In this document: positions 1-64,000 of the stretch, piece by piece | How positions within the stretch are numbered: position 1 is the first letter of the stretch | How the letters are laid out: every line of letters starts with the position of its first letter | Sequence record: ON286974 | Direction: 5' to 3' (one strand) | DNA length: 64,000 bases | Source: Escherichia phage W115 | Made by a program: the position numbers and the translations under genes | Notes under the pieces: model-generated | What the model was told of the DNA's origin: nothing | Databases searched by the model: none | What the model saw: only the letters and a program-made list of their open reading frames with translations

Positions 1-251
1 GATTGATTTTGATGCTGGATTTATTAAAACACAACAAACAATTCCACCAATTTTCGTAGTAACTGCATGGCAAAGGGACCAATGAATGAAATGAGCGTTC
101 ATGTTGATATTGGGTCGGATAGATTTGGTAGATATACAGATCTGGTGTATGCCGACCTTGTTATGACATTCCAGTGTGACACTAGCGGTAATTTTTGGTT
201 TTGGTACGCTGTTCCCCGAATTAACCCAAAATTCTCCATAAGGAGGAATGC

Positions 252-404
252 ATGAGTAAGAAAGAAAACAGCTATGTTATGACTCGTAAGGAATACAACG
301 AATTGATGTTAGCATTAGCTTATGCAATTATTCGTTCTGATCATGCAATTAATCTGGTAAACAAAGTTAACCGTAGCGTTGATAATGTTTCTAGGAAGAA
401 GTAA
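252..404 (+). CDS. small hypothetical protein (50 aa)
   Basis: ATG at 252 preceded by AGGAGG (241-246); ORF below the track cutoff, read manually; no recognisable domain. Confidence 0.3.
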   Translation: MSKKENSYVMTRKEYNELMLALAYAIIRSDHAINLVNKVNRSVDNVSRKK

Positions 405-443
405 GTTTATTTTTGGAATCCTTTGGATTCCTTTTTCTTTTTG

Positions 444-451
444 TATAAATA
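444..451 (+). promoter_or_regulatory. T4-type late promoter (TATAAATA) upstream of gene 24
   Basis: Exact TATAAATA about 37 nt upstream of the gene 24 ATG; T4 late (gp55-dependent) consensus. Confidence 0.6.
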
Positions 452-488
452 TGATATATCCATTAAGGCAAATACAGGATTCATAAAC

Positions 489-1730
489 ATGACTCATATT
501 TTTACTGAACTGTTGCGGGAATCTACTTCCTCAGTAGCTAACCAGACAGCGCGACCGCAACTATTATCATTAACTCGCGCGGTAAACAACCTGATTTTCT
601 CTGATCTGGTAGCAATCCAGCCAACGGATCAACCAGTATCTGCATTGTACGGCCTACGTTATCTTAATCATGATGGTCAGATGACTTTCCGAACTGCTGC
701 AACCTACGGTGGCGCGGTTGGTGATCGCACAGAGATTGAAGAGTTTTCAAAAGAAAAATCTTATGACGAAGGCGCACTATTCAAATCAGGCGATGTTGTA
801 TACGAAGTTGTGACCGCTGGTACAGTCGGTGAAGATGCCGCAACTCCAGAAGCTGCGATCTTTAAAGGCGTAATGACAAACAAAATTCGTTTCTATAGCG
901 ATTGTGCATCGGTAGAATACTTTGAAGATAAAAACACCGAAATTGCGTCTACCTCTATGCAGTTTGACAAGTGGCAAGTTAATGTAGGTTCTCGTAAACT
1001 GAAAACCTCATTCACGACCGAATTGATGCAGGATCTTGAGGCAAGCCAAATCAACTCTGAAAACTCTGTAATTGATCTTCTGGCTACTGTTGCTTCCGAA
1101 GAGATCAACAAAGATATTATTCAGAAGTTGATCACTGTATCATCTCGCTATAAAATTAAAGGGATCACCCCTGATGGCGTACTTTCTCTCGTTAGCGTTC
1201 AGGATGCACCAACACAAGCGCGTGAACTTTACCGCTACGCGTGCGAGATGAGCAATCAAATGTTGCGGACTTCCTCCTTTGCTGGTACATACGTTTTGGC
1301 GTCTTCTCGCGTGGTTGGCCTCCTGCAATCATCCGGTTGGATGGAAGAAACCGACAATGCTCTAAGCGAAGGTCGTCTACGTTGCGGTCTGGAAGTGTAC
1401 GCAGACACGACAACACCTTTCGATTATATGCTCGTTGGTTGTAAGCACATGATCGGTGATATGGAGAGTGTAGGTTCTCTGTTCTACTCCCCATATACAG
1501 AAGCCGACGGCGCTGGCGCGTATAAGAGCGTAATTGACCCTAATAGCTTCCAGCATCATGTAGCTATTATGAATCGTTATTCACTCTCTGTCAACCCATA
1601 CACATCAAAAGTTGATCAGGAAGAACACCAGGTCATCAAGGGTGACGATTGGGGTAAAATGGCTGGACGTTCAGAAATGTCCTACATTTTAGGAATCGAA
1701 CTGCCACCGCTTGAGATTGACAACGCTTAA
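489..1730 (+). CDS. 24: head vertex protein gp24 (major capsid protein paralog)
   Basis: Track ORF 423..1730; start moved to ATG 489 (MTHIF...). Motif LIFSDLVAIQPTDQPVSALYGLRY resembles the gp23/gp24 family; length about 414 aa fits gp24; synteny with hoc/uvsW. Confidence 0.85.
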   Translation: MTHIFTELLRESTSSVANQTARPQLLSLTRAVNNLIFSDLVAIQPTDQPVSALYGLRYLNHDGQMTFRTAATYGGAVGDRTEIEEFSKEKSYDEGALFKSGDVVYEVVTAGTVGEDAATPEAAIFKGVMTNKIRFYSDCASVEYFEDKNTEIASTSMQFDKWQVNVGSRKLKTSFTTELMQDLEASQINSENSVIDLLATVASEEINKDIIQKLITVSSRYKIKGITPDGVLSLVSVQDAPTQARELYRYACEMSNQMLRTSSFAGTYVLASSRVVGLLQSSGWMEETDNALSEGRLRCGLEVYADTTTPFDYMLVGCKHMIGDMESVGSLFYSPYTEADGAGAYKSVIDPNSFQHHVAIMNRYSLSVNPYTSKVDQEEHQVIKGDDWGKMAGRSEMSYILGIELPPLEIDNA

Positions 1731-2318
1731 CTAAATATCTAACCAAGACAAGTCAGATCCGCCCAAGATTTTTTCGACGGCGGATCTATTTTCTTGATGA
1801 TATAAGTTAAAACATGGTATCCCATGTCTACGGGCAACATAAACAGCAATTCTAGTTCCTCCAGAAACAATCCCATTAACTTCTTTCGCCCAAAATAACA
1901 CACAATCTACAGGATCATCAAGTGTCTCACCTAAGACTTGAGCAACATTTCTAGAAAACAGATTTTGCATGTATAACGGTATAGAACGAGGATTATCATA
2001 AACGTGTTCTAATTCATCCATCGCCAGATTTTTTTGTTCTAAGGTTTGCCATGCAATCACATCATGACCGTTATGCTTGTGGTCATAAAACTTCCAATTT
2101 GGAATGAAAATTTTTCTATAATCTGGATCGTAATACTTCATGAAAGCATTGTCCATACCGTAAGCCCCTCCAGAATGCGCTACAACGCGATTTTCTGACA
2201 ATACCCTCCCAATGGTACTAGCCATTATCAAAATGTCGCTAGGCGCTTTTCTAGAGCCTATTAAAGCACATCTACGAAGTGGTTTTACTCCAAATAGATC
2301 TTGTAACTGGTCAAACAT
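1731..2318 (-). CDS. DprA/Smf-like SLOG (Rossmann) domain protein
   Basis: 195 aa; IGSRKAPSDIL...VVAHSGGAYGMDNAF and ...IVSGGTRIAVYVARRHGIPCF resemble DprA/LOG motifs (GSR...SGxxxGxD; SGGT..A); GGAGG RBS; sits where T4 has rnlB. Confidence 0.6.
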   Translation of the reverse strand: MFDQLQDLFGVKPLRRCALIGSRKAPSDILIMASTIGRVLSENRVVAHSGGAYGMDNAFMKYYDPDYRKIFIPNWKFYDHKHNGHDVIAWQTLEQKNLAMDELEHVYDNPRSIPLYMQNLFSRNVAQVLGETLDDPVDCVLFWAKEVNGIVSGGTRIAVYVARRHGIPCFNLYHQENRSAVEKILGGSDLSWLDI

Positions 2319-2470
2319 AATATTTCCTCCATAGAAAGCAATATCATACTACAAGTTAATAACAAATACAAGTATCCGCGTAGCGGAAGCGAGCACAGCG
2401 AGCAATAAAACACTTCCAGTAATTGATTAATAAATGTTCGAAACAAATTTTTATTATTCTATAAGATAAG

Positions 2471-2645
2471 TCTTCGTTTTGATCATAATTTAATCATACA
2501 TGTAAAAACTACACAAAAGGATATCGCTTCGCGAACTCCTACGGAGTATAACATTTGTGTTACATTATGTAGTGATTAATAATTAACCAAAGATACATTT
2601 TCTATGTTCTAAAGATCTTTCTTCGTTTTGATCATAATTTAATCA
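2471..2645. repeat. pair of 26-nt direct repeats (tcttcgttttgatcataatttaatca) about 149 bp apart in a 413-bp non-coding leader
   Basis: Identical copies at 2471-2496 and 2620-2645, read directly; intergenic between the DprA-like gene start and the upstream terminator. Confidence 0.7.
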
Positions 2646-2700
2646 AACAGTATTAATATTGTGCACATGTAAACTAAAATTATGTCAATAATAGATACAA

Positions 2701-2731
2701 AAAAGCCGCCCCGAATGACGGCTAATGTTAA
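2701..2731 (-). terminator. weak candidate intrinsic terminator
   Basis: gccg...cggc imperfect hairpin following an A-run on the plus strand, downstream of the 2732..3169 ORF. Confidence 0.3.
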
Positions 2732-3169
2732 TTATTTGTTGATAACGATCTGATTTCGGCGAATGGTAACATTACTCTTAGAGATGATCAGATCATCCGG
2801 CACTACGTTAGTTTTGTATGGTTGGAAGCGAACAAGCATCTGATTGCGTTTAGACCCTTCCTTAATCTTGATTTCCATCTGGATATTGTTGCCTACGTGA
2901 GCAACCGCAATTTCACCTTTATTCTCATAGACCCACTTGCTGGTAACGTCTCCAGCAAAAGCCTTAATAACTTGCAATGCTTCGTCGTATGCGGTAGAGC
3001 TGTGAACTTTCAGAAGGCCAGCCGTAGAAAGACGGGAGCAGGTGATCGCCGGAGATTGCCAAACATCAACATTAATTTGCTCAATCAGAGTAACACCGCC
3101 CTGATCAACTGCTTTGAATGCTTCGAACATTGCCTTTTTCATTGCTACGTGGTTTTTACGGAATTTCAT
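2732..3169 (-). CDS. hypothetical protein (145 aa)
   Basis: Track ORF; no recognisable motif. Confidence 0.5.
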   Translation of the reverse strand: MKFRKNHVAMKKAMFEAFKAVDQGGVTLIEQINVDVWQSPAITCSRLSTAGLLKVHSSTAYDEALQVIKAFAGDVTSKWVYENKGEIAVAHVGNNIQMEIKIKEGSKRNQMLVRFQPYKTNVVPDDLIISKSNVTIRRNQIVINK

Positions 3170-3215
3170 AATTAGTCACCTCTATTGATTAGTTATTCAG
3201 AATATTAATTACAAA

Positions 3216-3491
3216 TCAGGACATTGCCCGTTTGAATGCGTCCATTATAACAGTGTTATTTGGCATGTCAACACGTTTTTGAACTTTATTTTTAAATTTT
3301 TTGTTGATGTGGTGTTTACGATAAACAACCTTTTCACGGTTGGCGTAAGCCTCTCGTGCATCTTTTACCATCAACCATGCCTTAGCCGCATCTTGTCCGC
3401 TGATCCCGCCAATCTTTTTAGCAATATCAACAAAATTAAGACCGTGGTCTTCGCGTAGCATGTAAACCATTAACGCTGTTTTCTTGTCCAT
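3216..3491 (-). CDS. hypothetical protein, possible helix-turn-helix
   Basis: Track ORF 3216..3599 trimmed to internal ATG (MDKKTALMV...) which overlaps the stop of the upstream ORF in an ATGA-type junction. Confidence 0.4.
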   Translation of the reverse strand: MDKKTALMVYMLREDHGLNFVDIAKKIGGISGQDAAKAWLMVKDAREAYANREKVVYRKHHINKKFKNKVQKRVDMPNNTVIMDAFKRAMS

Positions 3492-3688
3492 CACTTCGCC
3501 CCATTGACGATTAACAGGATAGTGATCAGCACCGGAAACTGGATCATGATAGTGCCAATAAACCGGATAAACGCATTTTCTGACTTCCACACATGACATG
3601 CGACTAGCTGATAGACCATTGTTGAAACCAGAACTAGGATATAAACCGAAAGCGGTGTAACTTCGATTAGTCGGGAAATCTCATTCAT
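3491..3688 (-). CDS. small hydrophobic membrane protein (65 aa)
   Basis: Track ORF; GAGGTG RBS before ATG; hydrophobic stretch LSVYILVLVSTMVYQLV. Confidence 0.4.
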   Translation of the reverse strand: MNEISRLIEVTPLSVYILVLVSTMVYQLVACHVWKSENAFIRFIGTIMIQFPVLITILLIVNGAK

Positions 3689-3847
3689 ACTTCACCTCAT
3701 ACATTCATAAACACAACAACGAATAATACAGTAACAGTTATCAACGCCATTTTCAACCCCATATTCATAATATTTTCTTCGCCTCACTATGACAGTAGCA
3801 TGTCGATGCGTGCCATTATAGGCATCTAAATCGCTCTGTCAAGCACA

Positions 3848-3888
3848 AAAACAAAAAAGCCACCCCGAAGGATGGCTGATAGATTTCA
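3848..3888 (-). terminator. intrinsic terminator downstream of hoc
   Basis: Hairpin agccacc-ccgaagg-atggct followed on the minus strand by a U-run. Confidence 0.5.
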
Positions 3889-5103
3889 TTAAGCAGGATG
3901 CGTTTCACGAATGCGTAGAACTCGCTCTAACGTCTCTCTGTCCAGCTTATGTAACTCTTTGGACTGATACATGAAACCATTGCGAGATTCCATGCAAGTG
4001 CAATCACTATATTTTTCTTCCGCTGCCGCGATTGTCTCCAGATCTTTGGCGTACTTGCTGGTTGAATAAACTTCTCGGTTACGCCACTCTAACCCAGCCT
4101 CATTGAATTTAACAATCTCGTCAAATACCCACCATCCAATGTAGATAAATGAAGTTTTGCGCCACGGGATCGGGTGTACGTAACGAAACATTTTAACAAC
4201 TTCCATTGAACATTTTCTACTTGTACTTGTTGCAACTTCTACTGTTTCATCTTCGATCTGTTGATATAGTTTAGCAACACACCAGAATTTGGCTGTGTCA
4301 TCGTAAGTAGCACTCTCTTTGAACAGATGACCGTCTGGAGTGATAGAAAATCCTTCCAGTGCTTCGCCAACCTCACTACCGATCAGAGTCGGTGACATTT
4401 GCCCTTCGCGCTGCAAATACCAGTTATATTTGATCGTCAAATTAGGCATACCGCTAGAATCGCCTACAATGTTCTCTGACACAACATAATTAAGTAAGAT
4501 CTCATTACCTAGTGCCACGGTCTTTGATTCCACTACATCCTGATCTACGTTCATTGTTGCCAGCATGATTTTAGTCGATGCGCTATCGGCTGAATCTTCC
4601 GACTCACCCCACACTTTTACAGTATACACGCCGTTTTTATCTGCTGTAAATTTTTGGATCGTAATATCCTGTGTTGTGTCTATAACGTCTTCGCCCTTAC
4701 TCCAACTATAATGTAGTTCATAGTTGTCTGCTGGAGTCTTCCCACCAGAAAATTTTACTGTTGCATGTAATTCTACGTCTGTTTGTGATGATACGTAGAA
4801 ATGCTGCGGTTCGGTGATATTTACGATTAATTCAGCTTCTTCCATGAGGAAAACTTCAGATTCTACTGATTCCATCGTATCGGTATCCTGTACCGTTACT
4901 TTATAGCTACCCGCATTTTCACTTGTTGCACCTACTACAGATAGCGTAGCTGTGCTATTTTCATGTGGTTGGTCGTCTTTTGTCCATGTATATGTCAAAT
5001 TGCTGGGTAATGGTTCGTCACCCGCTACAGTCGCCGTTAAGGTGAAACCATCTCCAGCAAGAAAACATCTTTTGTCAGATTTAATTGATACTGTGAAAGT
5101 CAT
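3889..5103 (-). CDS. hoc: Hoc, highly immunogenic outer capsid protein (Ig-like repeats)
   Basis: 404 aa with repeated Ig-like modules (TYTWTKDDQ..., YELHYSWSKGED..., GSYKVTVQD / GVYTVKVWG) and a C-terminal capsid-binding region; position between gene 24 and uvsW as in T4. Confidence 0.8.
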   Translation of the reverse strand: MTFTVSIKSDKRCFLAGDGFTLTATVAGDEPLPSNLTYTWTKDDQPHENSTATLSVVGATSENAGSYKVTVQDTDTMESVESEVFLMEEAELIVNITEPQHFYVSSQTDVELHATVKFSGGKTPADNYELHYSWSKGEDVIDTTQDITIQKFTADKNGVYTVKVWGESEDSADSASTKIMLATMNVDQDVVESKTVALGNEILLNYVVSENIVGDSSGMPNLTIKYNWYLQREGQMSPTLIGSEVGEALEGFSITPDGHLFKESATYDDTAKFWCVAKLYQQIEDETVEVATSTSRKCSMEVVKMFRYVHPIPWRKTSFIYIGWWVFDEIVKFNEAGLEWRNREVYSTSKYAKDLETIAAAEEKYSDCTCMESRNGFMYQSKELHKLDRETLERVLRIRETHPA

Positions 5104-5368
5104 ATAAAGCCACTCCCATAGAAAATCCGAATTTAATTAATTGAAATAGTTGATTGCCATCAACCAGATAACCATTGCGAGATTCCAATACATGAGTATT
5201 AGAATAGTGATGCAACGAGGCCGAAATAGTATCGATCTCGTCTGGGTATTTGTTCTGTTTGATGTAATACATTGATTTTGTTAGACATGTAGTATCCTCT
5301 TTTTAATTGCATAACGGAACTACAATTAAAATTATAACAAATATTTCACAACTTTTATCACCCAAAAA

Positions 5369-6094
5369 TTACTTGAGTGTGTGGAATTGGCTGTGTTTAG
5401 TCTCTCGCACCTTGACAGACCCATCGCGTTTGATATAATAGATCAGCGACTTGAGGGTGTCGTGTACATACGCGTGCGGGAAACGTTCTGGATACTTCTT
5501 CCAATCTGGAGTATTAACGATCCAGTCGAAAATCCACCACGGGCAGGAGTAGTAACCACGACCGCCACCGATCAAGCAAATGGTCGGACGGAAGCCAGTA
5601 AGATCGCAAAATGAATCAGTGTCATGTGCTGGGGAACGATGCTCTGCTTCGTTAGAGAAAATGTTGGCTACCGGAGATTCCACTTTAACTTCCGGTGCTT
5701 CTTCAACATCTGACTTAACTTCTTCGACCACTGGTTCAACTGCCGGAGATTCTTCTTTTGTTTCTTCAATGACGATCTCAGGTTCTTTCATTGCTTCAAC
5801 CAGAGACGGATCAACTTCGTCGAATACCACTTTATCATCTGCGGTGTCTGCTGCCAGAATAAGATCGTTAATACTGGTTCCTTCTGCCGGAGTTTCTTCT
5901 TCCATTTCGGAAGCCAGTTTAGTTAATTCTGTTTCTACGAACTCGATCATGTTCTCTAGCGAGAGCGTCTTTTTGACCTTTATATCAAATTGTTTTGCGT
6001 AGTCCGCTAATTCTGTTTTAGCGGCTTTCTGTGATTCTTTGTCGTCGGACGCCGCAATAGCGCGGAGTTCTTCGAAATATTCTTTATCAAACAT
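5369..6094 (-). CDS. inh: Inh-like protein (putative inhibitor of prohead protease), acidic N-terminus
   Basis: 241 aa; assigned mainly by synteny (between hoc and uvsW); no motif recognised. Confidence 0.4.
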   Translation of the reverse strand: MFDKEYFEELRAIAASDDKESQKAAKTELADYAKQFDIKVKKTLSLENMIEFVETELTKLASEMEEETPAEGTSINDLILAADTADDKVVFDEVDPSLVEAMKEPEIVIEETKEESPAVEPVVEEVKSDVEEAPEVKVESPVANIFSNEAEHRSPAHDTDSFCDLTGFRPTICLIGGGRGYYSCPWWIFDWIVNTPDWKKYPERFPHAYVHDTLKSLIYYIKRDGSVKVRETKHSQFHTLK

Positions 6095-6120
6095 GTTATT
6101 CTCCTGATTGGGGGTGTTTG

Positions 6121-6128
6121 TATAAATA
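6121..6128 (+). promoter_or_regulatory. T4-type late promoter (TATAAATA) upstream of uvsW
   Basis: Exact TATAAATA about 30 nt upstream of the uvsW start; uvsW is a late gene in T4. Confidence 0.6.
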
Positions 6129-6149
6129 TTTGTATACTGTATTTATTGA

Positions 6150-7667
6150 GTGAGGCTATTCGCTATGCAAGATATTAAAATTCACTTTCTGAACTACTCC
6201 CATGTTCAAATTGAATGTAGCGATTCAATTTTATTAGAAATGCGAGATTATTTTAGTTTTGAAGTCGAGGGAGCGCGGTTTCAAAAAAGATTTAAGTATG
6301 GTGGATGGGATGGGCGTATTCGTCTTTTAGATTACAACGGAAAGCTGCCAATCGGCCTAACTAAAACCGTGGGAATCTTCGCTAAAAATATGGGCTATAG
6401 CGTATGGGTAGATCCTCGCTTATTCGAAAAAGAACAAGTTACAGAAGAAGAAATTACAAAATGGTGTAATGACTTAGAATTATATTCCGGTGCTAACAGG
6501 ATCACCCCGCATTGGTATCAATCAAAGGCCGTCTTTGAAGGTATTCATCATAAACGCCGTATGTTAGTTTTGCCTACGTCCGCTGGTAAATCTGCGATTG
6601 CTTGTATGTTGTCTCGTTGGTACTTAGAGAACTACGAAGGGAAAGTGTTGATCATCGTTCCTACCACGTCGCTAGTGCTGCAAATGCGTGATGACTTTGT
6701 TGATTATCGCCAGTTTCCTTATGAAGCAATTCATACTATCATGAGCGGTACTAGTAAACACGTAGGTGATCGCCTGATCGTTGTTAGTACGTGGCAATCT
6801 GCATGTAAACAACCTCGTGAGTGGTTCCAACAATTCGGGATGGTTATTGTTGACGAATGTCATAAAGCCACTGCTAAAAACCTGCTAAACATCGTTACTG
6901 ATATGGATCATTGCCAATTTAAGATCGGCATGACTGGTTCCCCTCGTGACGGGAAAGCTAACATGATGCAGTATGTCGGGCTTTTCGGTGATATTTCTAA
7001 GATCGTGAGTATTGACCGCCTGATGGAAGAAGGTCAGGTGACAAAACTGAAAATTAACTGTCTTTTCCTTCGTTATACCGATGAGGAATGTAGCGCGGTT
7101 AAGGGGCGAGAATATGCGGAAGAGATCAAGTATATTACGTCTAACCCACGACGAAATAAGTTTGCTTGTAATTTGGCGCTAAAACTCGCTAAGAAGGGCG
7201 AAAACGTATTCCTGATGTTCCGCAATACTAAGCACGGAAAACTTATGTATGACGCGTTACAGAAGGTACACGACAAGGTTTATTATATTGACGGTGGAGT
7301 TAAGACAGAAGAACGTGATGAATTTAAGAAAATGGCGGAGGGTGACACCGGGATCATTTGTGTTGCGTCTTATGGTGTGTTCTCTACTGGTGTTTCAATT
7401 AAGAATTTGCACCATGTTATTTTCGGTCATCCAGTGAAGGAATCAACTATCGTTCGTCAGAGTATCGGTCGTGCATTGCGCAAACATGGTTCTAAGGATA
7501 TTGCAACGGTCTGGGATCTTATAGATCATCTGGCGGTGAAGACAAAGAGCAAGAATGCTAAGAAACAGTTTAGTCACCTTAATTATGCTCTTAAACATGC
7601 CCTTGAAAGAATAAAAATTTACAACACCGACCGATTTGAATATGTCACGAAAACCATCGAGATTTAA
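6150..7667 (+). CDS. uvsW: UvsW RNA-DNA and DNA-DNA helicase (SF2)
   Basis: 505 aa; Walker A LPTSAGKS, DEAD-like IVDECH, helicase C-terminal motifs (RQSIGRALR); synteny. Confidence 0.9.
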   Translation: MRLFAMQDIKIHFLNYSHVQIECSDSILLEMRDYFSFEVEGARFQKRFKYGGWDGRIRLLDYNGKLPIGLTKTVGIFAKNMGYSVWVDPRLFEKEQVTEEEITKWCNDLELYSGANRITPHWYQSKAVFEGIHHKRRMLVLPTSAGKSAIACMLSRWYLENYEGKVLIIVPTTSLVLQMRDDFVDYRQFPYEAIHTIMSGTSKHVGDRLIVVSTWQSACKQPREWFQQFGMVIVDECHKATAKNLLNIVTDMDHCQFKIGMTGSPRDGKANMMQYVGLFGDISKIVSIDRLMEEGQVTKLKINCLFLRYTDEECSAVKGREYAEEIKYITSNPRRNKFACNLALKLAKKGENVFLMFRNTKHGKLMYDALQKVHDKVYYIDGGVKTEERDEFKKMAEGDTGIICVASYGVFSTGVSIKNLHHVIFGHPVKESTIVRQSIGRALRKHGSKDIATVWDLIDHLAVKTKSKNAKKQFSHLNYALKHALERIKIYNTDRFEYVTKTIEI

Positions 7668-7673
7668 TAAATA

Positions 7674-7694
7674 GGGGCTTTAATGCCCCTTTAT
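7674..7694 (+). terminator. hairpin plus T-run after uvsW
   Basis: ggggc-tttaat-gcccc followed by tttatt. Confidence 0.45.
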
Positions 7695-7710
7695 TCTACG
7701 GAGATTAAAA

Positions 7711-7947
7711 ATGATTAGCTTTAAACGTTTTTTGGTTGAGGCCGCTATTGACGGTTTCATGCGTAAGATTTATTCTTGTAATACTATCGAGGGATTAAAT
7801 GAACTTGAGGCATATTATGAGAAGCGCAAGAAAGAAACAGAATTGAAACCTGCTGATGATATTTCGATCCGTGATGCCATCGCTGGACGCCGTAAGCAAT
7901 TGGAAGCGGACAACGAGCCAGAAGATGAGCCGGAAGAGGATTTTTAA
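7711..7947 (+). CDS. uvsW.1: UvsW.1 small acidic protein
   Basis: 78 aa ORF immediately downstream of uvsW, as in T4. Confidence 0.7.
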   Translation: MISFKRFLVEAAIDGFMRKIYSCNTIEGLNELEAYYEKRKKETELKPADDISIRDAIAGRRKQLEADNEPEDEPEEDF

Positions 7948-7952
7948 GATAT

Positions 7953-7980
7953 AAAAAAGCCCCATCATTGATGGGGCAAA
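7953..7980. terminator. bidirectional intrinsic terminator
   Basis: gccccatc-att-gatggggc hairpin flanked by an A-run upstream and a T-run downstream; lies between convergent genes. Confidence 0.6.
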
Positions 7981-8010
7981 ATAAACCAATTAAAATCGGT
8001 TATCAACAAA

Positions 8011-8187
8011 TTACATTAACAGCATTGTTTGCTCTACGAGTTGTTCTTGTTCTTCGCCGTTCGCATCTTCACTAATCGAACGTTCTGTTACTAGCTGTAA
8101 GCAGTAGCCAGTGTGAACAACGCCGTTTTCTGTCTGGACGGATAACGCATCCTCGACAGGTTGTTTACAACAAATACAGATTTTCAT
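8011..8187 (-). CDS. small Cys-rich protein (58 aa), UvsY.-2-like position
   Basis: Manual ORF MKICICCKQPVEDALSV...; AGGAGG RBS; immediately upstream of uvsY. Confidence 0.35.
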   Translation of the reverse strand: MKICICCKQPVEDALSVQTENGVVHTGYCLQLVTERSISEDANGEEQEQLVEQTMLLM

Positions 8188-8208
8188 AAAAATTCCTCCT
8201 GCATGTAT

Positions 8209-8616
8209 TTAGCGACCAGATTCCAGCATACGCAATTCTATAGCATTCTTGATCGCAAAGCCACGAGATTTAACGATATCAAGTGCGCGACCAGCGAAAT
8301 CCATTACCATCTGGTAATATGCAATTTTCGTATCAAGCGGTAAGATCTCGTCGTCTGCTGCCATGACAACTTTCAATTCTGATTTCTCATATTCAGCACG
8401 ACACCAGTCATCACTACGGTTAGTGTAAAAGTCAAGACGATTTTTCATAGCCTTTTTCTTTTTAGCCTCAAGAGCAATCGTCTCTCTTTTCGCCTCGCTG
8501 TAAATCCTTAACCACTTTGAGTATACTACCGGATTATTCAGCGCCTCCCATTGCAACTTAGTCGCATCGATCTTCATGTCAGCTTCTAATTGTTCTTTCA
8601 AATCGTTTAGGTCCAT
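8209..8616 (-). CDS. uvsY: UvsY recombination mediator
   Basis: 135 aa; close match to the T4 UvsY pattern (KLQWEA...YSKWL...KSRGFAIKNAIE...); AAGGGGA RBS. Confidence 0.9.
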   Translation of the reverse strand: MDLNDLKEQLEADMKIDATKLQWEALNNPVVYSKWLRIYSEAKRETIALEAKKKKAMKNRLDFYTNRSDDWCRAEYEKSELKVVMAADDEILPLDTKIAYYQMVMDFAGRALDIVKSRGFAIKNAIELRMLESGR

Positions 8617-8645
8617 AATATCCCCTTATTCACACTAAGACCTAT

Positions 8646-8674
8646 ATCATATCACACACAAAATCACTTTGCAA
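8646..8674 (-). promoter_or_regulatory. sigma70-like promoter upstream of uvsY (TTGCAA-17-TATGAT)
   Basis: Read on the minus strand: TTGCAA, 17-nt spacer, TATGAT, about 30 nt upstream of the uvsY ATG. Confidence 0.4.
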
Positions 8675-9050
8675 GTCTTATGCGTAGTTGTTCAAGATCA
8701 TCTGGGTTATCTATTACTGAAAAGTAGATTGATACTATGATTGAGTTATCGTCGTACTGCGGAGTTACTTCTACTGTCAGGTTTCGGACCCGTGGTTCAT
8801 AGTTTCGGATCGCCTCATTGATGTTTTTTGATAAGGTATCCACCGTCAGTGGGTTCATGTTCTCAAACAGTGATTTATTGAGATCGCATCCAAACAGTGG
8901 ATCAAATGGACGAGATCCCTTGCGAGTAGTCACGATCAGTAGAATAGAATCTTTAACCGCTTTAATCCCTATGTTCTTTTTAACGTCGTTATTCCACGAT
9001 CTGGATATATTGAGATCCAAATCAGTATACATCTGATTAATAGTTGCCAT
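8664..9050 (-). CDS. 25: baseplate wedge protein gp25
   Basis: Start moved to ATG (MATINQMYTD...) with GAGGT RBS; ...TTRKGSRPFDP.FGCDL...RNYEPR...FSVIDNPDD... matches gp25. Confidence 0.9.
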   Translation of the reverse strand: MATINQMYTDLDLNISRSWNNDVKKNIGIKAVKDSILLIVTTRKGSRPFDPLFGCDLNKSLFENMNPLTVDTLSKNINEAIRNYEPRVRNLTVEVTPQYDDNSIIVSIYFSVIDNPDDLEQLRIRLAK

Positions 9051-9058
9051 GTTATACC

Positions 9059-9688
9059 TCAAAGAATTTTAAGGAAACTGGATAGACCTGATAATGAATA
9101 TACACCAGATTCCCCGCATTCGCACTTGATCGGTACTGCCAGCGTGATTTGATTTCTTGTTAGCTCGTCGATCACTTCTTCCACTTTATCCGTGGTAAGC
9201 ATATCCAGCACGCGGTCAAAGTCCTGTGCGTTCAGGTCGTCTATATTGAATTGCTGATCGCCGATCACGATATATTCGATACATGCAATTACCATCTGCA
9301 TAATATCAACATCTTCTGTAAACTTAGGTTGACGAAATTTGATTTTTACTTGCCCTAAGTCCAGAATATACGGTTCAACTTCTGGTATCTGTGTGCGTGA
9401 AACATCAAGAGAGTATACTTTCTCTTTATTGCATACACCACACACCCAAGTAGCATCAATTTTCATCTTATTGAGGCTGTGACACCATAAGAGAAGAAAA
9501 ATATATTCTGCTTCGCATTTCTCTAGCTCTAATGCATTGATCCCCGTACATTCATGTATGATCTCTATAACAACCTCTGACAGCTTGCCAGTCTCTTTTG
9601 CTGCTACCAGTTTTTGAAATTCGCCGAAGGTGAAAGCACGGGCGTGTATCAACTTTTCGCCTAATTGGATCTTGAAAAAGTATTGCAT
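9059..9688 (-). CDS. 26: baseplate hub subunit gp26
   Basis: 209 aa; size and position between 25 and 51 as in T4. Confidence 0.75.
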   Translation of the reverse strand: MQYFFKIQLGEKLIHARAFTFGEFQKLVAAKETGKLSEVVIEIIHECTGINALELEKCEAEYIFLLLWCHSLNKMKIDATWVCGVCNKEKVYSLDVSRTQIPEVEPYILDLGQVKIKFRQPKFTEDVDIMQMVIACIEYIVIGDQQFNIDDLNAQDFDRVLDMLTTDKVEEVIDELTRNQITLAVPIKCECGESGVYSLSGLSSFLKIL

Positions 9689-9730
9689 AATAAAACACCC
9701 TTTATAAACACATAGAATTATTTAGTATTT

Positions 9731-9738
9731 TATAAATA
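9731..9738 (+). promoter_or_regulatory. T4-type late promoter (TATAAATA) upstream of gene 51
   Basis: Exact TATAAATA about 20 nt upstream of the gene 51 ATG. Confidence 0.6.
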
Positions 9739-9758
9739 CCCGAAAGGGGGATTATACC

Positions 9759-10529
9759 ATGAATATTATCCGAATAAAACTACCGGAAGGTGTGCAGAGA
9801 TTTAAACCATTCACGGTAAAAGATTATAGAGATTTCCTTCTGGTGTCAACTGAAATTAAGATGAATCCAGAAGAAGAACAAACGATTCTTGATGAGCTAT
9901 TAGAAGAAATATATCCAGACGTAGATCCGGCATTTCGTGAATATATTTTCCTGAATGTCTTTACTAGTTCAATTGGTAAAACTAAGATACCGCTTTGTTT
10001 TACTTGCCCGACTTGCAACAAAGAAAGAAGAATGTTGCTTAACTTACAGGTTGAAGCACTAAAACCAATCGTTCTAGAGGCCGCAGGGCTTAAAATAACT
10101 TTCCGGTATGTTAAACCATCAACCGACTATGCAAAAACGTTTCTGGATGCGATAGAGCGTGTATCTGATGGTATTAATGACTATCTATGGACTGAATTGC
10201 CGGAAGAAGTTAGAGAACAGGTTATCGATTCAATCTCATTTTCTGAATTTGAAGAAGTTGTTAAGCAGATGCACACAATCAAGATCGAACAAAAGATATC
10301 TTGTTGTGAGAGTCATGACCTGAAATACATAGGTCTTCTTCCATTATTCAAATTGTTGTTGAATCCAGATGAGTTATTCATCTTTTATCGAATAAACCAT
10401 CTATTGGCAAAATCAAATTATTCTATCAGTGATCTTATGGACATGTTACCCGTCGAGAGAAACATTGCACTGACACTGGTCGAGAAAGACGTAAAAGAGG
10501 CAAACAATGCAAAGAACGGGGTTTCCTAA
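9759..10529 (+). CDS. 51: baseplate hub assembly protein gp51
   Basis: 256 aa; synteny 26-51-27; Cys pair CPTC typical of gp51. Confidence 0.75.
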   Translation: MNIIRIKLPEGVQRFKPFTVKDYRDFLLVSTEIKMNPEEEQTILDELLEEIYPDVDPAFREYIFLNVFTSSIGKTKIPLCFTCPTCNKERRMLLNLQVEALKPIVLEAAGLKITFRYVKPSTDYAKTFLDAIERVSDGINDYLWTELPEEVREQVIDSISFSEFEEVVKQMHTIKIEQKISCCESHDLKYIGLLPLFKLLLNPDELFIFYRINHLLAKSNYSISDLMDMLPVERNIALTLVEKDVKEANNAKNGVS

Positions 10530-11616
10530 TGTCTCAATAAAACTTTATCAGGATTATGAGGCATTTCTAAATCATCGCTTTATAGAATTGGGTGCTACCT
10601 TTGTTACAATGACTCTGCGTGATTCGATTCGTGGGGTGAACGAAGGATTGTTGCAATTCTATGATAATAAGGCGATGCATACAAAATTAAACGGGAGAGA
10701 GATCATTCAGATTTCGCTATCCACTGCTAATACAGATGAAGTGTTTAACCGAATCTATGGGATCTCTCATAGTAATGTAACAATTGACCAAAAATCCGAC
10801 AACATTTTAACATTCCAGTTAAAGAGCTATCACGAATCATTAAACCTTAAATTTTCTCGCTCATTGACAAATAACGCGGTTAATAACGTAACTAGCATGA
10901 TTGATGCCATCTATAAGGAAGTTCCTTTATGGAAACCTACTATAAAGGGTGATAACGTTGTTATTCCTCGTTGTCCGTGGGTTAGTACCATAAATGACTA
11001 TATGGATTTTGTGAGGGCATACGGGCAAAGCGTAGAAACCGAGTCTTTCGTGTATTGCTGGGAAGATTTTGATGGTATAACGATCGCTGGACACGATACA
11101 ATATTAAAAAATGAGCCAATACCAGCTATAATCTGTGAGCCTAGACTCATGGGGCAGTTTATTGATATGTCGCCTAATCTGATGGTTTTTAATTTCGAGT
11201 GGCAGACTAAGAGCAATGCTAAAGTTAAAAATTCATTTAGCAATGTAACATACACAACTATTGATTTTGTTACTAAGCAGTATAATAAAATTATTGTTGG
11301 TAATGGGGATAACATTGCACACTTTGCTCATGGTGGCGCTTATGGCGATTTAACTTATAAGAATGCGTTTTTGGAAGGTTCTAAACTTGCCACAATAGAA
11401 CAATATGATTCATATGCTACCGCCGTGTGTCACGGTAATTTTTCGTTGCGCCCCGGTATGGTTATTCGATTCTTTGATGAGAAGCAACAAGCACGCAATG
11501 ATTTTATTGTTGACGAAGTTGTGCATGAAATTAGCCGAGAGCAATCATTAACTCACCTGTATATGATCGGTAACAGCGAAGAATTACAGGAAGTCAAATT
11601 TGAAGGTAAGATATAA
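10507..11616 (+). CDS. 27: baseplate hub subunit gp27
   Basis: 369 aa; N-terminus MQRTGFPNVSIKLYQDYEAF...MTLRDS...NEGLLQFYD matches T4 gp27. Confidence 0.9.
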   Translation: MQRTGFPNVSIKLYQDYEAFLNHRFIELGATFVTMTLRDSIRGVNEGLLQFYDNKAMHTKLNGREIIQISLSTANTDEVFNRIYGISHSNVTIDQKSDNILTFQLKSYHESLNLKFSRSLTNNAVNNVTSMIDAIYKEVPLWKPTIKGDNVVIPRCPWVSTINDYMDFVRAYGQSVETESFVYCWEDFDGITIAGHDTILKNEPIPAIICEPRLMGQFIDMSPNLMVFNFEWQTKSNAKVKNSFSNVTYTTIDFVTKQYNKIIVGNGDNIAHFAHGGAYGDLTYKNAFLEGSKLATIEQYDSYATAVCHGNFSLRPGMVIRFFDEKQQARNDFIVDEVVHEISREQSLTHLYMIGNSEELQEVKFEGKI

Positions 11617-12134
11617 TGACAGAAACTAAACCTATGTTAAAATTTGTTGTTCCTGTAAAAAAATTAGAGATAAACGGGAAACATATCAAGATCCCAAAAA
11701 TGGGGATTAAGCAACATCGATTATTAAAAGATGTTCGTAGCTGTGATGAAACATTAAAGATTCTTCTTGATTCAATCTGTCCTGGGTTAAACGCTGCCGA
11801 GTCTGAATTGGTTATGCTTAACCTTTGTGCGTTTAATGGTAAGTGTCTGGAAGAAAAAGATGGTCTTAAGCTGTCTGATGTGTATATTTGTACAGAGACT
11901 GAATTTACTTTAAATGGTAAAGTCTTTAAATTTAAAAATCCAATGTATACTTCTGACCCCATTATCGATGACGCTGATTTCTTGAGTCATCATTATCACG
12001 ATCCTAGTGTAGACTTCCATGATTTCCCAGCTTTTATTATGGATTGGGCTACAGGATTAAGAAAAACTATTGCACTGGATACACCGGAAGGTACTATCTA
12101 TGGTGGAATTAACATATTGGATCGCCTATCATGA
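11616..12134 (+). CDS. 28: baseplate hub distal subunit gp28
   Basis: 172 aa; synteny; ATGA-type overlap with gene 27. Confidence 0.75.
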   Translation: MTETKPMLKFVVPVKKLEINGKHIKIPKMGIKQHRLLKDVRSCDETLKILLDSICPGLNAAESELVMLNLCAFNGKCLEEKDGLKLSDVYICTETEFTLNGKVFKFKNPMYTSDPIIDDADFLSHHYHDPSVDFHDFPAFIMDWATGLRKTIALDTPEGTIYGGINILDRLS

Positions 12135-13864
12135 ATGACGCATTAACATCATTTCGCGGGATGCGCAAGGAAGCGGAAGAAAACCCGATTGATAAACTTA
12201 ACAAATTAGATAAACTTGATTCTATTGATAATTTGCAAGCCGCTACCGAATTGGTGGCGGAGACAGTAGAACAAAAATCTAATGAAGTTGTTGGTGCGGT
12301 AGAGGATAACACCGCAGCCAATGAATTGACGGCAGAGAATACCCAATCTACCGCTGGCAATACCCAAAAAACTTATGAAGAATTGCAAAAACTCAATAAT
12401 TTCTCTTCTCAGATGAATGAGAAATTACGTGGTTTTGGTGTTATGATGGAACGTAGATTTGGTGTTGTCAGTAAAATGGCTAGCGGTATTGGTGCGATTG
12501 AAGAAGCACTGAAAAAACCGGAACAACCGCAAACAATGCCATCACCTCAGCCAGTTTTGCCTACTGTGCCGGAACAGCCTAATAATGACAACTATCAAGG
12601 TCTTCCAAAGAAAAAACCAGATGTTGAGGAACGGAAGAAAAAGAACGCCACAGATAAGCGTAATGCAGATTCTATGGAAAATCTTCTTAAAGTTGTTCGT
12701 GGAGGATTTAAAGAAACCATAGGTATCTCTAATAAGGTCTTAGGGATGTTATTTAAGATCACCTTGACCGCTATGGCAGAAGCCGCAAAATGGGGCGCTA
12801 TTTTGATGGGTATTGTTTTTGCCATCGACACCCTTATGATTCATTTCAGATATTGGAGTGATTTATTCGAAACAAAATTCGATGAATTTATGGATAAGGC
12901 CGGAGAATGGGCTGGTCCTATTAGCGATATTTTAACTACTGTTCGTCAGGTTCGAGATTATTGGTCTAAAGGCGAATATGGGGAGTTAATTAAATCTCTT
13001 GTTATGGGTATTGGTGATGCATTCTATAAAACCTTTATCCAACTTGATCGAATTATCACTACTGGTATTGCTAAAATTCTTCGCATGATCCCTGGTATGG
13101 GTGATTATGCCGATAAGTTAGAATATGGTGCTTTAAAATCTGCTGTCGCTCAAGGCTATACGCCAAATGAAAGAGAACTCGAATTAATGGATAAGATCGA
13201 GTCTGAACACGAAGAAGACAAATATGGAGAGCGCACAGGATGGACAGGAAAAGCCCGTGATATTGGCGAAGCTATTGGGGATTCTATTAAGGATAAAGTT
13301 AACGAAGGTCTTGTTAGTCTGGGCTGGAGAGATCAAAAGGATGTTGACGCAGAGAAACGACAAGAAGAATTAAAACGCGGGGAATATAAGTCTGTTTCTG
13401 CTGAACAACGATCTGCTAGTCGTAAACTTAGAATTAAAAGCGAGGGCGCGATCAATAATATTAATGAAGTTATGGAGAATTTGAGCGGTGACTATGACAA
13501 AGAAAGAATGGGAGAGTTGAAAAAGGATATTGATGTTTACCGTGAGCAAGTTCAAGATCCTACATTAGTTGAAAGTGATCGTTCTCAGTTAGAGCGTCTT
13601 ATTGAAAAATTTGATGAGATGTATGCTGATAAAACTAAGGGTGTGGTTCCAACTAATCCTGTTCCTGCAACTGAAACGGAAACAGCAAAACAAGCGGAAC
13701 GCACTGAACAAATGCAGAAACAAGCTGCAATCCAGCAACAAACGACAAATCAGACCTCAAACGTAAATAATACACAAATTGTAACAAACAATAGAACTAT
13801 TAAACAGGGTGCACCAACAACTAGAATTGATGCTCCCGGTACAATTAATATGGGGAACTTTTAA
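12131..13864 (+). CDS. 29: baseplate hub / tail length determinator gp29
   Basis: 577 aa; synteny and size as T4 gp29. Confidence 0.8.
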   Translation: MNDALTSFRGMRKEAEENPIDKLNKLDKLDSIDNLQAATELVAETVEQKSNEVVGAVEDNTAANELTAENTQSTAGNTQKTYEELQKLNNFSSQMNEKLRGFGVMMERRFGVVSKMASGIGAIEEALKKPEQPQTMPSPQPVLPTVPEQPNNDNYQGLPKKKPDVEERKKKNATDKRNADSMENLLKVVRGGFKETIGISNKVLGMLFKITLTAMAEAAKWGAILMGIVFAIDTLMIHFRYWSDLFETKFDEFMDKAGEWAGPISDILTTVRQVRDYWSKGEYGELIKSLVMGIGDAFYKTFIQLDRIITTGIAKILRMIPGMGDYADKLEYGALKSAVAQGYTPNERELELMDKIESEHEEDKYGERTGWTGKARDIGEAIGDSIKDKVNEGLVSLGWRDQKDVDAEKRQEELKRGEYKSVSAEQRSASRKLRIKSEGAINNINEVMENLSGDYDKERMGELKKDIDVYREQVQDPTLVESDRSQLERLIEKFDEMYADKTKGVVPTNPVPATETETAKQAERTEQMQKQAAIQQQTTNQTSNVNNTQIVTNNRTIKQGAPTTRIDAPGTINMGNF

Positions 13865-14922
13865 TGAAAATTAGTGTTATCAATGATGCCGTTGATAGCT
13901 TTAAAGCGGGGGTTAAAACCTCCGCTGGTTTTACCTCAAAAAATAAAGGGAAAACATTAACCGCTCAATTCCCCGCTGAACGTGCTAGCGGTAATGATGC
14001 TAGCGGTTATTATATCAACGACTTATATAATAATGGTCTGTTATTCACTGCATACGATTATACATCTCGTACTACTGGTTCGTTGCGTGATTTCAGGAAA
14101 AAGAAAAATGTTGCTAGCGGTTTTGGTGGTAGCGTTAATATCGCTGGTTTTGATTTAAATTTGGGTGGGAGAAATGCTGCATTTGACCGAGAGGCAATTG
14201 CTAATATTCTTCTTCCTCGTAGTCAATCTGACGTTGACGCTGCTAGCCATAAGTTTAATGATGTTGGTGAATCTGTTATTTCTCGCGGTGGTGGTACTTT
14301 AGGCGGTGCTCTTTCTAATATGGCATCTACTGCCGTTTTTGGTGGTATCGAAAGTATTACTGGTGGATACCTTGCCGATCACGGTGAACAGATTTATAAT
14401 ACTGCGCGAAGCATGTATGCTGGTGCTGACGCACGAACTAAAAACTACGTATGGCATCTAACCCCACGTAGTATTGAAGACCTTCGCAATATTCTGATCA
14501 TATACGAAACGTTTTTAGAGTTGTCTTATGGGTCTAGTGGTATTTCCAGCACCGCAAAAGAATTAAAAGCGGAAGTTGATGCGTGGTATAAAAATACACT
14601 ATTGAGAAAATCCACCCCAGAGGAAGCGAAGAGAAATGATACTCTGTTTGAAGGGATCACCGATTTTCTATCAAACGCAATTACTGTATCTAACCCGACA
14701 ATATGGATGATCTCTAACTTCGGCAAGCGTACATCGTTTGAAGGGCGTAGCGATGCATTTGGTCCCGCTCAGATCTCAAGTGTACGTCTGGACAAGTCGC
14801 CTGATGGTAAGTTTAATGGCCTTGCTATTTCTCCTAACTTGCCTAGTACATTTGTTCTGGAAGTATCATTTAGAGAGATCTTGACACTTTCCCGTGGTAC
14901 TATATTTGGGAGTGTGGTATAA
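13864..14922 (+). CDS. 48: baseplate tail-tube junction protein gp48
   Basis: 352 aa; TAQFPAERASGNDA...LYNNGLLFTAYD... matches T4 gp48. Confidence 0.9.
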   Translation: MKISVINDAVDSFKAGVKTSAGFTSKNKGKTLTAQFPAERASGNDASGYYINDLYNNGLLFTAYDYTSRTTGSLRDFRKKKNVASGFGGSVNIAGFDLNLGGRNAAFDREAIANILLPRSQSDVDAASHKFNDVGESVISRGGGTLGGALSNMASTAVFGGIESITGGYLADHGEQIYNTARSMYAGADARTKNYVWHLTPRSIEDLRNILIIYETFLELSYGSSGISSTAKELKAEVDAWYKNTLLRKSTPEEAKRNDTLFEGITDFLSNAITVSNPTIWMISNFGKRTSFEGRSDAFGPAQISSVRLDKSPDGKFNGLAISPNLPSTFVLEVSFREILTLSRGTIFGSVV

Positions 14923-15854
14923 TGTTTGATTTAAATGATTTTAACGAACAAGCCGCTAACCTTGACTTTCAGCGATCTAACTTATTCAGCGTGGCATTTG
15001 CCACCACTCCAAGTAATAAGACACAAGCGATCCTAGAAAGTATGGGCGGTGCGGTATATGATATTATACCAAATGCATTAAATGACTATTTCGGGATTAC
15101 TCGTGGTGATTATACTGACGCATTAACAAATCTTGCTGTACAGGGTGTTAGGCGTGCTGTTGATTCATCCGGTGTCAAAAAGTATCTTTTAGGTGCAATG
15201 TCATCCCGCGTAGTTCAATCTCTTCTGGGGCAATTTGATGTTGGTACATATGCGCTTGACTGGTTCAATATGGCATATAAGACAAGCGGTCTTCTGGTGT
15301 ATGCTGTTAAGGTTCCAGAAAACAGATTGAATTATGAAATGGACCGTAACCACAATGCGCCAAACATTCGAATTACCGGACGTGATTTTGATCCGCTTGT
15401 ATTGAGCTTTAGAATGGACTCTAGCGCATCAAACTATAGAGCAATGCAGGATTGGGTTAACTCAGTAGAAGACCCCGTGACAGGGCTTCGTGCGCTTCCT
15501 GTTGACGTTGAAGCAGATATTCAGGTTAACTTACATAACCGAATGGGAGTTCCTCACACAATCATGATGTTTAATGGTTGTGTTCCTGTTGGTGTGAGTG
15601 CACCGGAATTAACCTATGAAAACAACAACGAAATTACAACATTCGATGTTACTTTTGCGTATAGGACTATGCAAACTGGTGCTGTAGGAGAGCAAGCCGC
15701 GCGAGAATGGATTGAGGATAAGGCAATAAACGCAATAACAAACACTTTCGGCAATAATTTACTTGATAGTGGGTTATCTGCTGCTGGTAATGCTTTATCG
15801 CGTCTAAATGGCGTTGGTGGGCGTGTGGTGAATACTGTCACTAACTGGTTCTGA
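14922..15854 (+). CDS. 54: baseplate tail-tube initiator gp54
   Basis: 310 aa; synteny after gene 48. Confidence 0.85.
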   Translation: MFDLNDFNEQAANLDFQRSNLFSVAFATTPSNKTQAILESMGGAVYDIIPNALNDYFGITRGDYTDALTNLAVQGVRRAVDSSGVKKYLLGAMSSRVVQSLLGQFDVGTYALDWFNMAYKTSGLLVYAVKVPENRLNYEMDRNHNAPNIRITGRDFDPLVLSFRMDSSASNYRAMQDWVNSVEDPVTGLRALPVDVEADIQVNLHNRMGVPHTIMMFNGCVPVGVSAPELTYENNNEITTFDVTFAYRTMQTGAVGEQAAREWIEDKAINAITNTFGNNLLDSGLSAAGNALSRLNGVGGRVVNTVTNWF

Positions 15855-15860
15855 TAAGCG

Positions 15861-15890
15861 AAAGGCGGGGATTATCCCCGCCTTTTTATT
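15861..15890. terminator. bidirectional intrinsic terminator between convergent gene 54 and the alt operon
   Basis: ggcgggga-ttat-ccccgcc flanked by A-run and T-run. Confidence 0.65.
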
Positions 15891-16371
15891 TTGCTAAATC
15901 ATTGCAATATTTTAGTGCCTTAGTTTGAAATTCTGCGCTGTTAAGTTCTTCATAACGGTCATAATCACCGTTTAATGCTGCCTTTCTTGCTTCTTGCTCT
16001 ATCTGCATGTCAGACATGATAATACAGCGATCCCGCGCTTTCATCTTCTCAAGTTGTATAGACTCTTCTTTCTGCTTGCGCAATTCTTCTTGACGCTTCT
16101 TTTCTTCTTGTGCTTTCTCTTCCCGCGCTTCTTTGATTGCCTCCTTGAACATCTGCGTTTGTGGTGCTAAACCAACTTTAACTCGATCTACGTCTCGACG
16201 TTCCATTTTAGAAATAAAGCATGATTCGATCTGATCATCACTTGCATATGCTGCTTTACATTCACGAAGCAAGAAAACCGGATCTGATTTAGCATTCATC
16301 ATAGCTTCCATGTTGGCACAACCAGTAAGCATGAATGCAGCCGCAAGACCAATCAGTTTAATCATTTTCAT
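15886..16371 (-). CDS. putative lipoprotein with charged coiled-coil region
   Basis: 161 aa; lipobox-like LTGC after a signal peptide; Glu/Lys-rich helix; start overlaps the stop of the upstream ART gene by 4 nt. Confidence 0.55.
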   Translation of the reverse strand: MKMIKLIGLAAAFMLTGCANMEAMMNAKSDPVFLLRECKAAYASDDQIESCFISKMERRDVDRVKVGLAPQTQMFKEAIKEAREEKAQEEKKRQEELRKQKEESIQLEKMKARDRCIIMSDMQIEQEARKAALNGDYDRYEELNSAEFQTKALKYCNDLAK

Positions 16372-17192
16372 TTAGTCACCTCACCGAAAATTGTAAATTG
16401 TCTACGATTCTCATCGCCGAAAGATTCTACTACGTCGTTTACCTTGACGCAAGTCCCGCGCGGTAAAATTACTTCACATTCGCAAGGGTTCCATGCAATG
16501 GACCCAACAACAAAACCTTTATGATCTTTTACATCAATCACCCATGATACATTACAAGAATGTTGCATCTTTCCGGTCACGGATTCATATCGATTCTCAC
16601 AATAAAGGCTAGTGCTGTTTGATAGCCAGCCTCCAAAGATGATCGGTGTCATGCTGGTCGATACAAAGTTTTTAAAGGTAAATTCCTTATCTTCAATAAT
16701 ACGCTCTATTGTCTGAATGTCAAGATGTTGACCTCGATAAAGAGTACCGTTTAACTTTTCGGTTTTATCCATGACGCAATCCATCAAATCAACAATTTCT
16801 GATATCTCGTCGGTCATGTCCTCTTCCCCTAAGAGAGCACCATTTACCCATTCGTATTGTTCAGACACATAATCACAGATTGCATTATATTCTGCTGGGG
16901 TTATGTTGTTATGTTTGTAATGTTTGAATACATTATCTCCAAAGTCTTCGGAATGTACTTCATACATCACATTAATGATTTTCTTGACAAATCCATAATC
17001 TTGCGTCTCGCGCTCAAGGAAGCGGATAACCTTCACATAATCATCAAAGTTAATCTGATCGCTGATCATCTCAGTGATCATGTAACCATTAATCCCCTCA
17101 ATGTCATATGTTTCGATGTAATTATCCATACGTTCCATCATTGATTCGCGTGATTCTTCTGAAAGACGAAAATCCTGTAATTGTTTGAACAT
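16368..17192 (-). CDS. Alt-like ADP-ribosyltransferase (short paralog of Alt)
   Basis: 274 aa; R-S-E ART motifs (TLYRGQHLD, FVSTSMTP, ECEVILPRG) co-linear with the catalytic region of the adjacent Alt protein. Confidence 0.75.
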   Translation of the reverse strand: MFKQLQDFRLSEESRESMMERMDNYIETYDIEGINGYMITEMISDQINFDDYVKVIRFLERETQDYGFVKKIINVMYEVHSEDFGDNVFKHYKHNNITPAEYNAICDYVSEQYEWVNGALLGEEDMTDEISEIVDLMDCVMDKTEKLNGTLYRGQHLDIQTIERIIEDKEFTFKNFVSTSMTPIIFGGWLSNSTSLYCENRYESVTGKMQHSCNVSWVIDVKDHKGFVVGSIAWNPCECEVILPRGTCVKVNDVVESFGDENRRQFTIFGEVTK

Positions 17193-17212
17193 TTTAAACC
17201 TCCCATATAACA

Positions 17213-17250
17213 GAAAACGGGGCTAGTATAAAACTAGTCCCCGTTTGAGT
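17213..17250 (-). terminator. intrinsic terminator downstream of alt
   Basis: cggggctagt-ataaaa-ctagtccccg hairpin followed by a U-run on the minus strand. Confidence 0.55.
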
Positions 17251-17270
17251 CAACCATTATTTCTTAAAAA

Positions 17271-19322
17271 TTACATTTTAAATTTATCTGGCATTGCGTC
17301 TACAGATACCAGATCAGCGATAAGCTGACGTAGAGTTGCCTTATCTGCTTTCTTACGTTCGGTTTTAGCTTCGCTAATGAAGCTGGAGAAAGACAGGTCA
17401 GAAGCAGGTTTAACAACACCTTCACGGATGAATGCATCACCGTCCGCGATCATCTCGCCAGATTCTTGTAATGCTGCCAGTTCATTTTTGTTCATAATAT
17501 GTGCCTCAATGTAATAAGTTTCTTGTGAATCCGTCGATGCCGTAGCACGAGTTACCGTATCAAAGGATAACACAACACCGCGAGGAAGTAAAATCTCGCA
17601 TTCTTTGTAAGCAAATGCTTTGTTACCTACTGGCAACACAGGGATGTTTTCCGCGCCAGCAATGGAGAAAGCAACATTAGCGCCACCTTCACCGCGAGAG
17701 CCAGCCATAGAATCAACACCAGCAACGGCACTAGCCACGTTTGCATTCCAGCCGCCAAAAATGTTAGGTTCAAGGGAAGTGCTCACATAGTTTTTAAAGT
17801 AAAACGCTTTTTGCTTACGTGCAGTTTCCCACATTTGCGACCGGAAGTCCATACCACGATACAGAATAGTACCCGGATCAAGTTTAACGCCATAGTTGGA
17901 GAAGGCATTATCCAGTGCATCGCACATCTTGACCAATTCTTCTGGATCTGCGATGCCTTCAAACTCTTCCAGCTTACGGTCGGTTAGGAAGTTGTTCATA
18001 TTGATGTATGCTGCATCGGCATATTCGCTCAACACAAAACCTTCCGCGCCCGGCAGATCAAGATCAATATCTGCCATCATTTCACCCATGTTGCTAGCAA
18101 TTGCTTCAAACATACCGGAAGCAACATTACGTAGGGCATCGGTTTTAATCTGGGTGATATGACTACGCAGCATTTCAGCTTTTACATCTGCTGGCATAGA
18201 CTGGTCTACTCGATCCATTGCCAGGGCGGTGATCTTGTTTTCGAATACTTCCTCGCTCATGATTTCTTTTAAGCGTTTGATTGATGCTGCGATAACTTCC
18301 GCAGACAACGGATCATATTGATCCTGAACTTTTACCAGTTCGCTTACTGCGTATTTTGCATCGGCTTCGCTTTCAAAAATAGTACGCATGAAACCATAGC
18401 GAGTGATAATATCACTTGTCCAGTCATTCAGAGAACGGGCGGTTGAACGTTCTAAGGCTTGACGGTCAATCAGAGTATTAAACTGTTTCTTAGGTTCTGC
18501 TTCGGTGATATCTTCTTCCGGTTTAAGATTAATTTTTTCTGGATGATTCACATAGTCGCTGTTATAGGTCGCTTGAGTTTTCAGCATTTCTTCTTTAGTC
18601 AAACGAGATTTAGCCGCTACGCGTTGTTCTGCTTCCGAGTTTCGTTCTTCTTCTGACACAAGACTAGCCGCATACGCCTCATCTTTAGTCAGAGATTCAC
18701 CAGTAGCCTTAGATACCCAGCGATCACCTAAATCACTTTCTACTTTAGTGAACAAGGATTCATCAAGTTTAATCCCTTTAATCTTATCAATCGCCATCCC
18801 GCGACGCTTGACAACAACTAAAGCGATCTTTTTGCTGGTCATTACTTCCTGCTGGAATACTTCAAACTTCGGTGTACGACGCACCAAACGCTCTATAACG
18901 CGCTTAACCAGTTCGGTCTTACCTTTCATGCGGGATACGTTAAAACGGAACATAACAGCGTCTAATTGCGCTTTACGGGCTGTTTCCATAACCACATCAA
19001 AAGCACTTGCCATAACTGCAATCGGGTTATCTCCTAGACCATTTTTAAGCTGTACAATACGACCGCTTTTGTTCATTTCGCACAGTACAACATGTGCGGT
19101 CTTGTCACCCATACGAATGATTTTAGGTGTTTTGTTGGTGAAGTTACAAAGACGGACAATCACATCTTTATCGCGTGTCTGTACTGCAAAAAGCTGTTTA
19201 GGATTCTGCTTAGGCTTTAAGCACTGTACCGGAGCAATACTACCAAAGTTTTCTTCCTCTTCCGTCAACAGCCATTTCTCGAAAGATTCAATCATTAGAT
19301 CGTCGATTTCTAAGTTAAACAT
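17271..19322 (-). CDS. alt: Alt ADP-ribosyltransferase (capsid-packaged, modifies host RNA polymerase in T4)
   Basis: 683 aa; ART motifs ILYRGMDFRS, YVSTSLEP, ECEILLPRG; size and position after gene 54 as in T4. Confidence 0.85.
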   Translation of the reverse strand: MFNLEIDDLMIESFEKWLLTEEEENFGSIAPVQCLKPKQNPKQLFAVQTRDKDVIVRLCNFTNKTPKIIRMGDKTAHVVLCEMNKSGRIVQLKNGLGDNPIAVMASAFDVVMETARKAQLDAVMFRFNVSRMKGKTELVKRVIERLVRRTPKFEVFQQEVMTSKKIALVVVKRRGMAIDKIKGIKLDESLFTKVESDLGDRWVSKATGESLTKDEAYAASLVSEEERNSEAEQRVAAKSRLTKEEMLKTQATYNSDYVNHPEKINLKPEEDITEAEPKKQFNTLIDRQALERSTARSLNDWTSDIITRYGFMRTIFESEADAKYAVSELVKVQDQYDPLSAEVIAASIKRLKEIMSEEVFENKITALAMDRVDQSMPADVKAEMLRSHITQIKTDALRNVASGMFEAIASNMGEMMADIDLDLPGAEGFVLSEYADAAYINMNNFLTDRKLEEFEGIADPEELVKMCDALDNAFSNYGVKLDPGTILYRGMDFRSQMWETARKQKAFYFKNYVSTSLEPNIFGGWNANVASAVAGVDSMAGSRGEGGANVAFSIAGAENIPVLPVGNKAFAYKECEILLPRGVVLSFDTVTRATASTDSQETYYIEAHIMNKNELAALQESGEMIADGDAFIREGVVKPASDLSFSSFISEAKTERKKADKATLRQLIADLVSVDAMPDKFKM

Positions 19323-19362
19323 TTTATATCCTCTAGTTGATAACCTATAAACCTATATTTAT

Positions 19363-19390
19363 GAAAAAGGGGCTTAACGCCCCCATTTAT
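19363..19390 (-). terminator. intrinsic terminator
   Basis: ggggcgttaagcccc hairpin plus T-run on the minus strand. Confidence 0.55.
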
Positions 19391-19602
19391 TATAATGCAC
19401 CATCGAGCAATTGCTCTAAGGTGTATCCTGAATAGTCTTTTTCAATCAGGGTATATTTTCCTACTCGTTTAATACAGCCACGCATTTCAACGTATTCTGC
19501 GTAGTTGATGGTGCGAGTTGTTCCATCTTCCAGTAATGCAGTACCGATTTCGTTAATGCGGTCATAAGTTACGTCGGTAATGATGATTTCGATGTTAGCC
19601 AT
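19390..19602 (-). CDS. hypothetical protein (70 aa)
   Basis: Track ORF directly downstream of a PeSL promoter. Confidence 0.5.
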   Translation of the reverse strand: MANIEIIITDVTYDRINEIGTALLEDGTTRTINYAEYVEMRGCIKRVGKYTLIEKDYSGYTLEQLLDGAL

Positions 19603-19624
19603 TTGATACTCCTTAGTAGTTCGT

Positions 19625-19670
19625 TTCGGTATGGGTGTATTATGATATACACCATCTGTTATGTCAACAA
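19625..19670 (-). promoter_or_regulatory. PeSL early promoter cassette 1
   Basis: Minus strand TTGACA ... TAATAC with inverted repeat ggtgtat/atacacc around the -10, then CGAAACG leader and GGAGTATCAAA-ATG. Confidence 0.55.
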
Positions 19671-19673
19671 CTT

Positions 19674-19853
19674 TTAGAACATTTTTGAAATTAATTCTGC
19701 TTTGATTTCGCAGAGAACATCTAAAGATTTCTCGTCACCCGCTTTTGCTGCTTCTGCTTGCATTTTTGAAATGGCTTCAATGTCAGTGCAATTATAAGCC
19801 GCTTGAACTTTAGCGATTGCGATGATTGCCGATTCGATGGTTAAGTTTTTCAT
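19674..19853 (-). CDS. small hypothetical protein (59 aa)
   Basis: Manual ORF (MKNLTIESAII...) starting just after a PeSL. Confidence 0.35.
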   Translation of the reverse strand: MKNLTIESAIIAIAKVQAAYNCTDIEAISKMQAEAAKAGDEKSLDVLCEIKAELISKMF

Positions 19854-19879
19854 GTTTGATTCTCCTTTCGTTTCGGTAT

Positions 19880-19920
19880 GTGTGCATTATAGGGGATCAC
19901 CGATCCCCCTGTCAACAATT
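19880..19920 (-). promoter_or_regulatory. PeSL early promoter cassette 2
   Basis: TTGACA - palindrome GGGGGATCGGTGATCCCC - TATAAT, then CCGAAACGAAA leader and GGAGAATCAAA before ATG. Confidence 0.6.
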
Positions 19921-19922
19921 TT

Positions 19923-20441
19923 TTAGTTATTTTTTAATTGCTCATCTTGCAATAGGGCAATCACATGCTGGCGATGTTCTTCCGATTGAGGCACACCGAA
20001 AAAGTTTGTTTTGTAGAAATACTCTAATCGGTCTTCTCGTGTGCTCTCTTCCATCATGATCGCGGGTAGTCCGAGATTTCGGAAACGTCGCTTTTCTGCT
20101 GGCGTAAAATCACTGTAATACAACATAGAATCATCATTACCAGCAATGCTAAACTCATCCTTCATAAAGGAGAATATTGCGTTTAAACGCTGTTTACCGT
20201 CCACGATTTCGATCTCATAGCGAGAGCCATCATCAATCTTAGCCATTGCGATAGCACCAACCGGAAAATCATTAATCAGGTTTTCGATAAACATACGTTT
20301 GTTTTCGGTGTCCCATACCAAAGGACGCTGATAATCTGGGTTCATGTTGATATAGCCATCTTCTAACCATGCATCATAAACAGAGATGACAAAGTTTTTA
20401 GTATTGGTATAGTAACGGCGTTTAGGCGTTAAACGGTTCAT
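19923..20441 (-). CDS. DUF262 / ParB-like domain protein (GmrSD N-terminal-like)
   Basis: Track ORF trimmed to ATG with AGGAGA RBS; NPDYQRPLVWD...FPVGAIAM...EIVDGKQRLNAIFSF matches the DUF262 signature (DGQQR-type). Confidence 0.65.
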   Translation of the reverse strand: MNRLTPKRRYYTNTKNFVISVYDAWLEDGYINMNPDYQRPLVWDTENKRMFIENLINDFPVGAIAMAKIDDGSRYEIEIVDGKQRLNAIFSFMKDEFSIAGNDDSMLYYSDFTPAEKRRFRNLGLPAIMMEESTREDRLEYFYKTNFFGVPQSEEHRQHVIALLQDEQLKNN

Positions 20442-20442
20442 G

Positions 20443-20775
20443 TTATAGTCTCCTGAATGGATCATCACGTAAATCAATATCTTTTAAGAACTCATCCCAT
20501 GAATGGCGGATATTGTTCTTAATTCTCCAGATAAGAGCAGGGATTGAACGCTCTCCCATCTGGAAGTATGGATCATATGATCCGTATGCCCAATATGCTA
20601 CTACAATTCCACAATCAGCGCAATAGTATTCTATTTCACTTGCTGGCGACCAAAGTCCATCAATATGATCGGTGATCTTGCTTTCGATGTTATGGCTATG
20701 ACAATCAGGGCAACGGATGCAATGACCTTGTTTATCGTAATTTGACGTTAGCGAATACTTAAACAATCTCATCAT
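20443..20775 (-). CDS. zinc-ribbon protein
   Basis: 110 aa; CIRCPDC ... CADC (two CxxC pairs); overlaps neighbours by 4 nt. Confidence 0.55.
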   Translation of the reverse strand: MMRLFKYSLTSNYDKQGHCIRCPDCHSHNIESKITDHIDGLWSPASEIEYYCADCGIVVAYWAYGSYDPYFQMGERSIPALIWRIKNNIRHSWDEFLKDIDLRDDPFRRL

Positions 20776-21488
20776 AGATCCTTATTGGCTTCAAATACTG
20801 CCTTTGCGAATCCTCGCGGGGTAAGTGACCTGATAGTCTTTGTTCTGGTTCCTTTCCCGCCTAGCTTAGAATGCTGTTTACTGTACCCTTTATTAATCTG
20901 CAACGGTTTCTTTTCTGGCATTATAAAGCCTTGTCCGGTCCATAAGCAAGTCTTTTTTGGGTACATATCACGGGCGGCAATATACTCAGGAAACGTAGGA
21001 TGTTTATCATCTTCCGGCAAATAACCGCCATATTCCCACGGATGGAACATGTAATCAGGCTTACGCCACATGCTAGAGATAACGCTTACAGGATTCTCTA
21101 TCATGTATGGAACTCCTAGCCATTCACCCAAATAAGCGGTTATTTTAGCTGCCCGTACATCATGAACTTGAATCAATGGTCCTTGTTCTCGTTTCTTTCG
21201 TTCAAAGTGCGCAGCGCCACTAACAGCTAAATTGGTGCACGGTGGGAATGCAAAGATAATATCCGGTTTCCCCCATTCAAGGTCCATTGCTCTTTCCAGC
21301 CAGTTCAAATCAATCCAGGTGTTTACATAGGTAATGTTTTGATGTTCAAATCTGGTATTATATTTTTTGTATGTACCGTGGTCGGCGTCATCCGCATTAA
21401 AGCAGACTACCTTATGACCTGCTTTAGCCCATTCTAGCCCCATTATCCCCGATCCGTCAAAGTTGCAGAATATTAATTTTTGTTTCAT
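20772..21488 (-). CDS. C5-cytosine methyltransferase-fold protein (minimal, atypical)
   Basis: 238 aa; motif I-like FDGSGIMG, motif IV-like FPPCTNLAVSG (PC dipeptide), motif VI-like IENPVS; no obvious target-recognition domain. Confidence 0.5.
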   Translation of the reverse strand: MKQKLIFCNFDGSGIMGLEWAKAGHKVVCFNADDADHGTYKKYNTRFEHQNITYVNTWIDLNWLERAMDLEWGKPDIIFAFPPCTNLAVSGAAHFERKKREQGPLIQVHDVRAAKITAYLGEWLGVPYMIENPVSVISSMWRKPDYMFHPWEYGGYLPEDDKHPTFPEYIAARDMYPKKTCLWTGQGFIMPEKKPLQINKGYSKQHSKLGGKGTRTKTIRSLTPRGFAKAVFEANKDL

Positions 21489-21730
21489 ATACGCCCCTTT
21501 AATCCAACACAGATTTTAGAAGGTTCTTTGCCGTGCCACATTAAGTAAATTCCGTTAGTACGGCCTTGTTTTGTATATGATTCTTTTCTGATCTTCTTAT
21601 AGTGTCGTGCTTCCTCAGCCGATTGTTTAGAATGTCGATCATAAAGGAAGAGGAACAAAGGCCACCCATTAGCGACCTTAATGCAGTTATTCAAAAATTC
21701 CTTATTTCGTTTAATTAATTTTCTTTTCAC
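21485..21730 (-). CDS. hypothetical basic protein (81 aa)
   Basis: Track ORF; 4-nt overlaps with neighbours indicate translational coupling. Confidence 0.5.
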   Translation of the reverse strand: MKRKLIKRNKEFLNNCIKVANGWPLFLFLYDRHSKQSAEEARHYKKIRKESYTKQGRTNGIYLMWHGKEPSKICVGLKGRI

Positions 21731-21978
21731 GCTGCCCCCATTGGTTTGATAGTAACAGAATCTAAAAGACCTTTGTTAGCCAGTTCGCGGCAAGTTTTCA
21801 GATCCGCAACTTCCCAGCCAGCCGCAATCAGGTTATCAATCAGGCTGTTAGCAATTTCTTCGCTCATGAAAGAGCACTGTTTGCCGATGGTGTAGCGTAC
21901 ACGCTGTAATTTCAGTTTACGGAAGCCTTTAACGTTCAGGTCTTTAGCGATTTTCTTTGCGGTTTCGATGTTAGCCAT
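21727..21978 (-). CDS. hypothetical protein (83 aa), first gene of the operon
   Basis: Track ORF directly downstream of PeSL 3. Confidence 0.5.
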   Translation of the reverse strand: MANIETAKKIAKDLNVKGFRKLKLQRVRYTIGKQCSFMSEEIANSLIDNLIAAGWEVADLKTCRELANKGLLDSVTIKPMGAA

Positions 21979-22014
21979 TGTTTGATTCTCCTAAGTGGTA
22001 TCTCGTCTTGATGG

Positions 22015-22050
22015 TTGTATTGTAGGGGAGTTATCCTCCCCTGTCAACAC
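22015..22050 (-). promoter_or_regulatory. PeSL early promoter cassette 3
   Basis: TTGACA - palindrome AGGGGAGGATAACTCCCC - TACAAT; conserved leader and GGAGAATCAAA. Confidence 0.55.
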
Positions 22051-22061
22051 TTTTTATAAAA

Positions 22062-22229
22062 TTATTTGTTAATTTCTGGTGCGTTGCTCGGATAGTAACC
22101 TTCTTTAACACCCAGATATTTTGCAACCATCCCTACAATCTTCTGTGCTACTACAATGTCAAATTTCAGATAATCTTCGCCGTGGGTTTCAATGATATAT
22201 GCTTCACATGCTGCTTTAGTCTCGAACAT
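22062..22229 (-). CDS. small hypothetical protein (55 aa), duplicate of 25849..26016
   Basis: Manual ORF MFETKAACEAYIIETHGEDYLKFDIVVAQKI...; same length and near-identical sequence to the 25849..26016 ORF, by eye. Confidence 0.45.
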   Translation of the reverse strand: MFETKAACEAYIIETHGEDYLKFDIVVAQKIVGMVAKYLGVKEGYYPSNAPEINK

Positions 22230-22259
22230 TTTGATTCTCCTATTTCGTTTCGGTATGTG

Positions 22260-22295
22260 TGTAGTATAGGGGATCTCCCGATCCCCGTCAACAAC
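22260..22295 (-). promoter_or_regulatory. PeSL early promoter cassette 4
   Basis: GTTGAC - palindrome GGGGATCGGGAGATCCCC - TATACT; conserved leader. Confidence 0.6.
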
Positions 22296-22305
22296 TTTTT
22301 TAAAA

Positions 22306-22587
22306 TTATTCGTGATTAGTTTCGATGTTATACATTTTGCACCAGTTCAGCCAATCACCCAGATCCTGATAGTTGATGCTTTTATCTGCTGCCATCGTTT
22401 TTGTCTTGATACCCATATGTGCGTTATGAGTAAGCATTTTTACAGTGAACTCAATTTTATCGCCTTTAGCTTTAACATCAACCAGTTTGGTCCACTGGCT
22501 ACCAGCGCCGCGAATGTTCATACCAACGATGTTTCCGATGTATGCTTCTTTGTTTTTCAGGATTTCGGTTGCTTTGATGAATTTCAT
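22306..22587 (-). CDS. hypothetical protein (93 aa)
   Basis: Track ORF after PeSL 5. Confidence 0.55.
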   Translation of the reverse strand: MKFIKATEILKNKEAYIGNIVGMNIRGAGSQWTKLVDVKAKGDKIEFTVKMLTHNAHMGIKTKTMAADKSINYQDLGDWLNWCKMYNIETNHE

Positions 22588-22614
22588 TTTTGATTCTCCA
22601 GTTCGTTTCGGTAT

Positions 22615-22655
22615 GGGTGTATTATGCTATGTTCTTACTTTGGTGTCAACAACTT
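22615..22655 (-). promoter_or_regulatory. PeSL-type early promoter 5 (no strong stem)
   Basis: TTGACA ... TAATAC, CCGAAACGAA leader, GGAGAATCAAA before ATG. Confidence 0.5.
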
Positions 22656-22660
22656 TTTTT

Positions 22661-22930
22661 TTAGATATTTTCAGAAATAAATTTTAAAACTTGACGTAAA
22701 TGTTTCTCATCTTTGATAGTTGCCGGAAGTTCTTCTTTTACTTCCTGTGCAAGATAGATATTTCCGTTCCAAGTGAAAGATCCGTCTTCGTTTACTCGAT
22801 AGCTGAACATCCACTCGCAATCATTTTCGATTTCATATACACACAGAAGGGTGTAATCGTTAAAGCTATTGATTTCAATGTCGAAGCCGTGACGTTTTGC
22901 AAAGTTGGTAGTGGTTTTAGTCAGTGCCAT
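22661..22930 (-). CDS. hypothetical protein (89 aa)
   Basis: Track ORF after PeSL 6. Confidence 0.55.
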   Translation of the reverse strand: MALTKTTTNFAKRHGFDIEINSFNDYTLLCVYEIENDCEWMFSYRVNEDGSFTWNGNIYLAQEVKEELPATIKDEKHLRQVLKFISENI

Positions 22931-22964
22931 TGTTTGATTCTCCTAAGTGGTATCTCGTTTCGAT

Positions 22965-23005
22965 GTGTGTATTATGCTATGGGCGTGATCTGGTGTCAAC
23001 AACTT
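22965..23005 (-). promoter_or_regulatory. PeSL-type early promoter 6
   Basis: TTGACA ... TAATAC with CGAAACGAGATAC leader and GGAGAATCAAA. Confidence 0.5.
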
Positions 23006-23026
23006 TTTTAAATTTTTGGAAATAAA

Positions 23027-23057
23027 AAGCCGACACTAAGGTCGGCACATTTAAAAA
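23027..23057 (-). terminator. intrinsic terminator
   Basis: gccgacc-ttagt-gtcggc hairpin plus T-run on the minus strand. Confidence 0.55.
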
Positions 23058-23335
23058 TTCTTGCTATATATGCAAGCCTCATAATCTAGAGGATGACCGC
23101 CAATCCTACCAGGCTTAATATTCCAACCGCATCGATATTTGCTGACCATGCTAACCGTTTCGGTTCTTAGAGCATTTCTTTGCAAATCATACCCCCTAAA
23201 TTCTTGTCTATAAGGACAGTCCGCTTTGCAAGTTGGTGGTTCTACGTCATTTAGCGGGTCAGAAGCAGTTGGCTTTATTATCAATTCTTTGTTTGCAATA
23301 ATCATAAGCACATCCCATTGAAGACAATTTAACAT
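23051..23335 (-). CDS. hypothetical Cys-containing protein
   Basis: Track ORF 23051..23368 trimmed to first ATG; overlaps the upstream small ORF in another frame, so the start is uncertain. Confidence 0.35.
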   Translation of the reverse strand: MLNCLQWDVLMIIANKELIIKPTASDPLNDVEPPTCKADCPYRQEFRGYDLQRNALRTETVSMVSKYRCGWNIKPGRIGGHPLDYEACIYSKNF

Positions 23336-23438
23336 CTTCGCAATAAGTGTTGAATCCGTCAAATACAATCACTTCGTATTTGACTCCATCGGCGATAGCT
23401 TTTACTTTATACCATCCATGCTTGTATAAAATCTTCAT
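23259..23438 (-). CDS. small hypothetical protein (59 aa)
   Basis: Track ORF trimmed to ATG with GAGGGA RBS, directly after PeSL 7. Confidence 0.4.
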   Translation of the reverse strand: MKILYKHGWYKVKAIADGVKYEVIVFDGFNTYCEDVKLSSMGCAYDYCKQRIDNKANCF

Positions 23439-23464
23439 CTTTATTTCCCTCAATCTCGTTTCGA

Positions 23465-23505
23465 TGTGTGTATTATGCTATAGGCTAGACCAGGTTGTCA
23501 ACAAC
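23465..23505 (-). promoter_or_regulatory. PeSL-type early promoter 7
   Basis: TTGACA ... TAATAC, CGAAACGAG leader. Confidence 0.5.
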
Positions 23506-23519
23506 TTTTTTAAAATTTT

Positions 23520-23553
23520 ATGCAATAAAAAAGCCGACACTAAGGTCGGCTAA
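23520..23553 (-). terminator. intrinsic terminator (near-copy of the 23027 element)
   Basis: gccgacc-ttagt-gtcggc hairpin plus T-run. Confidence 0.55.
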
Positions 23554-23558
23554 TAAAA

Positions 23559-23867
23559 TCATTTAGACAAATAATCTTTCAGTGCAATCCGGTCGGCATG
23601 TTCCGGCGTTACGTCAATCGCAATCACTTTAACTCGTGCTTTCTTGCGACCTGGGTTTTCTCGTAACCAGTGCTCATGACCGTGAACATTTTTATACTGC
23701 GATGCTTCTTCGAAGGTACGGATCGGACCTGGGTAATCAGCGTAAAGGATCTCTAGATCTTCGGTGATGTAAAAATATACATCGTAATTGCTGTTCTCTA
23801 GTTTAAGCAGAGACTTTCGGAACATTGGGAGATTTTCGCGGGTAAATTCAAAGATATTATCTTTCAT
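23559..23867 (-). CDS. small protein family member A (HxHW ... V-I-A-I-D-V motif)
   Basis: 102 aa; ...VYFYITEDLEILYADY...HGHEHW...VKVIAIDV...; shares its C-terminal motif with five other ORFs in this region. Confidence 0.6.
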   Translation of the reverse strand: MKDNIFEFTRENLPMFRKSLLKLENSNYDVYFYITEDLEILYADYPGPIRTFEEASQYKNVHGHEHWLRENPGRKKARVKVIAIDVTPEHADRIALKDYLSK

Positions 23868-23885
23868 AGTATTATCCTCAATAGT

Positions 23886-23915
23886 TGGATGAAAAGGGGG
23901 GCTTAACGCCCCGTA
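23886..23915 (-). terminator. intrinsic terminator
   Basis: ggggggcttaacgcccc hairpin plus T-run on the minus strand. Confidence 0.5.
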
Positions 23916-23917
23916 TA

Positions 23918-24205
23918 TTAAAACAGTCCTTCCTGTACACCGTAGTAGAGTTCATCGCTGATAATTTCATTAATGCGACGGTGTGCATATTCCTGATTTG
24001 CGAAGTTATCAGCAAGTTCTACTTTAGTTTCTCCGTCATGAGTCCATTTAGTGATAACTTTACCATCTGCAAATTTGAAGTTGAACTCTTTAGCTACTGC
24101 ATCGCGTACCAGACGTGCGAACTTGTTATTACGGATTGCATTATCGGTTTCGTGTGCAGCGTGAGCGAATTTGTTAACTTTCAGAGTGATAGTAATGTAT
24201 GCCAT
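23918..24205 (-). CDS. hypothetical protein (95 aa), paralog of 27215..27526
   Basis: Shares ...RNNKFARLVRDAVAKEFNFK... with ...KNATLIREVRKALAKEFNTK... in the 27215 ORF. Confidence 0.55.
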   Translation of the reverse strand: MAYITITLKVNKFAHAAHETDNAIRNNKFARLVRDAVAKEFNFKFADGKVITKWTHDGETKVELADNFANQEYAHRRINEIISDELYYGVQEGLF

Positions 24206-24244
24206 AATTTGATTCTCCTAGTTAGAAAGTGTATCTCGTTTCGA

Positions 24245-24285
24245 TGGGTGTATTATGCTATACACCCTCTCGCGTGTCAACACTT
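24245..24285 (-). promoter_or_regulatory. PeSL early promoter cassette 8
   Basis: TTGACA ... inverted repeat GGGTGTAT/ATACACCC with -10 TAATAC in the loop; conserved leader. Confidence 0.55.
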
Positions 24286-24286
24286 T

Positions 24287-24565
24287 TTATAAAATAATTT
24301 TTTGATATTTTTCTATGATGTTTGTGTAATCCACATCAACCGCTATCACCGTTGCTTCGAATCCACCGTTTAGCCAATGGCTATGGTCATGATCGTGAAA
24401 GAAACCAAGACCAGTACGAAGACCTTCTTTATATTCGGCGCGTACATTTAGATCATCATCGATAAACAGATAAAACCATGAATTTTTACTAGGATTGATG
24501 ATACAACCTTTCAGATTAGGGAGAATATCACGACTAAGAATAAACTTATCACCTACTTTGAACAT
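24287..24565 (-). CDS. small protein family member B (HxHW motif)
   Basis: Trimmed to ATG with GAGGA RBS; ...WFYLFIDDDLNVRAEY...HDHSHW...TVIAVDV... Confidence 0.6.
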   Translation of the reverse strand: MFKVGDKFILSRDILPNLKGCIINPSKNSWFYLFIDDDLNVRAEYKEGLRTGLGFFHDHDHSHWLNGGFEATVIAVDVDYTNIIEKYQKIIL

Positions 24566-24569
24566 AATA

Positions 24570-24890
24570 TTAGTCCTCATTTATAAGGTCAAACCAATTG
24601 TTTTTCGCATAATGCTTAATGCGTGCTTGATCTGCTTCCGCTGGTGATAGATTCCATGCAACCACTACAACTTCTGACGCATCGTCATCCGTTTCTGATA
24701 CCCAATGATTGTGATTCATACAGTTATTTGCGATCGAGTGAGCAAATGATTTCATCACTGGAGACGTATAATCATAGTAACGGATTTTCAGATTTTCATC
24801 AACGTACAAATAGATCGTATAAGGTTTATATTCAGTAACCAGTAACAGACAGTTACGCAATTCTGGGAAAATCTTTTTAGTTAATTTCAT
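24570..24890 (-). CDS. small protein family member C (HxHW motif, divergent C-terminus)
   Basis: Trimmed to ATG (MKLTKKIF...) with GAGGA RBS; ...IYLYVDENLKIRYYDY...NHNHW...VVVVAWN... Confidence 0.55.
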   Translation of the reverse strand: MKLTKKIFPELRNCLLLVTEYKPYTIYLYVDENLKIRYYDYTSPVMKSFAHSIANNCMNHNHWVSETDDDASEVVVVAWNLSPAEADQARIKHYAKNNWFDLINED

Positions 24891-24891
24891 T

Positions 24892-25110
24892 TTATAATCC
24901 TCGGTCGCGGCTATAGTACACGGTACGCCATACAATTTCATGTTTCGTGTCGCTCCAGCACACGATCTCATTTACTCTTAAATCTTTGTTATCAACAAAA
25001 GATGAACATTGTGACGCTTCTTTCATCATTTTATCTGCTGTTTTCTCATCAAATACAGCACAGATTTCTTTATACACTCGATAATCTTTGAATTGACTCT
25101 GAATACCCAT
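24892..25110 (-). CDS. small hypothetical protein, paralog of 25070..25333
   Basis: MGIQSQFKDYRVYKEI...KMMKEASQCSSF aligns with MSKFKEYKAYQQI...KMMEDASKCPSF; start uncertain. Confidence 0.4.
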   Translation of the reverse strand: MGIQSQFKDYRVYKEICAVFDEKTADKMMKEASQCSSFVDNKDLRVNEIVCWSDTKHEIVWRTVYYSRDRGL

Positions 25111-25333
25111 AATTAACACCATTCCAACCAATTGTTTTTGAGAAAACGTTTATCCACTGTTGAGTGTAACATGTTTCTTTCCATGATACAATACGAGTAG
25201 AATAATGGTTTTTGTTTCCAGAAAAGGACGGGCATTTTGATGCATCTTCCATCATCTTTTCGGCGAACTCTGGTGCGTATACTCGCAGGATCTGTTGATA
25301 TGCTTTGTATTCTTTAAATTTGCTCATAATCAT
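25070..25333 (-). CDS. small hypothetical protein, paralog of 24892..25110
   Basis: Track ORF; tandem duplicate of the downstream ORF. Confidence 0.45.
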   Translation of the reverse strand: MIMSKFKEYKAYQQILRVYAPEFAEKMMEDASKCPSFSGNKNHYSTRIVSWKETCYTQQWINVFSKTIGWNGVNYGYSESIQRLSSV

Positions 25334-25592
25334 TCACTACCTTATCAGCTTCTTTTGTTGTTTTTACATCAACTGCGATAACTCGTAAAGGTTCGTCATG
25401 GTTCCACCAGTGGTCATGAATATCAGCTTGTGATTTATCACCAAAGGAATCACGAATATCATTTTTACATTTATAGCTAATGTGACCTTCATAGTCAACA
25501 TAAAGGTAATTATCGAAAATCGGCGTTTTTAAGATCATACCGAAAAATCTTTCTTTGTGTGTCTTATCCAGCGTTGCAGTAATTCGCATCAT
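25314..25592 (-). CDS. small protein family member D (HxHW motif)
   Basis: 92 aa; ...NYLYVDYEGHISY...HDHWW...LRVIAVDV...; AAGAGGA RBS. Confidence 0.6.
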   Translation of the reverse strand: MMRITATLDKTHKERFFGMILKTPIFDNYLYVDYEGHISYKCKNDIRDSFGDKSQADIHDHWWNHDEPLRVIAVDVKTTKEADKVVNDYEQI

Positions 25593-25604
25593 AATATATT
25601 CCTC

Positions 25605-25784
25605 TTAGAAAGGGATGGTCATTTCTTGAGCTTGTACATTCTCGTTAGGATTAAACTTCATCCAGCCGATATTGTCTACCAGCATATGCACATTTTTATC
25701 ATATCCTACGTGAGTAGTCAACACTAAATGTGCTTTATCTTCAATGATGAGTTCCATGTACTTCTGAACTTCGATAGCTTTCAT
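25605..25784 (-). CDS. small hypothetical protein (59 aa)
   Basis: Manual ORF MKAIEVQKYMELIIEDK... directly after PeSL 9. Confidence 0.35.
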   Translation of the reverse strand: MKAIEVQKYMELIIEDKAHLVLTTHVGYDKNVHMLVDNIGWMKFNPNENVQAQEMTIPF

Positions 25785-25807
25785 TTTGATTCTCCGTTTG
25801 TTGTCTT

Positions 25808-25848
25808 GATGGGAGTATCTTACTACTCCCTTTAATCATTGTCAACTA
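25808..25848 (-). promoter_or_regulatory. PeSL early promoter cassette 9
   Basis: TTGACA ... inverted repeat GGGAGTA-GTAAGA-TACTCCC with -10-like TAAGAT in the loop; GGAGAATCAAA before ATG. Confidence 0.55.
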
Positions 25849-26016
25849 TTATTTGTTAATTTCTGGTGCGTTGCTCGGATAGTAACCTTCTTTAACACCA
25901 AGATATTTTGCAACCATTCCGGTGATCTTCTGTGCTACTACGATATCGAATTTCAGGTAGTCTTCACCGTGGTTTGCTACAATGTACGCTTCGCATTCTG
26001 CTTTAGTCTGGAACAT
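25849..26016 (-). CDS. small hypothetical protein (55 aa), duplicate of 22062..22229
   Basis: Track ORF trimmed: the N-terminal MLTGDHRSPI... is read-through of the PeSL; real start MFQTKAECEAYIVANHGEDYLKFDIVVAQKI... Confidence 0.5.
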   Translation of the reverse strand: MFQTKAECEAYIVANHGEDYLKFDIVVAQKITGMVAKYLGVKEGYYPSNAPEINK

Positions 26017-26047
26017 TTTTGATTCTCCTATATCTCGTTGGTATGTG

Positions 26048-26082
26048 TGCATTATAGGGGATCGGTGATCCCCTGTCAACAA
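26048..26082 (-). promoter_or_regulatory. PeSL early promoter cassette 10
   Basis: TTGACA - palindrome GGGGATCACCGATCCCC - TATAAT; conserved leader. Confidence 0.6.
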
Positions 26083-26084
26083 CT

Positions 26085-26378
26085 TTATAATGCTTTATAT
26101 GCGTATTTCATAAATTTGTCTGCCACTTCATTGGCATGTTCAGATTCTACGCCTGATTCGAGAACAATAGCTAGGTCGGTTTCGTCATTCCCGCCGTACC
26201 AATGATTTGATGTTCGATTTTTTTCAATTGGAAATTGGTCACTTTTATCTGTGCGACAAAATACATCTAAATGCTCGTCGATGTAAAAGATCCAATCTTC
26301 ATAAAGAATAACGGTATTAGCAAGATTTTTATTGCCTTCAACGAAAGGTTCGGCTACAAACAAATTAGTATGTTCCAT
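26085..26378 (-). CDS. small protein family member E (degenerate N-HW motif)
   Basis: Trimmed to ATG (MEHTNLFV...) with GAGGAAAA RBS; ...WIFYIDEHLDVF...SNHWYGG...LAIVLESGV... Confidence 0.55.
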   Translation of the reverse strand: MEHTNLFVAEPFVEGNKNLANTVILYEDWIFYIDEHLDVFCRTDKSDQFPIEKNRTSNHWYGGNDETDLAIVLESGVESEHANEVADKFMKYAYKAL

Positions 26379-26394
26379 AGTATTTTCCTCAAAA

Positions 26395-26586
26395 TTATAC
26401 AGCTTCGTAAACTTCCCAATGTCCAACACCAGCACGCTTAACGAAAAGGTTTTCTTTGATGTTATTCATAAACGTCTGGATGGATTTAATGCGGTTTGAA
26501 GGTTTCCATTCTTCGTTTGCATTGCGTCGATACATCATAACATTACCAGTTCGCTTATATTCAGCAACCATTTTAAGACCACACAT
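26395..26586 (-). CDS. hypothetical protein (63 aa)
   Basis: Track ORF; GAGGATAA RBS. Confidence 0.5.
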   Translation of the reverse strand: MCGLKMVAEYKRTGNVMMYRRNANEEWKPSNRIKSIQTFMNNIKENLFVKRAGVGHWEVYEAV

Positions 26587-26643
26587 AATATTATCCTCAA
26601 TTTGTGGGAGAGTATTACCCCTCCCAATGATTGTTATGTTATA

Positions 26644-26946
26644 TCACACAAAATGGCGTGTCAATGCTTCTTTTGCGGTTCCGCTAAGATTCTCGATCTC
26701 TCCTGGCATAACATCAACCGCAAGAACTTCTACAACATCCTCTGATCCTAACCAGTGAGTATGACCTTTGTAGAACTTGATATCCCATTTATCGCTATCG
26801 CTAGCCCACCACACATCACCGTCGATAAAGTTGATGTAAAGCACACTACGCCACATTGAATTAATTACTTTCAATACTGCGCCTTTCATCTCTTCCACGG
26901 TGTGGTCTTCCATTTTGAAGACCTCGCCTACCTTAACTTTTGCCAT
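26644..26946 (-). CDS. small protein family member F (HxHW motif)
   Basis: 100 aa; ...VLYINFIDGDVWW...HTHW...VEVLAVDV...; AGAGAGGTGA RBS. Confidence 0.6.
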   Translation of the reverse strand: MAKVKVGEVFKMEDHTVEEMKGAVLKVINSMWRSVLYINFIDGDVWWASDSDKWDIKFYKGHTHWLGSEDVVEVLAVDVMPGEIENLSGTAKEALTRHFV

Positions 26947-26963
26947 TTAGTCACCTCTCTTTA

Positions 26964-27143
26964 TTACATAACAATCACGCCAGCCGTTGAAAGTTGATGT
27001 TTCAACTGAGCATTTTCTGCTACCGTCAAATCAATGATTTCTTGTGACGCTGCAATCATATAGCCATTGGTGATATTGTTTTGCATCAGTTCAATGGTTT
27101 CTTCGTTGTAGCGGATTTTAGCGATGATTTCGTTGAAGTTCAT
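26964..27143 (-). CDS. small hypothetical protein (59 aa)
   Basis: Track ORF trimmed to remove promoter read-through (MLTGDHRSPI...); real start MNFNEIIAK... Confidence 0.45.
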   Translation of the reverse strand: MNFNEIIAKIRYNEETIELMQNNITNGYMIAASQEIIDLTVAENAQLKHQLSTAGVIVM

Positions 27144-27174
27144 AATTGATTCTCCTAGTTCGTTTCGGTATGTG

Positions 27175-27210
27175 TGTAGTATAGGGGATCGGTGATCCCC
27201 TGTCAACAAC
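27175..27210 (-). promoter_or_regulatory. PeSL early promoter cassette 11
   Basis: TTGACA - palindrome GGGGATCACCGATCCCC - TATACT; leader nearly identical to cassette 4. Confidence 0.6.
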
Positions 27211-27214
27211 TTTT

Positions 27215-27526
27215 TTAAAGTTTTTCCATGATAACGGTCATAATTATATCTTCTGCGCGAGCGGTCAGATTATCAGCGTCAGCATGTGGGCGGTTGGTTG
27301 TTACAGAGATAACACCGTTGCGCACTGGTTTGATGTTGATATCAAGATGATCCGCGAAACGTTCGCCAGTTACAGAATGAATTTTGGTGTTAAATTCTTT
27401 TGCCAGTGCCTTGCGAACTTCACGAATCAGGGTAGCGTTTTTCAGTTGGTTCTCCGCGCTCATGGTCTTCTGGGTGTTCATGGTTCCGTCGAAGTCAATC
27501 ATTGGCAGCGTTACGATGTATTTCAT
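27215..27526 (-). CDS. hypothetical protein (103 aa), paralog of 23918..24205
   Basis: Trimmed to ATG (MKYIVTLPM...); shared ...VRKALAKEFN... motif. Confidence 0.5.
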   Translation of the reverse strand: MKYIVTLPMIDFDGTMNTQKTMSAENQLKNATLIREVRKALAKEFNTKIHSVTGERFADHLDINIKPVRNGVISVTTNRPHADADNLTARAEDIIMTVIMEKL

Positions 27527-27569
27527 TTTTGATTCTCCGTTTAAGAAAGTGTGTTTCGTTTTGATGTGT

Positions 27570-27602
27570 GTAGTATAGGGGATCACCGATCCCCTGTCAA
27601 CA
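27570..27602 (-). promoter_or_regulatory. PeSL early promoter cassette 12
   Basis: TTGACA - palindrome GGGGATCGGTGATCCCC - TATACT. Confidence 0.6.
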
Positions 27603-27612
27603 ACTTTTTGAA

Positions 27613-28089
27613 TTATTTTTCTTGATGCTCGCGATCGTACTTTTCGAAATAAAATTCTACTGGCTGGTCGTGGATTGACAGCAAGCCAAAGCGTTTAGCC
27701 GCTCGCAATCCCATATTGCGCTGAATGTACTTCTGGAAGTTCTCGCGTATACACTTACGCCAGGATTCTAAGCCCATGCAGCTTTTATAAAGATTGCATT
27801 GCACACATGCCGGATTCATGTTATCAAGTATATCATGCTCCGGTTTATGCATTCCTACAACCTTATACTTCCACGATCCATCATCATTACGGGCAATTCG
27901 TCCATTTTCATCATAGACAACCTTTGAGCGTCGTAATACTGGTTTGATATGGTCTGCGTGCCAGCGATCCCCTAGTTCCTCGCCACAATAGGCACAACGT
28001 CCACCGTATTTCATTTTCAGGATCTGACGTTGCTCTTTCTTTGACAATTTTTTAGGTTTAGGGGCTTTCGCCCCTTCATTATCACACAT
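27613..28089 (-). CDS. HNH endonuclease
   Basis: 158 aa; CAYCG ... HADHIKP ... N ... CVQCN (HNH zinc-finger nuclease motif); start overlaps the ligase stop. Confidence 0.7.
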   Translation of the reverse strand: MCDNEGAKAPKPKKLSKKEQRQILKMKYGGRCAYCGEELGDRWHADHIKPVLRRSKVVYDENGRIARNDDGSWKYKVVGMHKPEHDILDNMNPACVQCNLYKSCMGLESWRKCIRENFQKYIQRNMGLRAAKRFGLLSIHDQPVEFYFEKYDREHQEK

Positions 28090-29578
28090 CGAATACCTCT
28101 TTTACTGTATTTGCAGCGGTCTTGTCGTAGCGAATACGTTTGATGATTGGGAGAAATAAAGAGAACTCCGGTTCATCTTCTTTACGTGATTTGCTGCGGA
28201 TATACCCGTTGCATGTCATCTCAATAACTTTTCCAATCAGGTTATGACGGTCAGCCCATAACATTTCTCGGTCGAGTTCATTTCGACGATCGAACGGAAT
28301 TACACGTTCAGTACCATCATCACCTTTTTCGGTTGTAGTGTCGGTTAATCCCGATCCGGTGTTAGTCATCATTCGTCCGCACGCACTACGGACAGTAAAA
28401 CCGCCTACCTTATTGGGGTCTTTACTATGCGGATATACATCAACAATTTCCGCGTCGAAGTCAATCACTTCTTTAAATTTAACCTGATCTTTACTACGGC
28501 GATCTTCAAATACACCATGTAAATTTTTAAGGATAATACCTTCTAATCCCATGTTTACATAGCGATGATATACTTCGCGAGCTTCGTCGATGTTGTTAAC
28601 TACAGTATTTTCGATTATCTGAACACGAGGATCGTTAAGTTCTTCAACAATCTGTTTTAGTTCTTCGAATCGATCTTTATATTGCTTCGTTGCTTTCTCG
28701 TTTCCGTAATACACATCACGGTCGATAACATCCCAGACAGTGTAAACAATACATTGGGCTTCTTCTTTTGGAATAGTTCCTTTAAGTGATTTGTTGAGTA
28801 TACCATTTCCGGTCTGACGATCTGCAACAACGGATTCTTTCACTGCTTCCGCTACTGGCGTTAATGGCATTTCCTCTTCTTCAAATATCCATGACAGAGT
28901 ACCATCATAAACGCTTTCAACGAAGTTCTGCGCTGGTGTTTGCGAAAGGGTAGGCATATATACCAATTCGCCATCTAGAACAATTCCACGGCCTCGTAGA
29001 CGCTCTAAAACCGCAAACAAATCATCAAGCCCTTGATAGGTATTACCTGAGCGGGTATAGATTGCTAATGTTTCCCCGTCAATATCAGCCATACCACGAG
29101 CGCCATCGCTTTTAAGTTGTGCATACGCCGGATACTTGATATTAGCAATAGTCTTATCAGAACATGACGATGCAAGGTGGCACGGTTGCTGAGGGATCAG
29201 TTTCTTCCATACCTTGTTTGCGGTGGTAGCGGAACAACCGCATTCCAGATCACGATTCAGGACCATCATTGCAACTTTAGCATCATCCTCTGACAAGCAA
29301 GTCAGAGTATCGGTAACTAGCTGTAATGCTGCATTACCAGTTACTTGACGCGTGGCAAGTTTATTTTTAAAGACCTGTAATGCACCGGATAAAGACAATA
29401 CAGACGAATAGCGAGACGGTTTATCGTATTTCTTTACGCCAAACGTAACCTGTTTGCAATATGCCAGATAAAAGCATTCTTTCAGCGTTTCATTGCTCGC
29501 GGATTCTTTCAGAATCTTTTCTTTCAGCGATGTTTTGTCTGTTGCTGCAAGCTGGTTAATGATATTAAGAATTGACAT
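28082..29578 (-). CDS. 30: ATP-dependent DNA ligase gp30
   Basis: About 498 aa; nucleotidyltransferase KxDG motif (LKSDGARG); size and position as T4 gene 30; start set to ATG with GAGGTG RBS (the track start is a GTG). Confidence 0.9.
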   Translation of the reverse strand: MSILNIINQLAATDKTSLKEKILKESASNETLKECFYLAYCKQVTFGVKKYDKPSRYSSVLSLSGALQVFKNKLATRQVTGNAALQLVTDTLTCLSEDDAKVAMMVLNRDLECGCSATTANKVWKKLIPQQPCHLASSCSDKTIANIKYPAYAQLKSDGARGMADIDGETLAIYTRSGNTYQGLDDLFAVLERLRGRGIVLDGELVYMPTLSQTPAQNFVESVYDGTLSWIFEEEEMPLTPVAEAVKESVVADRQTGNGILNKSLKGTIPKEEAQCIVYTVWDVIDRDVYYGNEKATKQYKDRFEELKQIVEELNDPRVQIIENTVVNNIDEAREVYHRYVNMGLEGIILKNLHGVFEDRRSKDQVKFKEVIDFDAEIVDVYPHSKDPNKVGGFTVRSACGRMMTNTGSGLTDTTTEKGDDGTERVIPFDRRNELDREMLWADRHNLIGKVIEMTCNGYIRSKSRKEDEPEFSLFLPIIKRIRYDKTAANTVKEVFDV

Positions 29579-30044
29579 TTTCACCTCGTTTTGTTAAACG
29601 TTCACGAATATCATTGAGGATACTACAAAATTCCGATTCAGTCAATATAGTCTTTAACGGATCAGTTCCACCTATGCTATGACGTAATTTCTTATTTCCG
29701 GTAGCAAGTAATGCTTTACAAAATTCTGGGTTATTCCGTGCCATCGTAACAAATGCCAGATGTACCAGTCTGTAATAATGCTCACTCATTCGATGAATCG
29801 GGCGACCCTGAAAATATAACATGTGATTCTCAATCTTTTCAGTTCTTCCGGTTCTTTTTGCTTTGCCACCGTGCATCAAAAAGATTTCTCTTTGTCTCTG
29901 AGGGTTCTTAAATCTTAGCCCCTGTAAAAATCCTTCTGTGCTGTTAATATCGCAGCCAAATAAACGGAATGGTCTTTTATTGAAATTACTCAATTCACCC
30001 GATGGATAAGGTCCACCCGCATAGATATCAATTTCAGAAGTCAT
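29565..30044 (-). CDS. NADAR (YbiA-like) domain protein
   Basis: 159 aa; IYAGGPYPSGELSNFNKRPF...STEGFLQGLRF...NPEFCKALLATGNKKL... matches the NADAR/DUF1768 pattern (F..G.LSNF ... sEh.fQA.KF ... LL.TG). Confidence 0.65.
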   Translation of the reverse strand: MTSEIDIYAGGPYPSGELSNFNKRPFRLFGCDINSTEGFLQGLRFKNPQRQREIFLMHGGKAKRTGRTEKIENHMLYFQGRPIHRMSEHYYRLVHLAFVTMARNNPEFCKALLATGNKKLRHSIGGTDPLKTILTESEFCSILNDIRERLTKRGENVNS

Positions 30045-30198
30045 TGAAACTAATCTCGCTAATCAGAGAGAACGGATCATAATCGTCATTAGGAATATCG
30101 ATAGTAATCGAATGAGGATTTACCCATACACCAAACTGGTCTTCTTCGGTGAATACTTCGGTATGGATTTCGTGGATGTTTACATTCATAGTTTTCAT
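30034..30198 (-). CDS. small hypothetical protein (54 aa)
   Basis: Trimmed to ATG (MKTMNVNIHEIH...) with AAGGAA RBS. Confidence 0.35.
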   Translation of the reverse strand: MKTMNVNIHEIHTEVFTEEDQFGVWVNPHSITIDIPNDDYDPFSLISEISFNDF

Positions 30199-30244
30199 AA
30201 TAAATTCCTTAATAATCAATAACTTACAAAATCATATAGCCAAA

Positions 30245-30275
30245 ATATAGGCGGGATTATTTCCCGCCGTTTAAA
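30245..30275 (-). terminator. intrinsic terminator downstream of gene 31
   Basis: ggcggga-aataat-cccgcc hairpin then U-run on the minus strand. Confidence 0.55.
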
Positions 30276-30279
30276 ATCA

Positions 30280-30603
30280 TTAACCGTAAACTACCACAAT
30301 ATTCTGTTTGTGCGTTACAGTCCATTTCAGGTCGATCTCTTCTTCCTTCTTAACGCCGTTAATAACGTCTGGATGAGGAACTTTATTCATCTTGCCATGT
30401 GGCAGTAGAACAGTTTTACCCAGCAATTCTTTATCTACCGTCTCGCCAATATCAATAATCTTACCTACCAGCGGAATCTCGCCCATAGTGCGCTTTTGCT
30501 CAATAATGATCCCCATAGAGCTTTTTACTTCTGTCCCTGCGCTTTCTGCTTTAGCTTCAATGATCACATAGTCACCAAGTGCTTTAGGAGTTTTAACGGT
30601 CAT
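30280..30603 (-). CDS. 31: co-chaperonin gp31 (GroES-like)
   Basis: 107 aa; GroES-like pattern (GDYVII...KSSMGIII...); position next to cd as in T4. Confidence 0.8.
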   Translation of the reverse strand: MTVKTPKALGDYVIIEAKAESAGTEVKSSMGIIIEQKRTMGEIPLVGKIIDIGETVDKELLGKTVLLPHGKMNKVPHPDVINGVKKEEEIDLKWTVTHKQNIVVVYG

Positions 30604-30644
30604 AATTTTATTACCTCTTCAAATCAATACAGTTTAATGATGAA

Positions 30645-30965
30645 TTATTTATAAATTTCGACGATCTGCGCTGGAGTCAGCCCGTCTACATTAATCAGAC
30701 TATCAAGCCCAAAACTACGGAAACCTTCAACTGCAATTTCATATACTGGCAAAGATGTTTCTGATTCTTTACGCGGTTTTTCAACATTCGGAACTAACCA
30801 CTTTTCGTATGTTTCAAACGGCATCAGTGCCGGATCTCGCGTGGCGATCATCTCACGGACAGTACCATCTTTCTTAGTAAACTGCAAAGAGTGAGTACCG
30901 ACCGAAAACATTTTCTTTAGTGCTTCACGAAGTGCGATATTATCAACTTGTTCAGTCATTATCAA
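30645..30965 (-). CDS. hypothetical protein (106 aa)
   Basis: Track ORF between cd and gene 31. Confidence 0.5.
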   Translation of the reverse strand: MIMTEQVDNIALREALKKMFSVGTHSLQFTKKDGTVREMIATRDPALMPFETYEKWLVPNVEKPRKESETSLPVYEIAVEGFRSFGLDSLINVDGLTPAQIVEIYK

Positions 30966-31458
30966 TACCCTTCAAATCAGTCAATAATGCTTTTGGAATA
31001 CGAGTAACCGTAATGTCGGCTTTATCCAAAATATCAGCCCAATCACGCCCACCATTTCGATCATATGTGTCGCAATAGTATAGATGTTTAATACCACTGT
31101 TTGCAATTGCTTTAGCGCAATCTGGACACGGTGAAGCAGTACACCACATACTAGCGCCTTCAATCGATACACCGCTACGGGCAGCAAACAAAATAGCATT
31201 TAATTCAGCATGGATCTCGTTTTTCTGTGACCATGCACTATGTTCTGGTCGTTTTTCTGGGATCATTTTTCCGTCATCATCCAGCCAACCGCTTTTATGT
31301 GCATGACAGCTACAATTTACTTGCCCTGCTGGAGTGCCATTAAATCCAGTAGAAATGATTCGCCCGTCTTTTTCGATCAGTGCGCCTACCTTCCACGAAA
31401 CGCATTTAGAGTTCTTTGCGATTAGATAAGCGATCTGCATGTAAGTTTGTGACAACAT
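30952..31458 (-). CDS. cd: dCMP deaminase
   Basis: 168 aa; zinc-binding HAELNAI and PCPDCAKAI motifs; high similarity to T4 Cd. Confidence 0.9.
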   Translation of the reverse strand: MLSQTYMQIAYLIAKNSKCVSWKVGALIEKDGRIISTGFNGTPAGQVNCSCHAHKSGWLDDDGKMIPEKRPEHSAWSQKNEIHAELNAILFAARSGVSIEGASMWCTASPCPDCAKAIANSGIKHLYYCDTYDRNGGRDWADILDKADITVTRIPKALLTDLKGIDND

Positions 31459-31479
31459 AATATAATCCTCACATATTAA

Positions 31480-31683
31480 TTAACCGTATACGCGAAAGTA
31501 TTCTACTGATCCGTCGCTATACTGTTTTACATTGAATGTATTCACGCCATGATCATTGCTCATAATGACATACACACTGCGACGCTCATCACTAAACGGG
31601 TTAACTGGTGCTGGTTCAATTTCAACATTAAAACCACGTTTAGCAAGTGCTTCGCCTAATTGCTTGAGTTTATCGGTAAACAT
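31480..31683 (-). CDS. hypothetical protein (67 aa)
   Basis: Track ORF. Confidence 0.45.
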   Translation of the reverse strand: MFTDKLKQLGEALAKRGFNVEIEPAPVNPFSDERRSVYVIMSNDHGVNTFNVKQYSDGSVEYFRVYG

Positions 31684-32582
31684 TAAAAGTCTCCGTAGTT
31701 AACCTGAAAACATTCTACACCAATTGAGCGATACATGTCAACCACTTGATCACGGTCATCTACTGCCAAAACAACATGATATCGCGGTGCAATTTCAGAG
31801 AAGAAAATCTCTTTCTTTACTTCATGATCAGGACGACGATCATTAGTTTCACGTTGAAAGTGATCACTAGGTTCAATACCCTGTTCACGCAACCATTGCA
31901 GAGTATCTTCTTCGCAAACATCCTCACGACCTGAGCATGTAATGATACGATAGCCATTATCACGATACAGTTTAAGCATTTCGATCACTTGCGGACGTGG
32001 TTTATCTTCTTTGACCTTTGTCCAGTCAAACGGATGACGACCGCCCTTATCCGCTAATGTTCCATCAATATCAAAGATCACTGCCTTTGGCAGCATAGTA
32101 TTCGGTTTGTATACTTCTTGACCCATATATTCCTGCATCAGATAAAATTGGTTGCGCAAATGAGAAAGTGGAATTGCTTTCTCGCCGCGATAGAAATTAC
32201 GTTTCTTTAGTGTCTCAAATGATTCATTGAACACTTGTTCAGTATACACCGCGTTAAATTCTTTTGCAAGTTCTTTGTAGAATACACGATGTTTTTCTTT
32301 CAGGTTGGTATCGGAGATAATGATACTCAATCCGCGTGATAGAGTCTCACGAGCAATCATTCTCTGAATAGACTCTACCAGCTTTTCTTTTTCCTTAGTA
32401 TACTTGTATTTCAAATGTGAGTAAACACCAAACAACATAAGACGAAGATCATCACGATTCACATTACGATAATTACTAAACCGTTTACATGTTTCCATCG
32501 CCCATGTAGTTTTACCGGACCCAGAACAACCAACGGTTAAAATCACTTCACATTTCGGCATTATTTCTCCTTCGGTTTGCAC
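31683..32582 (-). CDS. pseT: polynucleotide 5'-kinase / 3'-phosphatase
   Basis: 299 aa; N-terminal P-loop GCSGSGKT and C-terminal HAD phosphatase motif FDIDGTLA; size as T4 Pnk. Confidence 0.9.
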   Translation of the reverse strand: MQTEGEIMPKCEVILTVGCSGSGKTTWAMETCKRFSNYRNVNRDDLRLMLFGVYSHLKYKYTKEKEKLVESIQRMIARETLSRGLSIIISDTNLKEKHRVFYKELAKEFNAVYTEQVFNESFETLKKRNFYRGEKAIPLSHLRNQFYLMQEYMGQEVYKPNTMLPKAVIFDIDGTLADKGGRHPFDWTKVKEDKPRPQVIEMLKLYRDNGYRIITCSGREDVCEEDTLQWLREQGIEPSDHFQRETNDRRPDHEVKKEIFFSEIAPRYHVVLAVDDRDQVVDMYRSIGVECFQVNYGDF

Positions 32583-33013
32583 CGTTCCTCATTAAGTTCT
32601 TTTCGATAATAACACATGATCAACTTACTTTCAAGTGTATATCTCTTAATATCCGCAAGCCAGACTCTGAATTTTTGGGAGTCCTCCCACGACATAGAAA
32701 CTCTAGGTTTACCGTCTATTGTATCAACTTTCAGGTCAATGTCAACTTTTTCTATTGGTGCTGGTAGTGGAGGATGTAATTTCGGTTCCTGTGAATAATG
32801 GTCCATTGTACACGAAGAAAGCGCAAATACAATAGGCACAGCGAAGACATGGATTATGGCGGTCTGAAAATTCTTATGTGCTTTCTTAAACATCCAGTGT
32901 ATCACGAAAATTGAAAACACCATCAGGATAATAATGCTTGCACCTATCCACAGATAATCAACCAGATTAAAATTGCTTATCTGCTCTTGTGTAGACAATA
33001 TTTCTATGCTCAT
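32561..33013 (-). CDS. membrane protein (two predicted TM helices)
   Basis: 150 aa; hydrophobic segments IGASIIILMVFSIFVIHWMF and IIHVFAVPIVFALSS. Confidence 0.5.
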   Translation of the reverse strand: MSIEILSTQEQISNFNLVDYLWIGASIIILMVFSIFVIHWMFKKAHKNFQTAIIHVFAVPIVFALSSCTMDHYSQEPKLHPPLPAPIEKVDIDLKVDTIDGKPRVSMSWEDSQKFRVWLADIKRYTLESKLIMCYYRKELNEERCKPKEK

Positions 33014-33333
33014 TTAGTAGCCTCCCTTAACTCTTCGGTAAACTCCTTAAATGAATCATTAAGCTGTTTCTCTACCAACTTGGGTTTTTGTGCTACTACA
33101 TAGCCTCGTGTAGCGTCTTTCATTGCTTTGTTTTGTTCTTCTGCAAACTTAGTTCTTATTCCGTACATCTCCTTTTGTAGTGAGTCTACGACCTTCATCT
33201 TTTCATCGGTCTTTTTCTTATACTCTGTAAATTCCCGATTCAGTCGATCTACCTCCTTTTTATTTTCCCACCACATATTGCCACCTACCCCTAGCAACAC
33301 AGAGATGATAACAATGTATATCAGCTTTGACAT
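33010..33333 (-). CDS. membrane-anchored coiled-coil protein
   Basis: Trimmed to ATG (MSKLIYIVIISVLLGV...); N-terminal TM helix then charged helical region. Confidence 0.45.
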   Translation of the reverse strand: MSKLIYIVIISVLLGVGGNMWWENKKEVDRLNREFTEYKKKTDEKMKVVDSLQKEMYGIRTKFAEEQNKAMKDATRGYVVAQKPKLVEKQLNDSFKEFTEELREATK

Positions 33334-33344
33334 ATTACCCCCAA

Positions 33345-33375
33345 CGACAAAAGGCGGGGAACTAGCCCCGCTTAT
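33345..33375 (-). terminator. intrinsic terminator downstream of rnlA
   Basis: gcgggg-ctagtt-ccccgcc hairpin plus T-run on the minus strand. Confidence 0.5.
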
Positions 33376-33377
33376 TA

Positions 33378-34547
33378 TTACCAATCAATCTTATCAGCCG
33401 GAATCAGTTTCTTATAATTCCGTAGATAGTAAGTTTTCATTGAATCCAGAATACGGTCATAATCAAGACCATCAAATGCAATCATCAGACACATGAAAAT
33501 ATATGCTTGTGCATCACCATGTTTACGTGATTCGATAGTCGCATTGGATGCATATGTCTTTCTGTCTTCTCCCGCGTGTGCGTTATAAAATTCTGTTGCT
33601 GTCGTGAAGGCATTGCGAAGAATAGACCTGAATGCCTCCTCGAATAGCTCGATTCGTTCCAGTGCTTCCGGTTCGCCTTCATATGCAGCACGCAAATCAT
33701 CGGTTTCGCTTTCTACGACATAGTAGATCAGATTATTAGGAAACATCGATGTGTTTTTAATGTTATGCACACCAATATACCATTCACTCTTCACTTTGAA
33801 CATTTGACCGTCTTTAGTGCGTGCAACAATTCCTTCGATACCTTCTGCGGTCCGAACTTCATCAAGAATATTGCTAAAACGCGCTGAATCAACCTGTAAC
33901 GCATTTACCAGATGAGGACGTAGGATTGCGTCAGCAAATAGCATTTGATGCGGTACGTACTCTCCTGTGACGTTATGGCGTACATTCAGAAGTGTTAGCG
34001 ACGGTTCAGAATATTCTACAACAATTCGGTTGCTGGGTGCTGTATATTCAAAGTTGAAAGTATAATCAGACCCAATATCAGCAATCTTAGCGCGTAGATC
34101 CGCATACTTCTCTGAATACAGAAGACCGTTTGCTCTCTCTGCCTGGCTTGAGTACAAGGCCGCTTTAGACTTCAACTGAACATAGCCGTTATCAATGTAG
34201 GTGCTTACTAGACTACCGTCCATTTTGTCCATGACCATTTCCACATCTTCCGGCTTAAAGCGAGCGCGATCATTCTCGCCTAAATTAAAAAACTTCTCCA
34301 TAGGACGAGATGCAATGCGGACCGGACGACCTTTATCGTCAATTTCAAACATGATCCCGCGACACTCTAACGCATCTGGTTTATTCCACATTTCCGGTTT
34401 GCTCAAGTACAGATAACTAAAAATGCGCATACGGGTTTGCATCGCCGTAATTTCATCTTTGTAATAGAACGTATCAGATCCGTCACATAGTGCCATCAGA
34501 TTTTTGAACAATGCTAAAACTTTTTTGTTGTTTTCTTTTGTTGACAT
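33378..34547 (-). CDS. rnlA: RNA ligase 1
   Basis: 389 aa; KxDG nucleotidyltransferase motif (MDKMDGSLVSTY); LPDALECRGIMFE..PVRIASRPMEKFFNL as in T4 Rnl1. Confidence 0.85.
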   Translation of the reverse strand: MSTKENNKKVLALFKNLMALCDGSDTFYYKDEITAMQTRMRIFSYLYLSKPEMWNKPDALECRGIMFEIDDKGRPVRIASRPMEKFFNLGENDRARFKPEDVEMVMDKMDGSLVSTYIDNGYVQLKSKAALYSSQAERANGLLYSEKYADLRAKIADIGSDYTFNFEYTAPSNRIVVEYSEPSLTLLNVRHNVTGEYVPHQMLFADAILRPHLVNALQVDSARFSNILDEVRTAEGIEGIVARTKDGQMFKVKSEWYIGVHNIKNTSMFPNNLIYYVVESETDDLRAAYEGEPEALERIELFEEAFRSILRNAFTTATEFYNAHAGEDRKTYASNATIESRKHGDAQAYIFMCLMIAFDGLDYDRILDSMKTYYLRNYKKLIPADKIDW

Positions 34548-34944
34548 AATTTGTGTTCCATTCTGGTTTAAATTTGGTGATCAAAACAGGTTCTTCGATA
34601 TCGGCAGTGCTTATAATATCCTTACCCGTTGGATTCTCGATGTACAACTCAAAGCACTGTCGGTAATAGAATGTTACTGTCTTACCTTCCTCTAGCGCCT
34701 TATGAATATTCTTACTCTTGCGAGTATCCGCTGTTGGTGTTTGTCTGTTAATGCTAGTCCGGTAATAATTGATCCGCTTTCTGAGATTGACAGTCTGACC
34801 AATGTATACCAGTTCATCATCAACAACAATAGCGTAAAGAACATTTAAACGGTTCTTCTGAGGCGGCAGAATCACATCACCATCTTTACACTCTAAACAT
34901 GAATATTTAACGAATCCATAGTTTTCTATTAGCTCATTAATCAT
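34483..34944 (-). CDS. denA: endonuclease II (GIY-YIG family)
   Basis: 153 aa; VLYAIVVDDELVYIGQTVNLRKRINYYRT nearly identical to the T4 EndoII GIY-YIG block. Confidence 0.85.
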   Translation of the reverse strand: MINELIENYGFVKYSCLECKDGDVILPPQKNRLNVLYAIVVDDELVYIGQTVNLRKRINYYRTSINRQTPTADTRKSKNIHKALEEGKTVTFYYRQCFELYIENPTGKDIISTADIEEPVLITKFKPEWNTNYVNKRKQQKSFSIVQKSDGTM

Positions 34945-34959
34945 TATCCTTTCCTCACG

Positions 34960-34992
34960 TCACAACAAAGGCGGGATTTCTCCCGCCCACCT
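34960..34992 (-). terminator. intrinsic terminator
   Basis: ggcggga-gaaat-cccgcc hairpin plus T-run on the minus strand. Confidence 0.5.
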
Positions 34993-34994
34993 TA

Positions 34995-35393
34995 TTAACT
35001 TTCCAGAATATCGCGAGCTTCGTTACGCTCCTTGATGATTTTCAGGACAAATTCCAGTTTTTCTTTGTTCAGTGTTCCGTTTTCCATTGCTTCTTTGACG
35101 GTAAACACTCCGCCACCTTGCCCGTATACAGTGACAGTGATTTCACCTAACATCGTGGTATGAAAACCGCCAATTTTCGGTGATTCGAAAGAAACAATTA
35201 CCTCGCGAACAGTATTACCGTCGTTGATTTCTGAGAGGGTAATGTCGTTTTTGTAGGCGGTTGCTTTAACCATACGGATCAGCATAGTCTGATCTGGGGA
35301 GATGGTCATTTTGTCCATTGCATGTTGCAATGCAGCGTAACCGAAAACTTTAACGAAGTCCAGAACATCTTTGCGAGTTTGAAATTTAATCAT
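34995..35393 (-). CDS. hypothetical protein (132 aa)
   Basis: Track ORF downstream of PeSL 13. Confidence 0.5.
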   Translation of the reverse strand: MIKFQTRKDVLDFVKVFGYAALQHAMDKMTISPDQTMLIRMVKATAYKNDITLSEINDGNTVREVIVSFESPKIGGFHTTMLGEITVTVYGQGGGVFTVKEAMENGTLNKEKLEFVLKIIKERNEARDILES

Positions 35394-35417
35394 CTTGGTA
35401 CTCCTTAGTTGTTTTGG

Positions 35418-35458
35418 TGTGGGAGTATCTTACTACTCCCGTGATATGCTGTCAACTG
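35418..35458 (-). promoter_or_regulatory. PeSL early promoter cassette 13
   Basis: TTGACA ... stem GGGAGTAGTAAGATACTCCC. Confidence 0.55.
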
Positions 35459-35463
35459 CTTTT

Positions 35464-35613
35464 TTATGCAACCGCAAACATCAACATTTGAACATTCTTG
35501 GCTGTCTGGCTTTCAAAGTTCTGACATTCTTTGATAATGTCCTCTACTTTCTCGCCGGAGATCTCCGCGTAAGTTTCGATTGCCATTTTCAGTACCGCGT
35601 CAAAGTTGTTCAT
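35464..35613 (-). CDS. small hypothetical protein (49 aa)
   Basis: Manual ORF between two PeSLs (MNNFDAVLKMAIETY...). Confidence 0.3.
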   Translation of the reverse strand: MNNFDAVLKMAIETYAEISGEKVEDIIKECQNFESQTAKNVQMLMFAVA

Positions 35614-35643
35614 TTGATTCTCCTTAAAGTGTATTTCGTTTCG

Positions 35644-35683
35644 ATGGGGGTATATTACTACCCCCGTTTCATGCTGTCAACTA
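35644..35683 (-). promoter_or_regulatory. PeSL early promoter cassette 14
   Basis: TTGACA ... stem GGGGGTAGTAATATACCCCC; GGAGAATCAAA before ATG. Confidence 0.55.
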
Positions 35684-35899
35684 CTTTTTAATGACAAGTT
35701 CGAATTTTGCTACCTTGCGTCCTCGTTTATTGAAAGCAACCCACGGACGGTTTTCAATGTAGAACAATTCTTCACCAATAATGAATACTGGCTGATTGTA
35801 AAGGCGACCCATCAGGTCACGCTGGCGAATGGTAGTAGATTCGTATACTTCGCCTACTACAAAGTGTTTGCTGATAGAGTCGGTGCAAGTAAATTTCAT
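35681..35899 (-). CDS. hypothetical protein (72 aa)
   Basis: Track ORF. Confidence 0.5.
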   Translation of the reverse strand: MKFTCTDSISKHFVVGEVYESTTIRQRDLMGRLYNQPVFIIGEELFYIENRPWVAFNKRGRKVAKFELVIKK

Positions 35900-35921
35900 T
35901 TTGATTCTCCTTTGTTTTCTT

Positions 35922-35963
35922 GATGGGAGTATCTTACTACCCCCCGTTATTCAGTGTCAACTA
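35922..35963 (-). promoter_or_regulatory. PeSL early promoter cassette 15
   Basis: TTGACA ... stem GGGGGTAGTAAGATACTCCC. Confidence 0.55.
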
Positions 35964-35967
35964 CTTT

Positions 35968-36186
35968 TTACTTGTTGTATTCATTCCACCACTGGGTGAG
36001 CTTATCAATTATTTTTGTGTTTCTATCCAACTTCTCCCACCGTTTTCTAGGGTTTATCAACCGGAATAGGTAAGGTGTACTTGTTAAGTGAACTCGGTCA
36101 ATGTAGTGATTGATGTACTGCTTTTCGATTCTAAGTTTCATCTTTTTACGATGAAAATATGCAATGACTTGTTCTTCTGTTTCCAT
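35968..36186 (-). CDS. hypothetical protein (72 aa)
   Basis: Track ORF. Confidence 0.5.
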   Translation of the reverse strand: METEEQVIAYFHRKKMKLRIEKQYINHYIDRVHLTSTPYLFRLINPRKRWEKLDRNTKIIDKLTQWWNEYNK

Positions 36187-36204
36187 ATGTTCCTCCGTTT
36201 CGAT

Positions 36205-36242
36205 GGGTGCATTATGCTATACCCCGATCCGATTGTCAACAC
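36205..36242 (-). promoter_or_regulatory. PeSL-type early promoter 16
   Basis: TTGACA ... TAATGC, CGAAACGGAGGAACAT-ATG. Confidence 0.45.
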
Positions 36243-36249
36243 CCAATAA

Positions 36250-36286
36250 CAAAAAAGTCGCCACTATGGGCGACTTTGAACAAACA
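36250..36286 (-). terminator. intrinsic terminator
   Basis: agtcgcc-catagt-ggcgact hairpin then TTTTTT on the minus strand. Confidence 0.55.
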
Positions 36287-36763
36287 TTAATCATGACCGT
36301 GATTTGCAATATCCGCTCGCGTCTTATCTTTGTGATTTCCTACGTCAAAGACACGATAACCATTTTCACGCAAAACTTTAATCACTTCTGGGTTATCCTC
36401 AAAGACTCCGACAACTTCATCTTTATCAAAGGATTTAATTACCTCTAATTTTATGTGATAGTCTTTACGGGAATCGGTACGGCCTCTCATAAAGATTTTA
36501 TCAAAACACACCCCGTTAGAAATTAACCAATCAATTGTTTCCATGTAAGCATGTGAACTTCGTCCGGTGAGGATGTAAATCAAATGCCCGTTGTCGGAAA
36601 GAGCATTAATAACACGAATTACATCGTAAATGGGGGAATCACCCCCACATGCCTTGTTATATTCGATCCATGACTCGACTTTATCAAGATTTTCAGTTGG
36701 CATCTTTGCTAGTCGATGCGTTGGATCTGTGATCGTAAAATCTAAATCGACAAAATATATCAT
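36287..36763 (-). CDS. HAD-superfamily phosphatase-like protein
   Basis: 158 aa; motif I FVDLDFTIT (DxDxT), ILTGR, downstream Lys and acidic motifs; 4-nt overlap with nrdB. Confidence 0.55.
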   Translation of the reverse strand: MIYFVDLDFTITDPTHRLAKMPTENLDKVESWIEYNKACGGDSPIYDVIRVINALSDNGHLIYILTGRSSHAYMETIDWLISNGVCFDKIFMRGRTDSRKDYHIKLEVIKSFDKDEVVGVFEDNPEVIKVLRENGYRVFDVGNHKDKTRADIANHGHD

Positions 36764-37920
36764 AGATATTTCCCGAATCGGTTGTAGTCATCGTCTGTTA
36801 AATCGGTATTAACCTGAGATACCAGATACATAATCTCTACTTCCTGCGCTGCATTCTGTACTTCGTCAGAGTTCAACCATTTACGCATCCACGGTAACGG
36901 ATGACGACGAACACTAAACGGGCTTTTCAGTCCGGCAGCACGCATACGGGAATCTGCCAGGTATTCTACATAGGTTTTCAGAATTTCCGGTGACAGGTTA
37001 GGAATTGCCCCCATTGCGAATAGGTGGTCTACCCATTCTTTTTCTTGCTCGACAACATCCAGAAAGATTTTCGTTGCTTCGCCTTCAAGTTCTTCCGCAA
37101 TCTGTTTCCACTCATCACCATCAACCCCCGTTTGCCATTGACGAATAATGTATTGTGTGCCTTTTAAGTGAAGTTGTTCATCACGCGCAATAAATTTCAT
37201 GATCTTCGCGTTACCTTCCAGTAAACCACGTTCGGCAAAGCTGAAAGTACATGCAAAGGACACATAAAAACGAATTGCTTCCAGTGCATTGACGCAGTGT
37301 GCACACAGATAAATCGAAGCCATCAGATCTCGTTTTGTATCTTCAAAAAATCTTCTTGCATCATCTAATGCTGTCTGGTCGTCTCGTTCTTCCCAATAAC
37401 GGAGATCTTCTTTTGCATTCTCATACTTACGAATCCAATAAAGAACATCATCATAATATTTCCCGATAGATTCCGCTCGCTTCATGATAGCAGGGTTATC
37501 GATGATCTGGTCGAACTCACTAGCCGGATCAATGAAACAGTTACGCATAATGTGTGTATAGCTTCGGCTATGAATTGTTTCGCTGAATGTCCATGTTTGC
37601 AACCATGTATCGAGAGTTGGATCAGATACAATTGGACCAAATGCTGCGGACGGTGCGCGACCTTGAATAGAATCAAGTAATGTCTGATACTTCAAGTTTT
37701 CTGTGAAGAAACGCTTTTCGACGTCACCCATATTAAGATATTGAATGCGGTCAGTTGCAAGCGAGATCTCTTCTGGACGCCAGAAAAATGACAATTGCTT
37801 TTCGATCAGTTCTTCAAATACTTGATGACGCTGAATATCATAGCGAGCGATACCCAACCCACTACCCAGAAACATTGGTTCGTTCATAATATCAACATGT
37901 TCGCGGTTAAATACGCTCAT
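36760..37920 (-). CDS. nrdB: ribonucleotide reductase small subunit
   Basis: 386 aa; diiron/radical site context (FIARDEQLHLKGT) and overall R2 pattern; position next to nrdA. Confidence 0.9.
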   Translation of the reverse strand: MSVFNREHVDIMNEPMFLGSGLGIARYDIQRHQVFEELIEKQLSFFWRPEEISLATDRIQYLNMGDVEKRFFTENLKYQTLLDSIQGRAPSAAFGPIVSDPTLDTWLQTWTFSETIHSRSYTHIMRNCFIDPASEFDQIIDNPAIMKRAESIGKYYDDVLYWIRKYENAKEDLRYWEERDDQTALDDARRFFEDTKRDLMASIYLCAHCVNALEAIRFYVSFACTFSFAERGLLEGNAKIMKFIARDEQLHLKGTQYIIRQWQTGVDGDEWKQIAEELEGEATKIFLDVVEQEKEWVDHLFAMGAIPNLSPEILKTYVEYLADSRMRAAGLKSPFSVRRHPLPWMRKWLNSDEVQNAAQEVEIMYLVSQVNTDLTDDDYNRFGKYL

Positions 37921-37935
37921 TAATTCACCTCACTA

Positions 37936-38103
37936 TCACTTTTTAACACAAAAGAACTTAGTATTTCTGTTTATTTCGCTATCCTGCTGCAATTCCTGCA
38001 CAGCTTCAAAACAATTTTGATATGATGAAAACTCTACGCTGGTAACAGTTCCTTTATTATATACGCCTACGCTAACGGAAAGCAATAACCATAATGTAGC
38101 CAT
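37936..38103 (-). CDS. small protein with hydrophobic N-terminus (55 aa), tandem paralog
   Basis: Manual ORF MATLWLLLSVSVGVYNKG...; start overlaps the stop of the next ORF (TAATG). Confidence 0.3.
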   Translation of the reverse strand: MATLWLLLSVSVGVYNKGTVTSVEFSSYQNCFEAVQELQQDSEINRNTKFFCVKK

Positions 38104-38276
38104 TAGTTCACCTTTTGTTTTTCAACGCAATATAGATTCATAAAGCGTTTATTGTCTTCGCGGATAATCTCGCGAACTTTAACGCAATCCTGCTTTGTTG
38201 CAAACTCAATGCTTGACATATTTCCGTAATTATACATTGAATTGCTGATTGCAATCAATAACCATACAGTAGCCAT
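38103..38276 (-). CDS. small protein with hydrophobic N-terminus (57 aa), tandem paralog
   Basis: Manual ORF MATVWLLIAISNSMYNYG...; paralogous to the 37936..38103 ORF. Confidence 0.3.
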   Translation of the reverse strand: MATVWLLIAISNSMYNYGNMSSIEFATKQDCVKVREIIREDNKRFMNLYCVEKQKVN

Positions 38277-38443
38277 TATCCTACAACCTCAAAACATTTA
38301 TCATCAGGAAGAATCGCCCATTCTACACCGTATTCATCCTCGACGTAGTAGCAAGTCCCATCATGTCGAGCATCATATTCATCACCAACAACAAAGCTAT
38401 CAGCTAGCTCAAAATCTACAGCAACACATTTTAATTTGGTCAT
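38276..38443 (-). CDS. small acidic protein (55 aa)
   Basis: Track ORF trimmed to remove promoter read-through; real start MTKLKCVAVDF... Confidence 0.4.
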   Translation of the reverse strand: MTKLKCVAVDFELADSFVVGDEYDARHDGTCYYVEDEYGVEWAILPDDKCFEVVG

Positions 38444-38471
38444 AATAAAATACTCACTTGTTTTTGATGGT

Positions 38472-38506
38472 TGTATTATAGCGGGGATTTCTCCCCGCGT
38501 CAACAC
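38472..38506 (-). promoter_or_regulatory. PeSL early promoter cassette 17
   Basis: TTGACG - palindrome CGGGGAGAAATCCCCG - TATAAT, immediately downstream of the nrdA stop. Confidence 0.55.
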
Positions 38507-38511
38507 TTATT

Positions 38512-40755
38512 TTACAGCTTGCAAGATGAGCACTCGCTAGCGTCTTCCGTACCATCAGCACCGTCGCGAACGTTCGCATAATACAGGGTTTTCAGACCGT
38601 AATATTGAGCAAACAACATATCATCTAACACATCAGCAATATCGACTTTACCAGTCTTATAAGTGCTTGGATCGTATGATGTATTGGAACTAATCGCCTG
38701 ATCCACAAACTTCTGCATGATCGCTGCCAGTGTCAGATAAGGCTTGTTACCTTTCTTGATCAGTGTCCAAAGCAGGTCAATAACATCAGCATTATTCTCT
38801 ACGTTCGGAATAACCTGATTAAATTGCCCTTCTTTCGATCCTTTAACCGATACAATCCCGCGAGGCGGTTCAATACCATTTGTGCTGTTAGACACCTGAG
38901 AGGACGACTCACAAGGCATCAGAGCCGAAAGCGTACTATTACGAATGCCATATTTTTTCAGGTCTTCGCGCAGTTCTTCCCAATCCATCTCATACACCGG
39001 ATCAACCAGTTCATCTACTGTCTTTTTGTACCAGTCGATAGGCAGTTCACCGCGACCATAACGTGTTTCGTGCATCAGTTCGCAAGCACCCTTCTCTTTT
39101 GCTAGCTGCACACTAGCTTTAATCAGAGCATATTGCAAGCGTTCAAACGTTTTATGCGTAAACTCGCTAGCGTCTTCATATGTGAAGAAATTATCCGCGA
39201 GATACGATGCAAAGTTAGTCACCCCAACACCCAGAGAGCGACGTTTTTTGGCTGTCAGAGCTTGCTCTACAGGATAATCCTGATAATCTAACAGGTTGTC
39301 AAGTGCACGCACCATAACCATAGCAATGCGTTCTACTTCTTCCATGTTTTCGATATCGAAATTACCTAAAACATATGCTGCCAAAGTACATAGGCTGATC
39401 TCTGAATCATCACGACCCATCGGTTTTGTTGGCAGAGCAATTTCACAACACAGGTTAGATTGTTTAATCGGTGCTACATTACGAATAAACGCCCCGTGAT
39501 TGTTCATGTTGTCTGTGAACGTTGGGTAGATTCGACCAGTGTTAAAACGTTCAATTGCCACCGCTAAAAACAGGTCTTCGGCTTTAACACGAGTTTTACG
39601 AACACTCGGATCTTTTTCCAGTTTTTCGTAAAGCTGACGGAAACCTTCCTCATCTCGGAAGTATAGATCCCACAACAAGCCACCTGCAACATCTGGACTA
39701 AACAGAGTAATGTAATCCCGTTTAAGGAATCGCTCTACCATCAGGTTATTAATCTGTACGCCGTAATCAAGATGACGAATGCGGTTATCTTCTACCCCTT
39801 TGTTATTCTTTAACACAATCAGACTTTCAAACTCTAAATGCCACATTGGGTAATAGAGAGTCGCCGCCCCGCCACGAATACCGCCTTGTGAGCATGACTT
39901 AACGGCAGTCTGAAAATGTTTCCAGAATGGGATAACGCCAGTATGACGAACTTCACCATGCCCGATCTTAGATCCTTCCGCGCGAATCATGCCAGCGTTG
40001 ATACCGATACCAGCACGCTTGCTAATATACTTAATGATTGCATTTGCGGTTTCATTAATACCCTGCAATGAGTCATCACTTTCAATCACCACACACGAAC
40101 TAAATTGGCGTGTTGGGGTACGCACACCTGCCATAATCGGAGTAGGCAGAGAGATTTGCTTATTCGCAACAGCATTATAAAAATCAATCACATGTTCAAG
40201 TCGATTTTCTGTCTCTTCTTGATGCAAGCACATACCGATCAGCATATACGCAAATTGCGGTGTTTCGATGATTTTCTTAGTGCTGCGATCCTGAACAAGA
40301 TATTTCTCTTTTAACTGCATCGCACCAGCATAGGTCATTTTAAAATCAAGTTTATGGTCGATGAATTTCTCCAGATATTCCACTTCTTCACGGGAATATT
40401 TTTGCAGAATTTCGCGATCATATTTTCCGGTTTCAATATTACGCTCAATATGGCTGTAAAAATCAATCGGTTGGAATTGACCGTATACTGATTTACGAAG
40501 CGCGAACATTGCAAGGTTACTTGCTACATATTGATAATCGGGTGTTTCGACAGTAATGTTATCTGCTGCGACCTTAATCAATACTTTCTGGATATCATTG
40601 GTAGACATACCTTCTGTCAGAAGTGGTTCAACCATATCAAACAATTCATATGGATCAACGTTATGACCTTCGGCTGCCGCTTCCAGAATTTTCATTACTT
40701 TTTCTTTTTCAAACGGAACAGTCAGACCGGAAGACTTAACAACATTTTTAATCAT
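38512..40755 (-). CDS. nrdA: ribonucleotide reductase large subunit
   Basis: 747 aa; ATP-cone N-terminus, catalytic Cys/Asn/Glu context (NLCCEI), C-terminal redox Cys pair; T4 NrdA-like length. Confidence 0.9.
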   Translation of the reverse strand: MIKNVVKSSGLTVPFEKEKVMKILEAAAEGHNVDPYELFDMVEPLLTEGMSTNDIQKVLIKVAADNITVETPDYQYVASNLAMFALRKSVYGQFQPIDFYSHIERNIETGKYDREILQKYSREEVEYLEKFIDHKLDFKMTYAGAMQLKEKYLVQDRSTKKIIETPQFAYMLIGMCLHQEETENRLEHVIDFYNAVANKQISLPTPIMAGVRTPTRQFSSCVVIESDDSLQGINETANAIIKYISKRAGIGINAGMIRAEGSKIGHGEVRHTGVIPFWKHFQTAVKSCSQGGIRGGAATLYYPMWHLEFESLIVLKNNKGVEDNRIRHLDYGVQINNLMVERFLKRDYITLFSPDVAGGLLWDLYFRDEEGFRQLYEKLEKDPSVRKTRVKAEDLFLAVAIERFNTGRIYPTFTDNMNNHGAFIRNVAPIKQSNLCCEIALPTKPMGRDDSEISLCTLAAYVLGNFDIENMEEVERIAMVMVRALDNLLDYQDYPVEQALTAKKRRSLGVGVTNFASYLADNFFTYEDASEFTHKTFERLQYALIKASVQLAKEKGACELMHETRYGRGELPIDWYKKTVDELVDPVYEMDWEELREDLKKYGIRNSTLSALMPCESSSQVSNSTNGIEPPRGIVSVKGSKEGQFNQVIPNVENNADVIDLLWTLIKKGNKPYLTLAAIMQKFVDQAISSNTSYDPSTYKTGKVDIADVLDDMLFAQYYGLKTLYYANVRDGADGTEDASECSSCKL

Positions 40756-40799
40756 ATTACCTCACTTCATATTTTAGCAGGAACAAGTTTATCCTCCAT

Positions 40800-40824
40800 A
40801 TTGGGGGCTTTCGCCCCCTTTGTT
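40800..40824. terminator. GC hairpin GGGGGCTTTCGCCCCC between td and nrdA
   Basis: Perfect 6-bp stem with 4-nt loop; the same element (reverse complement) recurs after gene 34 at about 52291. Confidence 0.4.
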
Positions 40825-42044
40825 TATACTGCCATTTGAGCGGTGATGGCTGGATGGCTTTGATAGTTGTGAATTTTAAAGTCTTTCGGAGTTTTTGTCA
40901 ATACCTCATCTAAAGATTTAAATTCCGGCAACTCAATTGTTGGTTTATCAAACGGAACACGGCTTAACTGTTCCATGACTTGATCAAAATGGTTTTTGTA
41001 AATGTGAGTATCTCCACCAGAGAAAATCAGTTCTCCTACCTCAAGATCACACATTTTCGCTATGATGTGAGTTAACAGCGCATAGCTGGCAACATTAAAG
41101 GGCAAGCCCAAAAAGCTGTCTACGCTTCGCTGAAACCACATACAAGACAGTTTACCTTCATTGACGTAGAATTGTACGAACGGATGACATACACCCAATA
41201 CAGCATTATGTGTTCCTTGTACGTTCCATGAGTCAATAATGATCCGGCGATCCGTTGGATTGTTTTTAATTTGTTCGATCACATTTTGTAACTGGTCTTC
41301 CCAAATCTTCGGGCGATAGACATATTCTTCATCGTCTTTAGTGCTTGATGTGTCTACGTCCATACTAACAAACATCGTGGTATCCGGTGCTATAATATCC
41401 CCACCCAGATAATCACTATCAAGCAGATAACCGAAATAACCGTCATCTACCCATTCCTGGAATCCCCACAAGCAATATGCATCATTAACAAAATTAGATT
41501 GAGTCTTCCAGTGGTCTGCTACCAGAATATAATCAAACTCTTCATAACGCATACCACGCCAGATAGCACATAAACGGTCTTCTGTTTCATTGGTTGGCGT
41601 AAAGTCTTCTACCCACGGGTGTTTAAATGTATGTGTATATTTGCTCTTAACGCGCTTAATTTTGATTTCACCGTGTGGATGAATCGGTTTGCGTCGCCAT
41701 GCCATGCCATACATATTGCCGACATTATAACCATTGAATCGCAAAGGATTCTTTTCTTTCATATCAAGACAGTTGCCGCGCCAAATGTCGAAGGCTTCTT
41801 CGTCAAACTTACCGCGTGTAATTTCCTGTAAGCGACGGCGGTCAAGTGATCCCTCCATAAACCATAGCAACTCGCCAATTATAGAGGCTGTAGCCATCTT
41901 TTTGGTGGTCAGTAATGGAAAACCCTTGCTTAAATCAATTCGCATCTCTGCGCCGAATTTAGAGAGCGTACCTACCCCCGTGCGGTCTTCACGAGGCCAG
42001 CCATTATCAAGAACATCACGCAACAGTTTCAAATATTCTTTCAT
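40824..42044 (-). CDS. td: thymidylate synthase with a roughly 130 aa internal insertion
   Basis: 406 aa; ThyA blocks (DRTGVGT, LLTTKK, YGMAWRR, ...SWNV..., HPFVQFYV, LSC, RSVDSFLGLPFNVASYALL, C-terminal HPAITAQMAV) plus an extra segment between the YG.QWR block and the DQL..VI..IK helix. Confidence 0.85.
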   Translation of the reverse strand: MKEYLKLLRDVLDNGWPREDRTGVGTLSKFGAEMRIDLSKGFPLLTTKKMATASIIGELLWFMEGSLDRRRLQEITRGKFDEEAFDIWRGNCLDMKEKNPLRFNGYNVGNMYGMAWRRKPIHPHGEIKIKRVKSKYTHTFKHPWVEDFTPTNETEDRLCAIWRGMRYEEFDYILVADHWKTQSNFVNDAYCLWGFQEWVDDGYFGYLLDSDYLGGDIIAPDTTMFVSMDVDTSSTKDDEEYVYRPKIWEDQLQNVIEQIKNNPTDRRIIIDSWNVQGTHNAVLGVCHPFVQFYVNEGKLSCMWFQRSVDSFLGLPFNVASYALLTHIIAKMCDLEVGELIFSGGDTHIYKNHFDQVMEQLSRVPFDKPTIELPEFKSLDEVLTKTPKDFKIHNYQSHPAITAQMAV

Positions 42045-42285
42045 CCCACATCACCTTTTTCTTGTTGATTGCTTTCTTACGCAGTTTTGCTACTGTCTCG
42101 TCAATATCGATAAAGACAACGCCACGGTCGAATACAGTTGCAGGTCTTGAGATATCGCTATTTTCTTGCACAGGAAGCCATGATGCGCTCGCTTCATCAT
42201 AGAGATATTGTAAACCGTAATAATCTACGGCTACTGCGTAGTTTTCACTGGTAGCCGTCCATAATTGAATAATACCGACTTTCAT
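42016..42285 (-). CDS. hypothetical protein
   Basis: Track ORF 42016..42312 trimmed to the first ATG. Confidence 0.4.
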   Translation of the reverse strand: MKVGIIQLWTATSENYAVAVDYYGLQYLYDEASASWLPVQENSDISRPATVFDRGVVFIDIDETVAKLRKKAINKKKVMWDERIFETVA

Positions 42286-42378
42286 TATTGTTCCCGTCCG
42301 CAATGTAAGCACCGACTACCAGCAAACATCAAAGATTCACCACAATGTTTGCACTCATAATCTGTCAGAATTTTCATG

Positions 42379-42948
42379 TTACGCCTTCTTACGTTCTAAA
42401 ATTTGTTCGCTGATCAGGTAATCATCAAGGAAGTAATTATGTTCTTCTTTGGTTGCAAAGTCAAAATATAATTCCTGAATCATTTCCTTAGAGATTCCAA
42501 CATCATATTCAAATGGATCGTTGACCCCTGAACGTTGAACATACGTTAACACAATACGGTCCGCAAAGTCAACCGCTTTTTCAATCAGGGAAGGTCCGCC
42601 GATAACACTTACCAAACCTTGCGTTTTCTCTAGGGCTTTTAACAGATCCTTCAATTCAATTCCAGTATACACATCAGGTTGGTCGCCGTTTTTAGCTTTC
42701 GGTTCTGGCTTGCTGGTATCGGTACTAATAACCACATTCAAACGTCCCCAAAGTGCTTTAGGCAGACTTTCAAAGGTATTACGTCCCATTACTACCGCAG
42801 CAAAATCAACCTCGCCAATAGTGCGGATTTTAAAGTTTTCCATATCTTTTTTGATTGGACGCCCCCACGGTAAACCGCCTTTAAAACCAAAAGCCCAATT
42901 TTCATCCGACATTTTAGTGTCACCAATCGCAAATACACATTGAATCAT
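42379..42948 (-). CDS. frd: dihydrofolate reductase
   Basis: 189 aa; DHFR pattern (GLPWGRP...DF, VVMGRNTFESLP, VISTD); N-terminus MIQCVF.. like T4 Frd. Confidence 0.85.
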   Translation of the reverse strand: MIQCVFAIGDTKMSDENWAFGFKGGLPWGRPIKKDMENFKIRTIGEVDFAAVVMGRNTFESLPKALWGRLNVVISTDTSKPEPKAKNGDQPDVYTGIELKDLLKALEKTQGLVSVIGGPSLIEKAVDFADRIVLTYVQRSGVNDPFEYDVGISKEMIQELYFDFATKEEHNYFLDDYLISEQILERKKA

Positions 42949-42963
42949 AATATAAATCTCCTA

Positions 42964-43293
42964 TCAAATCAGTTTAAAGAAGTTTTCGTTTACATTTTCT
43001 TCGGTGATTGCTGTCTTAAATTCTTGACCGTTATCCGGTGTGATGAAATAACGGTCAGAATAATCACGATAACGTTTTAAGTGAGATACACCAACATTAA
43101 CACCATTTTCCCAAAAACGAAAGGTAATCATTTTTGGTTCATATCGATAGTCGCTGGTTAACACAGTACCATCACCGCGACGGGCTTCATAAACCGTAAT
43201 ACATTCACGATTAGCGGCTTTTAGGCATTCTTCAATAGTGCCACATGAGATAATACTTACTTTTTCATCTACGATTTGTTCTACAGTCCACAT
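42964..43293 (-). CDS. hypothetical protein (109 aa)
   Basis: Trimmed to ATG with AGAGAGGA RBS. Confidence 0.5.
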   Translation of the reverse strand: MWTVEQIVDEKVSIISCGTIEECLKAANRECITVYEARRGDGTVLTSDYRYEPKMITFRFWENGVNVGVSHLKRYRDYSDRYFITPDNGQEFKTAITEENVNENFFKLI

Positions 43294-43321
43294 AATATAA
43301 TCCTCTCTTTGTTTCGATATG

Positions 43322-43355
43322 TACATTATACACTATTGCGTTACGCTGTCAACTC
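43322..43355 (-). promoter_or_regulatory. sigma70-like early promoter 18 (TTGACA-16-TATAAT)
   Basis: Read on the minus strand upstream of the 42964..43293 ORF. Confidence 0.5.
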
Positions 43356-44357
43356 TTTTTCAAAAGTTTTTACGATATACATGATAGTGCTCAATTCAGA
43401 CGGCGCGACTGTTTCTGTGTAGCCATCCGGCATATCTTCTTTTGAGATATAGGAAGTTTTACCTTTCATCGCTTCCTTGATCTTGTTCTCTAATTCTAAG
43501 ATCTTTTGACCGTCTTGTAAAGTCAATTCATAAAAGATCTCGTGGTCGAATTTAGATTTCGCTGATTGGTTTCTCATTCGTTCTTGTGTTGTTAAATTGG
43601 TTATTCCAAATTTGATTCCATAAAAACATGATTTTTTAATTAGTTTTTGAATGTATAGTGTTCCGTGTTTTAAAGTGTTGTATCCAAATCTAGCACAACT
43701 TGAACATCTATTTCCTGATAGAAACCCGTTAATTGTTGGTGTAAATGTATGACCATTACAACATTGCAATTTTAATTTTGTTGTATTTCCTTTCCATTCA
43801 CCTATAAATCCATTGAATAGTATGTTTTCTTTATCAAAGATTGGTTTAATTCTAATAATATAGTCATCTTTGGGTATTGATTTTAATTCTTTCAGTTTTA
43901 ACCGGTAGCATTCTTGGCAGCGTCTTCCATTTTTGAAATTGTTAATTGTTGGTGTAAATGTATGTCCATTACAACATTGTAGATTTAATTTTGTCGATGA
44001 CCTTTTCCATTCACCTATAAATCCATTGAATAGTATGTTTTCTTTATCAAAGATTGGAGTTAACTTATGTAGATGTTCATCTTCCGAAAAAGATTTCATC
44101 CTTCCATTCTTTATGTCTGCACATTTATGACAGCGATTTCCAGCGTTGAAATTGTTAATTGTTATTGTAAATGTATGACCATTACAACATTGCAATTTTA
44201 ATTTTGTTGTATTTCCTTTCCATTCACCTATAAATCCAATAAACTTTATATTTTCTTTAAAGAATGTTGGTTTTAATTCTTCGTAGTAATTCACTGGAGA
44301 TTTTGAATTGTGAGCTTTTCTAACCCATTCAATCTCATGTGCTTGACGTACTAACAT
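43341..44357 (-). CDS. protein with three tandem Cys/His zinc-ribbon repeats and a C-terminal T5orf172/GIY-YIG-like region
   Basis: Trimmed to ATG with GGAGGA RBS; three roughly 70-aa repeats (GFIGEWKGNTTKLKLQCCNGHTFT.TINNF..GNRC..C); C-terminus GTLYIQKL...FYGIKFGITNL...R resembles T5orf172. Confidence 0.5.
   Translation of the reverse strand: MLVRQAHEIEWVRKAHNSKSPVNYYEELKPTFFKENIKFIGFIGEWKGNTTKLKLQCCNGHTFTITINNFNAGNRCHKCADIKNGRMKSFSEDEHLHKLTPIFDKENILFNGFIGEWKRSSTKLNLQCCNGHTFTPTINNFKNGRRCQECYRLKLKELKSIPKDDYIIRIKPIFDKENILFNGFIGEWKGNTTKLKLQCCNGHTFTPTINGFLSGNRCSSCARFGYNTLKHGTLYIQKLIKKSCFYGIKFGITNLTTQERMRNQSAKSKFDHEIFYELTLQDGQKILELENKIKEAMKGKTSYISKEDMPDGYTETVAPSELSTIMYIVKTFEKELTA
43730..44275. 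repeat. three tandem copies of a roughly 210-bp coding repeat (high nucleotide identity)
   Basis: Near-identical blocks starting near 43730, 43937 and 44150 (aattgttggtgtaaatgtatgaccattacaacattgcaattttaattttgttg...), by eye. Confidence 0.7.
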
Positions 44358-44384
44358 AATTTTATCCTCCGTTGTTTCTATGGG

Positions 44385-44418
44385 TGCATTATACATTACC
44401 ACATCAGCATGTCAATAC
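44385..44418 (-). promoter_or_regulatory. sigma70-like early promoter 19 (TTGACA-16-TATAAT)
   Basis: Read on the minus strand upstream of the zinc-ribbon repeat gene. Confidence 0.5.
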
Positions 44419-44436
44419 ATTTTCATAAAATTTTAG

Positions 44437-44477
44437 GCAATAAAAAAAGCCTCCCCGAAGGAAGGCTTTAAAATTCA
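44437..44477 (-). terminator. intrinsic terminator downstream of gene 32
   Basis: aagcctcc-ccgaa-ggaaggctt hairpin plus T-run on the minus strand. Confidence 0.5.
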
Positions 44478-45446
44478 TTACATCCCTAACAGAGCGTCAA
44501 GATCATCCAGATCAGAAGCGGAGGAAGTACCGCCACCCAGATCCAGCGATGCCATCAGGTCATCAGCGGAAGAATCTAACGCCGTGCTAGCTGCGTTAAT
44601 ACCAACTACAGTGCTAGCTGCGTTAATACCAGAATCGAATGCATTCATCTGTGCGTCAAAATCGTCAAGCTGGCTGTTAATCGCTGCCGCAGCACTGGAA
44701 GCCGCAGCACCAGCTACCATAGAAACGCCCATAGTTTTCTTAAATTTGGTTTCCAGTTCATCGAACGGTTTAAACTGGCTAGGCGCTACAATCTCACTCA
44801 GGTCAACCATGTTTTCCATCAGATATTTCTGATATGCTTCGTCTTCAATTTTCGGAAGCTGTGATTGCTGCATGAAACGAGAATCATCATAGTTCTGGTG
44901 TTTATCAACCTTCTTAGCTTTCAGGAGGAAGTTAGCACCGGAGAACACACAAGTTACATCTACCGGAACTTCGCCCATGTCGGTATTCACGTTCACCATT
45001 GCAACGATCTTATCATAAATTTTCTGACCGAAGCGGAATTTGAATACCTTACCTTCATTTTCTGGTGCTTGAGGATCTTTCAGTACCAGAATGTTTGCGT
45101 AGTAAGACGCTTTACGCTTAATCAGTTGCCATTCGGTTTTATCGGTATTGTACAGGTCTTTTTCGTTAATATATTTGCACACAGGGCAAGAATCAAAATC
45201 ACCGTGGGTGCTGGAGCAGTTTTCCCAATACCATTTGCCATTAACTTTGAAGGAATGGTTTACCAGTTTCACAATCGGCAGACCGTCTTCTGTCTTCGAC
45301 GGCAGGAAGCGAATCAGGGCTTCACCGTTACCTGCTGCATCAGTCTTAATCTTCCACTCTTTCGGATCTTCTTTGGAGAAACCGTTGCCACCTTTCAGTG
45401 CGGCCAGTTGAGCTTGCAGTTTGGAAGAATCTTGGCGTTTAAACAT
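44478..45446 (-). CDS. 32: single-stranded DNA-binding protein gp32
   Basis: Start at ATG (MFKRQ...) with AAGGAA RBS; LIRFLPSK...[22 protein letters not shown]...[18 protein letters not shown]... nearly co-linear with T4 gp32; acidic C-terminus. Confidence 0.9.
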
Positions 45447-45506
45447 ATTCACTATTCCTTCTTTTGATTGATTTACTAGACTATTATACAGATTTAAATT
45501 TACTTG

Positions 45507-46187
45507 TCAACTATTTGTTTCGGCTTTTAATTGAGATATTTCTTTACACTCTTTAACTACTTTAACAAATAATGCTCTTGCTTTTGCGGCGTCAATAACA
45601 AGTAGTTTCTTGTACGCCTTCATTTTAACACTATAAGTTTGCCAAATCAAGTCTTTGGCTACCTTGTCGTGTTCGTCGATTATATTTAGAAAGCTATCTA
45701 ACAACATAAACGACTCAAACGATATAATCCGATTTTGCAGTAGTTTAAAGATACCGCTAGTTTCGGTTGCGGGATTATATGTAATTAGCTCTTTAAGAGT
45801 AACCCCGCGTTTCTCTGAGAAGTATACAAGACTTTTAATGTCATCGTCAAATCTTGTTGCTGCATCGGTTATCTTTCCTATGTATTCCATATAAAAGCCG
45901 TATGCGTCAACATCAGTGATTTCACCTACCCATGCATCGGTATTAGCTACCAGATTGCTTAGGAATAGGAAGTATAATTCTCTTAGATTGTACTTTTCCG
46001 CTAATTTTGCGAAATAATACTTATCTCTGCGTTTATTGAATGCGGCATCAGACAACCGCATCCTCCAATTGTATTTTACGCAATCATAACGCCCGTTCAT
46101 GTGAGCTTTCATCATGCAATATAACATATACACAGATTTAGCATTAATTCGCATATCTGGATCTGGAGGAAGACGGTTTCTGATCAT
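45507..46187 (-). CDS. 59: helicase loader gp59
   Basis: 226 aa; AKSVYMLYCMMKAHMNGRYDCVKYNWRMRLSDAAFNKRRDKYYF... co-linear with T4 gp59. Confidence 0.9.
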   Translation of the reverse strand: MIRNRLPPDPDMRINAKSVYMLYCMMKAHMNGRYDCVKYNWRMRLSDAAFNKRRDKYYFAKLAEKYNLRELYFLFLSNLVANTDAWVGEITDVDAYGFYMEYIGKITDAATRFDDDIKSLVYFSEKRGVTLKELITYNPATETSGIFKLLQNRIISFESFMLLDSFLNIIDEHDKVAKDLIWQTYSVKMKAYKKLLVIDAAKARALFVKVVKECKEISQLKAETNS

Positions 46188-46196
46188 ACATACCCC

Positions 46197-46466
46197 TTAA
46201 ATATCGAGAGTGTTGGTCGGTTCGTCGATCACTCCCTTCCTGAGCGTTCTATTTACTATACATTCTTGTGTGATCTTGTCAATAATGGACACCGGAATAT
46301 ACTTCTGATAGTGACCATATTCGATAGAGTTTTCCTCTACAAACTGCGTTGTCGCTTCAAGATAAGTCAATCCCTCTTCAACAACCAGTTTTTCGATTGC
46401 AAGACCGTTTGCTGTTTTATTCGCGGCTTTTACCGCATGTTCATTAAGCATTGAACACCCGATCAT
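46197..46466 (-). CDS. 33: late transcription accessory protein gp33
   Basis: 89 aa; ...IEKLVVEEGLTYLEATTQFVEENSI... matches the T4 gp33 core; exact start uncertain. Confidence 0.7.
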   Translation of the reverse strand: MIGCSMLNEHAVKAANKTANGLAIEKLVVEEGLTYLEATTQFVEENSIEYGHYQKYIPVSIIDKITQECIVNRTLRKGVIDEPTNTLDI

Positions 46467-46719
46467 AGAGTTCTACCGCTTCGTCGCGTTCTGCTTCGAA
46501 GGTTTCGCGCTGTTGCTGGTGATACAGTTTAAACAGAATGCCCCACATTTTACCATCTACGCCTAATTCTTCTTTAGCACGCTGTTTGATCTCTTTGATC
46601 TTATCGCCATATGCTTCTTGAATGGTTTTCTGATCGCTGGCTTCTTTAATCAGTTGTGCCAGGGTATTTCCGTGTACATTTTCGTCAAATACTACTTTTT
46701 CTTTTTTCTGTTCAGTCAT
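46444..46719 (-). CDS. dsbA: DsbA-like double-stranded DNA-binding protein
   Basis: 91 aa; assigned by size and synteny between gene 33 and rnh. Confidence 0.55.
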   Translation of the reverse strand: MTEQKKEKVVFDENVHGNTLAQLIKEASDQKTIQEAYGDKIKEIKQRAKEELGVDGKMWGILFKLYHQQQRETFEAERDEAVELYDRVFNA

Positions 46720-46723
46720 AATA

Positions 46724-47323
46724 TTAACCCTCTTTAGTAATTAATTGAAAACCACGTTCAGCTTTTGATATTTCGCTAGGACTTAAATCGTCACCAACAT
46801 ATTCTAGCATCATTTCTCGGATAATGTCAAGTGCTTTTTCATCACCTGATTTTAACTCGAACTCAAGTTCATAATGAGCAGTGTCGCCCAATCCTTCGCC
46901 TACTTTGCCATAATAGAAAGTGTCTTTGCACATTTCCACTATACCACAACCCATATCTAGAGTCAATGACTTGCGATATGTCATTACTTGCATTATTGTA
47001 GTGATATAGTCGGAGTTTACCCCTAGACTATCAATAAAATGGACGAACTCATCCCAATTTGAAAATGTCATTTCCTCGCGGTTGAATAGTCCAGATTCAT
47101 TATCACCCATTTTGACCATGATCTCTGATTTTCTACAGTCAAGTCGTGCATAAATTCCTTTTTGACGTAGCGCATGATCTTCGGTATCATAATAAAATTC
47201 GTGTTTTAATATGTTATCTCGGTCTAAGAGATTGTACCCGTCATACATTACCACCCACAAATCACAGATGGTTTCGACGCCAATTTGTGAGTGTGCATAG
47301 TATTTTAATTCAAGTTCTTTCAT
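46724..47323 (-). CDS. CYTH-domain protein (triphosphate tunnel metalloenzyme; adenylate cyclase class IV / triphosphatase-like)
   Basis: 199 aa; N-terminal ExExK (KELELKYY), HEFYYDTEDHALRQKGIYARLD, and HYELEFELK acidic strand pattern typical of CYTH; no counterpart at this position in T4. Confidence 0.6.
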   Translation of the reverse strand: MKELELKYYAHSQIGVETICDLWVVMYDGYNLLDRDNILKHEFYYDTEDHALRQKGIYARLDCRKSEIMVKMGDNESGLFNREEMTFSNWDEFVHFIDSLGVNSDYITTIMQVMTYRKSLTLDMGCGIVEMCKDTFYYGKVGEGLGDTAHYELEFELKSGDEKALDIIREMMLEYVGDDLSPSEISKAERGFQLITKEG

Positions 47324-47333
47324 GTGTCAACCC

Positions 47334-48281
47334 TTAGAACTCACCAATTTTCTGTAACATTTTAACTAACGCATTTGTTACAAAATAGTTATAAATTTTA
47401 CCGCGTGGTGCTGGTTTAGATTTCTCCCATGCTAACAAAATTTCATATTCGATGTTATCAGGAATAAATTCAAAATCAATAAGTTCGCGGTTTTCGTCAA
47501 AGCGTCGTGCTTCTTCCTCTGTCATCAAAGACTTTGGATCTTCGGCATCGAAAATTTGCTCTAACCATTTGGTTGCAATTGGTTTAGCTCGTTCTCCTTC
47601 CAGTCGTGAGATAATGAAATCACTACGGCACTTGATCGAAGCTACACCGTCTTTTGCGTCACCCTTAACACATTTTACCATAAGGTCTTTGTAAGGGCTA
47701 CCATATTTGCATTTCTTCCATGCTTTCTGTACTGGTGCCCACTGTTTCACATTTTTGTATTTGTGCAACTGTGTGTAGTCACCATCGCCGGAGTTGATTA
47801 GCACCTGGCGACCTTCTACAGAAAACTTTTTAGTTAATACAGCGATTATATCATCCGCTTCAACTTTGTCAACCTTAATAACGTGATAAGGCATGTTCTC
47901 TTTAAACTCTTCGGTGATCTTATTGATCGCAGCAAAGATCATCTCCCAATCACGCGGATCTGCGTCTCGTTTTTCCTTACGGTTGCGTTTATAGTAAGGT
48001 GCGATATCACGTCGCCAGTAACCTTTGCTTGAATCAAAGGCAAGTACCGTAATTGGGTATTGCTCTTTGAATTTTGTCATATTATAACGCATGGTGTCAA
48101 GAATAAGATGACGAATCATGCCTTCATTAATAGGATCTTCCGGTTTAAAGGTATGCGAGATAGTAGCAATCATAAGCTGCGACATATCAATCAAATGCAC
48201 ACCTTCCGGCAGTTTATCTTCTGGATCATCGAAGAAATCATTAAGTGTAGCGGTAGTTTTTGTAAATGGGTTATACGTCAT
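47334..48281 (-). CDS. rnh: RNase H (FEN-family 5'-3' exonuclease)
   Basis: 315 aa; acidic-cluster pattern (FDSSKGYWRR, DDIIAV, SGDGDY) of T4 RNase H; synteny. Confidence 0.85.
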   Translation of the reverse strand: MTYNPFTKTTATLNDFFDDPEDKLPEGVHLIDMSQLMIATISHTFKPEDPINEGMIRHLILDTMRYNMTKFKEQYPITVLAFDSSKGYWRRDIAPYYKRNRKEKRDADPRDWEMIFAAINKITEEFKENMPYHVIKVDKVEADDIIAVLTKKFSVEGRQVLINSGDGDYTQLHKYKNVKQWAPVQKAWKKCKYGSPYKDLMVKCVKGDAKDGVASIKCRSDFIISRLEGERAKPIATKWLEQIFDAEDPKSLMTEEEARRFDENRELIDFEFIPDNIEYEILLAWEKSKPAPRGKIYNYFVTNALVKMLQKIGEF

Positions 48282-48283
48282 AA

Positions 48284-48469
48284 TTAAGTTCTCTCCACTC
48301 TCACAACAACATATTCGCCAAACGAGTTAGATACTTCACGATCATACCCGTATTTCTCCATAACTCGCAGAATTGCATTGTTTAATTCGGCACGGAAATA
48401 ATTGTAATCCTTATCAGGGATTCTGTCAACTACCCATTTTGCACCTTCTGACAAATCAACTTTAACCAT
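48284..48469 (-). CDS. hypothetical protein (61 aa)
   Basis: Track ORF between rnh and gene 34. Confidence 0.45.
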   Translation of the reverse strand: MVKVDLSEGAKWVVDRIPDKDYNYFRAELNNAILRVMEKYGYDREVSNSFGEYVVVRVERT

Positions 48470-48507
48470 AATATATCATCCTCTTTTGTTTCTATCAAGC
48501 CTTATTT

Positions 48508-48515
48508 TATAAATA
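48508..48515 (+). promoter_or_regulatory. T4-type late promoter (TATAAATA) upstream of gene 34
   Basis: Exact TATAAATA about 28 nt upstream of the gene 34 ATG; AAAGGAGA RBS. Confidence 0.65.
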
Positions 48516-48543
48516 TGAACATACTATAAAAGGAGACCCAATA

Positions 48544-51500
48544 ATGGCAGATTTTTCTCAACATTTCAAGGCCACATTTGGCTTTGACGCTGGTAATGAA
48601 AAGGTCGTCAATGTAGCATTGGCTGATAAGAATGTCAACACCGATGCGGTCAACGTTGAATTTTTCAATTACCATAATGGTATTACTCAGTATGACACAA
48701 CTCGCGGTTATGATCAATACGGAACTACAATCTATCAAAACCGTCCGTATTATGCAAAAGAAGATATCACAAAGCCAGCAGGTGATTTTGACCCGACTAA
48801 ATGGCAAGCACTGCGCACGGACCCACGTTGGGATTATATTGCAGCAACTTCCGGTGATACTCCTTTAAAGTCTGGTGATTATATCGCAGCAGATGGTCAA
48901 TTTGCAAACTTGACTTTCTCTATGCCAACTAAACCAGCAGAGGGAGACACTATAACAGTAAAAGATATCGGTGGCAAGTGTGGTGTTAACGAATTATCGT
49001 TCTTGAGTACAGGACATGAGTTTTACCATAATGGTAATGTATATAACAGAAAATGGTATTGCACTACCCCGTATGCAATGAACTATTTCATCTTTGTTCG
49101 GAATCGTTGGCATGTTTATCAGACAGGAACAGAGCCACGCGGTGTGTACGCACAGCCAGCGATTGATGCTATTCAAATGCAGAATGGTGATCAGGTATTT
49201 CGTCGTAGTTCGTTGGGTAATATTACCTTAGTGCTTCCTAAGTTTGCCAACAATGGCGACATGATCCAGACTACAGACCTTGACGGATTAACCGCAACCA
49301 ACCACGTTACGGTTAAAGTTCATGAGCACGCAGAAGAACAATCAATTGGCACGTCCGGTCTAAAAGAGATTATCGGTAAGCGTAGCGGTCATGGTGTATT
49401 CATCTTTGACAAGACGGAAAACTTATGGCGTTTGTGGGATGGTGATCAGTCTGTTCGTCTTAAACCGATCATCAATGACACTCGCTTGCAACCTAATAGC
49501 TATGTTGCTGTATTTGGTGGTCGTGATGTTACTCTGACGCTGCCGACCAATGTCGAGCCGGGTGATCGTATTCAAGTTTCTATGCAGTATATGCACGGAA
49601 ACCAGACTTGCCGAATCATTACCTCAGAAGAGGATACAAAAATCCTTATGCAGAAAAACATGGTTCAGTTTCCTAAGCGTAGCGAGTACCCATTCAATGG
49701 GACCGATACATGGACTGGAGTGTCTGAATTGTCTTTCAACGCTGCAAATGATTATGTACCTTATCTGGAGTTCTCTTATTCAGAAGGTGATGATGGTAAG
49801 AAATACTGGTTGGTGGCACATGCTCACCCGATTGTAGAACGAGTAGATCCGACTCGTAAAGATCGTGTTGGTGTAATTGCACTGGCTACCCAGACTGAAA
49901 CGAATAAAAACCATGAAGAGAATCCTAGCGACGAAGTTGCTGTAACACCAAAAATGCTGGCTAATAAAACAGCCAACGAAACTCGACGCGGTATTGCTCG
50001 CATTGCGACTCAAGCGGAAACGCATCAAGATACTGGTTCCAACTTCCTGGATGATGTTATCGTTACACCCAAAAAGTTAAATGACTGTGTTGCTACCGAA
50101 GCCCGTCGTGGTGTGATGGAAATTGCAACCCAGCACGAAACCAATGAAGGTTTAGACGATACCCGCGCTATTACTCCTAAGAAATTAGAAGAACGTCGCG
50201 CTTCCGAAGATCTAGCTGGTATTGCTGAAATTGTTCAGGCTGGCGGTAGTGCTGCCGCTCGACGTGGCGAAGCTGGTACAGGGATCTATAACATCAACGA
50301 CCATGCTAAAATTGTTACGCCACAAAACATCAACGAAGTCAAGGCGACCGAAACTTCCCGTGGTGTTGGCTATCTGGCAACTGACGCGGAAGTGCAAGGG
50401 GCTACAGAATCAACCCCGCAAGATGCTTTACTAATCACGACTCGCACGCTAACGAAACGTACTGCTACCGAATCGCGCACTGGTATCGCTGAAATTGCAA
50501 CTCAGGAAGAAACAAACTTAGGTCAAAGTGATAACCATATCATCACGCCTAAAAAGCTGCATACTCGCCGCGCAACTGAAACTTTACATGGTTTAGCAGA
50601 AATTGCAACTCAACCGGAGTTTGACGCAGGTCGTGACGATTCTCGCATTTCTACCCCATTGAAGATTAAAACCTTCTTTGAGAATGCACAGCGTTTGAAA
50701 GTAGATCCGACTCAGGGGCTTAACCTTACTGGTGATTTGTGGCAAGGTATCATGATCAGCGGTCTGGATGCAACCGAAGACACAAAAGGTGTCGCTAAAG
50801 TTGCTACTACTCAGCTTACTGACGCTGGTCAAGATGATACTACAATCATCACGCCTAAAAAGCTGCAAGGCAAAAAGGCCACCGAAGGTAAAGAAGGCAT
50901 TATCCGAGTTGGTACTCAAGCCGAAACCGTGGCTGGTATTATGGACAATGTAGCAATTTCTCCGAAGAACTTCAAATATGTTGTTCAGACAGAGGATACA
51001 TGGAAAGCAACCGAAGCGCGTCGTGGATTCTTGAAAGTTGCTACTCAGGAAAACTGTTTTGTTGGTGATAATCTGCAAGGTTCTACTCAAGAACTAGGAA
51101 ACTACCAGCATGACGGAATTGCTGTTACCCCTAAAGGATTAAACTACGCACTTGCTAATTTCTTACCTAAGATGGCAACCGCTCAGAATAGTTTGAAATT
51201 GGGTAACGTAGAGGCCTCTAAATGGGCGCGTAGAGACATTGACCAGACCATTGAGAGCAATTACACGTTTAATAAAAACGTTAACGTGAAGGGCGATTTA
51301 GAGTGCTTAAAATCTGGTTCCTTTGAAACTCTGTCTGTGACTAAGAACTCGACCGATGTTCCGAGTAATGGTCATCTGGTGTTGGGTGAGCGTGGAGTTG
51401 ACGGTCACACCGGAATTACTCTGCATGGCACAACCGCATCGGAAGGCATGAAAAACTCTTGGTCTATTATCGTTGGTGGTACTGGAACAGCGCAAGTTGT

Positions 51501-52284
51501 TGATAGTGATGCTATCGCTTTCGGTAAAATCAATGATGGTGGAGTCGTTGAGCATTACGCCTTTGCTATGAAACACAATGGCGACGCGACAGCATATAGA
51601 GACTTTATTGCAGGTCGTAACCTGTATGCGAAACAAGGCGGTTTATACATTGTTGACCAGTCTAATCCGGCAATGACTCGTTCCCCAGATGGTATGCTGA
51701 ATATCGGTCACGGTGGAAGTGTTAACATCAAGGCAGGGCATCAAACGTTAACTACAGAGATCGCCGGACAGAAATATCAGATCGTACACGCAGGAAACGC
51801 TGACGAAGTTCTTAACCGTCAGTTTGTTAAGAATGCTGGCGATACAATGGTCGGTAAGCTGACTATGGATAATGCGCCTATTGTTTCTGTTAAGCATGAA
51901 GCTAGCGCGGCAACCGCTCCGGCAATCGGTAACATCGGTTTCTGGAATATGCGAGTTACTACCCAGAACATCAAAGAAACTTATCCAGAGAAGAAAAACG
52001 GTACTCTGATGCAATGGGGTACTGACGCGGACGGGCTTACCCAGCTTTGGTCCCCTGATGGTACTCATAAACATTATATCCGTTCCGGTACTGGTGGTCA
52101 ATGGACCGCATGGGGTGAAATTTACACCAAACAGAATAAGCCTACCGCTCAGGAAATCGGGGCAGTAGTTGCAGAAGGTGGTTTAATGAACTCTATGACG
52201 GTTCGTGATTGGATCAAAGTTGGTAATGTTAAAATCATCGCCAATAATCTGACTCGTACCGTAGACTTTATCTGGGAAGACTAA
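48544..52284 (+). CDS. 34: long tail fibre proximal subunit gp34
   Basis: 1246 aa; N-terminus and internal repeats (...RRGIARIATQAETHQD..., ...ATEARRGVMEIATQHETNEG...) co-linear with T4 gp34. Confidence 0.9.
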   Translation: MADFSQHFKATFGFDAGNEKVVNVALADKNVNTDAVNVEFFNYHNGITQYDTTRGYDQYGTTIYQNRPYYAKEDITKPAGDFDPTKWQALRTDPRWDYIAATSGDTPLKSGDYIAADGQFANLTFSMPTKPAEGDTITVKDIGGKCGVNELSFLSTGHEFYHNGNVYNRKWYCTTPYAMNYFIFVRNRWHVYQTGTEPRGVYAQPAIDAIQMQNGDQVFRRSSLGNITLVLPKFANNGDMIQTTDLDGLTATNHVTVKVHEHAEEQSIGTSGLKEIIGKRSGHGVFIFDKTENLWRLWDGDQSVRLKPIINDTRLQPNSYVAVFGGRDVTLTLPTNVEPGDRIQVSMQYMHGNQTCRIITSEEDTKILMQKNMVQFPKRSEYPFNGTDTWTGVSELSFNAANDYVPYLEFSYSEGDDGKKYWLVAHAHPIVERVDPTRKDRVGVIALATQTETNKNHEENPSDEVAVTPKMLANKTANETRRGIARIATQAETHQDTGSNFLDDVIVTPKKLNDCVATEARRGVMEIATQHETNEGLDDTRAITPKKLEERRASEDLAGIAEIVQAGGSAAARRGEAGTGIYNINDHAKIVTPQNINEVKATETSRGVGYLATDAEVQGATESTPQDALLITTRTLTKRTATESRTGIAEIATQEETNLGQSDNHIITPKKLHTRRATETLHGLAEIATQPEFDAGRDDSRISTPLKIKTFFENAQRLKVDPTQGLNLTGDLWQGIMISGLDATEDTKGVAKVATTQLTDAGQDDTTIITPKKLQGKKATEGKEGIIRVGTQAETVAGIMDNVAISPKNFKYVVQTEDTWKATEARRGFLKVATQENCFVGDNLQGSTQELGNYQHDGIAVTPKGLNYALANFLPKMATAQNSLKLGNVEASKWARRDIDQTIESNYTFNKNVNVKGDLECLKSGSFETLSVTKNSTDVPSNGHLVLGERGVDGHTGITLHGTTASEGMKNSWSIIVGGTGTAQVVDSDAIAFGKINDGGVVEHYAFAMKHNGDATAYRDFIAGRNLYAKQGGLYIVDQSNPAMTRSPDGMLNIGHGGSVNIKAGHQTLTTEIAGQKYQIVHAGNADEVLNRQFVKNAGDTMVGKLTMDNAPIVSVKHEASAATAPAIGNIGFWNMRVTTQNIKETYPEKKNGTLMQWGTDADGLTQLWSPDGTHKHYIRSGTGGQWTAWGEIYTKQNKPTAQEIGAVVAEGGLMNSMTVRDWIKVGNVKIIANNLTRTVDFIWED

Positions 52285-52287
52285 TTA

Positions 52288-52310
52288 AAGGGGGCGAAAG
52301 CCCCCTATGG
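52288..52310 (+). terminator. hairpin GGGGGCGAAAGCCCCC after gene 34
   Basis: Perfect stem-loop 3 nt after the stop; weak T-run, so a partial terminator or RNA-stability element. Confidence 0.4.
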
Positions 52311-52317
52311 GGTTATT

Positions 52318-53457
52318 ATGACACAAGATATAGAATTACGCAATACTGGAATTAGGTTTGCGCATTTCGACGAAGACTCTGCGACATTTACCAGCATTTC
52401 AGAAAATAACTCTGTGATGTATAAGCTGGAAGTGCGCGGATCTAATGCGGATTCTACCAAACCAGCAAGGATTAGATTTAATGGAGTGGAGATCGTTGGC
52501 ACTGGCTATGAAAATGGCCTAAATTTTAAAGTTCTTACTCCAACTGGACAACTACACGAAGAAAAGGTATTCTATGGTCGCGGTGCTGTTTTGGCAATGC
52601 GTGATTATCTTTCTTTGCTGAAAGGTGACTATATCATTGCGATGGCAACGCATGGAGAATTGTTTGCAGATCCGATAAGTGATGTTGTATTTTCTAAGAT
52701 GGGATCTGTATCATTCCCGAATCACATTTTGCTACAGCAAATGCCTCGTGTATCCTATGCAGCAATTTATTCTACTAAAATGGGTAAAATTGTGTGCGAA
52801 GGGATGCAAGCGACCAACGGGGAAGGACAAGATTCATCTATACAAATTGAGAAGGTTTATGATACTATAGATGATCTTGCTATAACAGGAACACCACAAC
52901 GATTTTTAGATTATCCGGTTGAGTATGTTAGCGAAGATGCCGAACATTTCGAGCTAATACAATGGCCTCATGATGAGACCAGCGCCCCACTTGAGGATTT
53001 TAACATAAAGGCAGGTGACAAACTATCAATATCCTTTGAATTGTTCCGTGATAGTGCCGCAGCCGCAGCCAACGTAACAGCGCGTTTCTATCACAACTAC
53101 TTCACCGATGGACAATATCAAACTGGTGTTCGATACAATGCCAGCAAAAAAGACCAATGGGAAAAGTTTGAAGCCGTCTATACCGTACCGGAAGGAGTTG
53201 ATAGTGTAGTAACTGGTTGTATCAGATATCCAACCAACTCCAATGAAGGTATTGTTAAAATTAGAAACATACTAATAACGCCGATCAGTGGAGTCGTCAA
53301 AACTACTGGTCCTACTTCATTTGGTGTTAATGGTGTTAGAACAACTCATATTCAGGATAACGGTGATTTTACTAACCCTGTAATGAGTCTTCTTAAACTA
53401 CCCAGAGATAATAAACACATCACATCCAACAACTTTAAAGAGTTCGATGTTGATTAA
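52318..53457 (+). CDS. 35: long tail fibre hinge connector gp35
   Basis: 379 aa; C-terminal FGVNGVR and overall co-linearity with T4 gp35. Confidence 0.85.
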   Translation: MTQDIELRNTGIRFAHFDEDSATFTSISENNSVMYKLEVRGSNADSTKPARIRFNGVEIVGTGYENGLNFKVLTPTGQLHEEKVFYGRGAVLAMRDYLSLLKGDYIIAMATHGELFADPISDVVFSKMGSVSFPNHILLQQMPRVSYAAIYSTKMGKIVCEGMQATNGEGQDSSIQIEKVYDTIDDLAITGTPQRFLDYPVEYVSEDAEHFELIQWPHDETSAPLEDFNIKAGDKLSISFELFRDSAAAAANVTARFYHNYFTDGQYQTGVRYNASKKDQWEKFEAVYTVPEGVDSVVTGCIRYPTNSNEGIVKIRNILITPISGVVKTTGPTSFGVNGVRTTHIQDNGDFTNPVMSLLKLPRDNKHITSNNFKEFDVD

Positions 53458-53465
53458 CATTTTTA

Positions 53466-53500
53466 ACAAGCCGATCCATGTGGTCGGCTTTATTTTTATA
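53466..53500 (+). terminator. intrinsic terminator after gene 35
   Basis: agccgatc-catgt-ggtcggctt hairpin plus TTTATTTTT. Confidence 0.6.
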
Positions 53501-53617
53501 CAGTTGGTTAAATTGTAACCAAAACGAAGAAAGATCTTTAGAATAATAGAAATTTGTTTCGGTTAAAAATTAGTCAGTGCCTACGGCACGTCGCGAAGCG
53601 ATATTTTGTTAACATTC

Positions 53618-53625
53618 TATAAATA
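53618..53625 (+). promoter_or_regulatory. T4-type late promoter (TATAAATA) upstream of gene 36
   Basis: Exact TATAAATA about 33 nt upstream of the gene 36 ATG. Confidence 0.65.
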
Positions 53626-53658
53626 CTCGGAACTATAACTAATTTTTGAGGTTACTTT

Positions 53659-55149
53659 ATGGCAGATTTGAAATATGGATCTACTGTAGGTGGATCGCCC
53701 ATTTGGACGCAAGGAAACTTGACGATCCAGCCAGCGGGGGATCAGCTTTTCTACAAAGGTCATAAAATCTATACCGCTTTTGATAGACCTTCGGCTACCG
53801 ATTTTGATGCTGTTAGTGCATCCGAAGGTGGCACATTTCAAAAGCAAGTTCATTTCGAGGAAGGTTTAAGCGTAGGTAGCGCATCGGCTGGAGAAACCAA
53901 AAAGAATGGTATCTTTAAAGGGCAGAGTGACGCTGCTAATTTTGACGGCGTAAGCTGGGGTTTGCATTCATGGAAGTCAATCGGCTTTGTTAATGCCCGT
54001 GATGGCGTTATCATGGCGTATATTGACACCACAACGGGCGAATTTAAGTCTAAAGGGACTATCGAAGGGACAACCATTAAAGATACAGGTCAACGCGTCT
54101 ATAGCCCTGTTAATAAACCAACGAATAATGATTTGGATTTAGTTTCCCGTCGCGGTGATACTCTCACAGGAACATATAATTTAAACACTGTCACTGTTAA
54201 ACTATCGGTTGATTCGAAATTAATTGCAAGGGAACGTGATTTAATTAATTTTGATGCGACTAAGATCTATTATGGTAACGTTCTTGATACGTTGGTCTTC
54301 CGAAGTAAAGATGAGCCTACCATTTTTGTTAATGGCAAAGAAGGTCGTTTTTATCACACCAACAATAAACCAACTAAAGCCGATGTTGGACTAGGTAATG
54401 TCACCAATGATGCACAGGTTAAACGTGCTGGTGATATTATGGAAGGTAACTTGCAAGCGCCTAGAATGTTGGCGACAAACGATCCTGCTGGTCCTAATGA
54501 ATTGGTTCGTTTGAGCTACTTTGAGAGAAAATCAATGGTAGCAAATCCAACCATCATTGGAAACGTTGATTGGAACACTCTTATTAATCGCGGTATCTAT
54601 CGTGTGGAAAATGCTGGGTCGGGTACTAATAAACCGTCTGATAGCTATTATAACGGCGTTTTGATGGTATATCGCCCAGAAGATGCGGTCGGTACTCGTC
54701 GAATTGTTCAGGTGTATTATCCTGAATCTATTGACCATCCGATGTGCTGGCGTTCGTGTTCTAATGAATCATGGACTGCATGGAACTATGTAGATCACCG
54801 TAAATTAGCCGATATTCGCTATGTTAACGTAACTGGCGATACCATGACAGGACCGTTAACTGTTCCGGCTGCAAATGGCGTTAGAACAGCTAAAACTAAC
54901 TATAACGGGGATAACTGTTATGCGGCGTTAAGCGGTGCTGATGGTACTGCTATGATTCACCGCATTAGTGATATTAAAGGGACCGAAAAGCTGGGGATCA
55001 CCCACGACTCAAAGGTCGTGTTTTTCCGTTCTAGAAACAATACTCAAACCGTGGACCGCTATCAGCTTTATCATGAAGGTAATAAACCTACTCCGGCTGA
55101 TGTTGGAGCGGTTCCACTTAATGCGGTGATTGATTTTGGTACTTTCTAA
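53659..55149 (+). CDS. 36: long tail fibre distal connector gp36 (enlarged, 496 aa)
   Basis: N-terminus MADLKYGSTVGGSPIWTQGN...PAGD..FYKG.KIY matches T4 gp36, but the protein is more than twice the T4 length (221 aa). Confidence 0.8.
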   Translation: MADLKYGSTVGGSPIWTQGNLTIQPAGDQLFYKGHKIYTAFDRPSATDFDAVSASEGGTFQKQVHFEEGLSVGSASAGETKKNGIFKGQSDAANFDGVSWGLHSWKSIGFVNARDGVIMAYIDTTTGEFKSKGTIEGTTIKDTGQRVYSPVNKPTNNDLDLVSRRGDTLTGTYNLNTVTVKLSVDSKLIARERDLINFDATKIYYGNVLDTLVFRSKDEPTIFVNGKEGRFYHTNNKPTKADVGLGNVTNDAQVKRAGDIMEGNLQAPRMLATNDPAGPNELVRLSYFERKSMVANPTIIGNVDWNTLINRGIYRVENAGSGTNKPSDSYYNGVLMVYRPEDAVGTRRIVQVYYPESIDHPMCWRSCSNESWTAWNYVDHRKLADIRYVNVTGDTMTGPLTVPAANGVRTAKTNYNGDNCYAALSGADGTAMIHRISDIKGTEKLGITHDSKVVFFRSRNNTQTVDRYQLYHEGNKPTPADVGAVPLNAVIDFGTF

Positions 55150-55180
55150 TTTTAGCGGGGATTATCTCCCCGCTTTTCTA
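55150..55180 (+). terminator. hairpin after gene 36
   Basis: agcgggga-ttatct-ccccgct followed by TTTTCT. Confidence 0.45.
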
Positions 55181-55219
55181 AATAATATTATTCTAATAAC
55201 CGTTTAAGGATTTTATAAA

Positions 55220-58135
55220 ATGGCAGATTTAAGCAGAATCCAATTTAAACGCACTAGCACTAAAGGTCGTAAACCGGATGCTAGTACGATGAATCCGGGG
55301 GAATTGGCAATCAACCTTGCGGATCAATATCTTCTTACTAAAAATGATTCCGGTGATATTATCAATTTAAGTTGTCCTCCGGTGTATGACCGCGATGTTA
55401 CAATGGCGGGTAAGGTTAAAGGTAATAATTATATCTTAGGTAAAACCGCCAACTATCTGGAAGATCAGACAGCGCGAGATCTTAACTATTTTGGTGCTTT
55501 CCGTACCAATGGTCTTGATGGTTTTCTCGAACTCACGCTAAACGTTCCTCATTCTTCTGGTGTTCAGCATGGTCGAGGATTTACTTTCCAGTATGGACAC
55601 ACAGGAAACCGTGTAGAAACTTATGGTTATAATAAAGAAGGACAAAAAGCATTTAGTTATAAAATGTATCACGAAGGTGATAAACCAACTCCAGGAGAAT
55701 TGAACGTCTATAGCAAACAAGAAATTGACAGAATGTTTATTAAAAACGTTAAAATGTCTGTTCCTTCCGGTGACGCAACTCGTGGTTACTTTAAGATCGC
55801 GACCGCAATGATTCCGCAGAATGGTCGAATGGCATTTTTACGGATTTACGGCGGAAACGGATATAATGTTAACTCCTACGATCAGGTGGATTTCCTTGAA
55901 ATTGTGATTCGTGGTGGTAATAATAACCCTAAAGGTGTTAGTATTGCTGCATATCGTCGTAATTCTTTGAACGTCCATGAAGTATTTGCAATTAATACTT
56001 CCGGTGATAACTATGACATTTATGTTAACTATGGTCGTTACACCGATAACGTTATTGTAGAGTTTGGAAAAACTGTTGATGTTGCATTGACTGTTCATGA
56101 TGTTCCTGAATTTTCGGCGACTAAACCAGCAACCGGAACTAAATTTGATGCTCGTGTTATTACAATGTTCAACACCGAAAACAAAGCCGGAACGTTGATG
56201 TTTGATAATAACGGTCAAGGAACGTATGATATTATCAGCTTGAATAACTCGACTGATAGCAATAAAAAATATCTTCGTAAGTTTCGTAGCAAATCCGCAG
56301 AAACAATATGGCATGAAGTTGTCGAGGGTAGCGTATATCGTTTAGCTACGGGCGTTACTGATCAGTCAGACCAACTAAAAATTGATTTTAATGGGGTTAC
56401 TGTAAATCGTCTTTTCGTTAAGGGAAATAATGCTATCAGAATGGAGCGTAGAGACGGACAAAGTAATTACCTAGAATTTTATGATTATCGTTCCGGTGCT
56501 AACCGCCGTCAAGGTTATCTAGGATATGGTGACGGTACTACTAACACCGTACAGTTAGTAAATGAATTAACGGAAGGTACTAACTCATTACGACTGGATG
56601 ATACTGGTCAGGTTACGCTGTCAGTAGGCAAAACAAAAATTGTATATACCAACGGACAATATTATTCCGCTAACTCTGATGCATTCCGTATGATTTACGG
56701 CAATTATGGCGCATTCTGGCGAAATGATGGTCAAAAAGTATATTTGTTGTCTACTGCCGAAAATGATCGTTTTGGTGGATGGAACGGCAACCGACCATTC
56801 ATTTACGACCTGTCAACTGGTAAAGTTACTTTAGGTGGCGACGGTAACGAAGGCGCATTAGTTCTCGAAAGAGATAGCCGTGCGGCTAGATTTGCAGGTG
56901 ACATTTATGTCGGTAACGGGATGTTAACCTTTGATGCTGGGCGATTAAATTCTCGTGATTACTTCCGATTTAATCATTGGGGCGATAGCAATAACGCTCG
57001 TGATAACATCTTACAGCTTGACGATAGCAAGGGTGCTCATTTTACCACTGAACGTACTTTAGCAACTGGTGCAATTAAAACTAAATTCTTCGGTGATTTG
57101 GAATCTGCTGGTCAAATTAAATGGGGTAAAGGGACCGCCACATCTACGTTTAATATACGTGTGTGGGGTGCTGATGCTCGTAAACAGGTGTTTGAGTGTG
57201 CTGATGAAAGCGGTTGGCATTGGTATACCCAACGTCCGGGCGGTCCAGATACTTCTGCAATTGAGTTTGTCATCAATGGTACTGTTAAACCTCAAGCAAT
57301 CCACACTGGCGGTAATATCACGCTTAACGGTGCTGATATTGAATTTAAACGAAGCGGTAACAAGCATTTATGGTTTAGAGATCCGAACGGCTTAGAGTTG
57401 GGTCTGTTGTACTGCGATGATGCTGGTGTTATGCGTATTCGTGGGGAGAAATCGACCGAAGTATGGAAATTCTCAGCAAAACAGATTCATCTGGAAACTG
57501 GTACTGCCGGAAATGGTGTAGGCTTGCTTCGTGGTGCTGTAGGTGGTGGCGCATGGACTCAATGGCGAGATCGTGGCACTGGCTTGCAGGTTGATTGTCA
57601 GCAATCTGAAAACTCAGCGCATAACGTATGGAGAGCTACGCATCAAGGAAAATACCACATCGCGGCAATGGGTGTACACGTTCCTGGTGGTACTATCGGA
57701 AATGCTATGGTGCGTATTCACGTACACGATGCAACTTTTGACTTTAGCGCAACTGGTGATTTCCAAGCAGGTCGTAACGGTAATTTTAACGATGTGTACA
57801 TTCGTTCTGATGCTCGCCTGAAAATCAATAAGGAAGAGTATAAAGAGAATGCTACCGATAAAGTTAATCGCTTGACGGTATACACCTATGACAAGGTTAA
57901 ATCTTTAAGTGACCGTACTGTCATTGCTCATGAAGTTGGTATTATTGCTCAGGATCTTGAGAAAGAATTGCCAGAAGCAGTAAAAACCTCGAAGATCGGC
58001 GACGGTGATACACCAGAAGAGATCTTAACAATTTCTAACTCTGCTGTCAACGCTCTTTTAATTAAGGCGTTTCAGGAAATGAGCGAAGAATTGAAAGCCG
58101 TTAAAGCTGAACTAGCGGAACTTAAAAAGAATTAA
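55220..58135 (+). CDS. 37: long tail fibre distal subunit gp37 with C-terminal S74-type intramolecular chaperone domain
   Basis: 971 aa; N-terminus MADLSRIQFKRTSTKGRKPDAS...GELAINL matches T4 gp37; C-terminal ...YIRSDARLKINKEEY...AHEVGIIAQDLEKELPEAV... resembles the self-cleaving chaperone domain of endosialidase-type fibres. Confidence 0.85.
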   Translation: MADLSRIQFKRTSTKGRKPDASTMNPGELAINLADQYLLTKNDSGDIINLSCPPVYDRDVTMAGKVKGNNYILGKTANYLEDQTARDLNYFGAFRTNGLDGFLELTLNVPHSSGVQHGRGFTFQYGHTGNRVETYGYNKEGQKAFSYKMYHEGDKPTPGELNVYSKQEIDRMFIKNVKMSVPSGDATRGYFKIATAMIPQNGRMAFLRIYGGNGYNVNSYDQVDFLEIVIRGGNNNPKGVSIAAYRRNSLNVHEVFAINTSGDNYDIYVNYGRYTDNVIVEFGKTVDVALTVHDVPEFSATKPATGTKFDARVITMFNTENKAGTLMFDNNGQGTYDIISLNNSTDSNKKYLRKFRSKSAETIWHEVVEGSVYRLATGVTDQSDQLKIDFNGVTVNRLFVKGNNAIRMERRDGQSNYLEFYDYRSGANRRQGYLGYGDGTTNTVQLVNELTEGTNSLRLDDTGQVTLSVGKTKIVYTNGQYYSANSDAFRMIYGNYGAFWRNDGQKVYLLSTAENDRFGGWNGNRPFIYDLSTGKVTLGGDGNEGALVLERDSRAARFAGDIYVGNGMLTFDAGRLNSRDYFRFNHWGDSNNARDNILQLDDSKGAHFTTERTLATGAIKTKFFGDLESAGQIKWGKGTATSTFNIRVWGADARKQVFECADESGWHWYTQRPGGPDTSAIEFVINGTVKPQAIHTGGNITLNGADIEFKRSGNKHLWFRDPNGLELGLLYCDDAGVMRIRGEKSTEVWKFSAKQIHLETGTAGNGVGLLRGAVGGGAWTQWRDRGTGLQVDCQQSENSAHNVWRATHQGKYHIAAMGVHVPGGTIGNAMVRIHVHDATFDFSATGDFQAGRNGNFNDVYIRSDARLKINKEEYKENATDKVNRLTVYTYDKVKSLSDRTVIAHEVGIIAQDLEKELPEAVKTSKIGDGDTPEEILTISNSAVNALLIKAFQEMSEELKAVKAELAELKKN

Positions 58136-58177
58136 GGAAAAATCCCAGGGAAGGGAAACTACTAAGGAGAAACGGCT

Positions 58178-58417
58178 ATGGTCTATAATATCGTCATTGG
58201 TGCTTTGTCTAGTTTCGGAATGAAACTATTATCAAAGTTAATTAGTGAAAAGATGCTCACTAAAATTTTCTTCTACTGCGCTCGTCGTCTTGCGGCCTAT
58301 ACCAATACGCCAATTGATGATCGTTTTGTGGAAGAACTTTATAAGGAGTTTAATAAAGATCAATCAGAAGATAGCAACGAGCAAGATAAACCTAGTGATA
58401 GTCAAGTACCTAAATAA
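58178..58417 (+). CDS. small protein with N-terminal hydrophobic helix (79 aa)
   Basis: AAGGAGA RBS; sits where T4 has gene 38, but is too short and unlike gp38. Confidence 0.5.
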   Translation: MVYNIVIGALSSFGMKLLSKLISEKMLTKIFFYCARRLAAYTNTPIDDRFVEELYKEFNKDQSEDSNEQDKPSDSQVPK

Positions 58418-58450
58418 GAGTACACTGTCATAGTTATCTTAGGGCATTAT

Positions 58451-59107
58451 ATGCAAGTTTCTGAAAAAGAGAAAGACTTTGCTATCTCAAATGTCCTGCG
58501 CGCTATTTTCACAACTAAAAGCACGGAGTTGCTCGTACTTCGTGTTTTTGCTGCCGTCGTGTTGTCCATATTAGCATTTGTCGTTTATAGTAAAAACGAG
58601 TTATTTGCGCTTTATAAAGAGACTCGTTATGAGACTTATGCTCACGTTCTCCAGGTAGAGAAAGACCGCAATTTTGATAATGCAGCACAGGAGCAGTTAC
58701 AGATAGTTCATGTGTCGGCTGATGCCGATTTTTCTGCTGTTTTTAGTTTTCGTCCGAAAAACCTAAACTATTTTGTTGATTTGGTGGCATATGAAGGAAA
58801 GCTACCGCACACAATCGATGAAAAAAATTTAGGCGGATTCCCTATCAATAAAACGAGTGAAGAATATCGTAGGCATCTTTTAGGTAAATCATATTTTACC
58901 GATAAAGATTTCCAGTATATTCCATCAAGAGAAAAGAAATTAGAGAATATCGATATAGGTTTCATGTATTCTTGTCCTATATTCAATCTCGATAATGTCT
59001 ATTCTGGTAGTATCGCCATTGCATGGAGGAATAAACCAGATATTGACATTGAGAATTTAGATACTCTTTGCAATCAATCTGCCAGAATCCTCGGAAGGAT
59101 TAGATAA
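58451..59107 (+). CDS. t: holin T
   Basis: 218 aa; ...YETYAHVLQVEKDRNFDNAAQEQLQIVHVSADADFSAVFSFRPKNLNYFVDLVAYEGKLP... co-linear with T4 holin; one N-terminal TM segment. Confidence 0.9.
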   Translation: MQVSEKEKDFAISNVLRAIFTTKSTELLVLRVFAAVVLSILAFVVYSKNELFALYKETRYETYAHVLQVEKDRNFDNAAQEQLQIVHVSADADFSAVFSFRPKNLNYFVDLVAYEGKLPHTIDEKNLGGFPINKTSEEYRRHLLGKSYFTDKDFQYIPSREKKLENIDIGFMYSCPIFNLDNVYSGSIAIAWRNKPDIDIENLDTLCNQSARILGRIR

Positions 59108-59143
59108 CTTAAAAGGGGAAGCCTTTCGGCCTCCCCTTCTTTT
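59108..59143. terminator. bidirectional intrinsic terminator after holin t
   Basis: aggggaagcc-tttc-ggcctcccct hairpin plus TTTTTT. Confidence 0.65.
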
Positions 59144-59392
59144 TTATTGGCGCATAGAAGCCCCTGAATCACATTTTGACGCTGTATGATGAAAACATGT
59201 AGCGTACCAGTCATCGGCTTGTTTGTCTTCGTCAGAAAACGCGTAATTTCGTTGTATACCGTTTTCTACTTTGACCAGTGCGATAGCTGTTTCTGGAAGA
59301 TCAATCAATCGGACAAAATCGCCATCTTCCCATTCTACACGAGCAATATCATAGCCCATCTCAAAGTATACAATCGCTTGTTCTAATTTCAT
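59144..59392 (-). CDS. hypothetical protein (82 aa)
   Basis: Track ORF. Confidence 0.45.
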   Translation of the reverse strand: MKLEQAIVYFEMGYDIARVEWEDGDFVRLIDLPETAIALVKVENGIQRNYAFSDEDKQADDWYATCFHHTASKCDSGASMRQ

Positions 59393-59712
59393 TCTGGAAA
59401 CTTCCCGTAAACATTCTCTGCCAACTTACGTGCATCTTTTACAATATCTTTCATGTAATGGCTATAATTTTTAGCTAAATCAATGATGCAATCAACAAAG
59501 AAGTAATAGCGTCGCAGTGCTACCAGCTCAACATCTTCAAGATGACCATTTTCCCCAATCGCTGAAATATGTTTAAATTCCTTTCGGATCGCGTCCATCG
59601 CTACATTAACTTCTTTTATAATATCTTTCGTATTATATGCACCTCGACTAATCAAAATTTTGGTTAGGTCTTCTGCTTTTTCGTGAAAGTTGTCAATTTC
59701 AAACTCGATCAT
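59389..59712 (-). CDS. hypothetical protein, paralog of 59827..60159
   Basis: Trimmed to ATG with GAGAGGTGA RBS; C-terminus ...KDARKLAENVYGKFPE against ...DEARIMTENIFGKF. Confidence 0.5.
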   Translation of the reverse strand: MIEFEIDNFHEKAEDLTKILISRGAYNTKDIIKEVNVAMDAIRKEFKHISAIGENGHLEDVELVALRRYYFFVDCIIDLAKNYSHYMKDIVKDARKLAENVYGKFPE

Positions 59713-59826
59713 AATCACCTCTCATAATTTCACGCTGTTGTGTCAACATTTTTTCGTGGTTTGCTAATTCTATACATTGTAATAGCATAACCAGTGCAAT
59801 TTTCAATGATTCATCATCTTTCATAA

Positions 59827-60159
59827 TCAAAATTTACCGAAAATATTCTCTGTCATAATTCTTGCTTCGTCGATTATTTTCGTCATGTTCATGGTGTAGT
59901 TATGATCATTTAGTGCCTTAATGACAACGAGCAAGGAATCTAAAAACACTCGATACCGGGTATATTCTACGCTATTTGTGAATACCGATGTTTTCTCTAC
60001 TTTATCGATCAGATAGCCTAAAGCCGATAGCGCCTCGTTTACTTCCCTTGTTACTTTATCGGCGCTAAACAACACCGGATAAAGACGCGGTGTGATTAAC
60101 CGCGCTGCCTCTTTCAATTCGGTCGCTTTCCATGATTCATATTTGTCATAGTTAAACAT
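59827..60159 (-). CDS. hypothetical protein, paralog of 59389..59712
   Basis: 110 aa; AAGGAGA RBS. Confidence 0.5.
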   Translation of the reverse strand: MFNYDKYESWKATELKEAARLITPRLYPVLFSADKVTREVNEALSALGYLIDKVEKTSVFTNSVEYTRYRVFLDSLLVVIKALNDHNYTMNMTKIIDEARIMTENIFGKF

Positions 60160-60171
60160 TGTATAATCTCC

Positions 60172-60504
60172 TTACAGATGAAAACCTGTTACGATCACCG
60201 CATCGATCATACCGCTAGGAATAAACGGTTCGCCCTCTTTTATTTCAACTTTGAATTGATGCCATTTCGCTAATACTTCTTCCGGTACACCCAGCGATTC
60301 GGCGTCTGCTTTAGTTTCATCCATAATCCAACTAGGCTGCATGAGAGCATAGTTTACATAGTCCATTTCTGGGGTCATGTCATCAATGTTAATATATTTG
60401 CAGTTGACGCGTTTCAGAATTTCAAATTCTTTATTGTCAACCTGTACCATGTATAATTCAGTAGTTTCTGGAATCAGTTCCCACACAATCAGTACATTTT
60501 TCAT
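60172..60504 (-). CDS. hypothetical protein (110 aa)
   Basis: Track ORF; GAGGTGA RBS. Confidence 0.5.
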   Translation of the reverse strand: MKNVLIVWELIPETTELYMVQVDNKEFEILKRVNCKYINIDDMTPEMDYVNYALMQPSWIMDETKADAESLGVPEEVLAKWHQFKVEIKEGEPFIPSGMIDAVIVTGFHL

Positions 60505-60512
60505 AGTTCACC

Positions 60513-60881
60513 TCACTTAACAAAGATTTTCTTTAATGCTTTCAGGATCGTTGCTTCCGGCGCTTCTTCCGGTGGAGGAAGCAATTCTACCACTTCCTCT
60601 TCCAACTCGATATAGTCTACCAGATATTCTACATAGAATGCAAGTGCTTCCATGAAATTAGATGCTACATCCGATTCACCACAAGCGCCTACATGCATTG
60701 TATAAACATCACTGCGATCAAGTTTGTGGATGCTTCCCAGATAGTTTCGGTTATACCAGACTTCCCACACTTTCAGCTTTCCGGTTTTGGTTGCTGTTTT
60801 ATAATCGGTTTCGTAATGATGCAATTGACGTTGCAAATCATTGATAATAACACATTTTTCGTAATTGTTTTGAATTTCCAT
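60513..60881 (-). CDS. hypothetical protein (122 aa)
   Basis: Track ORF; GAGGA RBS. Confidence 0.5.
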   Translation of the reverse strand: MEIQNNYEKCVIINDLQRQLHHYETDYKTATKTGKLKVWEVWYNRNYLGSIHKLDRSDVYTMHVGACGESDVASNFMEALAFYVEYLVDYIELEEEVVELLPPPEEAPEATILKALKKIFVK

Positions 60882-60891
60882 GATGTAATCC

Positions 60892-61083
60892 TCACTTATC
60901 GTTAAGAAGTTCTAAAACTTTCTGTCGTACTTTGTCAATATTAGTTGATTCAAAAACTGTACGGTATCCCCAGCTTTGACCGTATGAGCGGTTGCAATCT
61001 CCATATCCCCATTGTTCAACCTGGTAGTATTCAAGGAATGGATGCTGCCGAACTATGATACCATCGCGATTAAAAATTACCAT
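60892..61083 (-). CDS. hypothetical protein (63 aa)
   Basis: Track ORF; GAGGA RBS. Confidence 0.45.
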   Translation of the reverse strand: MVIFNRDGIIVRQHPFLEYYQVEQWGYGDCNRSYGQSWGYRTVFESTNIDKVRQKVLELLNDK

Positions 61084-61106
61084 AATATAATCCTCACGTC
61101 AACAAC

Positions 61107-61400
61107 TTATTTTCGGTTGTGGTCGCGATATGTTTTAAAATATCCCTCGTACCACGGTAAAATATCTGGATTTTTACCACTATACAGACCTTTAACCATC
61201 ATGTCAATAAGGCCATCTGGTGTCTGATAGTTTCCAGCTTTTATAAGCTCTCTGATTAAAATCTCTCTGTATATGTCTTTCGGATCTTCGTAATCAACTT
61301 GTATTGTGGTTGTGGTTGTGGTCTCATTCAATTTGGTTTCTGGAGTATCTCGCATTGCATCCCACCAATCTTTTGTGACCTTCATGTTATTGAATTGCAT
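61107..61400 (-). CDS. hypothetical protein (97 aa)
   Basis: Track ORF; AAGAGGT RBS. Confidence 0.5.
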   Translation of the reverse strand: MQFNNMKVTKDWWDAMRDTPETKLNETTTTTTIQVDYEDPKDIYREILIRELIKAGNYQTPDGLIDMMVKGLYSGKNPDILPWYEGYFKTYRDHNRK

Positions 61401-61411
61401 AATTTAACCTC

Positions 61412-62170
61412 TTACTTGCAAACGTATTGATCTACATCAATTGCGCCACCGAATGTAGGATGACGTTTTTCAAATCGAATAGTTCCGTCGTTTGGTTCGA
61501 AAACGGAGTATTCATATAGATCTTTCTTGCCAACATTCTTATAAAACCCGCCTTTAGTCATAACGGTTTCTTGTACGTTTGCTTTGTGTACGTTGTATTC
61601 ATCAATGTATACAAAATCAACCATCTTCCCATTTTTAATGGTTACTTTAAGATCCCCTGGCTGGTTTCCATATTTTGCATACAGTGGAGCCTCTTTAATT
61701 TTGGTGGAAATTCCATCTTTCATACTCCACTCATAACGAACGGTGCATTGATAGGTAAAAGTTTCAACCTTCGGTTCTTCCACCACTTTTTCTTCCTGTT
61801 TCGGTTGTTCTTCGTCAACCTTCACGGAAGTCTCTGAATCGCTTTCTGACGCGGTCTCTTCTTTAGGTAATACATTCATCAAGTTTTGGATTTGAGCGTT
61901 GTATACAGCCTCCAGTGGCTGAATCTGCCCGATATTGATCATTGTATCACGAACAGTTTTATTCCAGTTGCGTTGCTCTTGTTTCAGAGACGGATCAATC
62001 TTAACAGCTTTAACATATACTTCATGAAGTTTAGAGTCCAGTGCGGAGATAGACTCATTAGAACAAATAAACTTCTCTGATTTGGTAGTAGCTTTAGCGC
62101 AATCAAAGGACGCAGCGTTAGCACCGAAAGCAGTAGCAGAAAGAACGATAGCAGCGATAATGTTTTTCAT
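61412..62170 (-). CDS. secreted protein with LprI-like (DUF1311, lysozyme-inhibitor-like) N-terminal domain
   Basis: 252 aa; signal peptide MKNIIAAIVLSATAFGANA; FDCAKATTKSEKFICSNESISALDSKLHEVY...EQRNW matches the DUF1311 pattern; acidic linker; Cys-containing C-terminal domain. Confidence 0.6.
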   Translation of the reverse strand: MKNIIAAIVLSATAFGANAASFDCAKATTKSEKFICSNESISALDSKLHEVYVKAVKIDPSLKQEQRNWNKTVRDTMINIGQIQPLEAVYNAQIQNLMNVLPKEETASESDSETSVKVDEEQPKQEEKVVEEPKVETFTYQCTVRYEWSMKDGISTKIKEAPLYAKYGNQPGDLKVTIKNGKMVDFVYIDEYNVHKANVQETVMTKGGFYKNVGKKDLYEYSVFEPNDGTIRFEKRHPTFGGAIDVDQYVCK

Positions 62171-62195
62171 AATATATTCCTCAGTGTTTTGTCTT

Positions 62196-62236
62196 GATGG
62201 GAGTATCTTACTACTCCCTTAATCCGGTGTCAACTA
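62196..62236 (-). promoter_or_regulatory. PeSL early promoter cassette 20
   Basis: TTGACA ... stem GGGAGTAGTAAGATACTCCC; leader. Confidence 0.55.
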
Positions 62237-62239
62237 TTT

Positions 62240-62395
62240 TTAAATTTCTTCTACAGTAAAGTCTTCAATGTTATTGTGCTCGGAGAACGTTGCCAGACCA
62301 GCATTCCATGCATCATCCTCAGAGAAGAATACACCGTAACGTTCATATCCTTTAGCGCCTTCAAATTTAACCATTAATTTGTGAGTATGTTTCAT
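62240..62395 (-). CDS. small hypothetical protein (51 aa)
   Basis: Track ORF trimmed of promoter read-through; real start MKHTHKLMVKF... Confidence 0.4.
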   Translation of the reverse strand: MKHTHKLMVKFEGAKGYERYGVFFSEDDAWNAGLATFSEHNNIEDFTVEEI

Positions 62396-62423
62396 TTTGA
62401 TTCTCCTTCGTTGTCTTGATGAG

Positions 62424-62458
62424 TTCATTGTAGGGGATCGCCGATCCCCTGTCAACAA
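62424..62458 (-). promoter_or_regulatory. PeSL early promoter cassette 21
   Basis: TTGACA - palindrome GGGGATCGGCGATCCCC - TACAAT; GGAGAATCAAA before ATG. Confidence 0.6.
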
Positions 62459-62465
62459 CTATTTT

Positions 62466-62678
62466 TTAATTTTTACCCGCTCGTGCATTAATACGCATTT
62501 TCTGAATAGCCATGATCTGGCTTACTGCTTCTTCTTTACGTTCTTGCGTGATAACGTGACCAGATTCCGCAAACTCTCCCGCAACTTCTTCTACGATCTC
62601 GCGAACTTGAGAACGTCCAAAGATGCGGTTTCCTTCGTAGCTCATAAACTCGGTTACTACTTGCTCGATAGATTTCAT
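62466..62678 (-). CDS. hypothetical protein (70 aa)
   Basis: Track ORF after PeSL 22. Confidence 0.5.
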   Translation of the reverse strand: MKSIEQVVTEFMSYEGNRIFGRSQVREIVEEVAGEFAESGHVITQERKEEAVSQIMAIQKMRINARAGKN

Positions 62679-62699
62679 GTGATTCTCCTTTCGTTTCGG

Positions 62700-62740
62700 T
62701 GTGGGAGTATGTTAATACTCCCATTTCTTTACGTCAACCA
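62700..62740 (-). promoter_or_regulatory. PeSL early promoter cassette 22
   Basis: TTGACG ... stem GGGAGTATTAACATACTCCC; GGAGAATCAC before ATG. Confidence 0.55.
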
Positions 62741-62744
62741 GTTT

Positions 62745-62987
62745 TTAGAAATTTTTCGCTTCTTCTTCGGTCATCATCACCGCGCATTCGTGCATAACTT
62801 TGAAAACCGGGTCAATCATATCGAATGCTTCGCTGGACAGTTTACGAGAAGCGATTTTGATTGCTTCAACGTCTTCTACTACAGGAACAAAAACAGTTTT
62901 CAGTTCGTCGAGCACGGCAGCTTCTTTTTCATTCAGGAAGATCCCAGCGTCGTACAGTGCAACTTCGATAACATTAACTTTAACCAT
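62745..62987 (-). CDS. hypothetical protein (80 aa)
   Basis: Trimmed to ATG (MVKVNVIEV...) with GGAGGAAAT RBS. Confidence 0.45.
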   Translation of the reverse strand: MVKVNVIEVALYDAGIFLNEKEAAVLDELKTVFVPVVEDVEAIKIASRKLSSEAFDMIDPVFKVMHECAVMMTEEEAKNF

Positions 62988-63017
62988 TTTTATTTCCTCC
63001 AGTTCGTTTCGGTATGG

Positions 63018-63053
63018 GAGTATAATACTACCGATGACCTTTGGCGTCAACTG
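63018..63053 (-). promoter_or_regulatory. PeSL-type early promoter 23 overlapping the 3' end of the upstream gene
   Basis: TTGACG-17-TATTAT; CCGAAACGAACTGGAGGAAAT leader. Confidence 0.45.
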
Positions 63054-63252
63054 CTTTTTTATTATTTTCGTGAAAATTTTTCGTCGCCTCATGTGCTTTT
63101 CGCTGGGCTTCTTGTTGTGCTTGCTGGCGTGCTGCCTCTTGTGAAGCCATAACGGAAGCATTTGCAGCAGTTACAGCCGCTACCATCGCTGCGGTATTAG
63201 CATTTACAGTACATGCACTAGCCAGCAAAGCAATTGCAATCATTTTCTTCAT
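63028..63252 (-). CDS. small secreted protein (74 aa) with signal peptide
   Basis: MKKMIAIALLASACTVNA signal-like N-terminus; AAAGGGGAA RBS. Confidence 0.45.
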   Translation of the reverse strand: MKKMIAIALLASACTVNANTAAMVAAVTAANASVMASQEAARQQAQQEAQRKAHEATKNFHENNKKAVDAKGHR

Positions 63253-63419
63253 AGTTTCCCCTTTAGGTTATCTTCGACCTTCACCCATTCCGCGTATTCT
63301 TGCGCGGCTACTTTTGGATTTAGTCCGTCTTCGTACATTGCTTCAAGTAATTCTTCGTCGGTGGGCTTATACCCTAGATAAGCCTTCACCTGATTTTTCC
63401 AAATTTTATACCAGTTCAT
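63249..63419 (-). CDS. small hypothetical protein
   Basis: Track ORF 63249..63488 trimmed to internal ATG (MNWYKIWKNQ...); start uncertain. Confidence 0.35.
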   Translation of the reverse strand: MNWYKIWKNQVKAYLGYKPTDEELLEAMYEDGLNPKVAAQEYAEWVKVEDNLKGKL

Positions 63420-63423
63420 ATTA

Positions 63424-63696
63424 TCACCAGTCAAGAGCGCGTGTCTCTGCGTCTTCCCATGCTTGATCCATAACAGCCTTGAAAACATATTCTAAAGTAT
63501 CATCTTTAGAGAATCCGAAGACCTTAGACGGAATATCTTCAATTGCTACTCCCGCGACTTCTGCATTACGCGCTTGGCAATAATGCAACTCTAAGTTATC
63601 GAGATAGCGACCGCCTAATTTCTCCATATCATCCCAGCATTTCCAGTAACCTACTTTATTTGCAATCGCTAACACCTTGCTGTTTTCGTTGTTCAT
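63424..63696 (-). CDS. hypothetical protein (90 aa)
   Basis: Trimmed to ATG (MNNENSKVLAI...) directly after PeSL 24. Confidence 0.45.
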   Translation of the reverse strand: MNNENSKVLAIANKVGYWKCWDDMEKLGGRYLDNLELHYCQARNAEVAGVAIEDIPSKVFGFSKDDTLEYVFKAVMDQAWEDAETRALDW

Positions 63697-63721
63697 CTTT
63701 GATTCTCCTTTTGTTTGGTAT

Positions 63722-63760
63722 GTGTGTATTATGCAATGATGGATTTGTGAAGTCAACAAC
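63722..63760 (-). promoter_or_regulatory. PeSL-type early promoter 24
   Basis: TTGACT ... TAATAC; CCAAACAAAAGGAGAATCAAAG before ATG. Confidence 0.5.
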
Positions 63761-63769
63761 TTTTTAAAA

Positions 63770-63806
63770 TAAAAAAGCCGACCACACGGATCGGCTTAAT
63801 AATCAG
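63770..63806 (-). terminator. intrinsic terminator
   Basis: agccgacc-acacgga-tcggct hairpin plus T-run on the minus strand. Confidence 0.5.
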
Positions 63807-64000
63807 TTACTTACTAAATTTCTTTTTGGCTTCGTCTACCGCATGAGATGCCAGTACCGCAGCCGCATGTGCACTTTTATCTGTGTTGCAGAGAACGCCC
63901 AGATAAACATCACGCCAAAGTTTAATCATCTCGTAGATCATATCAATATCATTTTCTTGTTTGTTGGCGATGCTATTCGTCGTTATCTGGTAAGGTAACG
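63807..64000 (-). CDS. partial CDS (C-terminal 64 codons; N-terminus beyond the window)
   Basis: Open frame on the minus strand ending ...SHAVDEAKKKFSK with its stop at 63807-63809. Confidence 0.4.
   Translation of the reverse strand, partial: LPYQITTNSIANKQENDIDMIYEMIKLWRDVYLGVLCNTDKSAHAAAVLASHAVDEAKKKFSK

Follow-up and report, generated by a model that had tools for sequence, protein, structure and literature searches.

Next to gene 24, Escherichia phage W115 (sequence record ON286974; the window analysed here is a stretch of 64,000 nucleotides) encodes a 195-residue protein made up of a single SLOG (Rossmann-like) domain, for which the nearest solved structure is that of DprA, and a C-terminal tail. 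The new feature is the tail, which in enterobacterial T4-like members of the family is apparently flexible and resembles gp45 clamp-binding peptides. Tentatively, we read the protein as a clamp-tethered SLOG module that may bind single-stranded DNA (ssDNA) or a flipped-out base in replication or repair. Few uncharacterised accessory genes are as common in lytic phages as this family, and the apparent sliding-clamp tether of its T4-like members would turn a vague annotation into a testable mechanism.

The gene (1731–2318, minus strand; stop codon 1731–1733), orthologous to phi1p164 of phage Phi1 and encoding a DprA-clade SLOG protein, starts with ATG in the ORF listing of the window and has a Shine–Dalgarno sequence, GGAGG, at 2326–2330 (minus strand; sequence reading), 7 nt from the start codon. 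It converges with zero spacer on gene 24 (plus strand, stop codon 1728–1730). The window is from a Krischvirus (RB49/Phi1-like): its first 6 kb are 90–99% identical in nucleotide sequence to 58 Krischvirus genomes, and all 58 carry a copy of the protein at a protein identity of at least 95%. The SLOG gene is a real, conserved gene.

A hairpin and T-run resembling an intrinsic terminator and following ORF165 (2704–2723, minus strand) separates that ORF from a 413-nt spacer before the SLOG gene. A 38-nt direct repeat is present twice in the spacer (2463–2500 and 2612–2649; span 2463–2649, unstranded), with copies that are 89% identical and lie 149 nt apart; the spacer has no Rfam match at E ≤ 1, and the idea of a structured RNA was dropped. 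A sigma-70 scan directly upstream of the gene yielded weak sites only. The late promoter TATAAATA is absent from the minus strand near the gene, which speaks against late expression; with no late promoter upstream, the gene is probably early or middle.

Over its full length the protein belongs to phrog_768 (E = 2e-60, 204.6 bits; residues 15–187 on profile positions 4–181 of 191), and the RefSeq name of the Phi1 orthologue is already ‘DprA-like DNA recombination-mediator protein’ (phrog_768). The label ‘recombination mediator’ stems from a sub-threshold match: the sole Pfam match is to DprA, PF02481 (E = 8e-5, residues 15–60), at 22.3 bits versus a cut-off of 29.6; the score against the DprA model TIGR00732, 14.4, is below the curated threshold of 191; and sequence alignment to DprA is limited to the N-terminal ~45 residues. 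When the family profile was compared with PDB sequences, Helicobacter pylori DprA (HpDprA) matched at E = 8e-5 and LOG at E = 0.1. Foldseek searches with the predicted structure returned HpDprA as all of the top nine matches (E = 1.6e-5). The one domain, residues 15–187, adopts a three-layer α/β fold, and the structures that resemble it most are those of SLOG proteins; about 130 of the 195 residues superpose on DprA, to which the protein is structurally nearer than to ThsA, YpsA or LOG. The Pfam match, the family profile and Foldseek thus all favour DprA, as a sequence-only reading of the window had anticipated in calling the protein DprA-like. The same reading had offered a LOG-type hydrolase as an alternative and a comparison of the two Pfam profiles as the check; DprA is matched, below threshold, and LOG (PF03641) goes unmatched in the Pfam search even at E ≤ 10, the PGGxGTxxE motif with its catalytic Glu also being absent. 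Nor does the protein belong to the YAcAr or YpsA-like viral SLOG profiles (PF10686, PF06908).

Across 33 aligned family sequences, the invariant positions fall into four groups: G21, S22 and R23; S49, G50, A52, G54 and D56; R123, N124 and Q127; and G153, G154, T155 and A158. The three motifs quoted in the sequence-only reading, IGSRKAPSDIL, VVAHSGGAYGMDNAF and IVSGGTRIAVYVARRHGIPCF, are all present in the 195-residue translation. G21-S22-R23 (codons at 2250–2258, minus strand) represents DprA motif 1, ‘G-S/T/A-R’, defined in HpDprA as G50–R52 (PMC3950713, also the source of the R52E data and of the LOG motif PGGxGTxxE), and its invariant Arg is the equivalent of HpDprA R52, the pocket switch. 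The glycine-rich loop S49-G-G-A-Y-G-M-D56 (2151–2174, minus strand) has the DprA form SGGAxGxD and aligns with SGGALGVD of HpDprA. In R123-N124-V-A-Q127 (1938–1952, minus strand), R-N corresponds to HpDprA R143-N144, and the invariant Q127 is family-specific. HpDprA R143-N144 orient the flipped base of ssDNA and R52 opens the pocket; mutating the GSR or R-N residues lowers ssDNA affinity ~170–315-fold (PMC3950713), and both sets are required for binding of ShosA to ssDNA (PMC12961424). The counterparts of these HpDprA pocket residues, R23 and R123/N124, are invariant in the SLOG family. Motif 2, ‘F/L/Y-x-x-R-N/D’ (HpDprA F140–N144), is fitted literally by L120-F-S-R-N of the window protein; family-wide, the −3 position is variable and a conserved aromatic residue (F/Y/H) stands at −2 from the Arg in most members. 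The loop at the LOG PGGxGTxxE site, G153-G154-T155-R-I-A158 (1845–1862, minus strand), reads V-S-G-G-T-R-I-A, with Ala158 invariant where LOG carries its catalytic Glu; the only invariant acidic residue that might replace this Glu is D56, which is also present in DprA. The slightly acidic pI of the window protein (6.4) was counted against an ssDNA-binding reading, and the family median of 8.5 for it.

The tail, G186-G-S-D-L-S-W-L-D-I195 (1734–1763, minus strand), begins with a Gly/Ser linker and ends in a hydrophobic/acidic peptide. In the predicted structure the last 5–15 residues have low confidence, with pLDDT values of 80 at residues 181–190 and 60 at residues 191–195. The termini compared within Krischvirus are …GGSDLSWLDI in the SLOG protein, …SLTDLFDI in gp43 and …TNTLDI in gp33, the late-transcription co-activator (gene 33, 46197–46466, minus strand); only 4 of 254 Krischvirus ORFs end in hydrophobic-Asp-Ile, namely these three and the DNA methyltransferase ORF143. 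In T4 the gp45-binding motif is LDFLF (gp43 EKASLDFLFG and a loop of DNA ligase; PMC6212786), and gp43, gp55 and gp33 have interchangeable hydrophobic/acidic C termini, that of gp33 binding gp45 (PMC2988020). The endings of other family members from T4-like phages are PTLDFLW, SPSLDFLF, NLDFLM, SLDHLF.. or P(T/K)FDIF(A/S)L. Of 14 T4-context groups, 7 have the clamp-peptide motif; none of the 29 other groups does (Fisher p = 1e-4), and among 698 background ORF clusters it turns up in one. Most members outside the T4-like phages lack a clamp-like tail. By the sequence of its C terminus, which resembles those of its cognate gp43 and gp33, the SLOG protein looks like a gp45 client. The tail is also loosely similar to the acidic C terminus of gp32 (…SDLDDLDSLLAM), which was counted against the clamp reading. 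The sequence-only reading had overlooked both this tail and the NADAR, DUF4326 and RecJ fusions of relatives described below.

Close relatives are essentially phage-only. Searches by tblastn found them in 1,428 of 50,697 phage records, among them T4-like, Pakpunavirus, rV5-like, N4-like, T5-like and jumbo phages, and the profile search gave 4,315 clusters (50% identity) at E ≤ 1e-3; a scan of 185,579 bacterial species genomes found only three loci, two of them on MAG contigs. Among the 150 best representatives of the family-profile search, about ten are fused forms, most frequently to NADAR (five: P0070, P0148, P0170 and the giant P0040 and P0042, all matching the family profile at E ≤ 1e-24) and DUF4326 (two: P0160 and L048). 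The two giant proteins also contain YAcAr and LDcluster4 SLOG domains, and one relative is fused to RecJ (DHH-DHHA1-OB). For other giant domain-bearing ORFs, Pfam gave no match (L045, 2,858 residues; L039, 988 and 1,269 residues) or, in L082, a sub-threshold AlkB-like 2OG-oxygenase as the sole match. A Macro-domain gene is adjacent at one locus (L037) and within ~6 kb at three others, NAMPT is another neighbour, and UvdE and endonuclease-type genes, some of homing/HNH type, also occur nearby; the NADAR-like and Macro-like genes of Krischvirus lie elsewhere in the genome, away from the SLOG gene. Outside T4-like phages any given neighbouring gene cluster is shared by at most 5 of the 47 groups, and there is therefore no conserved operon partner. 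The contextual links of the family are split between DNA repair and ADP-ribose chemistry. On the side of a DNA role stand the RecJ fusion, the UvdE/endonuclease neighbours and the adjacency to, and overlap with the end of, rnlB, a nick-sealing ligase gene; on the other side stand the sub-threshold DprA scores, the shifted motif 2, the missing accessory domains, the NADAR/DUF4326 fusions and the Macro/NAMPT neighbours, the last two of which suggest ADP-ribose chemistry and not recombination.

In T4 the gene order is 24(+), rnlB(−), 24.2, 24.3, hoc, inh, (segE), uvsW, and in Phi1 it is 24(+), the SLOG gene(−), ORF165, 24.3, ORF167, hoc, ORF168.1, inh, uvsW. The sequence-only reading correctly placed rnlB, encoding RNA ligase 2, beside gene 24 in T4; its suggestion that the SLOG gene occupies the rnlB position holds for that comparison but not for Karamvirus, Slopekvirus and many other T4-like phages, in which the two genes are adjacent and co-oriented and sometimes overlap. 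Related phages carry rnlB alone (T4, which lacks the SLOG gene), the SLOG gene alone (Krischvirus, where a search of ~157 of 164 kb gave no rnlB or Rnl2 homologue) or both side by side, the SLOG gene then sitting between rnlB and gene 24. In Karamvirus EnA02 the rnlB stop and SLOG start codons overlap (TAATG), and in Slopekvirus a homing endonuclease gene alone intervenes. Across 80 viral loci, rnlB lies directly upstream and co-oriented at 19 (7 of 47 groups), with a median gap of 0 nt. Given this coexistence, replacement of rnlB by the SLOG gene was rejected, which corrects the earlier idea; the SLOG protein is no functional substitute for RNA ligase 2. Proximity to uvsW/uvsY, previously taken as a functional hint, is inherited T4 synteny, because T4 keeps the same order without the SLOG gene.

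In the reading that we tentatively prefer, the SLOG pocket would bind ssDNA or else a base or nucleotide that ssDNA presents, and the flexible peptide …GGSDLSWLDI would tether the protein to the gp45 clamp in Krischvirus and, through the corresponding tails, in other enterobacterial T4-like phages; the peptide appears to be a copy of the C-terminal ends by which polymerase and gp33 of the same phage bind the clamp. Tether and pocket together would imply action at primer–template junctions, gaps or forks, accessory to replication-coupled recombination or repair, with candidate outputs that range from recombinase loading and the protection of gaps to the recognition or processing of modified bases. 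Rather unlikely, in our estimate, is a counter-defence enzyme or sponge whose pocket binds or N-glycosidically cleaves cADPR-type signals or toxic ADPr derivatives. Fusion of relatives to NADAR (5) and DUF4326 (2), the Macro-domain and NAMPT neighbour genes, and the viral SLOG prediction of Iyer, Burroughs, Anantharaman and Aravind, with the same fusion pattern (PMC9503650), speak for such a function, yet the fusions make up only ~10 of the 150 best representatives, and the Krischvirus NADAR-like and Macro-like genes are located elsewhere. The catalytic Glu of LOG is missing, the only family-wide acidic residue, D56, is shared with DprA, and the fold is nearer DprA than ThsA, YpsA or LOG. A clamp-tether tail would, moreover, be ill-suited to a scavenger of diffusible molecules, and the RecJ fusion and DNA-repair neighbours exist alongside. 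That the protein is a classical mediator, dimerising, coating ssDNA and loading UvsX or host RecA beside or instead of UvsY, seems quite improbable. It is favoured by the conserved residues of the ssDNA pocket, by DprA being the closest relative, by the name given to the family in database annotation, and by ShosA, another DprA-like protein, which binds ssDNA and RecA (PMC12961424); however, the phage already has UvsX and UvsY, T4 recombines efficiently without the SLOG gene, the superposition on DprA covers only ~130 of 195 residues, the accessory domains are missing, and the uvsW/uvsY synteny carries no specific linkage.

The juxtaposition with rnlB (19 of 80 loci, median gap 0 nt, with the TAATG overlap in EnA02 and the single homing endonuclease gene in Slopekvirus) could suggest a partner of RNA ligase 2 in the repair of nicks in RNA or RNA–DNA hybrids, for example by readying or recognising damaged ends. 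We consider this very improbable, since the two genes occur independently (rnlB only in T4, the SLOG gene without Rnl2 in ~157 of 164 kb in Krischvirus), the linkage is seen only in T4-like phages, in a family that extends over many unrelated phage groups, and adjacency in a conserved accessory-gene slot may reflect shared ancestry alone. Least probable is an antitoxin mimic, in which a phage ShosA/PsyrA-like DprA activity would neutralise toxins of the ShosTA or PsyrTA type. Weak PADLOC matches (PsyrA, E = 4e-5; ShosA, E = 4e-4) point this way, as does the indirect neutralisation of ShosT by ShosA through ssDNA and RecA binding, without toxin contact (PMC12961424, PMC11961720); the matches, though, are limited to the shared GSR…SGGAxGxD segment (residues 15–61), and the occurrence of the family in phages that infect many different hosts points to a broader function. 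A further proposal returns to the clamp-tethered module, which would patrol forks and recognise or excise modified ssDNA bases after flipping them into its pocket, with DarT-type ADP-ribosylated bases as the likeliest target; we hold it to be a long shot, a little less probable than a classical mediator. NADAR takes ADP-ribose off guanine in DNA. The SLOG domain could work with the NADAR, Macro and DUF4326 domains fused in relatives and with fused or nearby RecJ, UvdE and ligase functions. If such modified-base reading holds, the protein would represent a novel type of DNA repair factor that acts against host defence and is coupled to replication. Should the tail bind gp45, the T4 clamp tool-belt (polymerase, ligase, gp33/gp55 and possibly RNase H) would gain the SLOG protein, and that of Krischvirus would apparently gain the DNA methyltransferase too.

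Among known systems, the closest comparators are the DprA/Smf proteins (PF02481; H. pylori 4LJK/4LJR, R. palustris 3MAJ, S. pneumoniae 3UQZ). These have N-terminal SAM and/or C-terminal DML1/winged-helix domains, whereas the phage-encoded 195-residue protein has neither; the SLOG family has its own insertion (approximately residues 73–115) and the extra invariant residues Q127 and T155, its motif 2 aromatic is displaced by one position (−2 rather than −3), and in T4-like phages it bears the clamp-binding-like tail that DprA lacks. ShosA, which with PsyrA represents the antitoxins of the anti-phage systems ShosTA and PsyrTA (PDB 8ZVA), is a 308-residue bacterial protein with a PRTase toxin partner and forms a RecA-binding dimer, whereas the phage protein stands alone with no toxin partner. 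LOG cytokinin riboside 5′-monophosphate phosphoribohydrolases (PF03641) carry PGGxGTxxE, a motif that the SLOG protein lacks, having an invariant Ala for the Glu. The YAcAr/YspA cpYpsA-related proteins (PF10686, DUF2493) are likewise small, stand-alone viral SLOG proteins with an analogous motif series (GGR, GDADGVD, RNQ, GGAGT), but they form a separate family that keeps a LOG-like PGGxGTxD, absent from the phage SLOG protein, and in BFVD they fall in a clearly weaker tier (TM ~0.42 versus 0.75–0.79). One of them is ORF83 of phage DruSM1, annotated Smf/DprA; without it the phage plates less well on Avs type III (bioRxiv 10.1101/2024.04.14.589459). ORF83 was rejected as a relative: its C terminus, …IPYTLAE in the primer table, is identical to that of its orthologue Seurat gp80, which matches PF10686 (E = 5e-18) but escapes the SLOG family profile. 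It belongs to a different family, and the anti-Avs3 result is therefore not transferable to the phage SLOG protein. The tail has its counterparts in the C termini of gp43, gp33 and gp55 of the T4 family and in the LDFLF loop of T4 ligase, all hydrophobic/acidic peptides; in the SLOG protein a flexible linker precedes the peptide, which lies at the extreme C terminus. The tail varies with the lineage, with …WLDI beside gp43 …LFDI and gp33 …TLDI in Krischvirus, and …SLDFLF or …TLDFLW in other genera, like T4 gp43 …SLDFLFG. Unlike the known gp45 clients, the putative clamp peptide, likened to theirs from its sequence, is carried here by a SLOG domain, a class with no reported clamp clients.

The SLOG gene (positions 1731–2318, minus strand) comprises 195 codons beginning with ATG, preceded at a distance of 7 nt by the Shine–Dalgarno sequence GGAGG (2326–2330, minus strand). 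Its stop codon (1731–1733) abuts that of the convergent, plus-strand gene 24 (1728–1730), forming the junction TAA/CTA; a terminator scan detected no terminator-like site in the 3′ end of the SLOG gene and a single, weak one in that of gene 24 (1665–1682, plus strand). The upstream spacer, unusually long at 413 nt, follows a terminator-like hairpin with a T-run (2704–2723, minus strand) directly after ORF165, contains two copies of a 38-nt direct repeat (2463–2500 and 2612–2649, 89% identical and 149 nt apart) and has no match in Rfam. A perfect sigma-70 promoter (12/12, TTGACA-16-TATAAT with TG; 3244–3271, minus strand) is located upstream of ORF165, within the 3′-terminal part of the 24.3 homologue, and no late promoter TATAAATA was found near the SLOG gene on the minus strand. 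Judged by these signals, the gene is most likely early or middle, a timing that would suit a replication-phase function.

The AlphaFold2 model of the protein, built on a 33-sequence alignment, has a pLDDT of 94 and a pTM of 0.89, with pLDDT falling to 60–80 solely in the last 5–15 residues. Its top nine Foldseek matches are Helicobacter pylori DprA (HpDprA; E 1.6e-5), and the family profile compared with PDB sequences matches HpDprA at E 8e-5 versus LOG at E 0.1. Its membership of the SLOG superfamily is certain, with DprA as the nearest characterised relative, bearing out the DprA/LOG-type Rossmann fold proposed in the sequence-only reading, whose three quoted peptide strings are all present in the ORF translation. 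DprA leads the other SLOG clades only narrowly. The Pfam PF02481 match, restricted to residues 15–60, scores 22.3 bits against a cut-off of 29.6, and TIGR00732 scores 14.4 bits against 191; since these curated DprA thresholds are not reached, we regard the protein as a member of a distinct phage family that falls towards DprA within the superfamily.

Across its initial 6 kb the window is 90–99% identical at the nucleotide level to 58 Krischvirus genomes (RB49/Phi1/GEC-3S group), and all 58 encode the protein at no less than 95% identity. The Phi1 orthologue in RefSeq, phi1p164, bears the name ‘DprA-like DNA recombination-mediator protein’ and is flanked by gene 24 on one side and ORF165/24.3/hoc/inh/uvsW on the other; databases already carry the DprA-like label through phrog_768, which matches the whole protein (E 2e-60). 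By tblastn, 1,428 of 50,697 phage records contain relatives, and these phages are almost exclusively large and lytic: T4-like phages infecting Klebsiella, Enterobacter, Serratia, Aeromonas and Acinetobacter, and Pakpunavirus, rV5-like, N4-like, T5-like and jumbo phages. Searched against 1.84 billion cluster representatives, the family profile matched 4,315 clusters when E ≤ 1e-3 was required and 2,731 when the limit was 1e-10; most consist of a single domain and are about 180 aa long. Bacteria and archaea have almost no close relatives (3 loci in 185,579 species genomes, 2 of them on MAG contigs). A limited literature search found no experimental study of any family member; the phage gene is very common and uncharacterised. 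One representative, P0007 of Pantoea phage Phynn (48% identical to the query), carries the NCBI name ‘RNA ligase’, probably an annotation slip from adjacency to rnlB.

T4 does have RNA ligase 2 at this position, as the sequence-only reading remarked, in the order 24(+), rnlB(−), 24.2, 24.3, hoc, inh. The suggestion that the SLOG gene occupies the place of rnlB holds to that extent, but in related phages the two genes are neighbours, not alternatives. Of the 80 viral loci, 19 have both (7 of the 47 groups left after dereplication, each of them T4-like), in the order hoc, 24.3-like, (small ORF), rnlB, SLOG gene, followed by gene 24 on the opposite strand, with a median rnlB–SLOG gap of 0 nt. The rnlB stop and SLOG start overlap in Karamvirus EnA02 (TAATG), and one homing endonuclease gene alone separates the pair in Slopekvirus KMI10. 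A tblastn search with three Rnl2 queries, covering about 157 of 164 kb of Krischvirus sequence (Phi1 1–93.5 kb plus the window), detected no Rnl2 homologue. T4 is thus without the SLOG gene and Krischvirus apparently without rnlB; the SLOG gene is not an rnlB replacement. The former rnlB slot of Krischvirus holds ORF165 (phrog_15652), then the terminator and the 413-nt spacer. In one T4-like locus the rnlB slot beside the SLOG gene is filled by a phrog_2319 protein of 372–390 aa, and in three others such a protein is encoded near the SLOG gene (viral loci L026:4886–6004, L035:7494–8648, L040:8706–9851 and L046:2158–3330).

When aligned, the closest relatives share a short conserved peptide at their very C terminus. 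T4-like members end in …PTLDFLW(C), …RTLDMFL, …SPSLDFLF, …NLDFLM, …SLDHLFSDS or …P(T/K)FDIF(A/S)L, each preceded by a Pro/Gly/Ser-rich linker, and T4 DNA polymerase gp43 ends in EKASLDFLFG. Counted with a simple C-terminal pattern, the motif is present in 7 of 14 T4-context groups versus 0 of 29 others (Fisher p = 1e-4), and in 1 of 698 clusters of neighbouring ORFs as background. The likeness follows lineage: in Krischvirus, gp43 ends in …SLTDLFDI, gp33 in …TNTLDI and the SLOG protein in …SDLSWLDI; in Karamvirus, gp43 ends in …SLDNMFDF, gp55 in …NLDFLYEADD and the SLOG protein in …PTFDIFAL. Among the 254 ORFs of at least 50 aa in about 157 kb of Krischvirus sequence, a hydrophobic-Asp-Ile terminus is confined to gp43, gp33, the SLOG protein and the DNA methyltransferase ORF143; every other protein with a terminus of this type acts on DNA or DNA-tracking transcription. 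From this resemblance we infer that the tail would dock the SLOG protein on the sliding clamp gp45; the acidic C terminus of gp32 (…SDLDDLDSLLAM) is loosely similar, so the partner may be a different one. ORF143 of Phi1 (L093:31208–32047, plus strand; record 75207–76046, outside the window) ends in …GTLSDLFDI, almost equal to the polymerase terminus …ASLTDLFDI, which suggests a clamp-tethered DNA methyltransferase.

Fusions were surveyed in the best 150 representatives and 80 viral loci. SLOG domains are joined to NADAR (P0070, P0148, P0170), DUF4326 (P0160, L048) and RecJ (DHH-DHHA1-OB; P0161), to YAcAr, LDcluster4 and NADAR in giant proteins (P0040, P0042), and to a sub-threshold AlkB-like 2OG-oxygenase (L082:3643–7983). 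Neighbouring genes include Macro (adjoining, L037), UvdE (L035, L060), NAMPT (Slopekvirus and others), PTH2-like, and homing, HNH or endonuclease VII-like genes; leaving aside the T4 head-gene synteny, every partner was limited to 5 or fewer of the 47 groups. Iyer et al. 2022 (PMC9503650) described viral proteins in which SLOG is fused to Macro, NADAR or DUF4326, and also occasional fusions to nucleic-acid enzymes; they proposed that viral SLOG domains act on immune signals derived from ADP-ribose, either sensing or cleaving them. The family data reproduce both types of link. Very long SLOG-containing ORFs (988–2858 aa) lie on IMG/VR contigs (L045:55–8631, L039:363–7128, L082:3643–7983), with no Pfam match at all in those of L045 and L039. 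A weak NADAR-like match (29685–29993, minus strand, E 0.002) and a Macro-like match on Phi1 tk.4 (L093:5753–6190, E 7e-9) indicate that the phage carries ADP-ribose-processing genes far from the SLOG gene.

ORF83 of phage DruSM1, the deletion of which reduces plating on Avs type III, has been called Smf/DprA-like (bioRxiv 10.1101/2024.04.14.589459) and predicted to be a LOG-like AMP hydrolase (10.1101/2025.06.06.658234). Its C terminus in the primer table, …IPYTLAE, matches Seurat gp80 (L004:45156–45548, plus strand), labelled ‘GTP-binding domain’ or ‘Smf/DprA’ and in fact a PF10686 YAcAr SLOG protein (E 5e-18) that keeps the LOG-like PGGAGTMD. The family profile does not detect gp80, and YAcAr proteins form a separate, weaker tier in the BFVD fold search. 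This link was ruled out: ORF83 belongs to a different family, so the anti-Avs3 phenotype says nothing direct about the SLOG gene.

The finding is real and its fold call right, already annotated at the level of name; the clamp-binding-like tail, shared in Krischvirus with ORF143, and the ancestral rnlB–SLOG gene pair are new. We tentatively favour, at close to an even chance, a clamp-tethered protein in replication-coupled recombination or repair, whose conserved DprA-type pocket would hold ssDNA or a flipped base while the lineage-matched tail docks it on gp45. Processing or sequestration of soluble ADP-ribose derivatives, somewhat unlikely, accounts best for the links to NADAR, DUF4326 and Macro but offers no explanation for the lack of a catalytic acid, for the DprA-like pocket or for the tail. 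A pocket recognising bases in fork ssDNA that carry ADP-ribose or another modification, countering DarT-like toxins, would reconcile the repair and ADP-ribose contexts, though it is quite unlikely. A strict DprA-type recombinase loader is unlikely in a phage that already has UvsX and UvsY; partnership with Rnl2 is very improbable, given that the two genes occur independently, and mimicry of the ShosA/PsyrA antitoxins, drawing on a shared N-terminal motif only, is the most improbable.

The family alignment has invariant columns at G21-S22-R23, S49-G50-x-A52-x-G54-x-D56, R123-N124-x-x-Q127 and G153-G154-T155-x-x-A158. LOG enzymes are marked by P-G-G-x-G-T-x-x-E (PMC3950713), which includes the catalytic Glu, whereas the corresponding loop here is S-G-G-T-R-I-A, with an invariant Ala at the Glu position; the protein is not a LOG hydrolase, and that earlier option falls. 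DprA has SAM and DML1 accessory domains, in contrast to the SLOG protein, which has neither. The DprA domain itself is defined by two motifs (Wang et al., PMC3950713): in G-S/T/A-R, R52 opens the pocket and R52E lowers ssDNA affinity 315-fold; in F/L/Y-x-x-R-N/D, R143 and N144 orient a flipped thymine and R143E lowers affinity 173-fold. The first motif is fully matched in the SLOG family, and the R-N of the second is invariant, with the aromatic residue one position nearer the Arg in most members. The DprA-like antitoxin ShosA uses the same two arginines in ssDNA binding (PMC12961424).

Follow-up and report, generated by a model that had tools for sequence, protein, structure and literature searches.

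A catalytic-domain-only Alt paralog with a predicted early promoter, followed by an allelically diverse lipoprotein gene, in the Krischvirus W115

Layout of the alt locus

Downstream of alt, Escherichia phage W115 carries a 274-aa ORF with ADP-ribosyltransferase (ART) motifs, and the next gene, which overlaps it, encodes a predicted lipoprotein. Is this short ART a working enzyme with an expression program of its own, and does the lipoprotein work with it? We addressed these questions in a 64,000-nt stretch of the phage genome (ON286974; hereafter the window), which belongs to a Krischvirus, an RB49-like T4-type coliphage. The features of the locus are as follows.

15860-15886, both strands: bidirectional hairpin terminator, common to gene 54 (+) and the lipoprotein gene (-)
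15886-16371 (-): predicted outer-membrane lipoprotein, 161 aa, RB49 ORF182; predicted signal peptide 1-17 and lipid-modified Cys18
15900-16340 (-): allele-replacement tract, the mature part of the lipoprotein, where DNA identity to relatives drops
16368-17192 (-): short Alt-like ART, 274 aa, RB49 ORF183; catalytic R153, S178-T-S180 and E238-x-E240
17193-17270 (-): predicted PeSL (promoter-early stem-loop) cassette in the 78-nt spacer between alt and the short ART
17215-17246 (-): PeSL hairpin of 12 bp, overlapping the -10 box and followed by UUUUCU
17225-17230 (-): PeSL -10 box, TATACT
17248-17253 (-): PeSL -35 box, TTGACT
17271-19322 (-): alt, full-length Alt ADP-ribosyltransferase, 683 aa; PHROG 802 (E 1e-179) and Pfam PF03496 (residues 425-610)
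19356-19384 (-): hairpin and late-promoter-like box 5' of alt
19356-19363 (-): the box itself, CATAAATA, following the hairpin
19368-19384 (-): hairpin 5' of alt

The alt product is 99% identical to that of RB49, and the terminator at 15860-15886 is annotated as such in TB34 and conserved in the distant relative L010. All three ORFs (683, 274 and 161 aa, all on the minus strand) are present where a sequence-only reading of this DNA had placed them, and the 4-nt overlap that it described is there as well, with the ART stop codon and the start of the lipoprotein gene forming ATGA at 16368-16371. Its term "Alt operon" is doubtful, because a strong hairpin with its U-tract and a sigma-70-like promoter (TTGACT-17-TATACT) lie in the spacer that separates alt from the short ART; the two genes probably do not belong to one operon.

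The short ART is a catalytic-domain-only copy of Alt

The short ART matches PF03496 (ADPrib_exo_Tox; residues 82-266, E 5.9e-16, 58.8 bits where the cutoff is 23.4) as well as PHROG 15144 and PHROG 802. Its similarity to Alt, as judged from the alignments, is far beyond chance: BLASTP aligns Alt 487-593 with residues 151-257 (E 9e-16), and profile-profile comparison using hhalign places residues 67-273 on Alt 394-610 (99.9%, E 1.8e-33). The R-S-E motifs quoted in the sequence-only reading are found in both proteins, and the short ART shares with the Alt of T4 and RB49 the homologous catalytic domain (Alt 394-610) and its Y-R-G, S-T-S and E-C-E motifs. The catalytic Arg, S-T-S and E-x-E of the short ART line up in the profile alignment with Alt R489, S514/S516 and E574/E576, and all of them (R153, S178-T-S180, E238-x-E240) are invariant among homologs down to 22% identity.

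Searching solved structures with the sequence of the short ART returned marginal matches only (E of at least 0.067), and we therefore used a predicted model. With this AF2 model (pLDDT 83, pTM 0.81), Foldseek retrieved C3bot, Vis, iota Ia, CDTa and C2-I (E ~1e-9, probability 1.0; TM to target 0.6-0.72), and the modelled protein has the ART fold. Profile match, motifs and predicted fold together identify the short ART as a real member of the C3/VIP2-type, R-S-ExE class, and we infer from them that it is an active arginine-type (R-S-ExE) mono-ADP-ribosyltransferase.

Compared with Alt, the short ART lacks ~390 N-terminal and ~70 C-terminal residues and has 66 N-terminal residues of its own instead. 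The region missing at the N-terminus is the one proper to Alt (~1-390), since the hhalign alignment spans Alt 394-610 only, and in precomputed Pfam annotations PF26846 (Tevenvirinae_ADPRT) is found on Alt and is absent from the 274-aa homologs. The N-terminal half had been described as unrelated to Alt; this holds for the first ~66 residues, which have no detectable counterpart there, but not for the remainder, which is already within the aligned region. We detected no homolog of these ~66 residues, which are confidently helical in the AF2 model and could have a targeting function.

The protein itself was known before. RB49 ORF183 carries the RefSeq note "similar to C-terminal part of T4 Alt" and was described as a paralogous duplication of alt (Nolan et al. 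2006), so that the short ART is the already-annotated, catalytic-domain-only Alt copy of RB49-type coliphages. Its description as a diversified Alt paralog that kept the catalytic residues thus agrees with earlier publication and annotation, and the additional host target proposed for it is plausible.

The short ART adjoins alt, consistent with an origin by tandem duplication of that gene, and we propose that an ancient duplication of this kind was followed by reduction of the Krischvirus copy to the catalytic domain. Duplication is a theme at this position: T6 and JS10 have two full-length alts each (altb in JS10), split second copies exist in T4-like phages, and T4 alt.-1/-2 is an N-terminal alt remnant, all of them, like the short ART, between alt and gene 54. 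In those phages the second copy is either full length, split in two or an N-terminal remnant; in Krischvirus it is the catalytic domain alone and, in contrast to the others, has its own predicted PeSL promoter. The alt.-3 genes of T4, T6 and JS10, at the position equivalent to the lipoprotein gene, do not encode a lipoprotein.

The short ART also resembles T4 ModA and ModB in its small size (200-274 aa), its R-S-ExE motifs and its predicted early expression, and three ARTs per genome are common to T4 (ModA/ModB and Alt) and Krischvirus. BLASTP detected no pairwise similarity between the short ART and ModA or ModB (E 0.42 and 1.5), and the T4 ModA/ModB genes have another genomic location. A Mod-like ORF is present elsewhere in the RB49 genome (phmmer 1e-9 to ModB), and by sequence similarity the true, single Mod homolog of Krischvirus is this separate ORF.

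A PeSL between alt and the short ART

The spacer element fits the PeSL definition (PMC2839356): an AT-rich leader, promoter boxes and a hairpin are followed by a GGGAGG Shine-Dalgarno. The promoter agrees with a sigma-70-like consensus at 10/12 positions and lies between genes in AT-rich sequence that follows a stop codon, and the hairpin is strong (dG -20.6 kcal/mol, z -3.9, 0/200 shuffles). Even in relatives with an ART only ~44% identical, the element hardly varies, and its main stem shows compensatory changes at two pairs. In four aligned loci TTGAC and TATACT do not vary at all; L030, which is more distant, has TTGACA and a -10 that differs, TATGAT. Like the alt/ART element, the PeSLs of RB49 and phi1 (Arbiol 2010, Comeau 2014) combine a stop codon in an AT-rich stretch, near-consensus boxes with a 17-nt spacer, a G-run/C-run hairpin over the -10, a Shine-Dalgarno and a start codon; unlike them, the alt/ART element belongs to a conserved core region, and its own conservation extends well outside the genus. 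By its anatomy it is a PeSL, that is, a predicted hairpin terminator with a predicted sigma-70-like early promoter, and in vivo promoter and terminator activity has been shown for other RB49/phi1 PeSLs.

An Rfam scan of the region gave one match, far below threshold. Eight further PeSLs occur within the window. The hairpin of the alt/ART PeSL overlaps the -10 box of the candidate promoter, which makes the strength of this promoter less certain and which we counted against reading the downstream genes as an early unit.

Upstream of alt, comparison with T4 located CATAAATA at the place that corresponds to the late promoter TATAAATA of T4 alt, which it matches at 7/8 positions; an exact search for TATAAATA found no canonical late promoter before alt or the short ART. 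In L010, a hairpin and AATAAATA are found at the same place 5' of alt. The promoter types of the two genes therefore differ, with a late-type box before alt and an early-type promoter before the short ART.

Expression and fate of the short ART

Purifying selection on the short ART is strong (dN/dS 0.014-0.047; for alt, 0.02-0.055, which is the same range), and its reading frame is intact in 58/58 genomes. Second alt copies do occur in several states of fission and decay, and the 274-aa ORF might on that ground be taken for a functionless, decaying remnant of the duplication, like T4 alt.-1/alt.-2; we give this next to no credence, as the low dN/dS, the catalytic residues, all invariant in homologs of ~40-98% identity, and the unbroken frames effectively refute it. 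We consider it probable instead that the short ART is an active, ancient alt duplicate with its own PeSL, made early and not packaged, and that the lipoprotein has a separate, envelope-directed function. The PeSL hairpin would halt most transcription arriving from alt and the sigma-70-like promoter would begin a new early transcript; because these elements precede the gene, the short ART would most likely be made in the cell straight after infection and not injected from the capsid, a timing that we infer from promoter and terminator consensus. It would act on cytoplasmic host proteins beside the injected Alt and the Mod-like ART, and would resemble T4 ModA/ModB in role though not in origin. 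The early transcript would also carry the lipoprotein gene, and co-transcription would keep that gene in the unit. Late read-through from the alt promoter could alternatively supply the short ART for packaging, and the virion would then deliver two ARTs. This would suit a gene that lies immediately 3' of alt and in a head-protein setting, given that intrinsic terminators leak and that phage ARTs are often head-packaged (PMC9503650). We nevertheless regard packaging as unlikely: the short ART has no equivalent of Alt 1-393, including the Tevenvirinae_ADPRT domain, and the predicted terminator, strong and conserved, and the predicted sigma-70 promoter in front of it favour early expression. Our literature search for virion proteomics or transcriptomics of RB49-type phages or Krischvirus found none.

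For the short ART itself little changes, as a truncated alt paralog of RB49-type phages was already known and T4-like phages commonly have several ARTs. What is added is that one alt copy appears to be built for packaging (late-type box, long N-terminal region) and the other for early cellular synthesis (PeSL promoter, catalytic domain only), and Krischvirus is therefore a natural system for the role of the Alt N-terminus and for the targets of the paralogs.

The neighbouring lipoprotein and its alleles

The N-terminus of the lipoprotein, MKMIKLIGLAAAFMLTGC, shows an n-region, an h-region and an L-T-G-C lipobox, and the signal MKMIKLIGLAAAFM-LTGC conforms to the SPase II pattern, with a positively charged n-region, a hydrophobic h-region and the lipobox [LVI][ASTVI][GAS]C. 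G17 and C18 are invariant in 26-29 sequences; in allele B the lipobox reads LNGC, which is atypical. At position +2 the family has Ala or Ser and no Asp, and under the E. coli rule this suggests sorting to the outer membrane. Four Cys (38, 51, 116 and 156) are conserved, and two disulfides are likely. The AF2 model has one long charged helix (residues 72-133, pLDDT 88), which together with the lipobox bears out the earlier description of a predicted lipoprotein with a Glu/Lys-rich helix. From these predictions, the protein is probably exported, all-helical and anchored in the outer membrane.

The family is confined to Krischvirus-like phages. An exhaustive profile search of 1.84 billion representative proteins returned 10 proteins, all of its own small family, and thus no distant homolog that hints at its function. 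When three alleles were scanned with PADLOC, NCBIfam and Pfam, no match exceeded the cutoffs, and those below them were at signal-peptide or low-complexity level.

The new point at this locus is that the lipoprotein gene exists in several very different versions in otherwise near-identical phages. The protein is 31-82% identical among phages whose ART is at least 96.7% identical, and mature alleles only 31-34% identical are paired with ARTs that are 99.3-99.6% identical. In DNA comparisons with 011D4, Whisky, AV108 and JK32, identity drops from 97-100% to 20-50% across 15900-16340, with sharp breakpoints, and alleles A and A' have a dN/dS of 0.10 at dS ~1. By these comparisons the lipoprotein evolves independently of the short ART, and its old, highly divergent alleles are probably swapped by homologous recombination between related phages.

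Does the lipoprotein work with the short ART? Its gene lies directly 3' of the short ART in 14/14 loci inspected, the most distant family member included, always with a tight junction (a 4-nt, 1-nt or 8-nt overlap or a 1-nt gap); this synteny exceeds what co-transcription alone requires and therefore leaves room for a functional link. Were the two proteins partners in immunity, localisation or activation, translational coupling would set their ratio, and the restriction of the lipoprotein family to its own members in the profile search would fit. We consider such a partnership quite improbable. The short ART has no signal peptide, in contrast to the lipoprotein, and the predicted compartments differ; divergent lipoprotein alleles have been swapped beside near-identical ARTs, which is not how a toxin/immunity pair behaves; and a lytic phage has no evident need of immunity to its own ART. 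To our knowledge, T4 ModA and ModB are without an immunity protein. The overlap had been offered as a sign of partnership, but overlaps are routine (in a near-identical genome, 20/66 pairs of adjacent genes on the same strand overlap, and in 13 of these the overlap is 1 or 4 nt), and with the lipoprotein predicted to be exported, an immunity or localisation role for it is unlikely.

The lipoprotein may act in the envelope, for instance in superinfection exclusion. It could specifically be a receptor-masking exclusion protein like T5 Llp or phi80 Cor, fitted to the receptor that the phage itself uses, as it is a predicted early-expressed outer-membrane lipoprotein coded beside oppositely oriented baseplate genes, with high allelic diversity typical of conflict genes and a weak PHROG Cor match (E 0.006). 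We hold this to be improbable, since that match is limited to the signal peptide, no other homology supports Llp/Cor membership, and the allele tracks neither gp37 nor OmpA dependence. A broader and still doubtful idea is that PeSL, ART and lipoprotein form a two-compartment early cassette, in which the lipoprotein is a new envelope conflict factor and its strict linkage to the ART reflects a shared task and not co-transcription alone. Such a factor would, for example, exclude related phages or evade envelope-based defence; frequency-dependent selection would maintain its ancient alleles, and Krischvirus lineages would exchange them.

The lipoprotein is thus a small, clade-confined family whose old alleles diverge between therapeutic-type coliphages that are otherwise nearly identical. 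Should it be an exclusion or envelope factor, the behaviour of such phages in cocktails could be affected. With T5 Llp, Cor and o-spanins it has in common a signal peptide with lipobox, small size and phage origin, but no sequence or fold similarity. The genome has its annotated spanin pair, PseT.3/PseT.2, at another locus.

A conserved PeSL between alt and the short ADP-ribosyltransferase gene

The coordinates of the three ORFs of the alt cluster proved correct, and the spacer between the first two holds a promoter-early stem-loop (PeSL):

17271-19322 (-): alt, 683 aa
17193-17270 (-): spacer with PeSL
16368-17192 (-): short ADP-ribosyltransferase (ART), 274 aa
15886-16371 (-): lipoprotein, 161 aa

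The RB49 counterparts of the three genes are alt (RB49p184), RB49p183 and RB49p182, and 58 Krischvirus genomes (RB49, phi1, JSE, GEC-3S and others) match the region over its full length at 98.5-99.2% identity. On one side of the cluster lies a hyperplastic region made up of small early ORFs, on the other the convergent baseplate genes 29-48-54.

The sequence-only reading had treated the cluster as an Alt operon, but given the conserved PeSL between alt and the short ART gene it is probably not one operon. On the minus strand, the 78-nt spacer consists of TAA, an AT-rich stretch, TTGACT, 17 nt and TATACT, with a 12-bp hairpin (CGGGGaCTAG/CTAGCCCCG) overlapping the -10 box, followed by UUUUCU, GGGAGG and ATG. 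With a folding energy of -20.6 kcal/mol (z = -3.9), the hairpin is equalled by 0 of 200 shuffles. This is the anatomy of the RB49/phi1 PeSL cassettes, other copies of which have been demonstrated to combine a strong sigma-70 promoter with an effective terminator (PMC2839356). The element is almost unchanged, with compensatory changes in the stem, in metagenomic relatives that share only 44-48% identity in Alt and the short ART, and the most distant relative found carries a further variant (GGAGGCATC/GATGTCTCC).

Upstream of alt we detected a hairpin together with CATAAATA (AATAAATA in the distant relative L010), at the exact position of the hairpin and late promoter TATAAATA of T4 alt. A packaged head protein must be made late. 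We infer from these signals that alt is a late gene, and that the short ART and lipoprotein genes form a separate early unit ending at a bidirectional terminator common to gene 54 (15860-15886). New here is a conserved PeSL that would set alt, late and of the packaged type, apart from a paralog that is early and has the catalytic domain only.

The minus strand of the window carries eight further, near-identical PeSLs ahead of small hyperplastic-region ORFs (-35 boxes at 19915, 22047, 22291, 26079, 27206, 27600, 38503 and 62455). [quoted passage not shown] Two genes just upstream of the alt cluster belong to this PeSL-rich early region and possibly have anti-restriction or modification roles:

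19923-20477 (-): DUF262/GmrSD_N-like protein (Pfam PF03235 on the homolog in the Hadza contig L027; annotation of the near-identical phage G5211)
20772-21488 (-): DNA methyltransferase

The short ART is a paralog of Alt

Sequence comparison identifies the short ART as a genuine paralog of Alt with predicted ADP-ribosyltransferase function. The paralog itself is already known: its annotation dates back to the release of the RB49 genome, RefSeq labels RB49p183 "similar to C-terminal part of T4 Alt", and Nolan et al. published a description in 2006. The catalytic motifs quoted for both proteins were found in each. Residues 151-257 are 36% identical to Alt 487-593 (E 9e-16), Pfam ADPrib_exo_Tox scores 58.8 bits (cutoff 23.4), and the match to PHROG 15144 (ADP-ribosyltransferase) is end to end. 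The N-terminal half had been called unrelated to Alt, which holds for about the first 66 residues only; residues 67-273 align with Alt 394-610 in profile-profile comparison (probability 99.9%, E 1.8e-33). R153, S178-T-S180 and E238-x-E240 show no variation in homologs down to 22% identity. A structure-based comparison, suggested at the outset, recovered the ART fold on the predicted AF2 model (pLDDT 83, pTM 0.81), which matches C3 exoenzymes, Vis, iota Ia, CDTa and C2-I (E ~1e-9). Measured against close relatives, the short ART gene has a dN/dS of 0.014-0.047 (alt, 0.02-0.055) and so is not a decaying copy.

Duplication of alt is a family trait. The second copy is full length in T6 and JS10, a remnant of alt's first part in T4 (alt.-1/alt.-2) and reduced to the catalytic domain in Krischvirus (274 aa). 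It is split in a Tequatrovirus-like contig (L025 3183-5248) into an N-terminal ORF of 273 aa and a catalytic ORF of 415 aa, and in another T4-like contig (L024 2366-4386) into 356 and 316 aa, the two ORFs overlapping by 4 nt or 1 nt. Such split copies may be natural intermediates toward a catalytic-domain-only ART.

No similarity was detectable between the short ART and T4 ModA or ModB. Scanning a Krischvirus RB49 record genome-wide identified one further ART outside the window, a Mod-like ORF of ~167 aa:

OZ035808.1 86701-87258 (-): Mod-like ART (from MQFTPEEL; loci L021/L022)

Its phmmer E-values are 1e-9 to T4 ModB and 6e-4 to ModA, and it has the motifs LYRG, SFT and ERE. Krischvirus thus appears to have one Mod homolog versus two in T4. 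With Alt, the short ART and this ORF, Krischvirus therefore has three ARTs, equal to T4's number; its third derives from alt, whereas that of T4 comes from a mod duplication. Three ARTs per genome with an origin unlike T4's are new here.

Allele replacement of the linked lipoprotein gene

The lipoprotein gene lies directly 3' of the short ART gene in every locus inspected, both in named phages (the window, 011D4, Whisky, AV108, JK32 and KFS-EC) and in contigs (L010, L012, L015, L027, L029, L030, L031 and L032). The reported 4-nt overlap is present in the window, where the stop codon of the short ART gene and the start codon of its neighbour overlap as ATGA; across the loci the junction is an overlap of 4, 1 or 8 nt or a 1-nt gap.

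Table. Amino-acid identity to the window proteins
011D4: Alt 99.7%, short ART 99.3%, lipoprotein 33.9%
Whisky: Alt 99.6%, short ART 99.6%, lipoprotein 31.4%
L027 (Hadza contig): Alt 99.0%, short ART 97.1%, lipoprotein 82.0%
L029 (contig): Alt 98.2%, short ART 96.7%, lipoprotein 33.3%
L010 (distant relative): Alt 45.2%, short ART 43.6%, lipoprotein 39.1%
AV108, JK32: lipoprotein 29-32% (lipoprotein only compared)

These identities indicate that lipoprotein evolution is uncoupled from the short ART. DNA identity drops from 97-100% to 20-50% inside the signal-peptide coding region (~16340), and is restored at the terminator in 011D4 and only within gene 54 in Whisky, AV108 and JK32. The window's version (allele A) has more identity with its counterpart in the distant L010 (39%) than with alleles B and C of near-identical phages. 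Alleles A and A' differ by a dS of ~1.06 with a dN/dS of 0.10; these are therefore old alleles under purifying selection, moved by homologous recombination, and not a fast-evolving gene. This ancient allelic polymorphism is new here.

In Whisky (L004 4540-8195), AV108 (L006) and JK32 (L007) the divergent tract also takes in the 3' end of gene 54, and gp54 is 86.8% identical. At the gp29 tape-measure position, Whisky has two annotated ORFs (6517-7053 and 7083-8195) versus one 577-aa gene.

Features and possible role of the lipoprotein

The coupled lipoprotein had been proposed as an immunity or localisation partner of the short ART. This is unlikely because gene overlaps are routine here (across 44 kb of phage G5211, the 66 pairs of same-strand neighbours include 20 that overlap, 13 of these by 1 or 4 nt), the predicted compartments of the two proteins differ, and the lipoprotein is exchanged beside a constant ART. 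A common early transcript would fit the strict synteny, which still leaves some room for an ART-lipoprotein link. Receptor masking of the Llp/Cor type is also disfavoured, as the PHROG Cor match is confined to the signal peptide and the allele does not track gp37 similarity. Nor does the allele follow OmpA dependence: RB49, Cognac and Whisky depend on OmpA and Brandy does not (PMC9569957); RB49, Cognac and Brandy carry allele A and Whisky allele C. Our preferred, tentative guess is a general envelope function, for example superinfection exclusion at the DNA-entry step.

The prediction of a lipoprotein is supported by the N-terminus (MKMIKLIGLAAAFMLTGC) and by lipobox Gly and Cys residues invariant in 26-29 homologs. 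The lipobox is L-T-G-C in alleles A and C and L-N-G-C in allele B (loci L003 4001-4516 and L006 2322-2834); Asn at -2 is unusual among SPase II substrates. The family is tiny: there are 56 records from phages, every one a Krischvirus, as well as 46 clusters at 90% identity and 10 representatives in 1.84 billion proteins. The searches run found homologs in Krischvirus-like phages only, and no relatives by Pfam, NCBIfam, PADLOC or fold search. The signal peptide, four Cys (38, 51, 116 and 156), a G-D/N-Y motif and the charged helix are conserved. The Glu/Lys-rich helix noted from the sequence is reproduced in the predicted AF2 model (pLDDT 88), which is all-helical with one 62-residue charged helix. 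Its Glu/Lys-rich part (16060-16150, residues ~75-105) changes length through in-frame indels in homologs (5 aa are deleted in KFS-EC and 7-15 aa in P0016 and P0018, and 11 aa are duplicated in P0035), which suggests a spacer whose exact length is non-critical or tuned.

Follow-up and report, generated by a model that had tools for sequence, protein, structure and literature searches.

The segment at 19.6-27.6 kb of the window (the whole 64-kb stretch of DNA that was analysed) raises the question why one promoter-like module, often with an embedded inverted repeat, recurs there in front of small genes, and whether it also serves gene exchange. The modules are very probably PeSL (promoter-early stem-loop) cassettes of RB49/phi1-type coliphages. 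The first-pass annotation had taken them for mobile early-promoter cassettes resembling the PeSLs of T4-type phages, and this reading is supported by the Krischvirus identity of the DNA, by orthology to RB49 and by the indel junctions described below. The finding holds up but is already known, since the segment is the same genome region in which PeSLs were first defined.

The 64 kb were searched with a regular expression for -35 box, spacer, -10 box, SD and ATG. Exactly 24 module copies were obtained, all on the minus strand and co-oriented with the early genes, 12 within 19.6-27.6 kb and 12 elsewhere in the window (Table 1); the earlier count of at least 24 copies, 12 of them in this segment, agrees in total and places. 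A profile HMM was built from the 24 copies, whose recovery (E 1e-9 to 2e-17) is circular by construction; over the 64 kb, its only further match was a weak one (3286-3232, E 0.008), and the plus strand gave none. Between 19.0 and 28.5 kb, all ten promoter-like sites with no more than one mismatch to the 12 consensus positions were module copies.

Table 1. Module copies and the two duplicated genes in the window; copies are designated in the text by the first base of the -35 box.
Feature	Position	Strand	-35	Stem or hairpin	Remarks
PeSL	19603..19687	-	19667	GGTGTAT/ATACACC, -10 CATAAT in loop	before ORF185 homologue
PeSL	19854..19935	-	19915	spacer palindrome GGGGATC-GGT-GATCCCC	before ORF186 homologue
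PeSL	21979..22067	-	22047	spacer stem GGGGAG/CTCCCC	
55-aa ORFan, RB49 ORF191 homologue	22062..22229	-			paralogue of 25849-26016; spacer-palindrome PeSL before it
PeSL	22230..22311	-	22291 (TTGACG)	spacer palindrome GGGATC-GGGA-GATCCC	RB49 has extra ORF192c cassette at upstream edge
PeSL-type promoter + leader	22588..22669	-	22649	without stem-loop	
PeSL	22931..23046	-	22999	canonical upstream hairpin GCCGAC-CTTAGT-GTCGGC, then T-run (23046-23029)	
PeSL	23439..23551	-	23501	upstream terminator hairpin (23551-23532)	hairpin identical to that of 22999
PeSL	24206..24300	-	24280	GGGTGTAT/ATACACCC around -10	RB49 orthologue compensated, GGGGATAT/ATATCCCC
PeSL	25785..25865	-	25845	GGGAGTA-GTAAGA-TACTCCC around -10	
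55-aa ORFan, RB49 ORF205 homologue	25849..26016	-			89% aa identity to 22062-22229; spacer-palindrome PeSL before it
PeSL	26017..26099	-	26079	perfect palindrome GGGGATC-ACC-GATCCCC	orthologue of RB49 PeSL206/205
PeSL	27144..27226	-	27206	palindrome GGGGATC-ACC-GATCCCC	before ORF209 homologue
PeSL	27527..27620	-	27600	palindrome GGGGATC-GGT-GATCCCC	orthologue of RB49 PeSL211/210
PeSL	35394..35475	-	35455	GGGAGTA/TACTCCC around -10	before RB49 p225 homologue
PeSL	35614..35700	-	35680	compensated stem GGGGGTA/TACCCCC	
PeSL	35900..35980	-	35960	GGGGGGTA/TACTCCC incl. G-U pair	18-nt spacer
PeSL	36187..36277	-	36239	upstream hairpin AAAGTCGCC/GGCGACTTT, then T-run	
PeSL	38444..38523	-	38503 (TTGACG)	spacer stem CGGGGA/TCCCCG	before small ORFs upstream of nrdA
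PeSL-type promoter	43294..43372	-	43352	without strong stem	16-nt spacer
PeSL	44358..44469	-	44415	upstream hairpin AAAGCCTCC/GGAGGCTTT, then T-run	
PeSL	62171..62253	-	62233	GGGAGTA/TACTCCC	
PeSL	62396..62475	-	62455	palindrome GGGGATC-GGC-GATCCCC	
PeSL	62679..62757	-	62737	GGGAGTAT/ATACTCCC	
PeSL	62988..63070	-	63050	degenerate stem	
PeSL	63697..63797	-	63756 (TTGACT)	upstream hairpin AAGCCGATC/GGTCGGCTT, then T-run	

The module is ordered as A-tract, TTGAC(A) -35 box, spacer of 16-18 nt, -10 hexamer (TAnnnT or CATAAT), short A/C-rich leader, GGAG-type ribosome-binding site and ATG. Published PeSLs consist of a stop codon, an AT-rich region, sigma-70 boxes, a stem-loop at one of five positions, an SD and a start codon (PMC2839356). 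Their stem-loops are stable, frequently of the polyG...polyC type, and lie in the spacer, over the -35 or the -10 box, upstream, or directly downstream of the -10 box; the ORF that follows is mostly an ORFan. In the window, a near-consensus sigma-70 promoter was present in all 24 copies, an AAAAAG-type A-tract at most 14 nt upstream of the -35 box in 21, a stem-loop in 22, and GGAG, AGGA, GAGG or GAGT in every copy, 5-10 nt ahead of the ATG. The first-pass annotation had assigned TTGACA, the leader CCGAAACGA and the pre-ATG sequence GGAGAATCAAA to each copy; this anatomy stands, its universality does not, as exact matches were found in 19, 7 and 13 of the 24 copies, respectively (CGAAACGA in 11). 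The early-promoter consensus of RB49 has T or C at -12, in accordance with the mapped 5' ends of early transcripts (PMC1524935), and both bases also occur here (TATAAT and CATAAT).

As judged from its sequence, the source is a Krischvirus, i.e. an RB49-like T4-type coliphage, and sequence comparison of the segment at 19.6-27.6 kb gave 96-97% identity to RB49 and its relatives. The segment is orthologous to and collinear with RB49 ORF185c-ORF212c (ORF185-212 in phi1), the hyperplastic region bounded by alt and the gp30 DNA ligase gene, and the remaining module clusters precede homologues of RB49 p225-228, p233, p239 and p262-266; PeSLs are likewise located in hyperplastic regions of RB49/phi1-type genomes. 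They were defined in RB49 (51 copies) and phi1 (52 copies) by Arbiol et al. (2010, Genome Biol Evol 2:140, PMC2839356), and the experiments of these authors concerned ORF192, PeSL206/205 and PeSL211/210, all of which lie within the counterpart of the present segment. The elements were conserved in 9/9 relatives examined; the module was present in 58 Krischvirus-type records, and the sequence family was confined to Krischvirus records. Genus, alt-to-gp30 region, architecture and the association with ORFans and indels are the same as for the RB49/phi1 PeSLs, whereas the differences are at strain level only. Gene content is mosaic, since the window lacks the RB49 cassettes ORF192 and ORF211, like phi1, and carries ORF195/196, which are absent from phi1, like RB49; in addition, some stems diverge by compensatory substitutions. 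For the ORFs downstream of the copies at 44415 and 63050, the first 200 nt were unmatched in the RB49 region compared. In Makalu, PTE-Eco09 and phi1, a deletion has occurred between the copies at 23501 and 22999.

Among the 27 ORFs of the array (19390-28089), 24 were without a Pfam match above Pfam's cut-off, the sole matches above it being a GmrSD_N and an HNH domain. The duplication of promoter-plus-gene units claimed earlier was confirmed: 22040-22320 and 25830-26105, each comprising a PeSL and a 55-aa ORF, are 88% identical in DNA, and the two proteins 89%.

Stem energies obtained by folding ranged from -8 to -15 kcal/mol with z-scores of about -2 to -6, and no significant stem was found on folding in the copies at 22649 and 43352. 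Eight stems lie in the spacer, eight to ten enclose the -10 box and five are upstream hairpins followed by a T-run. Both inverted repeats quoted in the first-pass annotation were recovered, GGGGATC-ACC-GATCCCC at 26079 and 27206 and GGGAGTA-GTAAGA-TACTCCC at 25845, 35455 and 62233. The loops vary freely in sequence. In contrast, pairing of the stems is kept by compensatory changes, both between the copy at 24280 and its RB49 orthologue (Table 1) and among copies (GGGAGTA/TACTCCC vs GGGGGTA/TACCCCC; GGGGATC/GATCCCC vs GGGGAG/CTCCCC). These changes indicate that selection acts on stem pairing, which argues against a fixed operator sequence.

Operators had been the secondary idea of the earlier annotation, in that a phage or host DNA-binding protein, either an early-promoter repressor or a recombination helper, would recognise the inverted repeats in double-stranded DNA. 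Such a role is very unlikely. The repeats do overlap the spacer or the -10 box of the promoter core, so that a protein bound there would obstruct RNA polymerase, and the core GGGATC/GATCCC is common to six of the eight palindromes in the spacer. However, a repressor operator has a conserved half-site at a fixed position, whereas at least five different stem sequences were found at three positions (spacer, -10 and upstream), and orthologues differ by paired changes which maintain complementarity but not sequence. Furthermore, two functional-looking promoters are without any repeat, three stems contain G-U wobbles in the sense orientation with no A-C equivalent on inspection of the stems, and none of the 27 ORFs in the region emerged as a candidate regulator.

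The five upstream hairpins (22999, 23501, 36239, 44415 and 63756) share with canonical Rho-independent terminators a G/C-rich hairpin followed by a U-run, as determined by folding and sequence; the terminator scan itself reported two of the five. In contrast, no U-run follows the 16-18 stems that lie in the spacer or enclose the -10 box (CCCC-UAUACU..., CCC-AUCAAG...), hence, these are not canonical intrinsic terminators. A terminator role of the latter is suggested by a single published reporter assay of one orthologue: with the PeSL211/210 stem-loop, whose orthologue here is the copy at 27600, lacZ expression dropped to about the same extent as with rrnB T1 (PMC2839356).

Cassette-flanked gene content was compared among related phages, as the first-pass annotation had proposed. 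Between the window region and nine related phages, 13 distinct indels were found, of which seven are bounded by a PeSL at both ends (PeSL-by-PeSL), three further ones have one end at a PeSL and three have a PeSL at neither end; thus, PeSLs are not the sole route to indels. In six of the PeSL-by-PeSL indels, the relative has a deletion with an overlap of 42-106 bp in homology, which left a single chimeric PeSL; at these six junctions, the left part matches the upstream copy and the right part the downstream copy. Each crossover interval mapped to one of two shared blocks, AAAAAGTTGTTGACA(GGGGATC) or ACACACAT(ACCGAAACGA). The remaining PeSL-by-PeSL indel concerns the ORF192c cassette, which RB49 carries with a PeSL on either side. 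Overall, 17 of 26 breakpoints were located within 9.4% of the sequence (P = 5e-12); with breakpoints confined to gene boundaries in the null model, significance was modest (P = 0.026), and for both indel ends at a PeSL P = 0.0065 was obtained.

The P value of 0.026 leaves some room for the assumption that the modules are merely duplicated strong promoters without a role in recombination, and that indels cluster since only intergenic breakpoints are tolerated. Although the modules very probably act as promoters and are situated at gene boundaries, we consider this extremely unlikely: six junctions with a single chimeric PeSL and 42-106 bp of overlap are the signature of homologous exchange, not of random end-joining, and the mini-circles of ORF192 and ORF210 detected by inverse PCR (PMC2839356) are the reciprocal product. 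That the cassettes are autonomous integron-like or MITE-like elements is hardly probable either; in that case, a site-specific recombinase or transposase dedicated to them and recognising the stem-loop would move them. The units are indeed cassette-like (promoter plus ORFan flanked by repeats, circular intermediates reported), and the authors of the PeSL work likened them to integron cassettes. However, Pfam found no integrase, recombinase or transposase domain among the 27 ORFs at 19390-28089, as an integron-type system would have nearby, crossovers are spread over two conserved blocks instead of one fixed site, and the module sequence occurs in Krischvirus genomes only.

As a PeSL, each module would be read by unmodified host RNA polymerase directly after infection, using the near-consensus sigma-70 promoter and the upstream A-tract, and its transcript would begin with a short A/C-rich leader devoid of structure, followed by a strong GGAG ribosome-binding site and one to a few small ORFan genes. 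For PeSL206/205, the orthologue of the copy at 26079, a promoter activity of about 13,000 Miller units was published (PMC2839356), and similar strength, as well as terminator activity and mini-circles, may be expected here by analogy to such orthologues. The probable transcription start is the A of a conserved CAT, approximately 7 nt after the -10 box, and the G/C-rich hairpin would lie upstream of it. Consequently, the hairpin would be absent from the mRNA of its own cassette and would form only in read-through transcripts from upstream, which it may attenuate or terminate in vivo, insulating the cassette. Because 70-100 bp (approximately) of near-identical sequence recur every 0.25-2 kb in one orientation, the homologous recombination machinery of the phage would cross over between PeSL copies; this would delete, insert or swap the genes in between, whereupon one chimeric PeSL remains.

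Composite elements of early promoter and stem-loop bordering variable genes are also found as PeSL-like promoter-terminator motifs in T4/PST and KVP40/nt-1 (Comeau et al. 2014, PMC4122927) and at T-even internal-protein loci. Such motifs of other T4-like phages were proposed to be recombination linkers but, according to the authors, are analogues and not homologues, with a T4-type early promoter (GTTTAC -35) and weaker AT-rich stems (PMC4122927). Lambdoid morons (Hendrix et al. 2000) and integron cassettes likewise comprise single genes with their own promoter and terminator. Circular cassette intermediates are a further likeness to integron cassettes. Integrons, however, depend on attC sites and on an integrase, an enzyme that was not found among the 27 ORFs of the array; for moron insertion, conserved repeats on either side are not known to be required.

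Finally, the G-rich stem-loops might, beyond acting as attenuators and as passive homology, be recognition structures for a putative phage protein which targets recombination to PeSLs. The chance of this is slim, and it is not favoured by crossovers distributed over two sequence blocks and by an array in which no recombinase was seen. If it were true, the array would be an integron-like cassette system assisted by a recombinase, and encapsidated mini-circles would serve as its transfer intermediates.

Copies of the promoter-early stem-loop (PeSL) module were searched with a regular expression consisting of TTGACN, a spacer of 16-18 nt, a [TC]AnnnT -10 box, a leader of 10-60 nt, a Shine-Dalgarno sequence and a start codon. 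It matched 32 sites on the minus strand, where the module reads directly, and three on the plus strand. An extended module is common to 24 of the 32 minus-strand matches and comprises an A-tract (AAAAAG(T)TG), TTGACA, a spacer of 17 nt in most copies, a -10 box (TATAAT, TATACT, TAAGAT or CATAAT), a downstream block of ACAC(A/C)CAT followed by (AC)CGAAACGA or CAAGACAA, and a ribosome-binding site (GGAGAATCAAA or similar) before the ATG. Twelve copies lie in 19.6-27.6 kb, four in 35.4-36.3 kb, one at 38.5 kb, two at 43.3-44.4 kb and five in 62.2-63.8 kb. The first-pass annotation, made from the sequence alone, had given the same number (at least 24) and the same layout. Its statement that each copy carries the motifs is overstated, as the exact motifs occur in only part of the 24 copies (CCGAAACGA in 7, CGAAACGA in 11, GGAGAATCAAA in 13 and TTGACA in 19).

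A profile HMM was built from these 24 copies and was used only to seek additional ones, since E-values for the copies themselves are circular. No further strong copy was found in the window, and no copy at all on the plus strand; the sole extra match was weak (3286-3232). A generic promoter scan of 19.0-28.5 kb gave 31 promoter-like sites against 29.8 expected, and the ten of these that agreed with the consensus at 11 or all of its 12 positions were without exception module copies. The duplication of a unit consisting of a PeSL and a 55-aa ORF (22040-22320 and 25830-26105), also noted earlier, was borne out: nucleotide identity is 88% from the A-tract through the stop codon, and the proteins are 89% identical.

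The array (19603-27612) matched 63 phage records in megablast, all RB49-type coliphages or Shigella phages of the genus Krischvirus (Straboviridae); vB_Eco_SAP, TB34, MIZ6 and RB49 are 96-97% identical to it along its entire length. The array is collinear with ORF185c-ORF212c of RB49, a block of small hypothetical genes situated between alt (RNA polymerase ADP-ribosylase) and gene 30 (DNA ligase). An 86-nt PeSL query matched 58 of 50,697 phage records, all Krischvirus-type, with 4-9 blast-detectable PeSL places per record among the records listed. The exact spacer-palindrome pattern matched only two IMG/VR contigs.

PeSLs were defined in the coliphages RB49 and phi1, with 51 and 52 copies, respectively, as the repeated motifs of hyperplastic regions; they consist of an AT-rich tract, σ70 consensus boxes, a stem-loop (polyG...polyC in many cases), a Shine-Dalgarno sequence and a start codon, and the position of the stem divides them into five subclasses (Arbiol et al. 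2010, PMC2839356). In the same study, PeSL206/205 drove lacZ to ~13,000 Miller units, clones of other PeSLs were viable only if they had acquired promoter-down mutations, read-through was reduced by the PeSL211/210 stem-loop to roughly the same extent as by rrnB T1, and mini-circles of ORF192 and ORF210 were recovered, each with one chimeric PeSL. According to RB49 gene order and sequences, the orthologues of PeSL206/205 and PeSL211/210 are copies 26079 and 27600 (copies are named by the window position of the first -35 base). The PeSL concept was later extended to T4/PST and KVP40/nt-1 (Comeau et al. 2014, PMC4122927).

Window positions 18000-29600 were compared with the homologous region in each of nine relatives (RB49, MIZ4, Makalu_001, Brandy, JK32, PTE-Eco09, KMB43, FL04 and UPWr_E1). 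Thirteen distinct indel events were found. Seven run from PeSL to PeSL (see table), three meet a PeSL at one end (ORF211c, in both RB49 and KMB43, and two replacements, of which one is in KMB43 and the other, a large one, in FL04) and three lie at other gene boundaries. At the six PeSL-by-PeSL deletions, the relative shows an overlap of 42-106 bp between the two alignment blocks on either side and thus retains one PeSL matching both parents. In three-way alignments the deletion junctions are chimeras, with the crossover interval in either AAAAAGTTGTTGACA(GGGGATC) or ACACACAT(ACCGAAACGA). In MIZ4 the junction is made up of three parts, a mosaic consistent with two successive events. PeSL footprints make up 9.4% of the region and contain 17 of the 26 breakpoints (P = 5e-12). 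When breakpoints were limited to the 27 gene boundaries, 12 of which have PeSLs, P was 0.026, and for events with both ends at PeSLs it was 0.0065. The proposed PeSL-linked shuffling is supported by the PeSL-by-PeSL indels and their chimeric junctions. Gene content is mosaic as well, since the window has kept ORF195/196 and lacks ORF192 and ORF211; RB49 has all of these and phi1 none.

Features of the PeSL copies, PeSL-by-PeSL indels and nearby elements (all copies on the minus strand)
Feature	Window position	Sequence or content	Genomes; PeSLs involved
Stem inside spacer	19915, 22047, 22291, 26079, 27206, 27600, 38503, 62455	GGGGATC-NNN-GATCCCC, GGGGAG/CTCCCC or CGGGGA/TCCCCG; -12.8 to -15.1 kcal/mol	
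Stem with -10 in loop	19667, 24280, 25845, 35455, 35680, 35960, 62233, 62737; weaker in 36239, 63050	GGGAGTA/TACTCCC, GGGGGTA/TACCCCC or GGGTGTAT/ATACACCC	
Upstream hairpin, then T-run	22999, 23501, 36239, 44415, 63756	canonical terminator form	
No stem	22649, 43352		
ORF192c cassette present	upstream edge of 22291		RB49; PeSL on each side in RB49
Deletion	19687-22229		MIZ4; 19667 x 22291
Deletion	23047-23452		Makalu, PTE-Eco09; 22999 x 23501
Deletion	22070-22229		Brandy, JK32, UPWr_E1; 22047 x 22291
Deletion	27233 to about 27510		Brandy, JK32, UPWr_E1; 27206 x 27600
Deletion	about 19644 to 19854		JK32, PTE-Eco09; 19667 x 19915
Deletion	26087-27145		PTE-Eco09; 26079 x 27206
GmrSD_N block	19923-21488 (-)	172-aa protein with GmrSD_N (DUF262, ParB-like) domain only, E = 5e-20; then protein with weak Zn-ribbon match; then 238-aa ORF	
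Five-paralogue family	23559-23867, 24287-24565, 24570-24890, 25314-25592, 26644-26946 (-)	~92-106 aa; C-terminal motif H-W then V-(I/L/V)-A-(I/V/W)-(D/N); pairwise blastp E 1e-13 to 3e-4	
Tandem paralogue pair	24892-25110 / 25070-25333 (-)	40% identity	
Divergent PeSL-like element	17190-17275 (-)	TTGACT, 17-nt spacer, TATACT; 12-bp stem AAACGGGGACTAG/CTAGCCCCGTTT, one bulge, around -10, then T-run; -22.3 kcal/mol, z = -2.6	
Promoter-like site	26584-26680 (-)	TTGACA, 17-nt spacer, TAACAT; stem GGGAGGGG/CTCTCCC downstream of -10, inside leader of ORF 26395-26586	
ORF behind PeSL 44415	43341-44357 (-)	338 aa; three ~60-aa repeats of C-C...H...C-x2-C Zn-ribbon-like module	RB49 at this site: 1458-bp 'endonuclease' gene, p240
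ORF behind PeSL 63050	62745-62987 (-)		
Gene 32 promoter	45446-45530 (-); -35 at 45510	TTGACA, 16-nt spacer, TATAAT	

Each copy was folded from the -35 box to about +8 and 70 nt upstream were folded separately; spot checks agreed. RB49 early promoters have a consensus with G at -33 and either T or C at -12, and C is preferred from -3 to -1; the consensus is stated to agree with 5'-end mapping of early RB49 transcripts (Nolan et al. 2006, PMC1524935). Because of the C preference, +1 was placed at the A of the conserved CAT. This likely start is downstream of every stem, so the hairpin is absent from the cassette's own mRNA, and it would be able to form only in read-through RNA or single-stranded DNA. 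No U-run follows the spacer stems or the stems around the -10 box; hence, they do not qualify as canonical terminators on sequence alone. A terminator scan listed two of the five upstream hairpins. An Rfam scan of the whole window matched no family.

A profile scan of the nine related loci and the window yielded 67 distinct promoter cores. Their loops are free to vary (ACC, GGT, GGC, ATC, GCA, GGGA), stem pairing is kept, and compensatory double changes separate orthologous and paralogous copies. Two compensated pairs distinguish GGGTGTAT/ATACACCC of copy 24280 from GGGGATAT/ATATCCCC of its RB49 orthologue; the stem of 35680 is likewise compensated (GGGGGTA/TACCCCC versus GGGAGTA/TACTCCC), and GGGGAG/CTCCCC of 22047 differs in a compensatory manner from GGGGATC/GATCCCC. 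Variable loops and compensated stems fit selection for a hairpin. The suggestion that the palindromes are operators, with one protein reading a fixed half-site, is not supported, since the half-sites differ while pairing stays. G-U pairs were also counted automatically (9 in sense folds, 62 in antisense folds), but this comparison was rejected: the fixed -35 and -10 hexamers flanking the stems supply extra G-U pairs to the antisense fold and so confound it. On inspection, the core stems showed three G-U pairs in the sense orientation and none of the A-C equivalents, numbers too small to be given weight. Dam avoidance or targeting as a reading of the palindrome GATC was set aside as well; in the whole window GATC is over-represented rather than avoided (348 observed, 230 expected from base composition).

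Pfam's own cut-off was reached by two of the 27 array ORFs, one with GmrSD_N and one with HNH; matches to a Zn-ribbon (weaker) and to PROCT fell below it. Several array ORFs are paralogous. The 238-aa ORF of the GmrSD_N block is annotated as C-5 cytosine DNA methylase in relatives and had no Pfam match at E ≤ 0.01; the block lies within the 2.5-kb segment that MIZ4 lacks by PeSL-by-PeSL deletion. The divergent PeSL-like element, missing from the first-pass list, is located just downstream of alt, and its stem around the -10 box with the T-run makes terminator and promoter overlap. The promoter-like site in the leader of ORF 26395-26586 may represent the PeSL subclass with a stem downstream of -10. 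The first 200 nt of the 338-aa ORF had no match in the RB49 region, and this ORF may encode a mobile nuclease other than p240 at the site that p240 occupies in RB49. Similarly, the ORF that follows PeSL 63050 had no counterpart for its first 200 nt in the RB49 region fetched, which may mark a further difference from RB49 at cassette level. Upstream of gene 32, the promoter matches in position the 'early RB49 promoter' annotated in the RB49 record and has consensus boxes without PeSL leader or stem; thus, early promoters here are not all PeSLs.

The observation and its main interpretation as PeSLs were correct. What is seen here is the PeSL system as published, at its type locus, and is therefore already known; the present analysis brings nothing new in kind and adds only corroboration from further genomes and evidence of compensatory change in the stems. 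The 24 sites should be annotated as early promoters of the PeSL type, and the small ORFs that follow them as early accessory genes. The observation made on two genomes in 2010 holds in nine Krischvirus genomes sequenced more recently, where the junction PeSLs are chimeric and crossover blocks were mapped, and stem pairing is kept through compensatory change. PeSLs are documented Botstein-type "linker" sequences, with which a virulent phage shuffles accessory genes while its transcription units stay unbroken.
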